From Macrostomum lignano (lineage: Eukaryota), in contig NIVC01000090.1 in the NCBI GenBank assembly GCA_002269645.1, positions 186,001-250,000 on the forward strand: 64,000 bases of DNA, read 5' to 3'. A program made the translations under genes and the position numbers. Positions 1 to 64,000 of this stretch are shown here, in pieces. The notes under the pieces are model-generated. The model was not told the DNA's origin. It searched no databases and saw nothing but the letters and a program-made list of their open reading frames with translations. How positions within the stretch are numbered: the stretch's first letter is position 1; each line of letters opens with the position of its first letter.

Positions 1-2399
1 TTTTTTCAGTTAGCAATCGACTACGCAAAAAAACTGTAAATATTAACGCTAAAATAATTTATTCAAGATTTCGAAAGTTTTATTTTTAGTCATTTTTTTC
101 TTTATCATCATGCAAAGTAAGCTCGTGAATATCTCAGTTAAAGTAGTTAAAGTATATCGAAGTTACATAATTCGGTATGTACATATTGGGTGCAAGTACA
201 ATAAATTATGTATTTCCCTTAAGTTACCCATAGACGTCAGATTTAAAGACCTCTTCTAATAAGATAATAGATGGTACAATTTTCGCTTTGGAAACTATCT
301 CAATCATAAATCTGAAGCTGGGCGATACACAGCTTCTGCACTTCTGCACTGACACATGCAAAAAGTCCTAATCGTTAAAATTGTTTCTTAACAGTTATAA
401 CAACAGCCTTGTATTAAAATGTCGATACAACAGTAAGTCCTTAAAATGATAAAAATGGCTGATCATTAAAAAATTTATTACAGAATACATAGTAAATAGT
501 AATTGACTTTCGGTTTTTTCGTGATACTTTTTAAACATGCTGGGCAGAGCGGCATGTACAACTTGATTGATCGGCTTCAATGGCCCTTCAATTAAGAGTT
601 TAAGTAAAGTTCATTCGAAGAGCTTTTGATAAATAAATTTTCACTTATCTATTATAACATAGAAATTAGGAAAAAAAGAACTATGGAATTTGTATTTTGA
701 TGGTCGGATAGAAAAAATACTTGTGAAACTATTTTTTAGTAGAAAAATAAAAAGCTTTACCATCTTGCAGCATGAAAATGCGGTAAGAATAACAGAGACA
801 ACTTTTTATTTTTATAAATATCTGTTGTAGGGCTGTTAACCCCGACGTACTTAAAGATCCCACCGATTAACACCAAGTTATTATTGAGATGTATTTCTCT
901 CTATTAAGATTTTACTAAATTGTACTAAAATCTAATATTTCTAAGAATCCTACTTTTAAACCTATAGGCCTATGTATTATATAGGCCTACGTTATGGCAT
1001 GGGCTATCGTCGGTACGAATTACCCTGGGCCTGGGTAGCTTCAGCGCCCAAGCGGCAAGACACTGCTGACTACTACTGCTATTACTAATTCTTCAACTAA
1101 TCAGTCCAACACAGTGCTACCATGGACTGAGGGGTTTCCGGCATATTGTCTCTCCTGACTAATACTGCATCATGCTTAGCTGCAACAGCCTGAATCTATT
1201 TCTTGGGAATCCTCCCTTTCTATTGAGCAATCTGCCCTTTCTTTTACTGAGCAAAATGCTTGTTCAGCAATCCCTGCTTAACTGCACTGGCAAAACATCC
1301 TTTCTATCCAATATGGTAAAGGGCCTATTTCCAACTCACAATCCTACTTAAATGACTAAGTCAGAAAACCAGAGAAATCTTAATTTCTAGGCTACTAAGT
1401 ACTGAACCCAAGAGAAGGTTAAAGAAAATGTTCAAGTTTCATCTTATATTTAGGCCTATACTAGTCAAAGTCTTTCCTTATTGGTTCGTGCTATATTCAT
1501 TTTAACAACATTGAATTAAAACAAATTATTTGCCTCACTAAAACAAAATTTCTACATTTAGAACAAATAGTATACTAAAACAAAAATATATGAGTATTTG
1601 TTAATTTGGCAAGAGTTCAACTTATAAAATGTTTAATAATTTCCTAGAATAAAACATTAGCTCTATTGCATATCTTTTATATAAAGTGTAGGGAGGTACA
1701 CAAGATTGGCATGAATCAACCTCCCCTCTCAGCTTAGCAAGCTAGTAGGCAATGCCCCCAAGCCCCAACCCCTGGTTGGGCCACCAGGGATTTGAGTACA
1801 AATGTAACAATGGCCCTATAGGCCTATGCAAGCCTGACTGCCACATGCTCCCCTTCCCCTCAGTACTAAGCTAGGCTCTGAACTTTGTTGGGTGACCAAG
1901 GCAGCTACCAGCAGATGGGATAAGCAGTGTTGCATTGAGGGAGAGGGACTAGCACAACAGAAGGCAGCCATAGTAGACGGGTAGTTTTGTTGGTTGTGAC
2001 CTAGTATATTGGTGGGGCTGCAGGCTGTCAAGGTAGGCCTAAATAGCCTCTTGATTTGTTGCACAACTGGTACTGGAACTGGCCTTTGTAGATCAAGGAT
2101 TGATAGCCTGAGTCTGTCAATGGACACCCAGTCATATTGCGTTGCATGCCTAGGTCCAATGGGAAGGTTTTGTTATTGTAGGCCTATTCAATGACCTTGA
2201 ATGGGCTATTATAGCCTGTAGGGCTTCTGCAGTGGTGCTTAATGGCCATCTTGCTAGACAAAAACTAATGGGCAAGCGAGGTAAAAGTCTGTCTAGCTAG
2301 CCCCACTTAGAAAGCAAAGTGAATTTATAAGATATATTACTTTCATAGTTGTTCTTATGCTTGATCATGCCATTTTTCTTGCCTGAAAGGAATTTGTAT

Positions 2400-2910
2400 C
2401 TTTAGTTCCATTGCAGTCTGCATCAGTCTAACAACCAAAGAAATATGAATTTCTTAGGAGGCCATTTAAATTTTAAAGTACCTTTAAGAAAAACCTAAAA
2501 TTTCTATAATATGCCTAATTTAGTAGGGTTATATTGCCTTTTTTAATCTTTTGCTTTTACAAACTATGTTAGATTGCCTTGATTTGCTAATTGCTATCTA
2601 TTAGGCCTATTAAATTTCTGCAGGTTGCCTATATAGAGGGGAACAGAATTTCTCACTAAACTATTTACTATTATAGCTAAATATAGCCTTTCCAGAGGGA
2701 AAATGGTATAGAAAAGGCTATAAAATTAAATAAAGCTTTTCCAAAACATTGTACATTTGCTACATACATTTAGCCCTATCATCTGACCCTTGGTCAGGGG
2801 CTTTGGGTCTAAAAGAATGAATGAGTGAATGATATTGAGTGGCACAAAAAATAGAAAAAGTAGACAAACTTAATATATTTATAGTTTTTGTTCTGATTGA
2901 GTTACTGCTT
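2400..2910. repeat. Interspersed repeat, decayed copy of the 5' part of the element at 9000-10070
   Basis: Shares long blocks with 9060-9490, e.g. atttcttaggaggccatttaaattttaaagtacc and gccctatc..ctgaccctt. Many CG in the 9-kb copy read TG or CA here. Confidence 0.75.
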
Positions 2911-3402
2911 ATTCACTTCATTTCTAGTCATTTAGACCAGTTTTGTGGAAAAAGTACATAAGAGTCATTTTTAAGCCCTAAAATCTCATAGAACAGAAAA
3001 TAAAATTAACCTGGTCATCAAATATTTGGCCCCTAGTTCTGCGGGTAAATTGTGACAAAGTCATCATAAAAATCCCATTTTTCCTTTTATATAATGAGTT
3101 CAACTGTAGCACTTTGTACACTGCTTATTCACTTCATTTCCAGTTGGCAAAAGAATGCAAGAGATTCAATTATATGAACCTTTTTTCTACTTGAAACAGT
3201 ATACAATTATAGCTAAAAAATTATACTGAATAGGCCTAGTAAAGGCTGTTTAGGCTGAAACTTCAAAAGAGACAAATTACACATATGAAATATTTAAAAT
3301 CTTTTCAAAGCCAAATATAGGTCTATTATCTCAAGATAAAAACAAAAGCTCTAAGGATGGACTGGCCTTATGAAACACTATTTTTAAAGGTAAAAGAATG
3401 TA

Positions 3403-4242
3403 CAATAGACACTACAACTACACTACAATTGCACTTGCATGACCAGAATCACCTAGGCTCCTACATGTGATGAGTGACTATTGCACTCGAATCCACAGTT
3501 GGAGCAGTCAAGGTAGAAACTCCACAGTCGGAGCAGTCAAGGTAGAAACTCCAAGGTGGGAATACTTAAGTGAGAAACTCCAAAGTACTTACCTTAAGTC
3601 ACCTCACCTTAAGTACTCTAATTTTGGACTCCTTCTACCTTGACTCCTTGACCTACGTATCCCTCTGTATGGTAATCTATGTATCTCACTGTACAGTAGA
3701 TACGGTATCTAGTGTGTTAGTGTATAGATATCATATATGCAGACGTATCAGTGTTAATAGCAGACACACTTGTAGACGTTGTAGTGTCATTTCTACCTTA
3801 GTGTTTTCTACCTTAGATAGGCCTACTCCAACTTTGGAGTTTCTACCTTTAGTACTCCAACTTTGGAGTTTCTACCTTTAGTACTCCAACTTTGGAGTTT
3901 CTACCTTTAGTACTCCAACTTTGGAGTTTCTACCTTTAGTACTCCAACTTTGGAGTTTCTACCTTTAGTACTCCAACTTTGGAGTTTCTACCTTTAGTAC
4001 TCCAACTTTGGAGTTTCTACCTTTAGTACTCCAACTTTGGAGTTTCTACCTTTAGTACTCCAACTTTGGAGTTTCTACCTTTAGTACTCCAACTTTGGAG
4101 TTTCTACCTTGACTGCTCCAACTGTGGATTCGAGTGCAATAGTCACTCATCACATGTAGGAGCCTAGGAGTGTAGGAGTAGGTGTAGGAGGTGATTCTGG
4201 TCATGCAAGTGCAATTGTAGTGTAGATGTAGTAGTGTCTGTT
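3403..4242. mobile_element. Foldback/MITE-like element with about 120-bp inverted arms and an internal 29-bp minisatellite
   Basis: 3403-3523 is the near-perfect reverse complement of 4097-4242, apart from one insertion of about 20 nt in the right arm. tttggagtttctacctttagtactccaac repeats about 9 times at 3825-4110. Confidence 0.75.
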
Positions 4243-4559
4243 GCAGTGTCAGACACGTTTATAGACATCATAGTGTTTATTGCTGTGCTAGGCCTAATAA
4301 GCGTCTGTAGGACATGACATGACATGAGTTATGACATAATCAATTTCTCAGTCAGCCAGTATCAGTCTCAATTTAAGTTAGCAATATGGTTACGCAATTT
4401 TAATCAAGTCGTGTGTGCATTTCTATTTTTAAGAATCCGACCCTATCCTGAAAGTAAAGCCCTTAGACTCTTGCGTGAGAAATTGCCACAGACAATTTGA
4501 TAAGCACAAACAACGTAATTCATGGTCGTAGAGTGTGAGTGAATTTCAATTTTCTTGAA

Positions 4560-5050
4560 TTTGCCTTCCTTTTCTTCTTCTTCTTCTTCCACATTTTTTT
4601 CGCCTCCCGGCGTAGGTGGCACCCTGTGTCTCGGACGTTTCCTCTTCTTCTGTTACTCGCCGCATGCTCTCTCATGCCGTGCCATGTTGGTTGCTGACAG
4701 CCATCTCTTACAGTATCGACATTCTGCTCTCTTCCTTTTGTGGATCCTTGCTATCATTCTCGCCGCTTTGTCGTTTGTCCTCGGTCCTTCTATTGCATGG
4801 GGCTCCTCTGCGCACTTCTTCCTGTGTCTTGCATAGTTAGTCTTACTGATCCATGTTTTACAGTTGTTACACTCTCTTCTTGTGCCTTCCGTCCTGCCTC
4901 TTGTGCACCATTTCTCGTGATTCTTTCTTGTTGCTTCCATTCTGAACTCGCTGTTGCATCTCTCGCATCTTATTCTTATGCCTGTATTGGTCTTGTGCAT
5001 TCTTTTGGCTAAACCTCCTCTTGATCTGCATACTTTTCCGCAGTTCTTTT
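4560..5050 (-). mobile_element. 5'-truncated non-LTR retrotransposon 3' end (RTE-like): C-terminal CCHC/C2H2 zinc fingers and a (GAA)n tail
   Basis: ORF 4653-5000 has three C-x2-C...H-x3-C fingers (CERC..H..WC, CNNC..H..KC, CRYC..H..AC). A broken upstream finger (KNCGKVCRSRGGLAK) follows an in-frame stop. The stop is followed by a short UTR and a (GAA)n tract at 4571-4590. Confidence 0.7.
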
Positions 5051-5700
5051 CAAGTGCATAGCACTATTTAGAATTCATTTTGAGACTCAAAATTTCACAT
5101 GATTGTGTCAAAATAGCTAAAGATGGTTTGTGTCTAATTTGAAGACAATTGGTATAAGTAGAGTGGCGCTATAGAGGATTTAATGAAAAAAATGCATATT
5201 TTGCGCAGTTTTTTGCACTTTTAGGTAGGAAGACTTAAGTTTAGGAATTTTTAAATAGCTTAAGACATTCTGCCATAGACCATAGTGAGTTTGAAGTGGG
5301 TGCACAATTTGGTATAATTCAGTTGAGCAGTTTAAGAGTCATACATGCGCAACAATCAGCCAAATCGGCCAATCTGGCTGACCAATTCGGCGGCAACCAA
5401 GGTAAGTCACAAAAATGCCCACCCAAGTAGTACTAAGTAGATGATGAGGCATTTTGCCTTAAAAAGACTGTCATAGTTACTCCTGCCATTTACCCAAAGT
5501 TGTGTTAATTTTGCTTTAGGGTTTCTTTTAATGTAAGTCACATTTTTGGCCAAAAACTATGTCACATTTTTGTTAAAACTAAGTCGCACGGCCAACCAAA
5601 TTTTGGAAGTTGCGCATGTATCTTAGGAGTCTATAGCAATCAAAATTATACATACATATACACATAGAGAGTTTTCATTTTTATAGATAGAGATTGTAGG
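5040..5700. repeat. Interspersed repeat, decayed copy of the 3' part of the element at 9000-10070, interrupted by a MITE
   Basis: Aligns with 9710-10070 (gagactc.aaattt.acatgattgtg.caaaatag; ttttttgcacttttaggtaggaagact; agagtttt.atttttata). Confidence 0.8.
5341..5621. mobile_element. MITE with ATACATGCGCAAC TIRs and an imperfect 10-bp TSD (Mutator-like)
   Basis: TIR atacatgcgcaac...gttgcgcatgtat. Flanks are tttaagagtc and cttaggagtc. The empty site is visible in the paralogous copy near 9990-10000. A second family member lies at 34884-35160. Confidence 0.8.
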
Positions 5701-7365
5701 CTTCATTGTTCTTTGAATCTAATGTATTTTTTGGATAAATCAATGGCAAGAGTAACAACTATGACTGTCTTATTAAGGCTAAATATTTTGCCATGATGCT
5801 ATCTAATTAGTATTGCATCTATATTTTTGGGTAGGCATTTTTTCAACTTACCTTGGCTAGGCATCAGCTAGCTGGGTATGCGCATGTATGTGCACCAATT
5901 GCTTATATATTATGCATAAGATATTTAATGATAAGTTCGTAACTCTGAGATGTTAACTGGTATAAGGAAAGCTAAAAACTTTAATAATGATATATTTAGA
6001 AATCAAGGTATTGAAGAGCTTTTGCTCTATATATAAGAATTTAAAATAATATAAATTCCTAACAAGTTCTTTAGCTAAGAGACCAAATTAGTCATAACTA
6101 GTGCATTAAACTTCACTATTCAAACATTGAAATTATGAAAATTGTTTTTTTTAATATTTGACACTTCCAAATCAATTTTTTATTGTTCAAACTTTTATAC
6201 ATACCCAGCAACATTGAAAAGTCACCACTCTTATACTCCATGTGAGCAATTTCTCTTGGAATATTCTGAAATAAAATATACAATAAAACTGATTGGGTAG
6301 CTTTAAGCTATCCAACAAAACTTTTGCACACTGCATCCCCCTTACTTCATTCCTCAATTCAAGCCTGCCACAGTGTAGCAAGTTGCATTGCTCACAGATG
6401 GAGAAGCTTTACCTGCACTCTATAAAGTGGCAACCATTGACTTTTAAATGTTGTTAAGTATATAAGCACACTATGACACTAAGCCTCCAATGTTGGTCAT
6501 TCAAATAAAAAATTCAAACATCAAAAGCATTAAAAACTTGTTTTTTGAATATTTGACCTACTAAGAATTAGTAGAAATTTTATGTACCAATTTTCCAAAT
6601 GAATTTGAATCAATTAGGCCCATTAGCTACTGCCCCCCCCCCATCTGAAACTGCACCACCTAGTGTTGTATTCATAAAAGAATACAAATAAGATCAGGGC
6701 AGTTTAGGCAGTTGATAAATTTTAGGCCAGCTTTTTAACCCCCCCCCCCCTATGCATCAGTATTTCATCAACAATAATAAAATTCAACTAACTCTACAAA
6801 TTGCGAGCCCACCATGCAAAGGGTCATAAAACTTCTCTAGCTTAATTGTGGTGAATGTACATCCAGCACTGTACATTGGCCAAGGAGATGCCTAAATGGT
6901 TGAACTGAGCAATTAAGTTTAGAAACAGAGTGACCCATTGAAAGCATTAAAAAATAATGTTTCAAATATTTGACCCACTTCCCATTCAATTTTTTCATCA
7001 AAAAAGTTATGCATAATCCCCCAAAAAATTAGAGTTTTTTAAAGCAAATTTGAAAAAAATCAGCTAGATGGTTCTTGAAAAAATCAATGACAAACAGACA
7101 GACAAACAGTGCAAAATTAGTATATAGAATTTAGTACATTTAGTATATTTTAGTATATACAAGCTGTTGAAACCCGCGGATTTTGAACCCGGGGAACTCC
7201 ATTCCCCGGAATTATTTTTGCATGTATTCTAAAATCTGAGGTAAAACTTAAACAAAAACTTGTTCCCTTGTTAATAGTTAGGATAGAGTTAAACATAAAG
7301 TAGTGCACATTCATGTAAAATTAGGATTTGAGGCAAACATTGATATGGTTGGCTGGGGTGCTGCG

Positions 7366-8907
7366 CAGAATGTCAGGCAAACTCTGGCCTTTACGTACCT
7401 CTGCCTCTCCCTATGTCCTTTGCATCCTTTGAAACTTCCATCTTCTTTTCTGTTTCCTATCTTCTCTCTCGTCTCTTCTTTTTCTCCCCTCTTATCTCTT
7501 CTTTCTTCTCTCCTCTCTCGTCTCTTCTCTCGTCTCTTCTCTCATCTCTTCCCTCTCCACTCTATTCTTTTCTCTCTCTTCTCTCTTCGCTCTGGTCTCT
7601 GGTCTCTCATATCTCCTTTCTCCTGTTTTATCTTTTCTCATTTCTCTCTGCTCTCTACTCTCTCTTCCCTCACCTCTCTTCTCACTCCTTACTCTACCCT
7701 CTCTCAACACTTTCCTTATCTCTACTCTCTCCTTTTTCCTCTCTTCTCTCAACTCTTTCCTCTCCTCTGTCCACTCTCTCCTCTCATCTCTCTGCTCTCT
7801 CCTATCCTATCTCTCTTCTCTCTCTTCTCTCCCCTCTTTCCTCTCCTCCCTCGTCCTTTTCACCAATTTCCCCTGTCCTCTCGATTCTCTCCCTTCCCCT
7901 CCTCTCTCCTCACTCACTTCTCATCTCTCCTCTTTTCTCTCTATTCCCCATCTCTCGTCTGTTCACTCTCGTTTCTGCTCTCATCTCCCCTCTCTTATCT
8001 GTCATCTTTACTCTCATATGTTCTCTCACCTCTCTCCCCTTGTACTCCTCTCTTTCCCCTTTTTGACTCAGGAGGACTCGATCCTTTCTTCTTTCTTCTC
8101 GTCTCTTCTCTTCTCTCTTCTATACTCTCTCCCTCTCTTGTCTTCTCTCTTCTCTCTCACTCTCCTCTCTCCTCTCTTATATCGTCTGTTTACTCTCATC
8201 TTTGCTCTCTCATTTCCCTCTCTCTTCTGTCATCTCTACTCTCCTCTCTACTGTGTACTCTTCTCTTTCCCCTCTTCTGACTCCTCTCTTTCCTTACTCC
8301 TCTCTTCTCTTCCCTCTTCTATACTCTCTCCCCTCTATTCTCTTTTCTCGTCTCTCCGCACTCTGCTCTCTCTTCCTTCATCTCTCATCTCTACTCTACT
8401 CTCTCATATTTCCTTTCATCTCACTCATCTCTACAATCTCATCTCTTTCCTCTCTCCTCCTCTTCCCTTTACTCTATCATCTCTCCTTTGTCCTCTCTTC
8501 TTTCTCAACTCTCTCTCTCTCATCTCTATCTTCTCTCTTCTCACTCGTCTCTCCCCCTTTTATCTCCTCCCCTCTATCCTTTCTAATCCCCCCTCTCGAT
8601 ACTCTCATCTCCTCTTTGTTCTCTCCTCTCACTCTTCTCTACTCTCCTCTCTCATCGATCCTCTGTCTCATCTCTCCCCTCTTCTCTCTCCATCTTCTCA
8701 CCTCTACTATTTCCTCTCCCTTCTCTCTCCCCTCCTCTCGCTTCTTCGTCCCATATTCTCTGCTCTCTCCTCAACCTCCTCGTACGTCTTTCCTGTTATC
8801 TTCTATCTTTTCTTTTATCCCCTCTCGCCCCTCCTCCCTTTCTAATAGTCTATTCCTTTTCCTTTTCACTCTCATATGGCCCGTAGCTGCCGATCTGCCG
8901 ATCCCTG
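7366..8907. mobile_element. Decayed hAT-type MITE containing a 1.45-kb CT-rich low-complexity tract
   Basis: Ends (gtcaggcaaact...; ...tggcccg...ctgccgatccctg) resemble the CAGGGGTCGGCAAAC/GTTTGCCGACCCCTG element at 44063-44330. The interior 7400-8850 is almost purely C/T. The overlapping L/S/F-rich ORFs are artefacts. Confidence 0.6.
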
Positions 8908-8999
8908 CTTCGAAAGCCAGTTTGTGGGACGTAGTACTATCATGGTTGTTATCATTTCTCATGCTTTAATAACGTCATCTTTCTGGTCAATTAGCAGCC

Positions 9000-10070
9000 C
9001 TGAGAGAAATTTGTATATCTCCAGCTCCACCACCACAGTCTGCAGCAGTCTAACAACCATGGAAATACGCATTTCTTAGGAGGCCATTTAAATTTTAAAG
9101 TACCTTATGCGAATCCTAATGTTAAAAATTTCATGGTGTAACTAATTTAGTAGGATTGCATTGTAATCTGTTATTCATCAATTTTTCGATATTTTTACAA
9201 ACCATCCCACATCGCCTTGATTTGCCATCCTTGTTTAACTGCTGCAGACTTGTCTATACAGAGGACAGTAGTTTGAATCTCTCGCTAAACTGTCTCCTCT
9301 CCACGCCTTTCCACTCGCGGGGGTACAGAGAAGGCTATTAAAAAGTTATTCCAAAACACTGTACATTCGCTATGTACATTGAGCCCTATCGCCTGACCCT
9401 TCGTCTGGACTGCGGGAATGAGTGAGTTGAGCGCCACAAACAACAGAAAAAGCAGACAAACTTCACATGCTTACAGTTTCTTTTTCGGTCGAGTTACAAA
9501 GTTGAAACTTTACATTTAGACAGAGAATGGGTCAATGAAGAATTTTGTCAGGTTTGAAGTCAATCGCTTTACGTGGAGCAAACTTATGGCAGCTGAAAGT
9601 TAGTCAATTTTGAAACCCTTTTACACATCTGGGCCCAGATCGGTATCGGGAAAGAGAGGCAGGCGGGCGGAGGTTGGGGTGGTTGCTACGCTGAAAAAAA
9701 CAGCCTAATTTTAAAAGTGCACAGCACCGCTCAGAATTAACTTTGAGACTCGAAATTTTACATGATTGTGCCAAAATAGTTAAAGATTATCTGTGTCAAA
9801 TTTGAAGAGAATCGGTAGAAGTGGAGCGGCGCTATGGAGGATTAAGTGAAAAAATCGCGCATTTTGAGCAGTTTTTTGCACTTTTAGGTAGGAAGACTCA
9901 AATTTAGGGAATTTTAAGGTAGCCTAAGACATTCTCCGTAGTAAGTTTAGGGTGGGTGTAAAGTTTGGTGTAATTTGGTTGAGCGGTTTGGGAGTCCATA
10001 GCGATCAAAATTGTCCACACACAGACAGACACACACACACACAGAGTTTTGATTTTTATATGTAGAGATA
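9000..10070. mobile_element. Younger copy of an interspersed non-autonomous element ending in a (CA/CAGA) microsatellite; possibly Helitron/HINE-like
   Basis: Homologous to 2400-2910 and 5040-5700. Ends acacacagacagacacacacacacacagagttttgatttttatatgtagaga. No TIR or TSD seen; the class assignment is inference. Confidence 0.55.
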
Positions 10071-10763
10071 TACATGTTTTGCAATATATTCAGTATGGTA
10101 AGTCAATATGGTATAACAGTAATCAATTGCAATGCAGCAAAAACATTTTATCATTCTTTAACTATAATGCAGTGTTACTTTTTTTAAAGGCCTGCTTGCA
10201 TGACAGCTATTCGTGTAAGCTCAGAATTGCATGCATAGCATATAGTGTTCTACTGTGGCACCTCTATACTAAACCCCAGGCAAACTTTTGGTTTTGGTGA
10301 AATCAAGTTCTTGACCAAACTTTGGGGTTTCAAGCTAAGTATTTGAGTCAAGTTTTGTCAAGTAGTCAAGTAGAATAAAAATTTGGTAGTTAGTGAATTT
10401 CAAACCTCAACTTTGTTCTATTGTTTTATATTTCTGTACTAAACTTCTTAACTTTATATAGTTTCTTTTGTATTTCATATTTTTGCATTGAAACGATATT
10501 TTGTCATTTAACTTGATAGTACATGTCAAACAATGCTATATGCTACCAAAGAATTTTTAAAAGAACAAATACTTCTTTTGACACATCAATTACTTAAGGT
10601 ACAGTTTTATTTCCTTTCAAACCGGTTTATTATTAGCATTTTACTGGGTTTTATAGAAAAGAAATTTTTAATTATTTTTCAAGTCAAATTTAATTTTCAT
10701 AATATAAACTTTTTATCCAGCTACTACTGAAGACAGCATCTAACTAGTAGTCAGGTGGGCACG

Positions 10764-13700
10764 ATGGCAAAGTCTCTATCTGGCGCCAGTTCTGGCAGCC
10801 TGTTCTCATCGTGCACTCTTTACCTGGCTAATCTGCCAGCTCAGGCCACTGCAACAGACATTGCCAGGATGTTTGAACCCATAACTGGTCGCCTAGTTGA
10901 TTGCCAGCTTGGTCAAAGCGGCACTGGTTTGCTGGTCTGTCAGAGGCCTGATCTTGCTGAACGAGCTTACAATACCGAGTTGGCCGTGTTTGGTCGGCCT
11001 ATTATTATTAGATTGCAGCCAGCTCAGATTAGAACTAATCAATCTGCTTATAGTACTGTAAGTAGTAGCAATAGACATCGAAATAATCAGCATCAGAATC
11101 AGGCGCGGCGTCAGCAGCAGCAGCAAAGAAGTCGCCAGAGATGGTCGCAGAATCAACGATGTAGGAATGGTGAGACAAAAACAAACTTGAAATGTTTCAT
11201 GCAGTAAAAGCATTTCCCTGATATCAAGTATTCCTTTCTCGAGCCTTGGCATCTCAGCATCTCCTTTCTCAAGCCTTGACATCTCAGCATCTCCTTTCTC
11301 AAGCCTTGACATCCAGCATATCCTTTCTCAAGCCTTGACATCCAGCATATCCTTTCTCAAGCCTTGACATCTCAGCATCTCCTTTCTCAAGCCTTGACAT
11401 CTCAGCATCTCCTTTCTCAAGCCTTGACATCTCAGCATCTCCTTTCTCAAGCCTTGACATCTCAGAATCTCACTTTCAGCCTTAGCATAATGAAGATTAA
11501 TAAACCTTGAATATGGTGTAGAATCCCATAATTTTTCCAATGTTTCATTCAAATTGTCAGGTACAAGCGCAAAGTCTGATTCAAATACTACTACAACAGA
11601 CGAGAGTCGCCTCTGTAGCCAAGCAAACAGAGCATTAAATCTTAATCAGAAATCAACTAGCAACAGCTCCGATACAGTAGAATCTAGCCTGCGCTGTTCT
11701 AGGCAAGCCTTGGAACTGGCTATACGCGAGAGAAACACCGCTAAGCTAGAAGCCGTAGCTGCAAAATGGCCAGGCGGTACTGCTGCATTTGCCGAATTCT
11801 GTTCAGTGAATTCTGGTGCCGGATACAGAGGCACCGGGTTCTTGCCTCTGGTGCATGATTTAGTGTCCGAGGCTAGAAAGCCAAAGGAATTGCTGCTACA
11901 GCTGATTGAGTGCTGCAGAGTCGGACTGGACGAGAAGCAGGTGAGTTACCATGTATGCTAAATTGGTTCTTCACTGATGTACCTTACTGGGGTTAGTGTG
12001 ATTCACCGATGTAAATGTACGGGATTTGTGATTCACTGATGTACCTACGTGGGATTAGTGTAATTCACTGATGTACATGCATGGGATTAGTGTGATTCAC
12101 TGATGTACCTACGTGGAATTAGTGTGATTCACTGATGTACATGCATGGGATTAGTGTGATTCACTGATGTACCTACGTGGAATTAGTGTGATTCACTGAT
12201 GTACCTACATGGGATTAGTGTGATTCACTGATGTACCTACATGGGATTAGTGTGATTCACTAATGTACCTACATGGGATTAGTGTGATTCACTAATGTAC
12301 CTACATGGGATTAGTGTAATTCACTGATGTACATGCATGGGATTAGTGTGATTCACTGATGTACCTACATGGAATTAGTTTGATTCACTGATGTACCTAC
12401 AAGGAATTAGTTTGATTCACTGATGTACCTACAAGGAATTAGTTTGATTCACTGATGTACCTACAAGGAATTAGTTTGATTCACTGATGTACCTACAAGG
12501 AATTAGTGTGATTCACTGATGTACCTACAAGGAATTAGTTTGATTCACTGATGTACCTACAAGGAATTAGTTTGATTCACTGATGTATCTACAAGGAATT
12601 GGTATGATTCACTGATGTACCTACAAGGAATTAGTTTGATTCACTGATGTACCTACAAGGAATTGGTGTGATTCACTGATGTACCTACGTGGGATTAGTA
12701 TGATTCACTGATGTACCTACAAGGAATTAGTTTGATTCACTGATGTACCTACAAGGAATTAGTATGATTCACTGATGTACCTACAAGGAATTAGTTTGAT
12801 TCACTGATGTACCTACAAGGAATTAGTATGATTCACTGATGTACCTACAAGGAATTAGTTTGATTCACTGATGTACCTACAAGGAATTAGTTTGATTCAC
12901 TGATGTACCTACAAGGAATTAGTTTGATTCACTAGTTCATTAATTATTAATACTGTAAACTAACCAGGCCGCAGACACAGTGAATCGCTTAGTGAACAGT
13001 CGGGATCAGTACGGCTTCACGCCGCTTCACCGAGCCGTTCGCAGCGGTTCAGACGAGGCCGCCGAAATTCTATTGGCTAACGGAGCCGATGCCACCGCTG
13101 TGACTGACAGAGATCGTAGGACAGCATTGCACATTCACCTGTGGCTGGGTTGCGGCCCATTGGCTTATCGACTGTTAGACTCTGGCGCTGATCCTGACGC
13201 GTGTGATGCTGACAACTGGACACCGCTGCATTGGTGCGCTAAGAATGCTCACCTGGATTTTGCAAAGCATCTGATTTGCAAGCGGGGTGTAAGACTTTTT
13301 CGGTGAGTTGTGAGTCTTTTCATTTAGAATGTTACAGGCATGAAATTTAGGGTTTAGAAGTAAGTCTGAAGGTTTAGGTTTAAGGGGTCATTGAGGCTGA
13401 AAATTTAGGTTTACGGAGTCATTAACGCTAAAAAAATTTAAGTTTTTGGAGTCGTTGAAGCTGAAAATTTAGGTCTATGGGGTCATTGAGGCTTAAAATT
13501 TAGATTTATGGGGTCATTAAAGCTAAAAATTTTGGTTTATCGGGTCATTAAAGCAAAAAATTTAGGTTTATAGAGTCACTAAAGCTAAAAATTTAGGTTT
13601 ATTGGGTCATTAAAGCTGAAAATTTAGGTTTATGGGGTCATTAAAGCTGAAAATTTAGGTTTATTGGGTCATTAAAGCTGAAAATTTAGGTTTATGGGGT

Positions 13701-14664
13701 CATTAAAGCTGAAAATTTAGGTTTATTAATTGGGTCATTAAAGCTGAAAATTTAGGTTTATGGGGTCATTAAAGCTGAAAATTTAGGTTTATTGGGTCAT
13801 TAAAGCTGAAAATTTAGGTTTATGGGGTCATTAAAGCTGAAAATTTAGGTTTATTAATTGGGTCATTAAAGCTGAAAATTTAGGTTTATGGGGTCATTAT
13901 AGCTGAAAATTTAGGTTTATTGGGTCATTAAAGCTGAAAATTTTGGTTTATAGGGTCATTAAAGGTAGATAAATGTTTTCACAAATCATTGGAAGAACAT
14001 TTTAACACAATCGTTTAAAATCCTATGAAATTTAAGTTTTCAACCAGGTAATCCTTCGAAAAACATTTATAACATTTCAAGTTCCCAGGGCTGCACACTG
14101 AGCCCGCTGAAGCTTTGTCTGCAACAGATCAACCAGTGTGTGAACGGTCCGATGGCTCGAACTCAACAGCAGCAACAACCGCAGCAGCAGCAGCAGCAAA
14201 ATGTTCTCCAGTCTCTGTTCGCCATCGCCCGCCTGCTGCTCCGACACGGTGCCGTTCTGCCGGCGCAGTCGTTCCTAGCTGACTGGCTTGTGGCCACCAG
14301 CAACGACAATGTCGGTTGGTCGCCTCAAAATTCGACTGCTCAGCGCTATACTCAACTGGTTCACCTGCTAGCTGCTGAAGGTGCCGACTATGTTGTTCTT
14401 GAGGACGTTGACTCTGATGCCGTTGTCGAACCTGCCGACGATGTCGGCGTCAGAACGCCAAGATCGCTTGTCCAACTGTGCCGACTCAGCATTCGATCCC
14501 GGCTTCGACTTCTAAGCGGCGGTCGTAGCATTCTGAGTCGATTGAATCGGCTTCCGTTGCCACCCAGATTGTTGCGGCTTGTAGATTTGCCAGATCTGGC
14601 TGCTGGGGATGGCGGAGAAAATGGAGATTTCACCTGTGCTTTAGATGTGCAGTATCGGGAGTGA
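10764..14664 (+). CDS. RRM-like + ankyrin-repeat + C-terminal SOCS-box protein (ASB-like), 4 exons
   Basis: Exons 10764-11169 (phase 1), 11561-11940 (phase 0), 12968-13288 and 14089-14664. The third donor is uncertain: the stronger donor at 13303 is out of phase with the 14088 acceptor. RRM-like TLYLANLPAQAT; ankyrin motifs YGFTPLHRAV and DNWTPLHWCA; SOCS box PRSLVQLCRLSIRSRL...LPLPPRLLRLV. Confidence 0.8.
11236..11470. repeat. 30-bp intronic minisatellite (agccttgacatctcagcatctcctttctca)
   Basis: About 8 tandem copies; the 10-aa periodic ORFs on the minus strand match this period. Confidence 0.95.
11975..12930. repeat. 32-bp intronic minisatellite (ctgatgtacctacaaggaattagtttgattca)
   Basis: About 29 tandem copies filling intron 2 of gene 1. 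Confidence 0.95.
13360..13965. repeat. 31-32-bp intronic minisatellite (gggtcattaaagctgaaaatttaggtttat)
   Basis: Tandem array with degenerate 5' copies in intron 3 of gene 1. Confidence 0.95.
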
Positions 14665-14694
14665 CTTTTTTCAACTTGAAAATGTTGCTTTAGG

Positions 14695-15060
14695 AGTGAA
14701 AATCTAGAGTGACTTTAGGAGTGACATCTAGACATCTAGAGTCACTTTTATGTTTTAAGAGTGACATCTAGAGTGACTTTCAGGAATGACATCTAGAGTG
14801 ACTTTCTGTAGTGAAATCTAGAGTGACCTTCAGGAGTGACATCTAGAGTGACTTTCTGTAGTGAAATCTAAAGTGACTTTTAGGAGTGACATCTAGAGTG
14901 ATTTTCATGAGTGACATCTAGAGTGACTTTCTGTAGTGACATCTAGAGTGACTTTCTGTAGTGACATCTAGAGTGACCTTCAGGAGTGACATCTAGAGTG
15001 AATTTCTGTAGTGACATCTAGAGTGACTTTCAAGAGTGACTCATGAGTGACTCGAGTGAT
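14695..15060. repeat. 25-bp minisatellite (gtgacatctagagtgactttctgta) in the putative 3' UTR of gene 1
   Basis: Tandem copies begin about 30 nt after the stop; an AATAAA lies at 15329-15334. Confidence 0.9.
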
Positions 15061-15521
15061 TTACTAGTGTGACTTAGCAGTGCTTTTCGGCACTGAAGTG
15101 GGACTTACGAGTAACTTATATATGTCCTATACTCAATTTTATTGTTAAGTTATTAGTAATTGTGTCTAAAAACACAAGTTTATTTGTTATAGAAGAATTT
15201 TTATACATTTTTGCTTGTTTTTTTGCTTCTGTAAATATGTTAGCGCTTGGTCAAATTCAATAATCGCTATTAAAAGATGTACGTATAGATTTTTTGGTTT
15301 TGTTTTCAAATGTTTCAAATTAATTTACAATAAAACAATTAAATTGAAAATTTGTTTTAAAAAGAAGTCTTTATTTTACGCAATTTATTTCATAAGATAA
15401 TGTTATACTTTGAAAATTATTTTTGGGTTTGAAGCGAATATCCTAGCTGTACTACTTACAGTAAACCCCAAAAAATTTCAGCCGTATTGATTGCTCTACT
15501 TCTAACGAAAAACAACATAAA

Positions 15522-16474
15522 ATGTCGTCATCAACAACTATTAGTAAAGACAGTGCTGCAGCTGCTTGCAATAATAATTCTTCTTCTTTAACGTCTGGAA
15601 TTTCTGCTTCTATTGCCCCGGTGGTTTTTTCTGTTCCCGATTCTTGCGATGAAACGTCGTCGTCAATAATGACATCGGCACCAACAACAAATGAGCCGCC
15701 AACTGCCGTCCGACGTCAGACAAGTCTTGGCGATTATTTTCCAGCTGAGTTGGCTGTTCGGTCTTCTATTAGTTCACAGCAGCAGCAGCAGCAACATGGC
15801 AAACGTAGACAGCAGCAGCCGCCTCGTCACCGAGTTACTCGTCCAGCGTCGTCTGCTGCCGTCGCCGTAGCCAACGACGATAGCGGCTATGGCGATGTTG
15901 GCGATATTGAAGAGAGAAGGTTGCGGGATTGTTTAGCCTTAGCGTTCACTTCTTCGCCGCGCCAGCAGCAGCAGCAACAACAACAGCCGCATAGCGTAGC
16001 GTCAGCCTCAACATCCGTAGCGCCTCAACTGTTTAACGATCCTTTCGGCCTGGCTAAATTAGCAGATCAAGTTGATAAAGATGTCGGCGTTGTTAATGCT
16101 AACGACGGTCCGCTAAACCAGTCGTCATCGACAAATTCTTCGAGGTCGTCTTCGTCACCATCGACATCGGTGTCGATTGGCAGAACGTCGTTAAGCGACG
16201 AAGACGAACAACCGGTCGATGATGGCAATTCTCAGCGTCTTGGTGCCGATCTTGCAGCCGGAGCCGCTGTCTACAGTGTCGGCGGCGTCGCTTTGTCGAC
16301 GTTCGGTGTCGGTGAATCAACTGAAGATGACGATCGTCTGTTTCTTGCAGCCGGTGCCAATTCACTGTTTGAGTCTTCAATGTTTGTGAGTTGAGCAGGG
16401 AGAATGGCGGGTCTCTGGCTTCTTAGCGACTCTCGGTGTCCGTCTGTCCGTGTGTCTGTCTGTCTGTCTGTTTA

Positions 16475-16521
<47 letters not shown>

Positions 16522-19500
16522 GTGTGTCTGTCTGTGTCTGTATGTCTGTCTGTTTATCTGTGTCTGTCTGTCTGTCTGTCTGTCCCTCCCTGTCCGAGCA
16601 AAACCATTCAACAATCCTCATGCCGCATCATCCCAATTCGCCACTCTGCAGTCCGCCGCTGGCAGCCCGTCTGACCGACCGCTGCATCAACATCGCTTTG
16701 CCGACGGCGCCTTGCGTCGCAGAACCGGCGGCGGCAGCCACCAAGGCGGCAACGACGATCGCGAACTGTTTGTCGGCAATTTAGCCGCCGAAGTGACTAA
16801 CGAAGATTTAGTTCGAATATTTTCTGAATTCGGTCCGCTGAAGTCTGTCGGCATCGCCAAAGATTCCACTAGCGGAGCCTGCAAAGGCTTTGGGTTTCTC
16901 TGCTTTCAGCAGCCTGAATTGGCCGAAACTGTGCTAGAAAGTCCTCGACTGTTCACCCTCTACGGCCGGGTGCTCAGGGTTGACTGGCGGCTTAAGAATC
17001 CCGGTCACCATGGCAACCATGCTAATAGGCGATTATCTTCATCTTCGGGTTGCATTGGCTCGCCTAGGCATTATAATTATCAGCAGGTGCAGCTCGGCGC
17101 CAACCTGACCAATGCTGATGATGCTTCTGTACTGCCATCTGTTGATGATGATGAAGCCGCTAACGGAGGCTGCGGCCTAAACGGCGACTGTCAGCTGTTT
17201 GTCGGCAATTTAGCTTCGGATGTTACCCAAGGCGATCTGCGTCAATATTTTCGACGCTGGGGCGAACTGCTTTATTGCTACGTGATTCGCGATGAGGATG
17301 GCCAGTCCAAGAGATACGGATTCATTACGTTCAAGGTTTGGCTTTTCAGATTGAGGATTGGTTGTGTTTTAGGGTATTTTTTAAGGGATTCAATCTCATA
17401 GGATGAGATCTTCAACCTAATCTCAGGGGTAAGATTGTCCGCATGTCATCTCACGGGTGAGATTGTGAGCATGTCATCTCAGGGGTGAGATTGTGAGCAT
17501 TTCATCTCAGAGGTAAGATTGTGAGCATGTCATCTCACGGGTGAGATTGTCAGTATGTCATCTCAGGGGTAAGATTGTGAGCATGTCATCTCACAGGTGA
17601 GATTGTCAGAATGTCATCTCAGGGGTGAGATTTTCAGAATTTCATCTCAGGGGTGAGATTGCCAGCATGCAGAGTTAGTCAGTTAGTGAATTTATCAACA
17701 AAGATATCGTCCCCAATAAAATCCAGGACCCGAAAGTGGCCGAGCAGCTGATGCAGTCACGATCAAGTCACGTGCTCAAAGGCAAGCGTTTGCGCTTCGA
17801 AATGCCGAAACGCAGTCGCGAGGAAGCGTTCAGCCTCCGGCAGCAGGATGCTTCATCCTCGTCGGCGACTTCAACGCCGAAGACATCGCCGGGTGCTCCG
17901 ACAACTCCGGTTTCTACGAAGCTGTCTCAGCAGCAGGTTGTCTCGCCTGAGCAGAAGCAGTCGGTCCCAGCCGGTCTAGAGCAGAGCTCATCTGATCAGC
18001 TGCCATTGTGGCTGCATCTGCGTTTAATGTCTGACAAGGAGCAGCTGATCCTGTGCCTGCGCAAAGAGCTCGGCTTGTGCGGCCTATTGGCCGAGAGGCG
18101 AATGCGCGAGATTAGCCAGGCCAGGGACCAGGAGGCCCAGCTGATGCGGGTGTACGTGCAGCAATTGGAGGCTCAGGTCAAGGCTCAGACTGCCGAGCTG
18201 GAGACCCTGCGGCACCAGCTGGAGTGTCGGGGCGAACAGGTACTGTATCTGCTTGCTGTGTCTGCTTCTCACTGTGTCTGCTTCTCGCTGTGTCTGCTTC
18301 TCGCTGTGTCTGCTTCTCACTGTGTCTGCTTCTCACTGTGTCTGCTTCTCACTGTCTGCTTCTCACTGTGTCTGCTTCTCACTGTCTGCTTCTCACTGTG
18401 TCTGCTTCTCACTGTGTCTGCTTCTCGCTGTGTCTGCTTCTCACTGTGTCTGCTTCTCACTGTGTCTGCTTCTCACTGTGTCTGCTTCTCACTGTGTCTG
18501 CTTCTCGCTGTGTCTGCTTCTCGCTGTGTCTGCTTCTCACTGTGTCTGCTTCTCGCTGTGTCTGCTTCTCACTGTGTCTGCTTCTCACTGTGTCTGCTTC
18601 TCACTGTGTCTGCTTCTCACTGTGTCTGCTTCTCACTGTGTCTGCTTCTCACTGTGTCTGCTTCTCACTGTGTCTGCTTCTCGCTGTGTCTGCTTCTCAC
18701 TGTGTCTGCTTCTCGCTGTGTCTGCTTCTCACTGTGTCTGCTTCTTGCTGTGTCTGCTTCTCACTGTGTCTGCTTCTCACTGTGTCTGCTTCTCACTGTG
18801 TCTGCTTCTCGCTGTGTCTGCTTCTCACTGTGTCTGCTTCTCACTGTGTCTGCTTCTCACTGTGTCTGCTTCTCACTGTGTCTGCTTCTCACTGTGTCTG
18901 CTTCTCACTGTGTCTGCTTCTCGCTGTCTGCTTCTCACTGTGTCTGCTTCTCACTGTGTCTGCTTCTCACTGTCTGCTTCTCACTGTGTCTGCTTCTCAC
19001 TGTGTCTGCTTCTCGCTGTCTGCTTCTCACTGTGTCTGCTTCTCGCTGTCTGCTTCTCACTGTCTGCTTCTCACTGTGTCTGCTTCTCGCTGTCTGCTTC
19101 TCACTGTGTCTGCTTCTCGCTGTCTGCTTCTCACTGTCTGCTTCTCACTGTGTCTGCTTCTCACTGTGTCTGCTTCTCACTGTCTGCTCCTCACTGTACC
19201 TGCTTCTCGCTGTCTACTTCTCACTGTGTCTGCTTCTCACTGTCTGCTTCTCACTGTGTCTGCTTCTCGCTGTGTCTGCTTCTCGCCGTCTGCTTCTCAC
19301 TGTGTCTGCTTCTCGCTGTGTCTGCTTCTCGCTGTCTGCTTCTCACTGTGTCTGCTTCTCACTGTGTCTGCTTCTCACTGTGTCTGCTTCTCGCTGTCTG
19401 CTTCTCACTGTGTCTGCTTCTCACTGTGTCTGCTTCTCGCTGTCTGCTTCTCACTGTGTCTGCTTCTCGCTGTCTGCTTCTCACTGTCTGCTTCTCACTG

Positions 19501-19878
19501 TGTCTGCTTCTCACTGTGTCTGCTTCTCACTGTCTGCTCCTCACTGTACCTGCTTCTCGCTGTCTACTTCTCACGGTGTCTACTTCTGACAATTCCAATG
19601 CTCAATTGCCACTCACTCTGCAGGTGAAACTTCTGACGGCCAAAACTGAGGCTCTGGCTGTGGAAATTGTCAAGGCCTGGGGCTGCGCAGCTGCCACAGC
19701 CGCTGCCAGCACCAATGGACGGGGCAAAGAGGATTGCGGCGCCTCCGCTGCCGCCGGGCCCGGCGCTGTTGCCGTTTCTGCTTCGCAGCAGCAGCAGAAG
19801 CAGCCGCAGCAGCAGCAGCAACCACCAATGTTTCACCATCAGCACAGACTTCGTCCAGACTCCGGCATCGGACTTTGA
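15522..19878 (+). CDS. RNA-binding protein with two RRM domains, a low-complexity N-terminus and a C-terminal coiled coil (about 771 aa, 4 exons)
   Basis: Exons 15522-16385, 16652-17335, 17727-18239 and 19624-19878, all junctions phase 0. RNP2/RNP1 motifs LFVGNL...KGFGFLCF and LFVGNL...KRYGFITF. Heptad-like segment REISQARDQEAQLMRVYVQQLEAQVKAQTAELETLRHQLE. Confidence 0.85.
16440..16585. repeat. (TGTC)n microsatellite in intron 1 of gene 2
   Basis: Direct inspection. Confidence 0.95.
17400..17670. repeat. 28-bp intronic minisatellite (gagattgtgagcatgtcatctcaggggt)
   Basis: About 9 copies in intron 2 of gene 2. Confidence 0.9.
18245..19590. repeat. 16/14-bp intronic minisatellite (tgtgtctgcttctcac)
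   Basis: Fills intron 3 of gene 2 and produces the spurious CVCFSLCLLLTVSASH ORFs. Confidence 0.95.
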
Positions 19879-21468
19879 AGCTGAATGTAAGACAATTAAT
19901 TGCAAGACAAAATTAATAAACTGTTTTTTTGGAAGGCTCGTCTGCTTTAAATTTTTTTTCGACAAGCAACGCGACTAATTTCTTTTTTTCCATACAATTT
20001 TTCGTCTTGTTTTCGCTTTCTCATTATTAATCCCCAGGATTTTCGGTCATTGTTTTGCGTTTTTTCAGTGAGTTAAGCAGGTTTTAGAAGTTTATCATTT
20101 TTTCATTTCTTTCCGTCTTTCTATACAACATTTATATAGTTTTTTTTCTTTAGCTAGATAAGTTTGACTTGAACATGACATACTGATATTAACTGTAGTT
20201 CGTTCATCCATCATTTACAGTTGAACACACGAGTCCATATTTTCAAGTTTTGTTTATTTTTGTTTATTTGTGAAGCAATTTTGCATTTTCACGCCCGCCT
20301 CACCCAAGCCTCGGTGTTGGTCACTCCCGCTTCGCTTAGTTTCTATGAAGCGCTTTTTCGCCATCCGTTTAAACAAAAACCATCTTCCGGTGTTGGGTAT
20401 ATTTCGTAACTCTTTACTTTAAACTGGTTGCATTTATATGCTTTATGAATGAAACACTTTGATTTATATTGAATTGAGCAGTTGTGCATTTATATGATAG
20501 CTTTATGCTCTGACTTCTTAATCGCATTAATTCATTTATTATTTTTATATAGTAGGAATTAGACCCAAAAACCAGCTGCCAAACCAATTAACGTTTTTCT
20601 CTGTTTTGCCAATTAATTATCTATCATATTTCAGTTTTTTCCATTTTTCTTTATCCTGATTGTTCGCGCGTGTCCATGTTTCCGTCTGTTCACTTAGCAA
20701 CATAATTCAACATCTCTTTGATTTTTGATTGATTGAACAGTTTGGCCAAGTTTTGAAGAAAAAAAACCAACTGTTGGCATGAATAAACATTGCTAAAAGG
20801 GACTGACAAACGACTCTGTGCGTTTATTGACAGAGAAATTTGGTGCATGGAGATTGCAATTTGTTTTTCTTGTTGAGGCATTTTTCAAGAGTTTTCCATT
20901 CAGGACAAAATTGAGATTTCTTTTATCATTTTTTTCATTTATTTCTTATCGAGATGGCATCCCCTACTAAAGAGTAGCAAAGTGAGTAATTTGATGTCAA
21001 AATTTAATGAAAAGCTCACGAAACGAAAAGCTCTTTTTTCTTAGGCTAATAACAATTTGCAAGGTGGAAACCTACATGCGAGGGATTTTTGGCGCGCGTC
21101 GAAGGTTCTAGCAGACCTTTTTATTTTTACTGCTTACCCACATTGTACTTCAATCTGTTGTGCATTTGTACATCTTAAACTGATATTTGCATACTTAGCC
21201 TTGGCCAATGAGAGCTCTTCGTATGATTCAGCAAAAAACGGCGCTTGCCCTGTCCGTTTTCCCTCTCTTACCCTATCTCATCGCTGATTGGCTAGAACTA
21301 GCGAGACATCGTCCACCCCATCGCCTACCCCAAATTGCTGTCTGAATTTAATTATAATTCTTATAATTACCTTATCACACTGGTTGGAGCGATAATTAAA
21401 AGGTCGGCAGTATTTATTGATTGAGCAGTGCGATTGTGCAACACAATACCGGTACATCAAAAGGACAA

Positions 21469-24400
21469 ATGATGAAGATTAGACAGTTAATTCTGCTATT
21501 AACTGTACTAGCTGCGTGTCTTAATTGTAGCGAAGCTTATCGCCACAAAAGACGCAAAGAGTGCAACAACAAGACGCCGATATGTCGGTCCGACCGTTTC
21601 GACGTTGTATTTAGTCACTACGACGATTGGGACTGCAAGGTGTTCAAGTGCAAGTGCCGAGATCCCGTTGCTAAGACCTGTCCGCAGGGTCAGGCCCGGC
21701 TGCAGGTGAGGCCCGATTGTTGGGAGCTGATCGATACAGATAGAGCGGAATTAGAGAGAAGATGCAGAAGGGGAATAAAGGAAGATACAGAAGGAGAATT
21801 AGGGAAGATACAGAGTGGGAATCAGAGAAGATTACACGGGGGAAATTAGGAAGGATCCACAAGGTAATTAAAGAAGATACCCAGAAGGGATTAGGGAAGA
21901 TACGCGGGGAAACTAGGGAAAATAGAGTGCATGAATTAACTAAGATACACCAGGGAAATTAGGGAAGATACAAAAGGGGGATTAGAGAAGATAGACAAGG
22001 GGAATTAGGGAAGATACACAGGGGGGAATTAGGGAAGATACAAAGGGGGATTAGAGAAGATAGACAAGGGGAATTAGGGAAGATACACAGGGGGAATTAG
22101 GGAAGATACAAAGGGGGGTTAGAGAAGATAGACAAGGGGAATTAGGGAAGATACACAGGGGGAATTAGGGAAGATACAAAGGGGGGATTAGAGAAGATAG
22201 ACAAGGGGAATTAGGGAAGATACACAGGGGGAATTAGGGAAGATACAAAGGGGGATTAGAGAAGATAGACAAGGGGAATTAGGGAAGATACACAGGGGGA
22301 ATTAGGGAAGATACAAAGGGGGGTTAGAGAAGATAGACAAGGGGAATTAGGGAAGATACACAGGGGGAATTAGGGAAGATACAAAGGGGGATTAGAGAAG
22401 ATAGACAAGGGGAATTAGGGAAGATACACAGGGGGAATTAGGGAAGATACAAAAGGGAGGTTAGAGAAGATAGACAAGGGGAATTAGGGAAGATACACAG
22501 GGGGAATTAGGGAAGATACAAAGGGGGGATTAGAGAAGATAGACAAGGGGAATTAGGGAAGATACAAAGGGGGGATTCGAGAAGATAGACAAGGGGAATT
22601 AGGAAAGATACACAGGGGGAATTAGGGAAGATACAAAGGGGGGATTAGAGAAGATAGACAAGGGGAATTAGGGAAGATACAAAGGGGGGATTCGAGAAGA
22701 TAGACAAGGGGAATTAGGAAAGATACACAGGGGTAATTAGGGAATATACACAGATGGAGTTATGGAAAATAAACGCACAGAGATGTTAAATCAATTCGTC
22801 ATTCGCTCAGGTGGACTCTGACGGCTGCCAGTACTACGAGTGCCAGTCCTGCCCACCAAGGCCAGTCTGCCAAGGCACCCAGCAGGTGACTTTCCGTGGT
22901 AACGACGCCAACAACTGCCCAGTGTACACCTGCGACTGTCCGCTAAATCCAAATCGGCCCCAATGCGGACCGAATCAACAGCTTCAGCAGACTACTGACA
23001 GTAGCGGATGCCCGAGCTTCTTTTGTCAGCAGACTCGAACCCAGTGCCCGGATGCGCCCAGCTGCAGCTCCAACCAGCAGTTGGTCAGCGTTGGGGTCAA
23101 TGGAGACTGTCAGATCTACAAGTGCGAATGCTTGACCCCAGCCAAGATTGCTTGCAACGTGGGATCTCAGGCCCGACTGCAAGATGACGGACTTGGCTGT
23201 CAGGTGAGCGAAGCTTGATCGTGTAGTTTAATAAGGGTAAAGTGTAACTTGAGTAGGTTACAGTGAAGTTGAGTAGGTTAGAGTGAGGTTGAGTAGGTTA
23301 GAGTAAATTTGAGTTGGTTAGAGGGAAGTTGAGTAGGTTAGAGTAAATTTGAGTTGGTTAGAGGGAAGTTGAGTAGGTTAGAGTAAATTTGAGTTGGTTA
23401 GAGGGAAGTTGAGTAGGTTAGAGTAAATTTGAGTTGGTTAGAGGGAAGTTGAGTAGGTTAGAGGGAAGTTGAGTAGGTTAGAGTAAATTTGAGTTGGTTA
23501 GAGTGAGGTTGAGTAGGTTAGAGTAAATTTGAGTTGGTTAGAGTGAGGTTGAGTAGGTTAGAGTAAATTTGAGTTGGTTAGAGGGAAGTTGAGTAGGTTA
23601 GAGTGAAATTGAGTTGGTTAGAGGGAAGTTGAGTAGGTTAGAGTAAATTTGAGTTGGTTAGAGTGAGGTTGAGTAGGTTAGAGTAAATTTGAGTTGGTTA
23701 GAGTGAGGTTGAGTAGGTTAGAGTAAATTTGAGTTGGTTAGAGTGAGGTTGAGTAGGTTAGAGTGAAATTGAGTTGGTTAGAGGGAAGTTGAGTAGGTTA
23801 GAGTGAAATTGAGTTGGTTAGAGGGAAGTTGAGTAGGTTAGAGTAAATTTGAGTTGGTTAGAGGGAAGTTGAGTAGGTTAGAGGGAAGTTGAGTAGGTTA
23901 GAGTAAATTTGAGTTGGTTAGAGTGAGGTTGAGTAGGTTAGAGTAAATTTGAGTTGGTTAGAGTGAGGTTGAGTAGGTTAGAGTAAATTTGAGTTGGTTA
24001 GAGGGAAGTTGAGTAGGTTAGAGTGAAATTGAGTTGGTTAGAGGGAAGTTGAGTAGGTTAGAGTGAAATTGAGTTGGTTAGAGGGAAGTTGAGTAGGTTA
24101 GAGTGAAATTGAGTTGGTTAGAGTGAGGTTGAGTAGGTTAGAGTAAATTTGAGTTGGTTAGAGTGAGGTTGAGTAGGTTAGAGTAAATTTGAGTTGGTTA
24201 GAGGGAAGTTGAGTAGGTTAGAGTGAAATTGAGTAGGTTAGAGTAAATTTGAGTTGGTTAGAGGGAAGTTGAGTAGGTTAGAGTGAAATTGAGTTGGTTA
24301 GAGGGAAGTTGAGTAGGTTAGAGTAAATTTGAGTAGGTTAGAGGGAAGTTGAGTAGGTTAGAGTGAAATTGAGTTGGTTAGAGGGAAGTTGAGTAGGTTA

Positions 24401-27400
24401 GAGTAAATTTGAGTTGGTTAGAGTGAGGTTGAGTAGGTTAGAGTAAATTTGAGTTGGTTAGAGTGAGGTTGAGTAGGTTAGAGTAAATTTGAGTTGGTTA
24501 GAGTGAGGTTGAGTAGGTTAGAGTGAAATTGAGTTGGTTAGAGGGAAGTTGAGTAGGTTAGAGTGAAATTGAGTTGGTTAGAGTGAGGTTGAGTAGGTTA
24601 GAGTAAATTTGAGTAGGTTAGAGGGAAGTTGAGTAGGTTAGAGTGAAATTGAGTTGGTTAGAGTAAATTTGAGTTGGTTAGAGTGAGGTTGAGTAGGTTA
24701 GAGTAAATTTGAGTTGGTTAGAGGGAAGTTGAGTAGGTTAGAGTGAAATTGAGTAGGTTAGAGTAAATTTGAGTTGGTTAGAGGGAAGTTGAGTAGGTTA
24801 GAGTAAATTTGAGTTGGTTAGAGGGAAGTTGAGTAGGTTAGAGTAAATTTGAGTTGGTTAGAGGGAAGTTGAGTAGGTTAGAGTGAAATTGAGTTGGTTA
24901 GAGGGAAGTTGAGTAGGTTAGAGTAAATTTGAGTTGGTTAGAGTGAGGTTGAGTAGGTTAGAGTAAATTTGAGTTGGTTAGAGTGAGGTTGAGTAGGTTA
25001 GAGTAAATTTGAGTTGGTTAGAGTGAGGTTGAGTAGGTTAGAGTGAATTTGAGTTGGTTAGAGGGAAGTTGAGTAGGTTAGAGTGAAATTGAGTAGGTTA
25101 GAGTGAGGTTGAGTAGGTTAGAGTGAGGTTGAGTAGGTTAGAGTGAAGTTGAGTAGGGTCAGAATAAAGAATTGAGTAGCTTAGAGTAATGCTGAGTAGG
25201 TCAGAGTAAAGTTAAGTACGTCAGAGTGAGCTTAAGTAGGTTAGAGTAAAGTTGAGTTGGTTAGAGTGAGGTTGAGTAGGTTAGAGTGAATTTGAGTTGG
25301 TTAGAGTAAAGTTGAGTAGGTTAGAGTAAAGTTGAGTTGGTTAGAGGGAAGTTGAGTAGGTTAGAATGAAGTTCAGTAGGTCAGAGTGAAGTTGAGTAGG
25401 GTCAGAGTGAAGTTGAGTAGGGAAGGTGTTAAAATGAATCTAAGGGTAGAGCAGAATGGAGAACCGATAGAGTGGACTGAAGTCGCCTGTTCCCGCCCAC
25501 CCCTCTCCCCAGGTGTACAAGTGCGTGGAGAACCGCTCCCCCTGTCCCCCTGAGCCGGCCTGCCCGTCGCCGCACCAGATGGTGTCGCAGAACGGCGTGG
25601 ATGGCAACAACTGCATCAAGTACGTGTGCAAGTGCATCCCGCTGGCTCCCATCACCTGTCCGGCTGGGTTCCGCCAAATCATGGACACTGACGAGACCTG
25701 CGCCTGCCAGTACTACAAGTGCGAGCCGAACTGCGAGCAGAAGCCCAACTGCCCCTCTGTGAGTCACTGGCTTCAGCACATCTGACTCACTTTGATTCAC
25801 ATTGAATCAGTTTGATTCACATTGACTCACTTTGATTCACATTGAATCAGTTTGATTCACATTGACTCACTTTGACTCAGTTTGATTCACATTGACTCAC
25901 TTTGACTCACTTTGACTCACTTTGATTCACATTGACTCACTGTATTCACTATGAATCAGTTTGATTCACATTGACTCACTTTGACTCAGTTTGATTCACA
26001 TTGACTCACTTTGACTCAGTTTGATTCACATTGACTCACTTTGACTCACTTTGACTCACTTTGATTCACATTGACTCACTGTATTCACTATGAATCAGTT
26101 TGATTCACATTGACTCACTTTATTCACATTGAATCAGTTTGATTCACATTGACTCACTTTATTCACATTGAATCAGTTTGATTCACATTGACTCACTTTG
26201 ACTCAGTTTGATTCACATTGACTCACTTTGACTCACTTTGACTCACTTTGAACTTTGACTCACTTTGACTCCCTTTGACTCACATAGACTCACTTTGACT
26301 CCCTTTGACTCACTTTGACTCACTTTGACTCACTTTGAACTTTGACTCACTTTGACTCCCTTTGACTCACTTTGACTCACTTTGACTCAGTTGACTCACT
26401 GACTTACTTTGAATGACTTTGATTCACATTCACTCCCTTTGACTCACTTTGACACACCCACCTTGCCTTACTCCGACTCACCAGGTACACCAGGAGCCCG
26501 TGATCTCTGGCACCCGCAACAATGGCTGTCCAACCTACTCGTGTCAGTGCAAAAATCCGGAAGTGATCAGCTGCACCCTGGCAGATTCGCACCTGGTGCT
26601 GAGCAAAGCCACCGACGGCTCCAACTGCGATGTGTACGTCTGCCAGAATGACAACAGCGGCACGCGCAGTTGCGGGGCCGTCCCGAACTGCCCGGCTGGT
26701 CAACCGCCAGTGCTGAGTAGTTATGATGCTCAGGTGAGCAGTTTCTTGGAAACTGGAATCTAGGATCTAGGATCTGGGATCTAGGATCTGGGATCTAGGA
26801 TCTGGTATCTCTAGGATCTGGGATCTCTAGGATCTGGGATCTCTAGGATCTGGGATCTCTAGGATCTGGGATCTCTAGGATCTGGGATCTCTAGGATCTG
26901 GGATCTCTAGGATCTGGGATCTCTAGGATCTGGTATCTCTAGGATCTGGTATCTCTAGGATCTGGGATCTCTAGGATCTGTGATCTCTAGGATCTGGGAT
27001 CTCTAGGATCTGGGATCTCTAGGATCTGGGATCTCTAGGATCTGGGATCTCTAGGATCTGGGATCTCTAGGATCTGGGATCTCTAGGATCTGGGATCTCT
27101 AGGATCTGGGATCTCTAGGATCTGGTATCTCTAGGATCTGGTATCTCTAGGATCTGGGATCTCTAGGATCTGTGATCTCTAGGATCTGGGATCTCTAGGA
27201 TCTGTGATCTCTAGGATCTGGGATCTCTAGGATCTGGGATCTCTAGGATCTGGGATCTCTAGGATCTGGGATCTCTAGGATCTGGGATCTCTAGGATCTG
27301 GGATCTCTAGGATCTGGGATCTCTAGGATCTGGGATCTCTAGGATCTGGGATCTCTAGGATCTGGGATCTCTAGGATCTGGGATCTCTAGGATCTGGGAT

Positions 27401-30400
27401 CTCTAGGATCTGGGATCTCTAGGATCTGGGATCTCTAGGATCTGGGATCTCTAGGATCTGGGATCTCTAGGATCTGGGATCTCTAGGATCTGGGATCTCT
27501 AGGATCTGGGATCTCTAGGATCTGGGATCTCTAGGATCTGGGATCTCTAGGATCTGGGATCTCTAGGATCTGGGATCTCTAGGATCTGGGATCTCTAGGA
27601 TCTGGGATCTCTAGGATCTGGGATCTCTAGGATCTGGGATCTAGGATCTGCAGCCCGCCGCAAACTAAGTAAAAGATATGAATATGTACTTTTATTTATT
27701 AACTTCTCCGGAACCCCGCCGGCAGGGCTGCCCAGTCTACTTGTGCAGCGGCGGTTCCGGAACGAACTGCCCAGCCGCGCCACCCTGCGGAGCCGGCGAA
27801 ACCCAGCAGATTGTCGGCCGCGACACGCTGGGCTGCCCGCAGTACGTCTGCAACCGGATCGGGTGCACCACGCCGCCCAACTGCGGCAACCAGCAGGCCG
27901 TGTTCAGTCAGTACCAGAACAACTGCCCAGTGTACGTGTGCCAGGACAGCAGGTCCTGTCCCACCGTGCCCGCCTGTCCGCAATTGCAGGTGTCCTTCCA
28001 GGTGAGGCAAGACCCTCCATAGCAGTCCATAGACTCTCCATCCATATTCCATTTGCTATCGTCCATCTCGTATCAGCTATCTCTCATTTCATATCTGTCA
28101 TTTCCAATCTTCTATCTCCTATCTCATCTCCTATCTCATCTCCTATCTCATCTCCTATCTCATCTCCTATCTCATCTCCTATCTCATCTCCTATCTCATC
28201 TCCTATCTCATCTCCTATCTCGCATCTTCTATCTCCCATCTCCTATCTCCCATCTCCTATCTCGCATCTTCTATCTCCCATCTCCTATCTCCCATCTCCT
28301 ATCTCCCATCTCCTATCTCCCATCTCCTATCTCCCGTCTCCTATCTCCCGTCTCCTATCTCCCATCTCCTATCTCCCATCTCCTATCTCCCATCTCCTAT
28401 TTCCGATCTCCTATCTCCCATCTCCTATCTCCCATCTCCTATCTCATATCTCATATCTCCTATCTCCCATCTCCTATCTCCCATCTCCTATCTCATATCT
28501 CCTATCTCCCATCTGCTATCTCCCATCTCCTATCTCCGATCTCCTATCTCTCATCTCCCATCTCCCATCACCTATCTCTCATCTCCTATCTCCCATATGC
28601 TATCTCCAATCTCCTATCTTTCATCTCCTATCTCCCATCTCCTATCTCCCATCTCCTATCTCCTATCTCCTATCTCCCATCTCTCATCTTCTAGCTGCTA
28701 TCTCGCATCTCATGTATCAAATTTCCCATATCTCTTTTTCATTTTCATTTCTATTGAGATACAATGCTTCCTAGACTAGAAGGCAAGTCAAAGTTAAGCA
28801 GATTTAGGCGGTTAGTACGCAGCTAAGAAGGTATGCATGCAGTCATTATGAACGGCAAATGCATTGCAGTCCTATGGCACTGTACATGTAGAAGCCATAT
28901 ACAGCAACTACAGCGGCTGTATGGCAGTTTTGTTTTAGAAAACAAGAATGCACCCTCGACACACATCTGCATCCTCCATCCCCAGGTCGGCTACATCAGC
29001 GGCCCAGGCAGCTGTCCGCAGTACGTCTGCCAGCCAAACTTCTGCCCGGCACCGGCAATCTGCCCAGCCAATCAGAGCCCGAATTACGTCACTGTCAGTA
29101 ACGGTTGCGTGTCAGTGACGTGCGGCAACACGCGCAGCTGCCAAGGCGTGCCCACCTGCCGTTCAGGCGAAACTCCTCAGGTGACTGGCACAGATTCTCG
29201 CGGCTGCACCCGCTACGTCTGCTACCGAATGGGCTGTCCGAATCCGCCCACTTGTCCAGTTAATCAGCTGGTCACCGTGACTGGATACGATGCGTCCAAT
29301 TGTGCGGTTAGTGACACTGCCGTCTCTGTCTGCAGACATTGTGCAGCTTAAAGTCTGGTTTACATGAAGGTCATTTGGGTGTGTCTGCAGACATTGTGTA
29401 GCTTGAATTCTGCCTAAGGTCAAATCTTGGGTTGCGTTCGGGCGTTAAGTATATTTAGCCTCATTGACGTATTTCTACGTTTCTGAATATTTAAATGATT
29501 TCTTGGCGATCTGCCCGTTGAGAACGTTACCGTGACATGAATCACCATACAGTCATTCCAAACAATTCACTGGTGACTCTCTCTTGTGACGTTCTAACAT
29601 GATTGCATGTAATATGACAGAGAGGCGACTGTTGAGTCACCGAGAGCGTCACGTGAGTTGCAGAATCGTAATAAGAGTCGCGAAAAAGCCGTCAAAGAAT
29701 TGTTGTGCTAGCGGTTAACATCCTACTAACTTAAGTAGACTGAATAGAGTTGTTATAAATGCGAACTGTGATTCTGATTCATAAAGTGACGCTACGTATT
29801 GTGGTTTTCGAACATATCGGATACATTTCCATACTTCCATCCATTTAATAAAACTACTCATCGAACCACTCTCGTGAACCCGCACTCCCGCAGGTGTACA
29901 CCTGTCAAAACGACAACGGCTGCCAGGATCCGATTACCTGTCTGGCCTCGGAGACTCAGCTGTACATCGGCCAGGATTCCAACGGCTGTCCGGAGTATCT
30001 TTGCCATCCGACCGGATGCACTCCGCCTCCAAGCTGCACTATCGGAGAGCGTCTAGTAACTACCGGAGTCAACGGTAATTGTCCGATTTACCGCTGTCAA
30101 TCCAGCACCAGAAGTTGTCCGGTTCGGCCAAACTGTCCGGGCGGACAGACGCCCAACGTCGTTGCCTACGATAGCAGCAGCTGTCCAGTGTACAGCTGTC
30201 CGAACAATGGCGGCACATTCTGCACCCAACAGGTGCCCAACTGTCCGAACGGTCAGACACCGATTTCGTCTGGAACAGACGCCAACGGCTGTCCGGTGTA
30301 CGTCTGTCAGTTCACCAGCCGCTCGTGTCCGTTTCCGCCTGTCTGCTCGGACGGTCGAGCTGTGGCTGTAATCGGTCGGGACACCAACAACTGTCCAATC

Positions 30401-30976
30401 TACGACAGCTGCGACAGCGCTCGCAGCGGTGGCATCATCGGCGGAAACGGCATTATCGGCGGAAGCGGCATCATTGGCAGCAACGGAATTATCGGTACTA
30501 ACGGTATCATTGGTACTAACGGCATCATCGGAGGAAACGGCGTCATTGGTGGCGATAATGGCGGTTTCTACTACGGTAACGGCATCATCGGAGGCGCTAG
30601 TGGCAACGGTATCATTGGCAGCAATGGCGTCATCGGGGCGCGTAATGCTGGAATAATTGGCGCAAATGGGGGCTTCATTAACGGAGTAGTAGGAGGATCT
30701 ACGTCTACTTCGTCCTGCCCCAAGGAGCCGGAGTGCCAGTACCAGCAGCTGCGGATCCGGTCTCAAGAGGCTCAAGCCGACGGTCAGGTGTGCAGTCACT
30801 ATACTTGCATTAGTCTGGGCGATTACGACGGCCGACCGCCGAAGTGTCACGACAATCCGACTTACTGCGACATCAGCCAGACAGTAGAGACCTACGTGCA
30901 GCACGGGAGTCGCAAGCCGTGTCAGCGGGTGGTGTGCAAGGCTTCTAGCGCTTACGATGGCATTCTTGGTTTTTGA
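21469..30976 (+). CDS. Secreted cysteine-rich repeat protein (about 934 aa, 7 exons): signal peptide, 24 four-Cys antistasin-like modules and a Gly/Ile/Asn repeat
   Basis: Exons 21469-21705, 22811-23203, 25513-25758, 26485-26733, 27726-28001, 28986-29306 and 29894-30976, all junctions phase 0 and reading through cleanly. N-terminal MMKIRQLILLLTVLAACLNCSEA. Module C-x3-6-C-x4-Q-x7-9-D-x-N-G-C-P-x-Y-x-C. Confidence 0.9.
21740..22745. repeat. Purine-rich 20-22-bp minisatellite with a higher-order unit (aggggaattagggaagatac...)
   Basis: Intron 1 of gene 3; G-runs and TTAGGG recur throughout the array. Confidence 0.95.
23245..25420. repeat. 20-bp (2x10) minisatellite gagtaggtta-gagtaaattt with variant units
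   Basis: About 108 units; stays in register with the 60-nt lines; intron 2 of gene 3. Confidence 0.97.
25785..26450. repeat. 10-bp minisatellite (tgactcactt / tgattcacat)
   Basis: Intron 3 of gene 3. Confidence 0.95.
26757..27650. repeat. 16-bp minisatellite (ctaggatctgggatct)
   Basis: About 55 near-identical copies; intron 4 of gene 3. Confidence 0.97.
28110..28690. repeat. 7/14-bp pyrimidine-rich minisatellite (tctcctatctccca)
   Basis: Intron 5 of gene 3. Confidence 0.95.
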
Positions 30977-31052
30977 TCTGATTCATGGAATTCGTGCTGA
31001 AACTCTGTTTAAGTTCATGCGTTTTTTGATGGTCTCGGTTATAAAATTTAAT

Positions 31053-31058
31053 AATAAA
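31053..31058 (+). promoter_or_regulatory. Candidate polyadenylation signal of gene 3
   Basis: AATAAA 77 nt after the stop codon, followed by T-rich sequence. Confidence 0.55.
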
Positions 31059-33153
31059 CCCACTTTGTTTTCTCTTTAAATTAAGTAATAATTTCATCGA
31101 AAAAAAGTATTTTAGTTGTTTTTTTTATCGAGCTTACTTGAACACTATTGAACAGACAACAAGTTAATACTCGTAGATGCAAGTGCCAATGCAGAAAAAC
31201 TTAAAGCAATAAGGAGCTGTCAGGCTGAGGAAGAACTTCCGAATTTCTTCCAGCAACTGCACTTGGGGATTACACTCTCGGTCCCACGTACTGAGTTCTA
31301 ACTTGTTCACACAGCCATAATATAGGGGCAAATTTTGTGTGATCTCACGCAAAATTGTGACGTAAAATTTCTTTTATTTGTTTTGTACATCGGTCGTGTG
31401 ATTTCATGACCATCAATTAGTATAGTTATAAAAAATCATGGCTCTATGGTTGCAGGTTGCAGCGTGACAGTTCTGCAGTTTTTCATTTAATAAAGACTGG
31501 GGGGATAAATTATAGCTAGATGCGTCCAGAATCAATTTCTGATGCACAGATCGACCACTAGGCTCGGCCATACGATGCACTTAAGCATTCAAAAATTCTT
31601 ATGAACTGTTTCTCAGTAGGAGACTGTGTAAACTTGTCGAATTCCTTCTAGCTAACGTACATGTAGGGTAGCAGCGTATACAGAGGACAAATTTTAGCAG
31701 GCTACTAAATACATGATCAAGAACATCACTCGTGAGCAATTCAAAAATACACTGGAAGTAAAGGAGAATGTACAAATGATGACCCCAAGCCCCAAGGACT
31801 TCTTAAGTAGAAGGACGGATGAAAACCGTTTCTTGAAATAAAACTTTAGTAGGCAGGTTTTACCGAAATATATATTAAGGAGACAGGAGGTTTTCTATCT
31901 TCTAAAATTTTATTGCTTTTAATAGAAAGCAGGTCTAAAGTTCATTTTTGATTTGTTCCAATTCTTCTCCTACATGTATACTATCAATGCAAAAGCAATA
32001 GCAATTTTTCTGGTTAAAATTTTTTTTCGATCAGCCTCCCCCAACATTTTTCCAAAAACGTAGTTTCCCAGCCTTCTAAAGTAGTTTTTGGATGACCGAC
32101 GCCTTGGGCGGTATGAAATGACCAAAACATTTTATTATCGCGATATCTTAGTAAAACAATCGCGCAGTTTTCAATTGGTACTTGAATAGTAACTATTAGG
32201 TTTTTTACTTTTTCATTATTTATAAAATAATATACTTTAGCATGAAATACAAAAAAACTGTATAACCTTGCACTTATTCCGCATCAAATCGAGTAATCAA
32301 TTCCGCATCAATTAATATTATTTAGTACTCGACTCGATCAGTAGACGGTAGGCCTAGACCTATATATTGGCCTAAATCAAGATTCCTAGACAATTCGAAT
32401 ATCCTGAGTTGTGACTATAACATCAACAGGTATGGCTAGCCTTATAGATAGCTCTAGCTATATTATAGCAGCTGTGTCTAGCCCAAGGCCAAAGTGTAGT
32501 GTGTAGCTTAGTAGCTTAGAAAATAATTTACGGTCGGGTAAGGAAAAATTACCTAGGCTAGGCCTATAGGCCACCTAGGCCTATTAAAATAAAAAATATA
32601 TATATGAAAACAATTAAGCTAGCATTGTAGGATAGACAAGATAAGATAGTATCTAGACAATAAGCACTGAAATTCCATACTAGACAACTTATGCAACAAC
32701 TTATGCTATGCCTAGGGGCCTATTGTTTCTCATAAAAACCTTTAAAACTAGGGCCTATGATTAGGCCTGTAAGACATCTGTAAAATTTAACATTTGAAGT
32801 ATAACATAAGATAAGTTAGGCCCTAATATAACAGAAAATTACATATTTTATAGCAAATTTGCTAATTAACAAAATGTATGCATTATAATTTATATATAGG
32901 CCTATACCAAGAATCTTAGTTACTCAGTATAGTCAGTATATACCACATGGACAATAGAAAATGTCTATAAAATCATTTTATCTTGAGTATTAAATAGACA
33001 ATTTTGTTAAACATTTACTTAATCATTAATGACTTCTGAATGTCTATTTGAATGTCTATTGGGAAACCAGTATATGGACAATAGACATGTTGATGTTTGT
33101 ATATAATATAAATTTTTATAGGCCTAACAACTATTTTCTTGACTAACTAACTA

Positions 33154-33792
33154 GGGTACCAGTCGTTTTGGTGACAAGACGTTTCGGTGACAAATAGTCA
33201 TTTCGGTGACAAGTTGCAATTGTGATAGACACACTTCATTTTCAATGAAAAATCAAAGATTTCATGAGTATTGTTATTTTAGTTATAAGAGGCATTTCAT
33301 AATATTCGTTTGTAGTTATTTTGTTAAGATTTATATTTCGTAATATATTTAAACATTTTGTCGAAAGAATATATTTAAGAAAAGAAAGCAAACTAATTAT
33401 ATTGTTTTCTTCCTGTGCAGATCGTTTTGAATTGTCCCAGAGTGTTCAGACACATAAACCATAAACCTATAGAGAATCCTCATGAAATGCAGACCACGAG
33501 AAAGGCGGAGATAATCACTTGTCGACACTTTTGCATGTTTAAATTGGAAAACATAATTCAAAAGACTGCAACTCTATAATTGTAAAGAAACAAAATTAAA
33601 TACAAATGCTTAACTGTTTAAAAAAATATAAAATTTTAGGCTCAATATCCCTTAAGATTTTCTAAGTAATTTTTTGTTTAAAAACAGAACGGCTATAACT
33701 AAAATTGTATTTTTCTTGTCACCAAAATGACTTTTGCTTGTCACCAAAAGGACTGTCACCAAAATGTCTTGTCACCGAAACAACTGTAATCC
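33154..33792. mobile_element. MITE with GG-starting TIRs, subterminal GGTGACAAG repeats and an 8-bp TSD
   Basis: Left gggtaccagtcgttttggtgacaagacg; right cttgtcaccgaaacaactgtaatcc. Flanks actaacta and attaacta. Confidence 0.75.
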
Positions 33793-33889
33793 ATTAACTA
33801 TTAGACTACTAGGATATGTTAGAAGCTGGAAGTACAATAAATGACTTATTGAAATGCTTATTAGTTATTTTCTGTATTGATTATCCTAA

Positions 33890-34676
33890 GGCTCATTCTA
33901 TATAAGATGGACATATTTGGAAAATAGAAAAAAGTCAATATTTTTGCTTGCCATTGTCTAATTAGCCTATTTTTTTACCAAATGTTTATATTGTGCAATA
34001 TATACAATCTAAGAATAAAGGAATGGTAAAATGTTGGATTAGTACGTTATCAATTGGCAAAAAGTCATTTTTGTAAAAATTTGGACATTTTTCGAAGCAA
34101 AAGACATCATTAAGATTTTGTACCTTTTAAAAACAAATAGAAAGCTTTTGAAGGTTGAAACAAACTATAGATAAAAGTATAGTACTTGCATCATCAGATA
34201 AAAGCATTGGTGACCAAATAATCTATTATATTTTTAATGTATTAGTACCTCAAAGTTACTGAATTGACAGAAAAAAATATGTTACGACCATAATGTTACG
34301 ACCATAAGGCTGCCTTTTCTTTTGTATCTTTGTTGCCTTTTGAGTTTATATATTCTAATAAAAGAGTATGATTTCTAAAGATGTTCTTAGTCAAATTTTA
34401 AAAATGTATTCCAAAATATCAAAAATGAAAAATGTTATAAGACTTTTACCTTTTAGTTTCTATATGTCAAAAATCCTGTCGTTACGACCATAAGTGTCAT
34501 TTAAGGTTTAATAGCATCTATACTAATGATGATATCTATATGAAACTCTATAAATATATTCTAGACAAAATAATCTTTCATTTAAAATATTGGTTTAGTA
34601 TATTCTATTATTAGATTTCATTTTATAAGTAAAAATAACCTGTCATGTTACGACCATGCTTATATGGAATGAGCCC
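33890..34676. mobile_element. MITE with GGCTCATTC.ATATAAG TIRs and a 9-bp TSD (Mutator-like)
   Basis: ggctcattctatataagatgg ... ccatgcttatatggaatgagccc. Flanks ttatcctaa and taatcctaa. Confidence 0.7.
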
Positions 34677-34883
34677 TAATCCTAATTTATCTAAGCTCTA
34701 TTGATAAAAAACTATAAATTTTTACTTATAATATGTTTTACAATAAAGCTTAATTCCTTTATTGTTATTCATTCTTTTGGTTCATTCCTTCATTCTTTAT
34801 AGTTATCTATGATTCTAACTGCTATCTAAAGTCACTAAAAGCCCTAGCTTTCTATTTTCTTATAAGTCTTGCTATGCTTATGC

Positions 34884-35160
34884 ATACATGCGCAACTGCT
34901 GGCCAACCTGGCCGATCTGGCCATTGTAAATTGTGGTAAACCAGGGGTAAGTCACAAAAATGCCTAGCCTAAAGAATATAGACTTATTCTAGATGACATT
35001 CTAGATGGGCTAGATGACGAGGCATTTAGCCCTGATAAGACAATCATAGTTACTCTTGTCGTTTACCCAAAATTGAATTAGGGGTTTTTTACAAGTAAGT
35101 CACATTTTTGGTCAAAAAGTAAGTCGCATGGCCAGTGTAAATCAGGGGGTGTGCATGTAT
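34884..35160. mobile_element. MITE of the same family as 5341-5621
   Basis: atacatgcgcaac ... gtgtgcatgtat. 10-bp flanks atgcttatgc and atgctcatgc. Shares the internal block ggtaagtcacaaaaatgcc. Confidence 0.8.
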
Positions 35161-35338
35161 ATGCTCATGCCATTTTAATAAACAAATCCAAGATCAAATA
35201 TAACTAATAGTAGGGATTGTAATCCTAGGATTTCTAGTCCTAGGATTTGGGTTCCCAAATCCTGGGAGTTATTTTTATTATTATTTTTACAAAAAGTGTT
35301 GTAATATAAACATAATGGGGCCCACAACTAATTTATTA

Positions 35339-38300
35339 CCCACATAACCAAAAACCTCGCCACAACATTAGGGCAATATTGCCTAGCAATTTGACTAAGC
35401 ATCGCCAAGCAATCGCTCTTATTTTGACAGGATTGTCACATTGCCTGGGGATATCATCTGGCAAGCAATTAGTAATGAATTGACAATACAGTTAAAATTC
35501 TGGTTTAAATGATATCATTAAAATTATTGAAAGAATCAACAGACACAACACAATACTGCAAATTTATTATTCCATAAGATATGTAACAGGGGGGATTCTT
35601 CCTTCTTAATAATATCCCACCGCTGCCACCAAGTTGTAGTAGGCGTGTTTCCTGTGCACTGAGAATCCTACTAAATGCCACCAAAGTTGTAACAGGGGTG
35701 ATTCTTTCTTCTTAATAATATCCCACTGCTGTTACCAAAGTTGTCTTAGGGCTAGCTTCTGTCTCTAATAATAATTTCACACTGTCACCAAAGTTGTACT
35801 AGGGCTAAACTAATCTTTTAAGTTGGTAGCTGCCACCAGGATTATCCAATTAATAAATTGTGAGTTTATCAATCTTAGAATAATCCGAGAAATGTTTCTT
35901 AGAATTGATCTGAGTATATAGTCTGAGTATTTAGTCTAAGTATTTAGTCTGAGTATTATTCTTAGAAAAACTGTTAGCCCTGAAAGATTTTACTCTTCTA
36001 ATTATTCTGGTAGCGTTCTATTATTCTGGTAGCGTTCTATATAATAATGGCCTGAGTGGTATTTTGGCTTACTGGTATATGTATTTCATGTACTTTGCAA
36101 GTCCTTGGGCGTTACTGAGATCAGAGGGTCACAGCCTCCGTTATTCTTATACATATTACTTCAGATCTACTTCGCAACTTCTTACTACTCAACACTTTCC
36201 TTCTCAGTAGTATATACGGTACACACTTCCGTCTACTTCACTCTTTCTTAAAAAAAGAATTAACACAGAAAACACTTCTTCAATTTTTATTTTCTCGGAA
36301 CTCTTACTATTCGTTATCAATTACTTATTGAACCGCGATGTGCGAGGTTGGTCTCTCTTCTGCCGAAAACGCTTCTATTATACTAAAATTTGCAACAGTT
36401 TTAAACAAAAATTCGTTAGTGCAAAATATTATAGAAAATACGAGTATTAAAACAAAATGTTTCTTAGTTTTGGCGTGAATTCAAATTGACTAAATGGTGA
36501 CTATTTTATAAAGAAATCGGGAGGGGCCCTGCACAGATAGCCTATAGCTTTCCTTCAAGTCGCTAGGGACAAAAATGCCACAAGTTCTTATTAATGCCTC
36601 TTTCGATTTTTCAATATTTTTTTCACTTCTAATGATGCTATTTACAGCAGCATGTATGGTGAAAATTCAGCTATAAAAATGCAATAGGCAGGGAGAGAAA
36701 AATATAATATAGGAGAAAAATGACAATAGTTAGACTTGAGCACTAAAGACTTTCATTTGACAAATATTGAAAACAAATTTGAGGCTAGTTGGCAATAAGA
36801 AAAACATACATTTGACAACTTTGACAAAAAGTATGATGCATTTTTGTTAGACTCCCCAAATCTTTAAATGACTTGAAATTCGTAACTTAATCAATTTTTG
36901 CCCTTTAAAACCTAAGCCAAGTCAAAATGACACTCATAACAATAAAATTTCTTGATAATACCAGGCTGGCATGAACCCGTCGCAATTTGGTCATGCTAAT
37001 AGAATGATAGTGCATGTCATTATATAACTAAGTCTAAGGCAAAAAACCCAGATGACTAAAAAAACCAAATATTAAATATTTCTGACTTCTTTAACAAGCA
37101 ATTTGACAGTGAATATCAGTTACTTCACAATGGAAAAATTAAATATAACAAAGTAAAATTCCATTTACTTCAACTTATCATGCTTGTATAAAATATCACC
37201 CGCATGCATCAGACTGCGGATGATTGAATAATCAATTTCCTTGTCCATAAACATGGTGTTGCCCAAACAATTTATTATATATTGTGCACTGCAGAGAAAA
37301 ACGAATATAGTAAAATATGCCTACAGAACTTATAAACCAGAATAAATAAAACTTGGCACTCAAATTAAAAAAATAAGGCCTTTTCTGTATATCCAAGAAG
37401 ACTTAAATGATTTTTACTGACCATGCAGTAACTGCCTAGAAAAAAAGTTGAGTAACCTAAAGATTCAGTTCTTTTAGGACTAAAAGTTAGTATTAACTTT
37501 TATATATAGCAGGTATATGAGCATTGAACAATTTTTCCCACTATTAGTTTCTCATGTTTCTTGTCCCTAAGCCACTCAAGCAGACTGTCCATTTGCTCCA
37601 TTGACTTGACTGGCAGGCAGTGGGAAATGTCCGGTAGGTCCTGTTAGTGTAGTCCATTCAAAATGACCAATAGTTTTCTTGTGATGACTTCGACAATCTC
37701 ACAGATGGACACCAGCTCCCATAGGACTTTGATCTCAAAACCTACAACAAATTCAGAATAACCAAGACAAATTGTGTATAAAAGTTTTATCTAAGCTTTT
37801 GACTTATATGATAGGCCCATGTTGGCAGAACTCTATGCCAAGTCAAGTGTGTGCTGAGGCATCATGATTATGGAGGCAACAGCGGGCGTCAAAGCAGGCT
37901 TTGAAGGCCTAGAAACTAGAAAGTATGGTAAAACTAGCAGCCATTGATCCTCCTGTCAAACTCAATTTGTTGCTGCTCTTGGGGGTTCTCCATTGTTACA
38001 ACATGGCAGTTGGCCAGAGTACTGCAGCCTGTAGAGCCATTCAACTGGGAAGAGTCACTGGTTGGCCTGGAAACAGAGGAGGCATGGCTGTCTCCAAACC
38101 TGACTCCAAGTCTAATCTGACTATAAGCATTGGTTGGGAGCACTTTGTTGAGGAGCACTTATGCTTGGTTGCCGCAATCCCCAAATTGGCCGAGTCAGAA
38201 GATAACCAATGCTGCTGGCTCTCTGGTAGCACCTTCTTGATGAACCGCAAAGTCTATGAACAATGACATGTTCACATGTCAATGGTTCAGCATCTGTAGT

Positions 38301-41128
38301 AAGTTCGTCCTGGCCAGTCTTGGCTTTCTTGCAATGTTTACGCACCGTAACTTTATTGTCTAAAGGGAAAAATCAAATTGCATATCCACATATAGAACAA
38401 ATCAATTAGAAGCAATGTTGTGCACATCTATCATATAATCCATCACAAAATTATCCTAAAATTCTATGATCTACCTACATGTATAGCCTGCAATCTAGCA
38501 ATGCCATGCTGCTATTTTTTGAAAGTTTTACTATATTCTAGTAAATAATCTAACACATATATAGGTTATTATAATTAAAAGTATGCAGTTCAGTTAGTCA
38601 CCAATTAAGTAATTCAAAGGAAGTCTAGAACTTGAGGTATTTACCACACTTTGATAGAATGGTAAAGGAATGGGCCTCCCAGTCAGTCTCCAGAATTGAA
38701 CCTTTGCTTCTAAGGACCTTCAGTCGTTGGTTGCTCACTTAAGGCCATTGGCATGTTGTTAGGCTAATCATCCATGCTTTGGGAGCATACTTGACAAACT
38801 GGCCCCCAAAGTCAAGAATGTAGAACAGCTGAAAGAAAGGATATAATTGCTCACATAAATAAAAATATGAAAAAAATTTATTAAACCAGTAAAACTAGCA
38901 TTTTTATTCCCAATGATGCTAAAATCTTAAGCTTTGCCTCTTCTTATTCAACCTATACAATATGTGCAAACTCAATGTTAGAAAATCAAAGCAACAACCA
39001 AGAGCTCTTTAACAATATAGAAGCAGCAGTTGAGGGAAGTGCTAAAAAATACTTACTTTTCCTTATATTCATTATATTACCATATATTAAAGTTCCATAT
39101 AAAATAGTTCCATTTTATATCAGTTCATGAATTTGTAGCTATAGTCTAGATAGAGGTCTTTTGGTATTGAGAGTTCAATTAATGAATCCATTTTTACTAT
39201 AAAAAATAACTAGGATAATCCTAATATCAATGCTAAGGACTGTAGCTATAACCTGTATAGGGAACAGGGTGTTAGGGTAGGTAGAAGTGTAATATATTGT
39301 ATTAATATAGTACTAATCTTTAATAGAAGCCCACTTCTATTTAAGATCAATAGCTACTATAAAATATATTTCAAATTGAGATCTAGTCAAACTTTGCAAT
39401 GACTAGGCCTAGCCCTAGGGTAGCTAACCTAAACACCAGACACCATGGCATAGGAAATGGCTAAGTCAAGAATTATAGATAGGGAAAAGGACAATAGCTA
39501 TAGCCACATATAGTATATACTATTAGCTATCTGTATTGTAACTGATCTTTAATAGAGAATCACTGTTCTATTCAATTTCAAGATCAATGGCTATTATATT
39601 CTATAAAATAAGTTTCTAATTAGCATTCAGCAAGTCAAAGTCTAAAATGAGTTAATCCTAATACTTGGGACCATGGGGAATGTGGGTTTTGGTTGGAAAG
39701 GCCTACTGTTCTAATCAAGAAAATCAATATCACTATCAATAGCTAGGTAATAGGTATAAATCATTTCCACTTGTCAAAAATTCTCCAAAATCTACTAAAT
39801 ATCCTACATTAGTACTACTAATATTTGACAAAAGCAGTTTAAGATTTGGATATCAGCAAGTATTTTATATACACCTGATCTTAAAGAAGTCCACAAAAAC
39901 TATCTTCTACTTGTAGAATATAGGCTATAGCTAGCTTAGCTATTTAGAATTTTCCAATACCTAATCAATACAAGATCAGGCTGAAATGAACAATGAAGGA
40001 AATTTAAGTTAAGCCCTAATCAACTACATTGGCAGTTGGGACTAATGTGATAATTACAGAATTTGAAATTTATTGCTACTGATTCACAGTGACTGCTGGG
40101 CCTAGTTTTAACTTTGCACATGATTTTGCATAGTCACAACTTTGCAAAAAGCGAGTTTATTGCAGCCCTAAGTCCATTAATAGTTATAATTTCTCTAAAA
40201 GAGCCAAAATGCATTTGAATTCCAAAAATGTAATTAAAAGTATGTGTCTACCAACATTTTGAGATGCAAAATTGGCATCTAGATATGCAAAACAAATCTC
40301 TAAAAAAGTGCCAAAACACAGTTAGGCAAAATAAAACTCTAAGCACTGGACTACTATTACTATCTAACACTATTTACCACAGTTTTTTGTTTCACAAATA
40401 ATCTTGAGCATAAGACATGTATAACATATGTAAAAGGGAACATGCAATGATGATCTGTCTTAATTCACTGCTAGTTGTGTGCAGTGTCATTTTTAAAAGA
40501 GCATACATTTAATGCATATTTTATCACAGTAATAAATGAAGTTCGCAATCAGAAACACAAAGCAGGACAAGATGACAAACAAACTTTTTTTTCATATATT
40601 AAAACTACAGATTTACCTTGATATACATCTTATTTGCATCAAAGTTTCAAAGTTACTTAAAAACAGTGCCAGCCAATTGCTAAAATATTGCACTGCGATG
40701 CACAAACTTGTTTATATCTATGGTACAATAGACCAAGAAAATAATGCTAAAACTGAAGAGTGTCACTTGCTTTCAACCCACCATTCAGTGACCTTGATTT
40801 GCAAATTTAAAAGTCAAGTGGGCTAAAATTCATGTGAACTAAGCATGGATTGCATTCCCAATGTTGTTTTATTGCTTAGCAATGGTACAATTATTGCCAA
40901 GGCATCAAAACTTGAGGTTTTGGCGTTTCGCAAGAATGTGCACAAGATGGGCCAATATAGGTTCAAACTTTGTTTTAGTGCCTTTTAGACATATAATAGG
41001 ACTTTAGAGGCAATTTCTTAGTGATCGATATTGCTTTGATATTGTTTAAATATTGCCAGGCAAGATATCACCCAATATTGCCACCTGATAGGGAGACAAG
41101 CCTTTGGCGAGATCCTTGGTTATGTGGG
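35339..41128. mobile_element. About 5.8-kb CACTA/EnSpm-type element (CCCACATAACC TIRs) nested in the hAT element
   Basis: cccacataaccaaaaacctcgcca ... tggcgagatccttggttatgtggg, with subterminal caatattgcc/ggcaatattg repeats. The 2-bp flanks (ta/tg) are imperfect. CCC-starting TIRs are typical of animal EnSpm elements. Confidence 0.65.
37165..38830 (-). pseudogene. Spliced, stop-disrupted DUF4806-like transposon accessory gene
   Basis: Hand translation gives LFYILDFGGQFVKYAPKAWMISLTTCQWP*, then RKHCKKAKTGQDELTTDAE, then FEIKVLWELVSICEIVEVITRKL...*QDLPDISHCLPVKSMEQMDSLLEWLRDKK, then DKEIDYSIIRSLMHAGD. These motifs occur in the order I recall for DUF4806 proteins; no HMM was run. Confidence 0.55.
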
Positions 41129-42336
41129 TGTACTATGCTAATTTCTATTAAAGTTTTTCACATGGTGTGGCACTTTTTTAACCTTGCATCACAGATTTAA
41201 ATGTGAAATTTATTCCTATGTAAATTTTGATATATAATTAGCTTCTTTACTTCTAATTAGTATTTTTATGCTATTTACATCATAAGAGAATGCTATTTTT
41301 TATCTACAAAGAGATCATTATCTCTATAAAAATCCAAAATCGAAAATCAAATGCCTATACATTTAGCGCATATTTTTCCTTAAAATTTCAACCCAGAAGC
41401 TTAAAAATCTGTACTTTTCTGATCCCAGGATTGAATCCTGGGATTGGCCACATTCCAGGATTAAATTTCGGTATCTTGGGATTGCAAAAACCAGGATTTT
41501 GCAATCCCTAACTAATAGAAATAAATTTTAATACTTGCTTCTTCAAGTAGTATTTTATAAAATTTATGGAAAAGTCAAATAAGTAATCCTTAAGCCATAA
41601 CTGTTATTGATTTTTAATCCAATAGCAATGGTTTATATATTATTCAATATAATATACTATAAAGGGCCTAAAGTAAAAAGGGGTCAGATAAGATCTTAAT
41701 CTTAATCATTAAGATCTTGGCACTTTTTGAACCTCAATCTTGGTTTTGAGATCTTAAAAAAAGTTTAAGATTATCTGGTAATGTATTTAACATTTTTTAT
41801 TATATAAGATCAATTTTATATTTATATTTTGATATACATTATATTACCAACAAGTTCAATATTCAATAATCATTGTTTTTTCTTCTATTATCAATATCAT
41901 GATTGTAGAAATTTAAATAACAAATAACAATACTAGCATTGATAGAAAAGCTAGTATAAATAGGCCTATTAGATCCTAATAAAGGCCTTCTTAAATCTCA
42001 ATCAAATCTCAATTTTCTCAAAAGTATAGATCTTGAGTCTCAAAAATCTAGAAAATGTGATATCATCAAACCTTAGATGTTAAGAGTGATAGCAATGGTT
42101 TAATATATAAATTATTTAAAGGTCAAAGATGTGTATATGACACCATAATTCATAATTCTCTGTTGCTTGAGTCCCTGACAGCAGGGACTAAAAGAGCTTT
42201 TCCAGGCCCCTTGCATTAAAAGTGGAAACATTTCAACTTTAGCTTTGACTTAAAAGCGTCCATTTAAAATTTTGCACTAACTATTCTAACATATGATTTA
42301 TGGTTTTGATAAAAAATATCTAAATCTACTCAAGCA

Positions 42337-43958
42337 ATGTCAAATCAAAGCCTAGCAGCCATAGTTGTTGGTTACACGGGCGAGACTGGTAAAGAGCTTG
42401 TGAAAGCGCTTGCCCACACCCAGGCTTTCTCGCGGATTTCCCTTCTTGGCCGTCGGGATGTCCAACTACCTGACGAGGTTGTGTCTAGCGGAAAATTCGA
42501 ACAGAAACGTGTTGACTTCGATGCTTTAGATTCGAATCCTGAGTCTCAGTCTGAACTGTTTGCTGGTCACGATGTGACATTCTGCTGTCTGGGCACTACC
42601 CGCGCCAAATCTGGGGCTGATGGTTTTGTGAAAGTTGATCACGACTATGTTATGGCAACTGCCAAAGCTTCTAAGACTTCGCATGTCAAACAGTTCCATC
42701 TTGTTAGCTCTGCTGTGAGTTCTGGTGTTAATTTAATTGTTTTTGAGCTTAGATATTTGAGCATATTAGACATATTTCAGGGCTTAGCTACATAGAGGCA
42801 AACATATAAACAGGCACATACAGACATAGACAGGCACAGACAGACATATTGACAGGCACAGACAGACATATAGACAGGCACATACAGACATATAGACAGG
42901 TAGACAGACATAGAGACAGGCACAGACAGACATATAGACAGGCACAGGCAGACATATAGACAGGCACATACAGACATATAGGCAGGCACAGACAGACATA
43001 TTGACAGGCACAGACAGACATATAGACAGGCACATACAGACATATAGACAGGTAGACAGACATATAGGCAGGCACAGACAGACATATAGACAGGCACAGA
43101 CAGACATTGACAGGCACAGATAGACATATAGACAGGCACATCTATAGACATAGACAGGCACAGACAGACATATAGACAGTCACAGACAGACATATAGACA
43201 GGCACATACAGACATATAGACAGGCACATCTATAGACAGACAGGCACAGACAGACATATAGACAGGTACATCTATATACATAGACAGGCACAGACAGACA
43301 TATAGACAGGCACATCTATAGACATAGACAGGCACAGACAGACATATAGACAGGCACATACAGACATATAGACAGGCACATCTATAGACATAGACAGGCA
43401 CAGACAGACATATAGACAGGTACATCTATATACATAGACAGGCACAGACAGACATATAGACAGGCACATCTATAGACATAGACAGGTACAGACAGACATA
43501 TAGACAGGCACATACAGACATAGACAGTCACAGAAACATATGGACAGGCAGAGACCAATAGATTAACAGGCGGACTACACTGGCAATAATAATATAGAAA
43601 TTTTTCATCAATACTTAACTGTACAAACGATTTCGGAATGCAGGGCGCCAACAAGAACAGCATGCTGCTGTATCCGCGCATCAAAGGTCAAGTAGAGGAG
43701 AACCTGGCTAATCTAGGCTTCGATCGTTTAGCAATCTACCGGCCCAAGATGCTGATTTGCAAACGAGAAGAATCCCGGCCAGCTGAAGCCGCGGCTATGG
43801 TGCTGCTGAAACCGTTTCAAACTCTTTGCCCAACTTGGCTGACCACGCCAGTGTCCACCCTGGCGCAGGCAATGATCAATGCGGCTCTGGCTGGCGGTTC
43901 TCAACGCGATTTGTACTGTAATGCTGAGATTTTCCAGTTGGCCGCTAGGAATAATTAA
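42337..43958 (+). CDS. HTATIP2: Oxidoreductase HTATIP2/TIP30/CC3 homolog (atypical SDR, about 230 aa, 2 exons)
   Basis: Exons 42337-42714 and 43644-43958 (phase 0). Motifs VVGYTGETG, FCCLGTTRAKSGADGFVKVDHDYV, LYPRIKGQVE and IYRPKMLICKREESRP match the TIP30 family. Confidence 0.92.
42785..43560. repeat. ACAG/ATAG-based minisatellite (acagacagacatatagacaggc) in the HTATIP2 intron
   Basis: Direct inspection; source of the spurious minus-strand CLSICLSV ORFs. Confidence 0.95.
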
Positions 43959-44062
43959 CTTGAACAGAAACTGTTGGCGTAGCTAAGAATGCTGTCAGAA
44001 TTATAATATAATAATAGAATGATCATTATTATTATTGCTACTGATATTATTGTTGTTATTAT

Positions 44063-44330
44063 CAGGGGTCGGCAAACTCGAAGCCTCGATCCGGCCCGCT
44101 CAGGGTTTGTCTCTGCTCAGCTCTTTCTCCTCTTCTCTCGCCTCTCCTCTCTACCCTCTCCCCTTTCTCTCCACTCTTCCCTCTCTTCTCTCTTCTCTCC
44201 TCTTTTATATTTTCTCTCATCCCATTCCCCCCGCCTCTCCTCTCTTCTCTCATATTTCGTCTTCTATTCCCTCTCCTTTCCACTCTCATCTGGCCGTTCA
44301 GCTTGAAGTAGAAAAGTTTGCCGACCCCTG
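44063..44330. mobile_element. hAT-type MITE with a CT-rich core
   Basis: Perfect 15-bp TIR CAGGGGTCGGCAAAC / GTTTGCCGACCCCTG; no clean TSD. Confidence 0.8.
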
Positions 44331-44714
44331 TGCCCCTGTATTATTAAAATTATTAAACGTACATTTAGAGTGTGCAGTATATAATATATTATAGTCGTTG
44401 TGTGCCTCGTTGTCTTATTATTATTATTAAGTAAAGTTCCTTCTTAAAATTTAATCGGTCATTGAGTTATGTTTTATAATTGTGCTTATAATTTCTAAAT
44501 GTTTATATATTGTACGTGCGTACGTATATTAGTCTAGAAAACTTACTTTATAAGACAAATATATATATACAGTCTCTATTTTGTAGTATTTACATTCGCT
44601 ATATAAAATAAATATAATAACTTCTGTTCTCTTTAAGATGACACAGGGATTAGCTCTATTGGTACATGTGGGAACTGCATGCTTACAGTAGGGTACATGA
44701 CTTTGTGCGATAAG

Positions 44715-44972
44715 AAAAGAATAATCTGCGAGTCATTTTAGACTGGTATTGAAGGCTGCTATTTCACGGCTGCTTAGTCCAAGTACTGGGGGTCACCACA
44801 CAGCCTCAATTACCCCAGCTAATGCTGGCACCCGTTTTACAGCTGGATGAACTGAAGCAATGCAGAGTTGTTAAGTGCCCTATGTTTAAGAACACAAATT
44901 GTAGCAAGTGGGTCGAGAATCGAACCCCCGACCTTTTAGTCGCGAGTCCGACACAAACCACTAGGCTGCACA
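44715..44972 (-). mobile_element. tRNA-derived SINE (family 1)
   Basis: Minus strand has an A-box-like TAGTGGTTTG, a B-box GGTTCGATTC and a central gcttcagttcatccagctgtaaaacgggtgcc block shared with 55623-55790 and 55945-56100. Confidence 0.75.
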
Positions 44973-45704
44973 CTTATATATAGGCTTATGCATAACCTTT
45001 GATATTCAAGTGCCACTGAAGAAAGTGCGCCAGCGGAAAGCCGCGGCCATTCGAGAAGTTCAATAAATCTTGTTTCTGTGATAGGAGATGCTGGATCACA
45101 AAAATTGGTAACCTGTCTACTAGTACATGGAAGATTTCAAATTGAATAACGAGGCGATCGTCCTCTCCGCTGAAGTGCCACCTGATGTGACCTATTTGGC
45201 TTTCTTAGATGGCGTTGTAAAGGGCTTGTAAAGTCCGGGAGTTGAATAATCAAGGAATTCAATTTGTGCTGAAACTAAAATCTAAAAATCGATCTGAAAT
45301 GAAGCGAAATTGGATCTTTAACTAAATTTCATCTTACTGACCACTACCATGCACTTTGTGAATAAGGCCAGCTTGTTTTATTTGGTGGCACTAATGTGAA
45401 TTAGAATTTACTGTGCACTCACAGCCAGTGCGTGTTCCTTGATTCTGTTGATCAGAGGTCAAAAATGGGATTACCAATACGCTCGTAAATCGAATATGCT
45501 TTCTATTGTACTATATAAATTCATTTGAATCCACTGCGCATGGCTTCACAACACTGGGATCCTTGCCATAAACTATGGGATTATTTTTTAACCGGAATTC
45601 AGGCCAAATAAAGTACGTTTATAAATGATTAGCTTAGATGCATATCGTTTTCGCGTCGGTCGGACATGCCCGCGGAGCTAAGAGTGGAGCGCTACTACTG
45701 AAGC

Positions 45705-48700
45705 ATGCTACTAATTGAGGACGCCTACGGCAGCCTCGATGAGGACGGGGGCGACGAGGAAACGTCTTCGACCACTGCGTCCACTGCAGCAGCCAATGCG
45801 GCGGCTGCGGCGATTGACGGCGCTATGTCGGCTAAACGACAGTTGCAGTTTATGCAATTGTGGGGCGAGCGTCGACAACAACTCGCTAGGACTGCAGACG
45901 AGCCGAAGCAACAGCAACAGCAGAAGCAGCCGCCAATGCCAGTTATCGTTGAAGACGACAAAAAGTTGACTGAGCAGCTAATAAACTCCCGAATGTTTAT
46001 TCCTAGCAGCGCGTGGCGCGGTCTCCCCGAGACTCAACAGTTGCCGAGCAATTATTCCACTCAGCCAAGCGGCAGCCAACTAGCAAACCAGAGCGACGCC
46101 AATCAGAAAGATTACGACGACGATGACGAGAACGACGATGCTGACGACAGCGCCTCTGATATGTCGTCCGAGGAAGACAGCAGCAAAGATAAACAGGAAG
46201 CCGACTGTCTTGCTAGGGCCGATCAGATCATTAGTGACGAATCCGCAGTCAGCGTCCAGTCTTTGTGCGAAGTTGCTGCGGCCGCTGCTGCTACCGCTTT
46301 GACAAGTGGTCGCGACGAAGCGTCGAACGGCCAGACGACGAAATCGTCGACAGCGGCGCCTGGGACGACGCTGCGAGAGCCGGCGGAAATCGCTGCTCTG
46401 CTGCAGAACATCCGCTTGGGCAGGCGGGAGCTGTACGCCGAAGATTCCTACGCTGTGCGTCTCGAGCGCGACATTCGAGCTGAGCTGCGCACCGAACTCG
46501 AAAGGCAGCAGCGTTTGGACGCTCGCCTCGATAGCTTGAGCATCGGCGATGAGACTGAAGCGGTCACAACTACGCCGGCGGAAGGTTGTCCGCAACCAAA
46601 CGTCTCAACGACTGCTTCCGTTCCGGTTCAGAGCCAACAACCAAATCAGACGACGAGTCAACAGGAGAGCGTTCTTAACAGTGTTGGCGTCGCTGCTTCA
46701 AGTCTGGCAATGCGAATCAAGCGACGCATCGGAGGTGGTACCGGCGTCGGTGGCGCTCGCGACAGTGGCGAACCAGCGCCGGCTCAACAGCAGGAGGAAG
46801 CTCGTCTAGATCGCGTCGCCGCCAAAAAGTCGCTGCAAGCGTCCACGGAGGCGGCCGCTAGAAAAAAGAAAAAGAAAATTGCAGCAGCGCCTCTGTTGAG
46901 ACGACGTGACATCAGAAGCAGCAGCAGCAGCAACAGCACTAGTGACAGCAGTAGCAGTGACAGCGATCCGCACGTCAACAACAGGTGTCTATGGCGCAAG
47001 TCTCGAGTGAGCAACTCGAACTTGAGCAATTCGAACAGCAGCAATGCCGCCGGTTCTGACAGTGGCTCCTCCAGAAGTTCGCAGCTGGACACCGGTGAGT
47101 TAGACAACAACCAACTAGCTGCCGAAGAGTCCAACAGTAGTTTACCAGCTAGGCGACCAGTTTTCCGAGCTCAAGATAAAGTAGCTCCATCGAAAAAGCC
47201 GGACAGTACCGCTCTGCCGGCCATCAGCGGCCGGGGTACAAAGCTTAACGTGTCCGAGTTCGAAGCCGATCCCAATCAGTCCGTGCACTTGGGCCACGTC
47301 TACCAATCGGTGGAGCAGCTTGAGCCGTCAGGAGCTGTTCGGATCCTCGATCCGCGTCAGATGCTTGCGGACCTGGACGGCGGCTGGCCGACGGACCAGC
47401 TGCAGTCGGCTCCGTCGAACTGCGAAGTGTCCAGCGACTCTGTTGCGTTCAAGCCGGAAGTTTCTTCCGCGACAGCTTCCTCGCGTTTACATAAATCTAT
47501 ACAATTTAGCACCAGTGCCACTGCTCAACCGAAGTCGTCTTCCACAACCTATTCGCCACAGTCTAATTATCGGCAGCCGCGTCATCAGCTGGCACAATGT
47601 GACCAGAAAAATCCGGAGCGTCGAGAGGAAGCCCTCGCTAAGCCGCGCAACACGTCCGCCGATCCTGCTAAGCTTCATGACAAGCGCGACGAGCGAGGCC
47701 GCACGAGAAGTCAGCTGATGCAGCAGTCTGACAAGAAATGGATTGACATCGAATTGCCAGGCATATTGGATAGGCCAAAAGTGTTGAAAAAATCTGAACT
47801 GCCCGTCGACGAAGTCGCTAAGCGAATCGTAGCGCATCGGCTGAGTCGGTCTAGCTATTTAGATAGTAGTCAGAGTGGCAGAACGGATGCCCGATCCCCG
47901 GCGCTCAATAAAACAAAACGGGAAAACAAAGACTTTGACGAGTCCAGCACGAACAGTAGCATGGATAGTGACGATTTGGACTTCCAGCGCAGGCGATTTA
48001 CCAGCGGTCATCACGGACGCATCAGCGTTACGAACTTTAAGGTAAAGATGGATGTTGTTAACAAAAAATGGCTTTGACTTTGAACTCCCTACTTAGAATC
48101 TGTTTCCCATAACTTGGCACATTTACAACAGAATGCTAGACCATTTAATGTACACGGTCTACTTCTAAAGATGGGATTAGGTTTTTTGTAAAATGTCAAC
48201 CAATTGTGTCTGCGTCGAGGGATATACGAGGTCTTCGAAGTAATAAAAATTAATACTAAATTATAACTTTTACCAAGTGACATATAAACCTAAAAGTTTT
48301 AATAACCAATTGAAACATTGTATTCGTCAAAACATTTTGAAGGCTCCAAATACGTTGACGAGTTTATCTCGACCGGGCACTCTGGCAACACCAAGTCAGC
48401 CATCATCTCAGGCTCATCAATTGCCACAGCAGAAAGACGCCAAGCGTTCGCCAACAGACAGTGACTGGCACAACCGAAACTCTTCAAATCGGGCACGACG
48501 TTTGAATCAGCATCGTCAGCTAGAGGTGACGGAGCTCAAACTGGCCATGCACAGCACCGAGCCGCACTTCTATTCCGATAGTCGCGAACCTTGCACCGGC
48601 GTATGCGGCGCCAGCTTTGTGCCCGTGTCGCGCCGGTGTCGCCAAGCTGTGCTGGTTCAGTCGCAGGCGGTTCACTCGGATCTGCAGCTCCGTCGGGTTC

Positions 48701-50270
48701 AAGTCAACCCCAGGGCTAGGCGTAAGAAATCTCTGCCGCCAGTTGGCAAGCGCCAGACACAGGCCCCCGGTGACCAGTCGTCGGATTTGAGCAACAATAA
48801 CAGCAGCAGCGGCGGAGCTAGCGACAGAGGCGACGCCCGAGGGAATCATCAGAAGATCCTAGCGAGGTAAGCGCACATGTGCCAACGTAGCGAGAACTGC
48901 TGGTAGTAATAGAAGTAGTTGAACGCTACAGAATTATAAAAAAATCGAGTTTGAAATAGTTTCATTAAAATTATCGAATATTCAATTTTTACAGATTTTC
49001 TCCTCTCAAGATAATCTGTAGCGAAAGCAATGCATTTCGCAAAACATCGGTATAGAGAAAAGACAGTACATTTGTATTTTTCCTGCTTCCAATAGTTCTT
49101 AGAAAAACAGAAGCTTAAAAAAGCGAGAAAGAAAAGCAGTAGGGTGTCAGCGTCAGCCAGCAGGCAGGCAGGCAGTCAGTCATCAGCAGCACCTCATGCA
49201 CCGGCTGTGAGCAGTACAATTCGGCATGAATGATGTGGTCTTTTAGTGACTCTTTGTAAACCCTTTAACGGAATATTATTGGTGCAACAATAGAAAATTG
49301 ATTTTTTAATAAATCTTTTCCACCCACACACAACTTTAGTTGTCCAACAGGCTCCGAGTACTACAAAGGGTTGGTGTCAATGCTGCAACAGGACAAGCAT
49401 CTGCTAATCCGAAAGAAAATGGCCCGACCGATAAAAACGCATTGCAGCCAGCGCCGAGAGGAGCCGGCCACCATCGGGCACTGGCTTCGCCTGGGAAGCC
49501 TGCCAGAGCCGCAGAAACCAGCTGTCGCCAAGGTCAAACGGGTTCATCACGCCGACTCCAATCTGTGCCGTTGCAGCCGCCGTTGGCAGAATTCCCTGCG
49601 TCGTCGGCCTACTGAACAGCATATTGTCAATTTGAATTGTCTTAACTGGAATGTATCGCACTGCACGGAGACTGTCGAAAATCCTTCGCTAATGTCGGTT
49701 AGCGACACCGAACAGCAGTTGACTCAGTCTCGACAAACTGCACTGCTGTCATCCTGGATTGAGGCCGATCGAAATGACGTAACAAGCACAGTGACGGCCA
49801 ACTCAATCAGCTGCGGTCGGTGTGACTGCTCATCCACTGCCGGCTGTCTGTCAACATTCGACGCTGCCACACTGGGCAGTCGGTCGTCTTTCGACTTGAA
49901 ATTTGAGCCGACATTTAAATCGTTTGAGCAATTATCAACTGATCAGCTGGCACTGCCGCCAGTGCACGAGGCTGAGAATATTTCGTATCCGGGCTACTTC
50001 TACTGCACCAGTTCTATAGTGGAGAACAGTGTTAACGAGCCTGAAACTTTAAGTCTAACAAAGCGCGCAAGTAATTTGAAATTTGGCTACAGTCATCTGG
50101 TCTACTACATGCCAAATGTCACAGTTTGCAAGCGAGGAAGCGCCCCTGCCAGCTCACTAAAGTGGCAGTCGCACAAGCAGCGCAAACTCAAATTAGCCGA
50201 CTCTGGCGACTCCGCCGCACTTTTTGTCGCGTGCGAACTTCTTATTCCGACAAAAATCCAGCAATTCTGA
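45705..50270 (+). CDS. Large low-complexity (S/Q/D/A-rich) protein of unknown function, about 1263 aa, 3 exons
   Basis: Exons 45705-48041 (phase 0), 48343-48866 (phase 2) and 49340-50270. The joined length of 3792 nt is a multiple of 3 and ends at a stop. CpG-rich codon style like the neighbouring genes; no domain recognised. Confidence 0.7.
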
Positions 50271-51039
50271 CTGACACAAGTTTTCCTCAACGCTTGTGAA
50301 TTTAAAAAAAATACTTTTCGTTTTTGCTCATGATTTCGTTTTGGCCTTGATCTATGCATGTTTCAGTTTCCAAAACTGTTTACTTGAACTCGCCTTTGAG
50401 CTCTTGGAAGAGGAGGTGCAACAACATTAAAACTGATTGCTGCTTTGCGTTGCATTTTTCATTCCACTCGAATGTACTCGCTCTGCGTCCAGCGAGTGAA
50501 TTGCTTACGCAACGAATCAAACACGTAACTATCTGTCTGCAGTCTGCAGCCTCGCAAAAGATACGTCGAAACGTAACCTTATACTCAAAATTGAGGCAGT
50601 GTCACGCGGGGAAGGTGCCAGGAGATAAAATTATTGGCAAAATATACTCTTCCTTAAGGCCTTGACGCGCCAGGAAATCAAGCTGAATTTTATGAAGCAT
50701 TGAATTTTTTTAACTTTTTTGTTTGGCTAATATCGATCATTGGAACTTTTACCCTGTAAATCACCGGCTTTGTTTAATTAAGAGCATGCACACGCCAAAG
50801 GCTATTCAAATAGATTGTTTAGTATTATTTCTATTTTAGTTTAAAAGTATATTTTGTTACACAGTAAATGTGCTAAAAATGATAAAATAGATTCATAAAA
50901 CGATTCCAGATGTACCATTTTATGATTTTTAGACTCAGGACATGTACGTCGGGTATCAAATTAACACAAAATATCAATAAATGAACACATGGGTCTGCCT
51001 CCTATCAAAAGCAATTACAATAGCTATGTGCTGAAAAAA

Positions 51040-51200
51040 ATGAGCACCTTCACTCTCCGTTGTGTATTTTCGATAAAATCTGCCTCCTAAGTTTCCAAGA
51101 ACCGTATATTCCCATCATTCTACTTGAGTAACGGTTTGTTGCTTTTCGTCAGTGTTGGGCTTGCATTATCGAGAAAAGTAACTTTCATCAGCGGTACTTA
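51040..51200 (-). mobile_element. Possible decayed mariner transposase fragment
   Basis: Minus-strand FLDNASPT resembles the mariner (L)HDNARPH motif; stops follow. Confidence 0.3.
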
Positions 51201-52016
51201 CCCAATAGCGTTAGCCTAGAAATGAAAAACAGGCATTACATTTTGAAAATACTATATTTTCTCTGGCTCTATTGTTATTCCGTCAACCCTGTAAAATTAA
51301 CTATGGTCCGGAAATCTTTATGAAAAAGTAACCCGTTTACTAAGATACGATCAATGGATCAAGCCTTAGTTATTAACGGCTAACTTGCCCAAGACTGTTA
51401 CATATTATTAATTGATCAACTAATTAGCTATCTAAATTGTAAAGCTTTCTACTAATAGGCTTTCGTGTGAATTACTCCTCCAGATGAAGTGTCCAGTGTC
51501 ACTTTCTATACTACTAGAGGCTAACTTGAGCGCCCATTATAGAATACTAGACGGTCGTGCTGTTTTGAGCAAAAAGTCACGAATATGTAGAGCTATACTA
51601 TACTATAGTAGTGAGGCAGCAATCTGCCAAAGTATGCATACAGCCAAGAAGATACGACGAAAAGAAGATAATAAAATGTCGAACAATGGCTCGTGGGCAT
51701 TCTTTCCAAAGATGAAGAAACGTTGGGCAGTATGGTAGAAGAATTGTGGGGTACAGCTAAGAGACGCATGCAGACACTGTCATTTGCCGTGCGCTCCTTA
51801 GCGCACAGCAAAAAACAAAAACAGAGAGGAGTTGAACTATACAACTTCACGATAGAACTTGTGCGTCCACCCAAAAAAGAGCTGCCCACTTCAAATGAAG
51901 AAGCTTTACAATTTCATTCTGAACAGAAACTATTTATTACTCGCCGACTTAAGAGTAAAAGCAGCGGAACAGAATCTTCTATATTTGGCTTTGGGTGAAA
52001 ATTCCGACAGCGTCAA

Positions 52017-55000
52017 ATGCACGGTCGCGCCGGGGCTCCGTCGATTTTTGTCGATAGTCGACGCTCAACACTGCTAGGCAGTTTCCTTTGCTGCAGCAGC
52101 GATGAGCTCAAGCGAGCTAGTCGGGCTCAGCTGCGGAAGAGTCGCCTGCTGACCGCGCAGTCCGACGACCCGATCGCGGAAACGTTCGCCCAGAAGAAGC
52201 GACGCCAATTAGCCTCTGGCGAGCTGTACGAGGATCCGGAGTTTCCAGCGGAGGCGCACAGTCTGTTCCCGAATCCGGACGCGGCTGGTGACAAATCTTT
52301 GGACGATTTCGAATGGAAGCGCCCACGGGAGATAAGCTTGACGCCGAAGTTTATTAATAAATCGATGAGCAGATTTGATATTCGTCAGGGCGAGCTCAAG
52401 GACTGCTGGTTGCTAGCCGCCGTTGCCTCACTGTCCATGCATCGTCGCCTGCTAGAACGGGTGGTGCCCTCCGATCAGGGCTTTGATCGCGACTACTGCG
52501 GCATGTTCCGCTTCCGGTTCTGGCAATTCGGCGAATGGCGCGAAGTTGTCATCGACGATCGTTTGCCGACGAAGAACGGCCGATTGTGCTTCATGCGCAG
52601 CCAGGAGGAGAACGAGTTCTGGAGCGCGCTGCTGGAGAAGGCCTACGCCAAGCTGAATGGCAGCTACCAGGCGCTGGGCGGCGGCAACCAGGCCGAGTCC
52701 ATGGAAGACCTGACTGGAGGCCTGTGCGAGTCATTTGATCTGAGCCAACCGCCTGGGGATCTCCTGCAGATACTGTTTCAGGTAGTTTACTGTTTCAGAC
52801 AGTTCCTAGAGGGCTTTGAGCAACTGTCTAAAATCGAAGCGACAGTCGATATAAGCGGCCAACGAATTGGCAAGCAGCTACTATTATCATTCCGCTGAAC
52901 TCTAAGCTCACATGAGGACCGCTCGACGACCTCTAAAAGTTATGCTTCAGGCCTTTACACTCGTGTTCTATGAAAACTTATTTGAATGCAAGAAACTTGA
53001 CGGTTTTGAAGCAGTTAATCAATATATTGATTTCTTAACTTCTGCTTAGACTCCTAAGCTCAGAGCAGAGACCATCTCGCGCTACGACCCCCAACTGGTT
53101 CGATTCCGTGCGCGGGCGCATTCATCTGAGGCTTGTGCACGCCCCCAGCTGGGGTCGCCCCAAGGGAAAGAGTGTAAATTCCTGACGGATTACAGTCAAA
53201 GAGCCGCTGTACACCCTGTGTGAGCGTGTGCATGAGTGTGTGCCTGAGTGCAGTATTGGCTTAGCTTGTGTGTGCTCAGGAGCCAGCGGGATGGGCAGGA
53301 TTGCCTCTCCACTGGTCGTGGGACGATGTCGCCGAAGCCCTCCTGAGCTACGTTAGGGGGTCTTCAACAGACCATATTATTTTATTAACCCCTATGCAAA
53401 TTTAAGCATACTCATATGACCCGACTCTAGCTGGTTGGGTCAGCGCATTTAACCCGCTAGCGTTACGTTACCTGCAGCTGTAGATCGTTATGTACTGTAT
53501 TCCATATAACTTTAGACTTAGACTTCAAACTCTAATTTATTTAGGCCAGTCGCAGCCACTCGATGATGGGCTGCTGCATTGAAGGTGCCAGTCAGCAGCA
53601 GTCGGTGCTGCCTAACAAGCTCATCACCGGCCACGCCTACTCAATCACTGACGTTCAATATGTCACTATGCTAGACGGAAGTCGCCAGTGCCTCGTACGA
53701 TTGCGCAATCCTTGGGGCAACGAGTACGAATGGACAGGAGACTGGGGTGACCACAGTTCCACTTGGGACCGGGTCGGCCCGGCCGAGAAGCAACGCCTCG
53801 GCGTCGAAGTTGGCGACGACGGCGAGTTCTGGATGGCCTACGAAGACTTCGCCCGCGAGTTCACCCGCTTAGAGGTGTGCCGGCTCAGCCCCGAGGCGAT
53901 GTACGACGATTCCGGCGCGTCCGTTGATCCGAGAAAACGGAAACGACACTGGGAGATGAGTCTGGAGACTGGCGAATGGGTTGCTAACATCAGCGCCGGC
54001 GGCTGCAGGAACTTCATCGCCAGCTTCCACACTAATCCACAGTTCCGGGTGGAGATCCCAGCGCCGGATGATCACCAGGCAGCGGCGCAGGGAGAGACTA
54101 AACTGGGCACCATCATTGTGGGACTCATGCAGAAGGTGAGTCTATGTCGTTTAGTAGTCTTGCATATTGTAAGCTTCTATTTGATAAACACCTGACTTAA
54201 CCATCGTACAACTGCGCAACGCATATTCCCCGGATGTCACTTAGCACGATTGTTTGTGCTGACTCTTTCACAAGCCCATAAAGGGTTTTAAGGGTTGGTG
54301 TTGTATGAGGGTTCAAGAAATGTTAGAGTTGTTGAAGTTTTGGGGTGGTGAGGTTGACGCTCCTGGTGCTGGCGCCCCTGAAGCTCCTGGTGCTGAAGCC
54401 ACTGGTGCTGGCGCCCCTGGTGCTGGCGCCCCTGGTGCTGGCGCCCCTGGTGCTGGCGCCCCTGGTGCTGGCGCCCCTGGCGCTGGCGCCCTTGGTGCTG
54501 GCGCCCCTGGTGCTGGCGCACCTGGTGCTGGCGCACCTGGTGCTGGCGCACCTGGTGCTGGCGCCCCTGGTGCTCCTGGTGCTACAGCCCCTCCTGTCGC
54601 ACGATAGCACTCCTCGATAGCAACAGGTACTGGCACCCGGCCTGGCACTCCCCAAAGACGCAGCCTTCACCCCAATAAATAAATCCTTTGCTGGGCTTCT
54701 GCAGTTGACCAAAAGATATTTTAATTAAATTTCACAACACTCCAATAGGGGGGCCGTAGCCCAGCGGTGTGCCAGCGACCCAGGCTCGATTCCAAGTGCA
54801 GTCACATTAATTTGGGGCTGAATTGGAATCTCGACTTGGCTCTGCTCGTGCAATTAACGGCCTTGAGAGCCAACCCCCCAAGGCGCAGTGAAGTGTACAT
54901 GCCTAACGATAATATAAAGTTAGGGCCGCTGTACACTCCTGTGTGAGTGTGTGCCTGCGTACGTATCCGCGCGCTTGTGTGCCTGCTCAGGGGAGTCGGC

Positions 55001-57032
55001 GGAATGGGCAGTAATGCCTCTCGCCGGTTGTGTGCCTATGTCGCTTAAAGTGCGCCAGGGTGCACACAACCCCCCTGCCTCTAAAAAAAAACACTCCCAT
55101 TCACAATCAAGGGTGTACGAAGAGAAGCTGGCGGCGGTCACTTCAAGTCAATAGGCTACTGCATCTACAGTCTCACAAGTCGCGAGGCCGAGTCAGGAAC
55201 TCTGGATCAGCTGTTCTTCCGTACGCACCGATTCGTGGCCAAATCAATATTTGCGGATCTGCGCGAAGTCTGCAGTCGGCACCGGCTACCGCCAGGCTAT
55301 TACGTCATCATACCGTCGACATTTGCGCCGAACGAAGAGGCCCAGTTTATATTGCGAATCTTCTCAGAGAAGCCGAACCGAGCTGAAACGATGGACACGT
55401 GCAGTTGCATCAGCTGCGGACACGAGACCGGCTTAGCGCTGGTTGCCGGGCGCCAGTCGGTGCTGCACGCGGTTGTCGAACAGCCAACTGACCAGCTCTA
55501 TAAGGCCTTCATCAAGTTTGCTGGTGAGTTTGGCTACACATTTTATTTTGTGTGTATAGATCGGGGACAGATTTGCACAGATGCTCATGGCTACGGAATT
55601 TGGTGTAACTGACCAATTGGACCAGATTACCCCAGCTAATGCTGGCACCCATTTTACAGCTGGGTGAACTGAAGCAATGCAGAGTTAAGTGTCTTGCTCA
55701 AGGACCACATTCTTCTTAGTGGGATGGGGAATAGAAAAACCCAACCTTCAAGGCGCGAGCCCTATGCTCTAACCACTAGGCTACAACCTCCTTTTTGCGA
55801 AGACTCTAAACAATGCAATTACATGCAGCCATAGGGTCAATATACTCAATTTTGAGAGATTTTACTGAGAGATTTTATTGAGAGAGTAGTTAGTCAGTTT
55901 TAAGTTGTTTAGAACGAACTAGAATGAATTTTTGCTTAGTGATTACAGCGTCGGAAAAGTCGGGGGTTCGATTCTCGACAAACTTGAGCAAGACACTTAA
56001 CTCTGCATTGCTTCAGTTCACCCAGCTGTAAAACAGGTGTGGCGACCCCCCAGTCCTTGGACTGAACAGCCGTACGCAGCCTTCAGATGCGCCGCGCAAT
56101 AGCTGCGGCTGAGCTGTCGGTTGCACATCTGGCCCGCAGGTGTAATCAATTATTATTATTAGTATGATTATTATGGACAAGCATTCAAGCAAGCATACAA
56201 ACCTTAGAGATTTAGTATATTTAGATTGTCGGCAAACTCCGACCCGCGGGCCACGCGAATTAGCCTCTCTATCCGGCCATCGGGTCCTTTGAAACTTCAC
56301 AATCGCAATTCGGATCGGTCGAGGTTTTTGTGTCGCTGCTCTCCTCTCTCTTCTCTCCCCTCTTCTCTATCCCCTCTCCCTTTTCCTCATCTCTCATCTT
56401 CTATCGTCTCTCCTTTCCTCCTCTTATCTGGCCCGCAGTCCTGAGCTGGATTCTTCATCGTGAAGTAAAACTGTTTCCGACCCAATGGTTTAGAAGCTGT
56501 TTTAAAGAACCCATCGATCCAAACTGCATCACTAAACTTTCGCTCAGGTCCATCGCGCAAAATCAACGCCCGTCAACTGCAACAGGTGCTAAACGTAACC
56601 TACAGCAAGGAGATTAAAAGTTTTCAAGGCTTCAGTTTAGACACAGCTCGCAGTCTGCTAGCTCTGGTGGACGTTGACATGTCCGGCAGCATGGCTTACG
56701 AAGAGTTCAAACAGCTTTGGGGCCAGGTGAGACAGCTTCGCAAGGTGTTTAAAGAGTTCGACCCAGGAAGCACCGGCTACTTTGACGCATTCAAGCTGCG
56801 CGAAGCGTTAAAACTCGGTGGACTCAGTGTTAGCAACAAGGTTTATCACGCGGTAGCCGTGAGATTCACCGACCGAGACAAAGGCCTCGTAGGATTCGAA
56901 GATTTCGTACTGCTGTGCACTCGACTTCAAATTGCGTTCGAGTCTTTTAACGCCATGCCAAAATGCGACGAGCAGGGCTCTGTCGGGATGGTGAATCACG
57001 ACAACTATTTGGAACAGGCAATTTATAGCTGA
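52017..57032 (+). CDS. Classical calpain (CysPc protease, C2-like domain III, penta-EF-hand), about 750 aa, 4 exons
   Basis: Exons 52017-52781, 53545-54135, 55112-55523 and 56548-57032; phases 0, 0, 1 verified. Motifs LYEDPEFP, QGELKDCWLLAA, FWSALLEKAYAK, GHAYS, RLRNPWG, LREV..R.RLPPG.YVIIPSTF and EF-hand DVDMSGSMAYEEF. Confidence 0.93.
53052..53385 (+). mobile_element. tRNA-derived SINE (family 2) in calpain intron 1
   Basis: B-box GGTTCGATTCC at 53097. The central block gccgctgtacac..tgtgtgag.gtgtg and gcgg.atgggcag.a.tgcctctc is shared with 54748-55091. Confidence 0.65.
54355..54585. repeat. GC-rich 15-bp minisatellite (ggtgctggcgcccct) in calpain intron 2
   Basis: About 14 copies; stop-free in several frames (GAGAP / APGAP). 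Confidence 0.95.
54748..55091 (+). mobile_element. tRNA-derived SINE (family 2) with an A-tail and TSD
   Basis: A-box GTAGCCCAGCGG, B-box GGCTCGATTCC, A9 tail. Flanks aacactccaat (54736) and aacactcccat (55090). Confidence 0.8.
55623..55790 (-). mobile_element. SINE family 1 copy in calpain intron 3
   Basis: Nearly identical to 44805-44970 over ccccagctaatgctggcaccc.ttttacagctgg.tgaactgaagcaatgcagagtt. Confidence 0.8.
55945..56100 (+). mobile_element. SINE family 1 copy, inverted relative to 55623-55790
   Basis: ggttcgattctcgac...cttgagcaagacacttaactctgcattgcttcagttcacccagctgtaaaa. Confidence 0.8.
56225..56487. mobile_element. Decayed hAT-type MITE with a CT-rich core (family of 44063-44330)
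   Basis: gtcggcaaactccgacccgcgggcc ... atctggcccgcag ... gtttccgaccc. Confidence 0.65.
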
Positions 57033-57294
57033 TAGCCAACTTGAGTGTGTCAAATGTCATTCGCCATTAACCCACTGAAGTAGAAGGATCGTAATTCGTG
57101 CAAATTTCACTCATTGGGGAAATATCTACGTAGCTACATGTGATTTTTCTGACACCTGATTTGCAAGTTTGTTAACGACAGCCAAAGTTTTCAAAAAAGA
57201 GAAGCATAATTCGAAAGTGGCAGCGAGAAACTCTGGATGCACAGACTGTTGTGCTTTCTAAAATGGATTTTAGAAAGATTAAAACTCTAGTTAG

Positions 57295-60050
57295 ACTTTC
57301 TGCTCTCTCCCCTCTGCTCTCTCCCCTCTGCTCTTTCCCCTCTGCTCTCTCTCCCTCTGCTCTTTCCCCTCTGCTCTCTCCCCTCTGCTCTCTCTCCCTC
57401 TGCTCTCTCCCCTCTGCTCTCTCCCCTCTGCTCTCTCCCCTCTGCTCTTTCCCCTCTGCTCTCTCTCCCTCTGCTCTTTCCCCTCTGCTCTCTCCCCTCT
57501 GCTCTCTCTCCCTCTGCTCTCTCTCCTCTGCTCTCTCCCCTCTGCTCTCTCTCCCTCTGCTCTCTCCCCTCTGCTCTCTCCCCTCTGCTCTCTCCCCTCT
57601 GCTCTCTCTCCCTCTGCTCTCTCCCCTCTGCTCTCTCTCCCTCTGCTCTCTCCCCTCTGCTCTCTCCCCTCTGCTCTCTCCCTCTGCTCTCTCTCCCTCT
57701 GCTCTCTCCCTCTGCTCTCTCCCCTCTGCTCTCTCCCCTCTGCTCTCTCTCCCTCTGCTCTCTCCCCTCTGCTCTCTCTCCCTCTGCTCTCTCCCCTCTG
57801 CTCTCTCCCCTCTGCTCTCTCCCCTCTGCTCTCTCCCCTCTGCTCTCTCCCCTCTGCTCTCTCTCCCTCTGCTCTCTCCCCTCTGCTCTCTCCCCTCTGC
57901 TCTCTCCCCTCTGCTCTCTCTCCCTCTGCTCTCTCCCTCTGCTCTCTCTCCCTCTGCTCTCTCTCCCTCTGCTCTCTCCCCTCTGCTCTCTCCCCTCTGC
58001 TCTCTCTCCCTCTGCTCTCTCTCCCTCTGCTCTCTCCCCTCTGCTCTCTCCCCTCTGCTCTCTCCCCTCTGCTCTCTCTCCCTCTGCTCTCTCCCCTCTG
58101 CTCTCTCCCCTCTGCTCTCTCTCCCTCTGCTCTCTCCCTCTGCTCTCTCTCCCTCTGCTCTCTCCCCTCTGCTCTCTCCCCTCTGCTCTCTCTCCCTCTG
58201 CTCTCTCCCCTCTGCTCTCTCCCCTCTGCTCTCTCCCCTCTGCTCTCTCTCCCTCTGCTCTCTCCCCTCTGCTCTCTCCCTCTGCTCTCTCTCCCTCTGC
58301 TCTCTCTCCTCTGCTCTCTCCCTCTGCTCTCTCCCTCTGCTCTCTCTCCCTCTGCTCTCTCCCCTCTGCTCTCTCCCCTCTGCTCTCTCTCCCTCTGCTC
58401 TCTCCCCTCTGCTCTCTCCCCTCTGCTCTCTCCCCTCTGCTCTCTCCCCTCTGCTCTCTCTCCCTCTGCTCTCTCCCCTCTGCTCTCTCCCCTCTGCTCT
58501 CTCTCCCTCTGCTCTCTCTCCCTCTGCTCTCTCCCCTCTGCTCTCTCCCCTCTGCTCTCTCCCCTCTGCTCTCTCTCCCTCTGCTCTCTCCCCTCTGCTC
58601 TCTCCCCTCTGCTCTCTCCCCTCTGCTCTCTCTCCCTCTGCTCTCTCCCCTCTGCTCTCTCCCCTCTGCTCTCTCTCCCTCTGCTCTCTCTCCCTCTGCT
58701 CTCTCCCCTCTGCTCTCTCCCCTCTGCTCTCTCCCCTCTGCTCTCTCTCCCTCTGCTCTCTCCCTCTGCTCTCTCTCCCTCTGCTCTCTCCCCTCTGCTC
58801 TCTCCCCTCTGCTCTCTCCCCTCTGCTCTCTCCCCTCTGCTCTCTCCCCTCTGCTCTCTCCCCTCTGCTCTCTCCCTCTGCTCTCTCCCCTCTGCTCTCT
58901 CCCCTCTGCTCTCTCCCTCTGCTCTCTCCCCTCTGCTCTCTCTCCCTCTGCTCTCTCCCCTCTGCTCTCTCTCCCTCTGCTCTCTCTCCCTCTGCTCTCT
59001 CCCCTCTGCTCTCTCCCCTCTGCTCTCTCTCCCTCTGCTCTCTCTCCCTCTGCTCTCTCCCCTCTGCTCTCTCCCCTCTGCTCTCTCCCCTCTGCTCTCT
59101 CTCCCTCTGCTCTCTCCCCTCTGCTCTCTCCCCTCTGCTCTCTCTCCCTCTGCTCTCTCCCCTCTGCTCTCTCTCCCTCTGCTCTCTCCCCTCTGCTCTC
59201 TCCCCTCTGCTCTCTCCCCTCTGCTCTCTCTCCCTCTGCTCTCTCCCCTCTGCTCTCTCTCCCTCTGCTCTCTCCCCTCTGCTCTCTCCCCTCTGCTCTC
59301 TCCCTCTGCTCTCTCCCCTCTGCTCTCTCCCTCTGCTCTCTCCCCTCTGCTCTCTCTCCCTCTGCTCTCTCCCCTCTGCTCTCTCCCTCTGCTCTCTCTC
59401 CCTCTGCTCTCTCCCCTCTGCTCTCTCCCCTCTGCTCTCTCTCCCTCTGCTCTCTCTCCCTCTGCTCTCTCCCCTCTGCTCTCTCTCCCTCTGCTCTCTC
59501 CCCTCTGCTCTCTCTCCCTCTGCTCTCTCCCCTCTGCTCTCTCCCCTCTGCTCTCTCTCCCTCTGCTCTCTCCCCTCTGCTCTCTCTCCCTCTGCTCTCT
59601 CCCCTCTGCTCTCTCCCCTCTGCTCTCTCTCCCTCTGCTCTCTCCCCTCTGCTCTCTCCCCTCTGCTCTCTCTCCCTCTGCTCTCTCCCTCTGCTCTCTC
59701 CCCTCTGCTCTCTCCCCTCTGCTCTCTCCCCTCTGCTCTCTCTCCCTCTGCTCTCTCCCTCTGCTCTCTCTCCCTCTGCTCTCTCCCCTCTGCTCTCTCC
59801 CCTCTGCTCTCTCCCCTCTGCTCTCTCCCCTCTGCTCTCTCCCCTCTGCTCTCTCCCCTCTGCTCTCTCCCCTCTGCTCTCTCCCCTCTGCTCTCTCTCC
59901 CTCTGCTCTCTCCCCTCTGCTCTCTCCCCTCTGCTCTCTCTCCCTCTGCTCTCTCCCCTCTCTGCTCTCCCCCCTGCTCTCTCTCCCCTCTGCTCTCTCC
60001 CCTCTGCTCTCTTCCCTCTGCTCTCTCTCCATCTCCTCTCTCCCCTCCCA
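57295..60050. repeat. 2.75-kb polypyrimidine minisatellite built from 14-16-bp units (ctctgctctctcccct)
   Basis: Direct inspection; the 900+ aa ORFs on both strands are artefacts of a stop-free repeat. Confidence 0.97.
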
Positions 60051-60441
60051 CTAGATTAATTCAATAATAATACGACTAATATATTAACAGCAACCGGAGT
60101 TCATCTCTAAGGAAAGCGAAGCAACTACGGCGTCCAGGAAAATCGGTTTAAAAGTACACTATGTATTCTATAAAATGAGATAGAAGAACCAATTGAAACT
60201 TGGCCTGCCTGGGAGTAAAAAAAACTAAAAATAAAAAAGCCTCTAGCTCATTTTCCCAATCCAACTAATTTTCTCCAGTGAAATTTGCACGATTTGCGAC
60301 CCTCTACGCTACGAGCGTACGTTCGTAGTTGCACCCATTGTTGATCATACGAACTGACGGCGAATTTCATAAGCTGAGTCAATTTTATAGTCACGTATTG
60401 ACGACAGATACTTAGTATACAGGATATTTCTTCTTGTAATA

Positions 60442-61593
60442 CAAGAGGTGTCCCAAAAGTTCCCGGGATGTCTAACGTAGCTCTTCAACGGAGCCCTGAA
60501 ATTTCACGCCTATGGTGTCAATTAAAAGGAAATTTTGTCACGAAGAAAGCAAAGTTGAAATAATGTTGATATCTTTTTTATTCAGGAGCTGCAGCAAGAA
60601 ACGTGCGCGGAAGGTCAGGGGTAGTGTTACACAACCTTACATATCAATTAAAATAATTTTTCATCTCCAATTTTTGATTTTTCCATTTTTTTATTTTGAA
60701 TTCGTGCTATTGAGAGCTTTTGCGCGAGTGCGGATAATTCGTACCAAGCGCTTGCTTTCAGCTTGAAATTTCTTTGCGAAAATGAGTTCTCTTCAGAGCC
60801 TTCAAAGTCAGCGAAAGTCAAGTTTTTTCCCTTTCGTCAGAAGGATGGAGTGGAGCCAAGATTTCTGACCACTTATTCTCCATCCACGGTGAGAACAGCC
60901 TGAAAAAACTGCCATTTATGGATGGATCGATCGCATTAGAGATGCTGTGAATGATCAGCCACGCTCTGGCCGTCCTTGCACGTCGGGTGGCGAGACATCC
61001 CATCAACGGATCGAGGCCCTGCTGGACTCGGGTGCCCGCTTGACTATTCGAGAGATCTCTGATCAATTGGATATTGCCAAGTCGACTGTCCATCGAATCA
61101 TCGTCAACGATATGGGTCTCTCAAAGATCTCAGCACGCTGGGTTCCCCTCCTCCTCACACCGGAGCTCAGGTCGCATCATCCTGCATGAAATGCCTCGAA
61201 CTGTTTTTGCCAGGCCATCGACGGCATGCTTTCAAGGTGGCAGATGTGTGTCCAGCTGAATGGGGACTACGTGGAGAAGCCGCAGGTTGAGCTTGACGAT
61301 TCGCTTCGAATTTTGAATTGGTGCATTGCATGCCCAAGGATTCATCAACTGTATGAACTGTTCTGTGTTTTATTGTTTAAAATAATTGCCATAGATTTTT
61401 TAGGTTGTGTAACACTACCCCTGACCTTCGCGCGCGTTTCTTGCTGCAGCTCCTGAATAAAGAAAGATGTCAACATTATTTTAACTTTGTTTTCTTCGTG
61501 ACAAAATTTCCTTTCCTTCTATGGTCGTGAAATTTCAGGGCTCCGTTGAAGAGCTGCATTGGACGTTCCGGGAGCTTTTGGGACACCCCCCAA
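60442..61593 (+). mobile_element. Internally deleted, non-autonomous mariner element with about 195-bp TIRs
   Basis: 60442-60637 is the reverse complement of 61402-61593. Remnants DQPRSGRP, RLTIREISDQLDIAKSTVHRII and ISARWVPLLLT are joined directly to the C-terminal RWQMCVQLNGDYVEK; the DD34D core is absent. Confidence 0.9.
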
Positions 61594-61664
61594 ATCAAGC
61601 AGTATAAGCAATATCTGGTATGGCAGTTTTATAAATTAAATAGACTAGCTAATACAGTTCCAAT

Positions 61665-61775
61665 TTCAGACTTCATTCAGATTTCAGACTTCTCAGATTC
61701 CAGACTTCTCAGATTTCAGACTCTGATTTCAGACTTCAGACTTCAGACTTTCGCAGACTTCATTTTAGACTTCAA
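61665..61775. repeat. Short (tt)tcagac tandem repeat
   Basis: About 13 imperfect 7-9-bp copies. Confidence 0.85.
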
Positions 61776-62240
61776 TAAACAATGACATAGCCATCTTCGA
61801 ATGGTACAGCGTTGCATTATAAATTAATTTATTTTTAAACCTCTATTGTCGTTCACGTCTCACTATTTCAAAAATCTGTTACACTACTTCAAAAAAGAAT
61901 GAATGTACAATACAAATGGGACAGTCTAATTGAGTTCTTGAATTTTGTTTTAATGGTACTAGCCCGGTAAAATTATCGATTTATTTAAACCAGCATAATC
62001 GAAAATCGAAAATCGAAAAGCATGCGATGTTACGGATGAATTACAAAACGTAATTTGAAAAATCCTTTCCTATGCGAGGAAAATATGACGACCTAAAATT
62101 ATCTGCGAAAACTCCTAGTGCTAGTGCTACGAGCCTAAACGCTTCAAACAAGCACAAAGGCGAGTGAAAACCATCGGTAAACATCAAAGTTGATTTTTTA
62201 ATAATAGCGAACAACAGTAACTTCACCGCAGTGCCAATTC

Positions 62241-63128
62241 CTAGGCAAGCTGAATCCGTTCTCCTGACACTATTTTCTTGAGATCGTCCAGCCTCCTCCT
62301 GGCGAAGTCGTCCAAGTTGTTGAACCTCTCGAACTCGGACACCGCGGCGTCGACGGCTGCGACGTCGCGAGCGTCGGTAGCCGAAGCCAGCGACCTCACC
62401 AGCGAGAGCTCGTCGGTGTCCTTGAACGATCCGCACAGCACAGCCAGCTGCTCCGCCTTCTCGCCGACTCCCGCAGCTCCTGAGCACAGCAGGCACAGAC
62501 AGCTCTTGGCCAGGTGGTCCTTGGCTCCGAAGCTCAACAGACTGTGCTGCTCAGCCGACACTCCCAGATCCTCAAACACTGCGGCTGCCTCTGTCAGCCT
62601 CCCGCAGTCCGCCGTCAACTCCGCGGCCTTGGCGCGGCTGCCCGCAGCGCTGGCCGGACTGTCCTCGCCGCTCCAGAAGTCCGCCGCTCTCACGTAGGCA
62701 CCGATGGCCTCCTCGACTTGCTGAGATGAAGCCAGCAGGTCTCCAGCCTCCTCCAGCTGTCTGGCAGCGATGCTGAACTGGCCCTGCTCTGCGTACATCT
62801 CGGCCGCTTGCTGCAGGCACCGCACGGCCTTCGGTCTCGTGTCTGGCAGCTTGCGGTAGCAGTTCGCAGCCTCCGAGTAATTGTTGGCCGCATCGAGCTC
62901 GCATCGCCTCTGCTTTGAGAACTGCTCGGCCGCGGCTTCGAATGCCTGCCCAGCTTCGCGCCAGTTTTTAGATATTTTAAGTCTGTTTCCTTTGTCAAGC
63001 AAATGTTCAGATCCTTTGGGCTCTTTGGTGAATGAATAATATAAACCTATGCCAGTTACTGCAGCAACGGACAAAGCCGCCGCCTTTTTAACTTCATGTA
63101 ATTTGTGGTTTCTTAGATTTCCATTGTT
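62241..63128 (-). CDS. Divergent alpha-SNAP (NSF attachment protein) homolog with an intronless coding body; 5' end unresolved
   Basis: KISKNWREAGQAF, DAANNYSEAANCYRK, MYAEQGQFSIAAR, SGEDSPASA, LLSFGAKDHL and terminal GERIQLA align by eye with alpha-SNAP (KMAKNWSAAGNAF, GRFTIAAK, GEESNSSA, LLKYSAKDYF, GDEEDLR). The frame is open upstream to about 63213 with no ATG. Confidence 0.85.
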   Translation of the reverse strand, partial: NNGNLRNHKLHEVKKAAALSVAAVTGIGLYYSFTKEPKGSEHLLDKGNRLKISKNWREAGQAFEAAAEQFSKQRRCELDAANNYSEAANCYRKLPDTRPKAVRCLQQAAEMYAEQGQFSIAARQLEEAGDLLASSQQVEEAIGAYVRAADFWSGEDSPASAAGSRAKAAELTADCGRLTEAAAVFEDLGVSAEQHSLLSFGAKDHLAKSCLCLLCSGAAGVGEKAEQLAVLCGSFKDTDELSLVRSLASATDARDVAAVDAAVSEFERFNNLDDFARRRLDDLKKIVSGERIQLA

Positions 63129-63463
63129 CTGAAGTTCGCGAGTTTGGATTTCCGCGGCAGCTTGGACAATTGAACTGAATTCTAAAATACAAACAAAAAT
63201 CGAGTTGAATTTTTAGCTCCAACCTTATTGTTTCCACCTCCAATCTACGGGTAGGAGCTAGTATATCGTTAGCTAATTTTAATCCTGGATATTAGAATAA
63301 CTAGATATGTCTTTCCCAATTAAAGTAGTAAAAAAGTAAAGCGTCTACTCTTTTTTTAGTAGTTTGACTGCGCAAAGTCACATGAATTAATTGTGGCAGC
63401 TAAAACTTCCTTCCCCTTCTCCGACTTTACGGCCCCAGAAGATATAGCGTTAAGAATAAATTA

Positions 63464-63712
63464 AGACGGACGAAACTCAGTCTAGGGGCAGGCTCAATCT
63501 GGCTCAGCCAATGAGAGAGCAGTAGGGAGAGAGGTTTAAGTCAGACGGACGAAACTCAGCCTAGGAGGACAGGCCCAGTCTGGCTCAGCCAATGAGAGAG
63601 CAGTAAGGAGAGAGATTTGAGTCAGACGGACGAAACTCTGCCTAGGGGGACAGGCCCAGTCTGGCTAAGCCAATGAGAGAGCAGTCAGGAGAGATGTTAA
63701 AGTCAGACACAA
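63464..63712. repeat. Three tandem copies of an about 80-bp unit (agacggacgaaactc...cagccaatgagagagcag)
   Basis: Units start at 63464, 63543 and 63624. Confidence 0.9.
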
Positions 63713-63787
63713 GCGGGCAAGTGGAAAGCCAGACTGTTTATCGGCATGGCTGGGTAGCTCGCAATGAGCTACCCTTGGCTGGGTAGC

Positions 63788-64000
63788 TCGGTCCTCTCTC
63801 ACCTCTCTCCTCGGTCCTCTCTCACCTCTTCTCTCGGTCCTCTCTCACCTCTTTCTCTCGGTCCTCTCTCACCTCTTCTCTCGGTCCTCTCTCACCTCTT
63901 CTCTCGGTCCTCTTTCACCTCTTCTCTCGGTCCTCTCTCACCTCTTTCTCTCGGTCCTCTCTCACCTCTTCTCTCGGTCCTCTCTCACCTCTTCTCTCGG
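63788..64000. repeat. 23-24-bp pyrimidine-rich minisatellite (ctctcggtcctctctcacctctt), running off the window end
   Basis: Direct inspection. Confidence 0.95.

Follow-up and report, generated by a model that had tools for sequence, protein, structure and literature searches.

This locus raises the question of whether an adaptor of Cullin-5 ubiquitin ligases can carry an RRM, and whether such a protein would be guided by RNA. We analyzed a stretch of 64,000 nt (hereafter, the window), which is 100% identical to Macrostomum lignano contig NIVC01000090.1. Positions 10740-14664 of its forward strand hold one real four-exon protein-coding gene, given as a single mRNA by the deposited annotation. 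The exons at 10764-11169, 11561-11940, 12968-13302, and 14082-14664 rebuild GenBank entry PAA91307.1 (BOX15_Mlig032031g1), which bears the label "hypothetical protein". The encoded protein has 567 residues and equals PAA91307.1 without its 8 N-terminal residues, which are translated 5' UTR. It is composed of an N-terminal domain (aa ~17-85), a linker rich in Q, N, R, and S, ankyrin repeats, and a C-terminal SOCS box. The annotation of M. lignano is built on transcripts assembled from RNA-seq data (StringTie, TACO, and a de novo transcriptome); trans-splice and poly(A) sites served to delimit the genes, and TransDecoder called the ORFs (PMC5730564). The gene identifiers Mlig032031 and Mlig013927 were not found in the paper texts or the M. 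lignano paper supplements searched. Three UniProt models from an older annotation, covering the window locus and a paralogous locus, are mis-spliced or chimeric.

All features of the gene lie on the forward strand. The annotated 5' end and 5' UTR occupy 10740-10763, where the "5'-partial" CDS of GenBank begins at 10740, and an in-frame TGA stands upstream at 10728-10730. The start codon is the ATG at 10764; the GTG at 10755 is merely the start chosen by the ORF lister. The coding part of exon 1 (10764-11169; aa 1-135 plus 1 nt) encodes TLYLANLPAQATATDIARMF...GTGLLVC...VFGRPIIIRL, followed by a tail rich in Q, N, and R. It is joined in phase 1 to exon 2 across intron 1 (11170-11560, 391 bp; donor gtgaga at 11170, acceptor AG at 11559-11560), which consists mainly of a 30-bp minisatellite at 11232-11477. 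Exon 2 (11561-11940; aa 136-262) contributes an S/T/N-rich linker and the beginning of the ankyrin region, and meets exon 3 in phase 0 across intron 2 (11941-12967, 1027 bp), where a 32-bp minisatellite is repeated in 30 copies at 11970-12933. Exon 3 (12968-13302; aa 263-373 plus 2 nt) holds three canonical ankyrin repeats, and there is no in-frame ATG in either exon 2 or exon 3. Intron 3 of the GenBank model (13303-14081, with a 31-bp minisatellite at 13366-13964) has its donor GTGAGT at 13303 and an acceptor ending in caag at 14081, in phase 2. This junction is preferred since it reproduces PAA91307.1 to the residue and gives the ankyrin repeats their usual spacing; an alternative in-frame pair, 13289/14088, which drops VRLFRSQ and gives poorer repeat spacing, was rejected. 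Exon 4 (14082-14664) encodes degenerate ankyrin-like helices, a poly-Q insert, an acidic linker, and the SOCS box, and ends with the TGA at 14662-14664. Every intron is of the GT-AG type, has a strong donor, and is in phase.

The sequence assigns the C-terminal half to the ASB type, with a SOCS box, containing BC and Cul5 boxes, placed after the ankyrin repeats, and this part of the first-pass annotation stands. Pfam matched ankyrin families at aa 268-367 (12983-13282), with E-values of 7e-18 for Ank_2, 3.1e-15 for Ank, and 3e-15 for Ank_4, and alignments to DARPin and ankyrin chains in the PDB extend across aa 234-374. Only three canonical repeats were detected, the others being degenerate, and Pfam found no additional ones in exon 2 and the first half of exon 4. 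The SOCS box (PF07525) lies at 14455-14571, corresponding to aa 499-537 of the 567-aa protein (492-530 of a 560-aa model); its score of 29.3 bits (E = 1e-6) exceeds the gathering cut-off of 23.5. The BC-box consensus is [STP]-L-x3-[CSA]-x3-[LIVM], and the translation contains an intact BC box, SLVQLCRLSI, at 14464-14493. The determinant of Cul5 binding is LP-phi-P (PMC4812663), and the translated Cul5 box reads LPLPPRLLRLV, with the core LPLP at 14551-14562. When searched against the PDB, the C-terminal half and the SOCS segment matched no ASB chain, and phmmer with the SOCS segment returned only chance matches to eL18. The exon 4 protein had zero matches in a set of 5.8 billion proteins; the 93%-identical paralogue was missed too, so this null is unreliable. 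The single-sequence AF2 model of the full-length protein (pLDDT 42) was unusable.

We assign the N-terminal domain (aa 17-85; 10812-11018) with moderate confidence to a divergent RRM fold, on the basis of AF2 modeling, Foldseek, and weak sequence matches. In a single-sequence AF2 model, strands at residues 17-22, 47-49, 56-59, 73-75, and 78-84 and helices at residues 30-41 and 62-69 build the β-α-β-β-α-β fold at moderate confidence (core pLDDT 70-80, mean 61.5). When this model was compared with the PDB by Foldseek, the best 50 matches were all RRMs (E-values 2e-3 to 4e-2), with target-normalized TM-scores of 0.45-0.64 for most single-domain RRM chains. The RRM-like character claimed for exon 1 is upheld by the predicted fold and its structural neighbors, but not by Pfam, which returned no RRM family at E ≤ 10 for either aa 1-135 or the full protein. 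RRMs made up 13 of the 19 weak phmmer matches in the PDB, led by ASD-1 (E = 0.0047). A deep phmmer search gave five matches, including two multi-RRM proteins (5e-6 and 3e-5) and two spurious repeat proteins, and the sole non-self match in a six-frame scan of the window was the RRM exon of the neighboring gene (E = 1.5e-5).

The alignment spans β1 to β4, with RNP2 and a G-R-P-I-x-I motif in register, and the hydrophobic core is well preserved. RNP2, LYLANL (aa 19-24; 10818-10835), fits [ILV]-[FY]-[ILV]-x-N-L, is aligned with the RNP2 of nine RRMs, and keeps the aromatic residue Tyr20. The RNP1 equivalent, SGTGLLVC (aa 52-59; 10917-10940), does not fit [KR]-G-[FY]-[GA]-[FY]-[ILV]-x-[FY]; other residues take the place of the basic one and of the three aromatics (T54, L56, and C59 at the aromatic positions), and the alignment indicates a shortened β2-β3 loop. 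RNA binding by this domain appears doubtful because RNP1 is devoid of the basic residue and the aromatics. Pseudo-RRMs with degenerate RNP motifs, such as UHM-type domains, bind proteins. The M. lignano head resembles them in combining an RRM fold with replaced RNP1 aromatics, whereas neither the R-x-F motif nor the acidic helix α1 of UHM-type domains was seen in it by inspection.

A second genomic copy is 99-100% identical to the window copy over exons 1-2, for which recent gene conversion is a possible cause. It carries a 2-bp (TC) insertion that maps between window positions 11829 and 11830, and this frameshift severs the RRM-like part from the ankyrin/SOCS part. The annotation gives the paralogue as an ANK-SOCS protein of 363 aa, and the ATG used by its model corresponds to the out-of-frame position 11766 in exon 2 of the window copy. 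The two copies differ by 4 nonsynonymous and 0 synonymous substitutions in exon 1, and by 1 nonsynonymous and 7 synonymous substitutions in exon 3. This two-copy comparison gave no signal of purifying selection on exon 1, where a test of selection would need more than the four substitutions present. A search of 1.84 billion representative proteins turned up no orthologue of the N-terminal domain, and the searches run found no orthologue outside M. lignano. The second RRM gene next to the locus, which the first-pass annotation had emphasized, is real (15522-19878; PAA91308.1). Exon 1 scores 20.4 bits against the neighbor, no more than it scores against unrelated RRMs in the PDB; we therefore rejected exon 1 as a recent copy of the neighbor's RRM, and the adjacency adds little. 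An older model described as "RRM domain-containing" (P0040) was also rejected as an RRM link, being a chimera of SOCS-box fragments and the neighboring gene.

The fusion itself is supported by the reading frame and the transcript annotation: exons 1-4 form one in-phase ORF, which the RNA-seq-derived GenBank annotation places in a single mRNA, as the first-pass annotation had read it. An older, independent annotation (P0001 and P0121) likewise connects exon 1 with exon 2. If the annotation were in error, exon 1 would be a separate small gene or upstream cistron, and co-transcribed units would have been merged into a false fusion. Approximately 7% of assembled M. lignano transcripts are polycistronic precursors (PMC5730564), the ANK-SOCS gene and a downstream RRM gene of the paralogous locus share one transcriptional-unit prefix (Mlig013927 g2/g3), and unspliced exon 1 would stop at 11205-11207, which makes a 147-aa ORF available. 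However, exon 1 continues into exon 2 through an in-phase GT-AG intron, the TBONE pipeline made no cut between the two exons, and two independent annotations connect them. The M. lignano spliced leader terminates in ATG (PMC8629364); on the exon 2 acceptor this ATG is out of frame, with TAA as the 26th codon after it, and exons 2-3 offer no in-frame ATG of their own. The spliced-leader sequence was not found within the 64-kb window. An exact look-up in a collection of 15 billion proteins returned no stand-alone exon 1 protein, whether spliced to the frameshift stop of the paralogue or unspliced. We consider a merged annotation very unlikely, and a chance likeness of the N-terminal domain to RRMs, with no homology behind it, fractionally more so. 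The latter would accommodate the missing Pfam match, the weak sequence E-values (best in the PDB, 0.0047), and the spurious repeat proteins that account for two of the five deep-search matches, but four independent searches converge on RRMs, and the alignment from β1 to β4 holds RNP2 and G-R-P-I-x-I in register.

The reading that we favor, with a probability of roughly 0.55, is that the gene encodes an ASB-like CRL5 receptor with a lineage-specific RRM-fold head, likely a second recruitment module. The ankyrin-repeat domain presumably binds substrate, and, judging from homologous proteins, Elongin B/C and Cullin-5/Rbx2 would bind to the BC box and the LPLP Cul5 box of the SOCS box, so that a CRL5 (ECS) ubiquitin ligase would use the protein as its substrate receptor. 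The divergent RRM-fold domain was, in this reading, added by a lineage-specific 5' exon and is connected via a disordered Q/N/R/S-rich linker of ~90 aa. This head would most likely serve as a second recruitment module, and because RNP1 is degenerate, a protein or RNP partner, or weak sequence-nonspecific RNA binding, would be more probable than the reading of RNA sequence. The analysis shows how the gene is built, which domains it encodes, and, with moderate confidence, the RRM fold of the head; assembly into an E3 and a function for the RRM-like domain are what we infer. It is possible, with a clearly smaller probability, that the gene is instead a young and effectively neutral chimera, in which an ASB-type gene captured a 5' exon with a decaying RRM in the Macrostomum lineage, the head is unselected and being lost, and the ankyrin/SOCS part would do all the work. 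The failure to find head-domain orthologues elsewhere, the loss of key RNP1 residues, the ratio of 0 synonymous to 4 nonsynonymous differences in exon 1 compared with 7 to 1 in the ankyrin exon, and the TC insertion that already separates head from ANK-SOCS in the paralogue are consistent with such decay. Nevertheless, four substitutions are insufficient for a selection test and the near identity of exons 1-2 between the copies leaves little signal, whereas the hydrophobic core and RNP2 are well preserved, the domain still folds in silico, and the ankyrin part of the window copy lacks its own start codon. The proposal of the first-pass annotation, an RNA-guided or RNP-targeting Cul5 adaptor in which RNA bound by the RRM directs the ligase to RNP-bound substrates or gates its activity, fared worse and is unlikely. 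The RRM fold, the canonical RNP2 with Tyr20, the R/Q/N-rich tail after the domain, and the existence of RNA-binding E3 ligases as a class (PMC5707401) speak for it; RNP1 without Lys/Arg and base-stacking aromatics, the short β2-β3 loop, the missing Pfam RRM match, and the failure to find conservation outside the species speak against it. "RNA-guided E3" is still speculation.

With regard to known systems, ASB proteins are substrate receptors of Elongin B/C-Cullin-5-Rbx2 ligases, numbered ASB1-18 in mammals and including ASB9 (PMC3779351; PMC4812663). The M. lignano protein resembles them in having ankyrin repeats upstream of a C-terminal SOCS box (~40 aa), in its BC box (S-L-x3-C-x3-I) and LPLP Cul5 box, and in the scores of both domains above Pfam thresholds. 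It differs in the additional N-terminal RRM-fold domain and long low-complexity linker, and in having only three canonical repeats. The described SOCS-box classes carry SH2, WD40, SPRY, Ank, LRR, or GTPase domains and comprise no RRM class (PMC4812663). The combination of RRM, ANK, and SOCS was not found in the literature searched or among these classes, which agrees with the earlier remark that no ASB protein with an RRM is known. RNA-binding ubiquitin ligases (RBULs) carry a catalytic RING, HECT, or RBR domain themselves, examples being MEX3, MKRN, and RING-type members with RRMs (PMC5707401). Like them, the M. lignano protein would unite an RNA-binding-type domain and ubiquitin-ligase function within one polypeptide; unlike them, it has no RING, HECT, or RBR domain detectable by Pfam, and its role would be that of a substrate receptor in a cullin-RING ligase.

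The gene is an unusual, lineage-restricted new domain combination inside the ASB-type Cul5 adaptor family. The designation "new system" goes too far for a domain combination in a known family whose gene was already deposited as a hypothetical protein. If the head is functional, RNA or RNP partners would have a direct connection to a Cul5 ligase adaptor, an arrangement absent from the described SOCS-box classes. It is rather improbable that this is an ASB-type Cul5 adaptor whose recruitment to substrates or to RNP granules is RNA-mediated or RNA-gated, and hence the first RRM-bearing cullin-RING substrate receptor; if true, the idea of the RNA-binding E3 would extend from RING ligases to CRL5 adaptors. 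M. lignano makes these possibilities testable, as RNAi and transgenesis exist. If the head is non-functional, the locus would still show, in clean form, a gene fusion that arose by recent exon capture, and the locus pair presents one intact and one frameshifted duplicate in a recently duplicated genome.

The gene for PAA91307.1 (BOX15_Mlig032031g1) lies on the + strand in four open segments, found in the window sequence and the ORF list: exon 1 (coding part, 10764-11169), exon 2 (11561-11940), exon 3 (12968-13302), and exon 4 (14082-14664). All joins are in frame across GT-AG introns, with donors GTGAGA, GTGAGT, and GTGAGT and acceptors ...ttgtcag, ...aaccag, and ...ttcaag for introns 1-3, respectively. 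The first-pass annotation had proposed that, within 10755-14664, exon 1 splices in phase to ankyrin and SOCS-box exons, and this was confirmed: PAA91307.1 ("hypothetical protein BOX15_Mlig032031g1, partial") equals the 567-aa translation plus eight residues from the 5' UTR. Its locus, NIVC01000090.1:186740-210664 (GCA_002269645.1, Mlig_3_7), agrees with the window in every one of 23,925 compared bases (window coordinate = locus coordinate + 739), which makes the window nuclear DNA of a flatworm, and a protein search with the spliced model also matched M. lignano proteins at 83-92% identity. An alternative intron 3 at 13289-14088 is likewise in frame; the GenBank junction was adopted because the alternative removes VRLFRSQ and yields abnormal ankyrin spacing. 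Three older UniProt models matching 10755-17400 (A0A1I8GKR9, A0A1I8GPJ2, and A0A1I8FJA9) are faulty, the last, named "RRM domain-containing", being a chimeric model that fuses pieces of the SOCS box to the adjacent RRM gene.

The exons have a G+C content of 49-56% and the introns 31-41%. Most of each intron is made up of a minisatellite of 30-32 bp, with a different array in each (intron 1, 11232-11477, 8 copies; intron 2, 11970-12933, 30 copies; intron 3, 13366-13964, 19 copies), and a 25-bp array lies just 3' of the stop codon (14759-15052). The paralogous locus has these minisatellites too, apparently with different copy numbers. Elsewhere in the window, arrays are formed by a 14-bp unit of only C and T on the + strand (57299-60047, 193 copies), a 40-bp unit (23234-25418, 54 copies), a 16-bp unit (26766-27650, 56 copies), and a 23/69-bp unit (21747-22771); the very large tandem arrays account for the extreme GC and AT skews of the composition profile. 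Two + strand ORFs (21421-21849 and 22811-23218), with a 23-bp array between them, encode sequences that are rich in cysteine and look secreted (e.g., ...CPVYTCDCPLNPNRPQCGPNQQ...), and they could belong, as exons, to a repetitive Cys-rich protein. A 115-aa ORF on the - strand (4653-5000) repeats a C-x2-C...H-x3-C-like spacing (CERCNSEF...HEKWC, CNNCKTW...HRKKC, CRYCKRW...HERAC) and looks like a zinc-finger array, possibly of mobile-element origin.

Ankyrin repeats followed by a terminal SOCS box, as originally read from the sequence, were borne out by Pfam, which placed the repeats at residues 268-367 (Ank_2, 7e-18) and gave the SOCS box 29.3 bits, above its cut-off of 23.5. In PDB alignments with DARPins and ankyrin, the repeat region widens to about residues 234-374, and exon 4 encodes a further degenerate repeat with a weak DARPin match (E 0.0056). 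On inspection, SLVQLCRLSI in the SOCS box is a textbook BC box and LPLPPRLLRLV a Cul5 box, the Cul5 binding determinant being LP-phi-P (PMC4812663). With the Pfam ankyrin and SOCS matches, the BC box, and the LPLP Cul5 box, the C-terminal 340 residues are predicted to be an ordinary ASB-type adaptor, and at the sequence level PAA91307.1 has the features that define the ASB family. The exon 4 protein had no match at E<=10 in the 5.8-billion set, where an M. lignano protein carrying this region at about 93% identity was missed too; this query contains poly-Q, and its nulls in that set are not trustworthy.

The RRM-like fold proposed for exon 1 held at the level of predicted structure and RNP2, but not at that of the Pfam profile or RNP1. 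Pfam reported no RRM family for the N-terminal domain even at E<=10. Searching the PDB with residues 1-97 by phmmer gave 19 weak matches, 13 of them RRMs; the best was C. elegans ASD-1 (E 0.0047, residues 19-89 aligned), which we take to be an RBFOX homologue, and others included hnRNP H', NONO, ZCRB1, RBM4B, and nucleolin. Besides the domain's own protein, phmmer run exhaustively over 1.84 billion representative proteins retrieved two spurious repeat proteins and a pair of multi-RRM proteins at E 4.8e-6 and 3.3e-5, to which Pfam assigns six and at least three matches to RRM_1. Scanning the window in all six frames turned up, apart from the self-match, a single match: an RRM-encoding exon in the adjacent gene (E 1.5e-5). 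Single-sequence AlphaFold2 modelling of residues 1-102 produced a beta1-alpha1-beta2-beta3-alpha2-beta4'-beta4 order (core pLDDT 70-80, mean 61.5), and all top 50 Foldseek matches of this model in the PDB were RRMs, including p65 xRRM, AUF1, hnRNP L, PTBP1 RRM1, U1A, Fox-1, and NONO (probabilities 0.92-1.0, E-values 2e-3 to 4e-2). Based on these searches and the predicted model, we concluded that the N-terminal domain probably adopts a genuine, divergent RRM fold. When aligned with nine RRMs, it has a canonical RNP2 (LYLANL), whereas RNP1 reads SGTGLLVC against the consensus [KR]-G-[FY]-[GA]-[FY]-[ILV]-x-[FY], and its beta2-beta3 loop is shortened by about six residues. Of the four RRM features that sequence can test, fold and RNP2 are thus present, and the profile match and RNP1 are absent. 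Since the beta3 residues that usually stack on RNA bases are lost, RNA binding by this domain is possible but far from implied.

That the joining of exon 1 to the ankyrin exons is an annotation artefact appears very improbable. The Mlig_3_7 annotation is not ab initio; it derives from StringTie/TACO RNA-seq assemblies and a de novo transcriptome, with units split at trans-splice and poly(A) sites that had been mapped by experiment (TBONE) and TransDecoder used to call ORFs (PMC5730564). A separate exon 1 transcript had been raised at first reading; the deposited annotation instead places all four exons in one mRNA, uncut between exons 1 and 2. Exons 2 and 3 lack an in-frame ATG, the next methionine being in exon 4, 3' of the ankyrin repeats. 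The spliced leader of M. lignano ends in ATG (PMC8629364), and, joined to the exon 2 acceptor, this ATG would open the wrong frame and run into TAA at the 26th codon. The older, independent annotation (A0A1I8GKR9 and A0A1I8GPJ2) also joins exons 1 and 2, using an internal donor after ...AVFG that would remove the domain's last strand, and a protein collection look-up found no stand-alone exon 1 product on record. On the exon 3 acceptor the leader ATG would be in frame, and trans-splicing there is a hypothetical route to an isoform lacking the N-terminal domain.

A substantial, though less probable, alternative is that exon 1 was newly captured and has no selected function. For residues 1-262, neither the 5.8-billion set nor the exhaustive search yielded a relative beyond M. 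lignano models. A second copy of the locus (NIVC01000684.1) is collinear at 92-99% identity with exon 1 intact; in its exon 2, a TC insertion (10065-10066 of that copy, between window 11829 and 11830) shifts the frame, and the ORF begun in exon 1 stops after 236 residues. Its GenBank model, PAA78518.1 (Mlig013927g2), is a 363-aa ANK-SOCS protein without the RRM-like domain, starting at window 11766 from an ATG that is otherwise out of frame. The older annotation of this copy (A0A1I8GPJ2) steps over the TC site through a 23-nt "intron", and the need for one there suggests that the insertion was present in the older assembly too. Between the copies (window 10764-14664 and 8575-12320 of the second copy), Nei-Gojobori-style counting gave synonymous and nonsynonymous changes of 0 and 4 in exon 1, 0 and 0 in exon 2, 7 and 1 in exon 3, and 4 and 8 in exon 4. 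By these counts, purifying selection clearly acts on the ankyrin exon, and the exon 1 counts are too small to argue for or against selection. Divergence is very uneven, with no synonymous change at about 185 synonymous sites in exons 1-2 and 7 at 81 in exon 3 (pS 0.086); the near-identity of exons 1-2 is odd and could stem from gene conversion in the 5' half.

The adjacent second RRM gene is real: PAA91308.1 (Mlig005226g1, 771 aa, window 15522-19878, +), with exons at 15522-16385, 16652-17335, 17727-18239, and 19624-19878, was reconstructed identically. RRM_1 matches are recorded for it, its second exon encodes two RRM-like segments, and its last intron holds a 16-bp array (18256-19587, 86 copies). 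Its RRMs resemble exon 1 no more than generic RRMs do, so adjacency, to which the first-pass annotation had given weight, is not evidence of shared origin. Co-transcription of the two genes is plausible because at the paralogous locus the ANK-SOCS and RRM genes share one transcriptional-unit prefix (Mlig013927 g2 and g3), and a TTTCAG acceptor-like site (15475-15480) lies 41 bp upstream of the neighbour's ATG; [T/C]TNCAG has been reported as the trans-splice motif (PMC8629364).

The gene is thus real, previously deposited, and uncharacterised, with an unusual domain combination. RRM is in none of the SOCS-box classes of a Cul5 review (SH2, WD40, SPRY, Ank, LRR, and GTPase; PMC4812663), and a full-text search on the three domain names retrieved no paper describing an RRM, ankyrin, and SOCS architecture, where "not described" is weaker than "absent". 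PAA91307.1 falls outside the published definition of RNA-binding ubiquitin ligases, since RING, HECT, and RBR domains are all absent (PMC5707401). Its interest is only moderate, given the degenerate RNP1, no conservation beyond the species, and the frameshifted sister copy. The best-supported reading is that PAA91307.1 would act as a Cullin-5 ubiquitin ligase substrate receptor, the part of the proposed RNA-guided or RNP-targeting Cul5 adaptor that homology upholds. By homology, its SOCS box would provide the docking site for Elongin B/C and Cul5-Rbx2, with substrate bound by the ankyrin repeats. The species-restricted RRM-fold domain is carried on a flexible R/Q/N-rich tether. Because RNP1 is degenerate, protein or RNP binding, or weak non-specific RNA binding, is favoured for this domain over sequence-specific RNA guidance.
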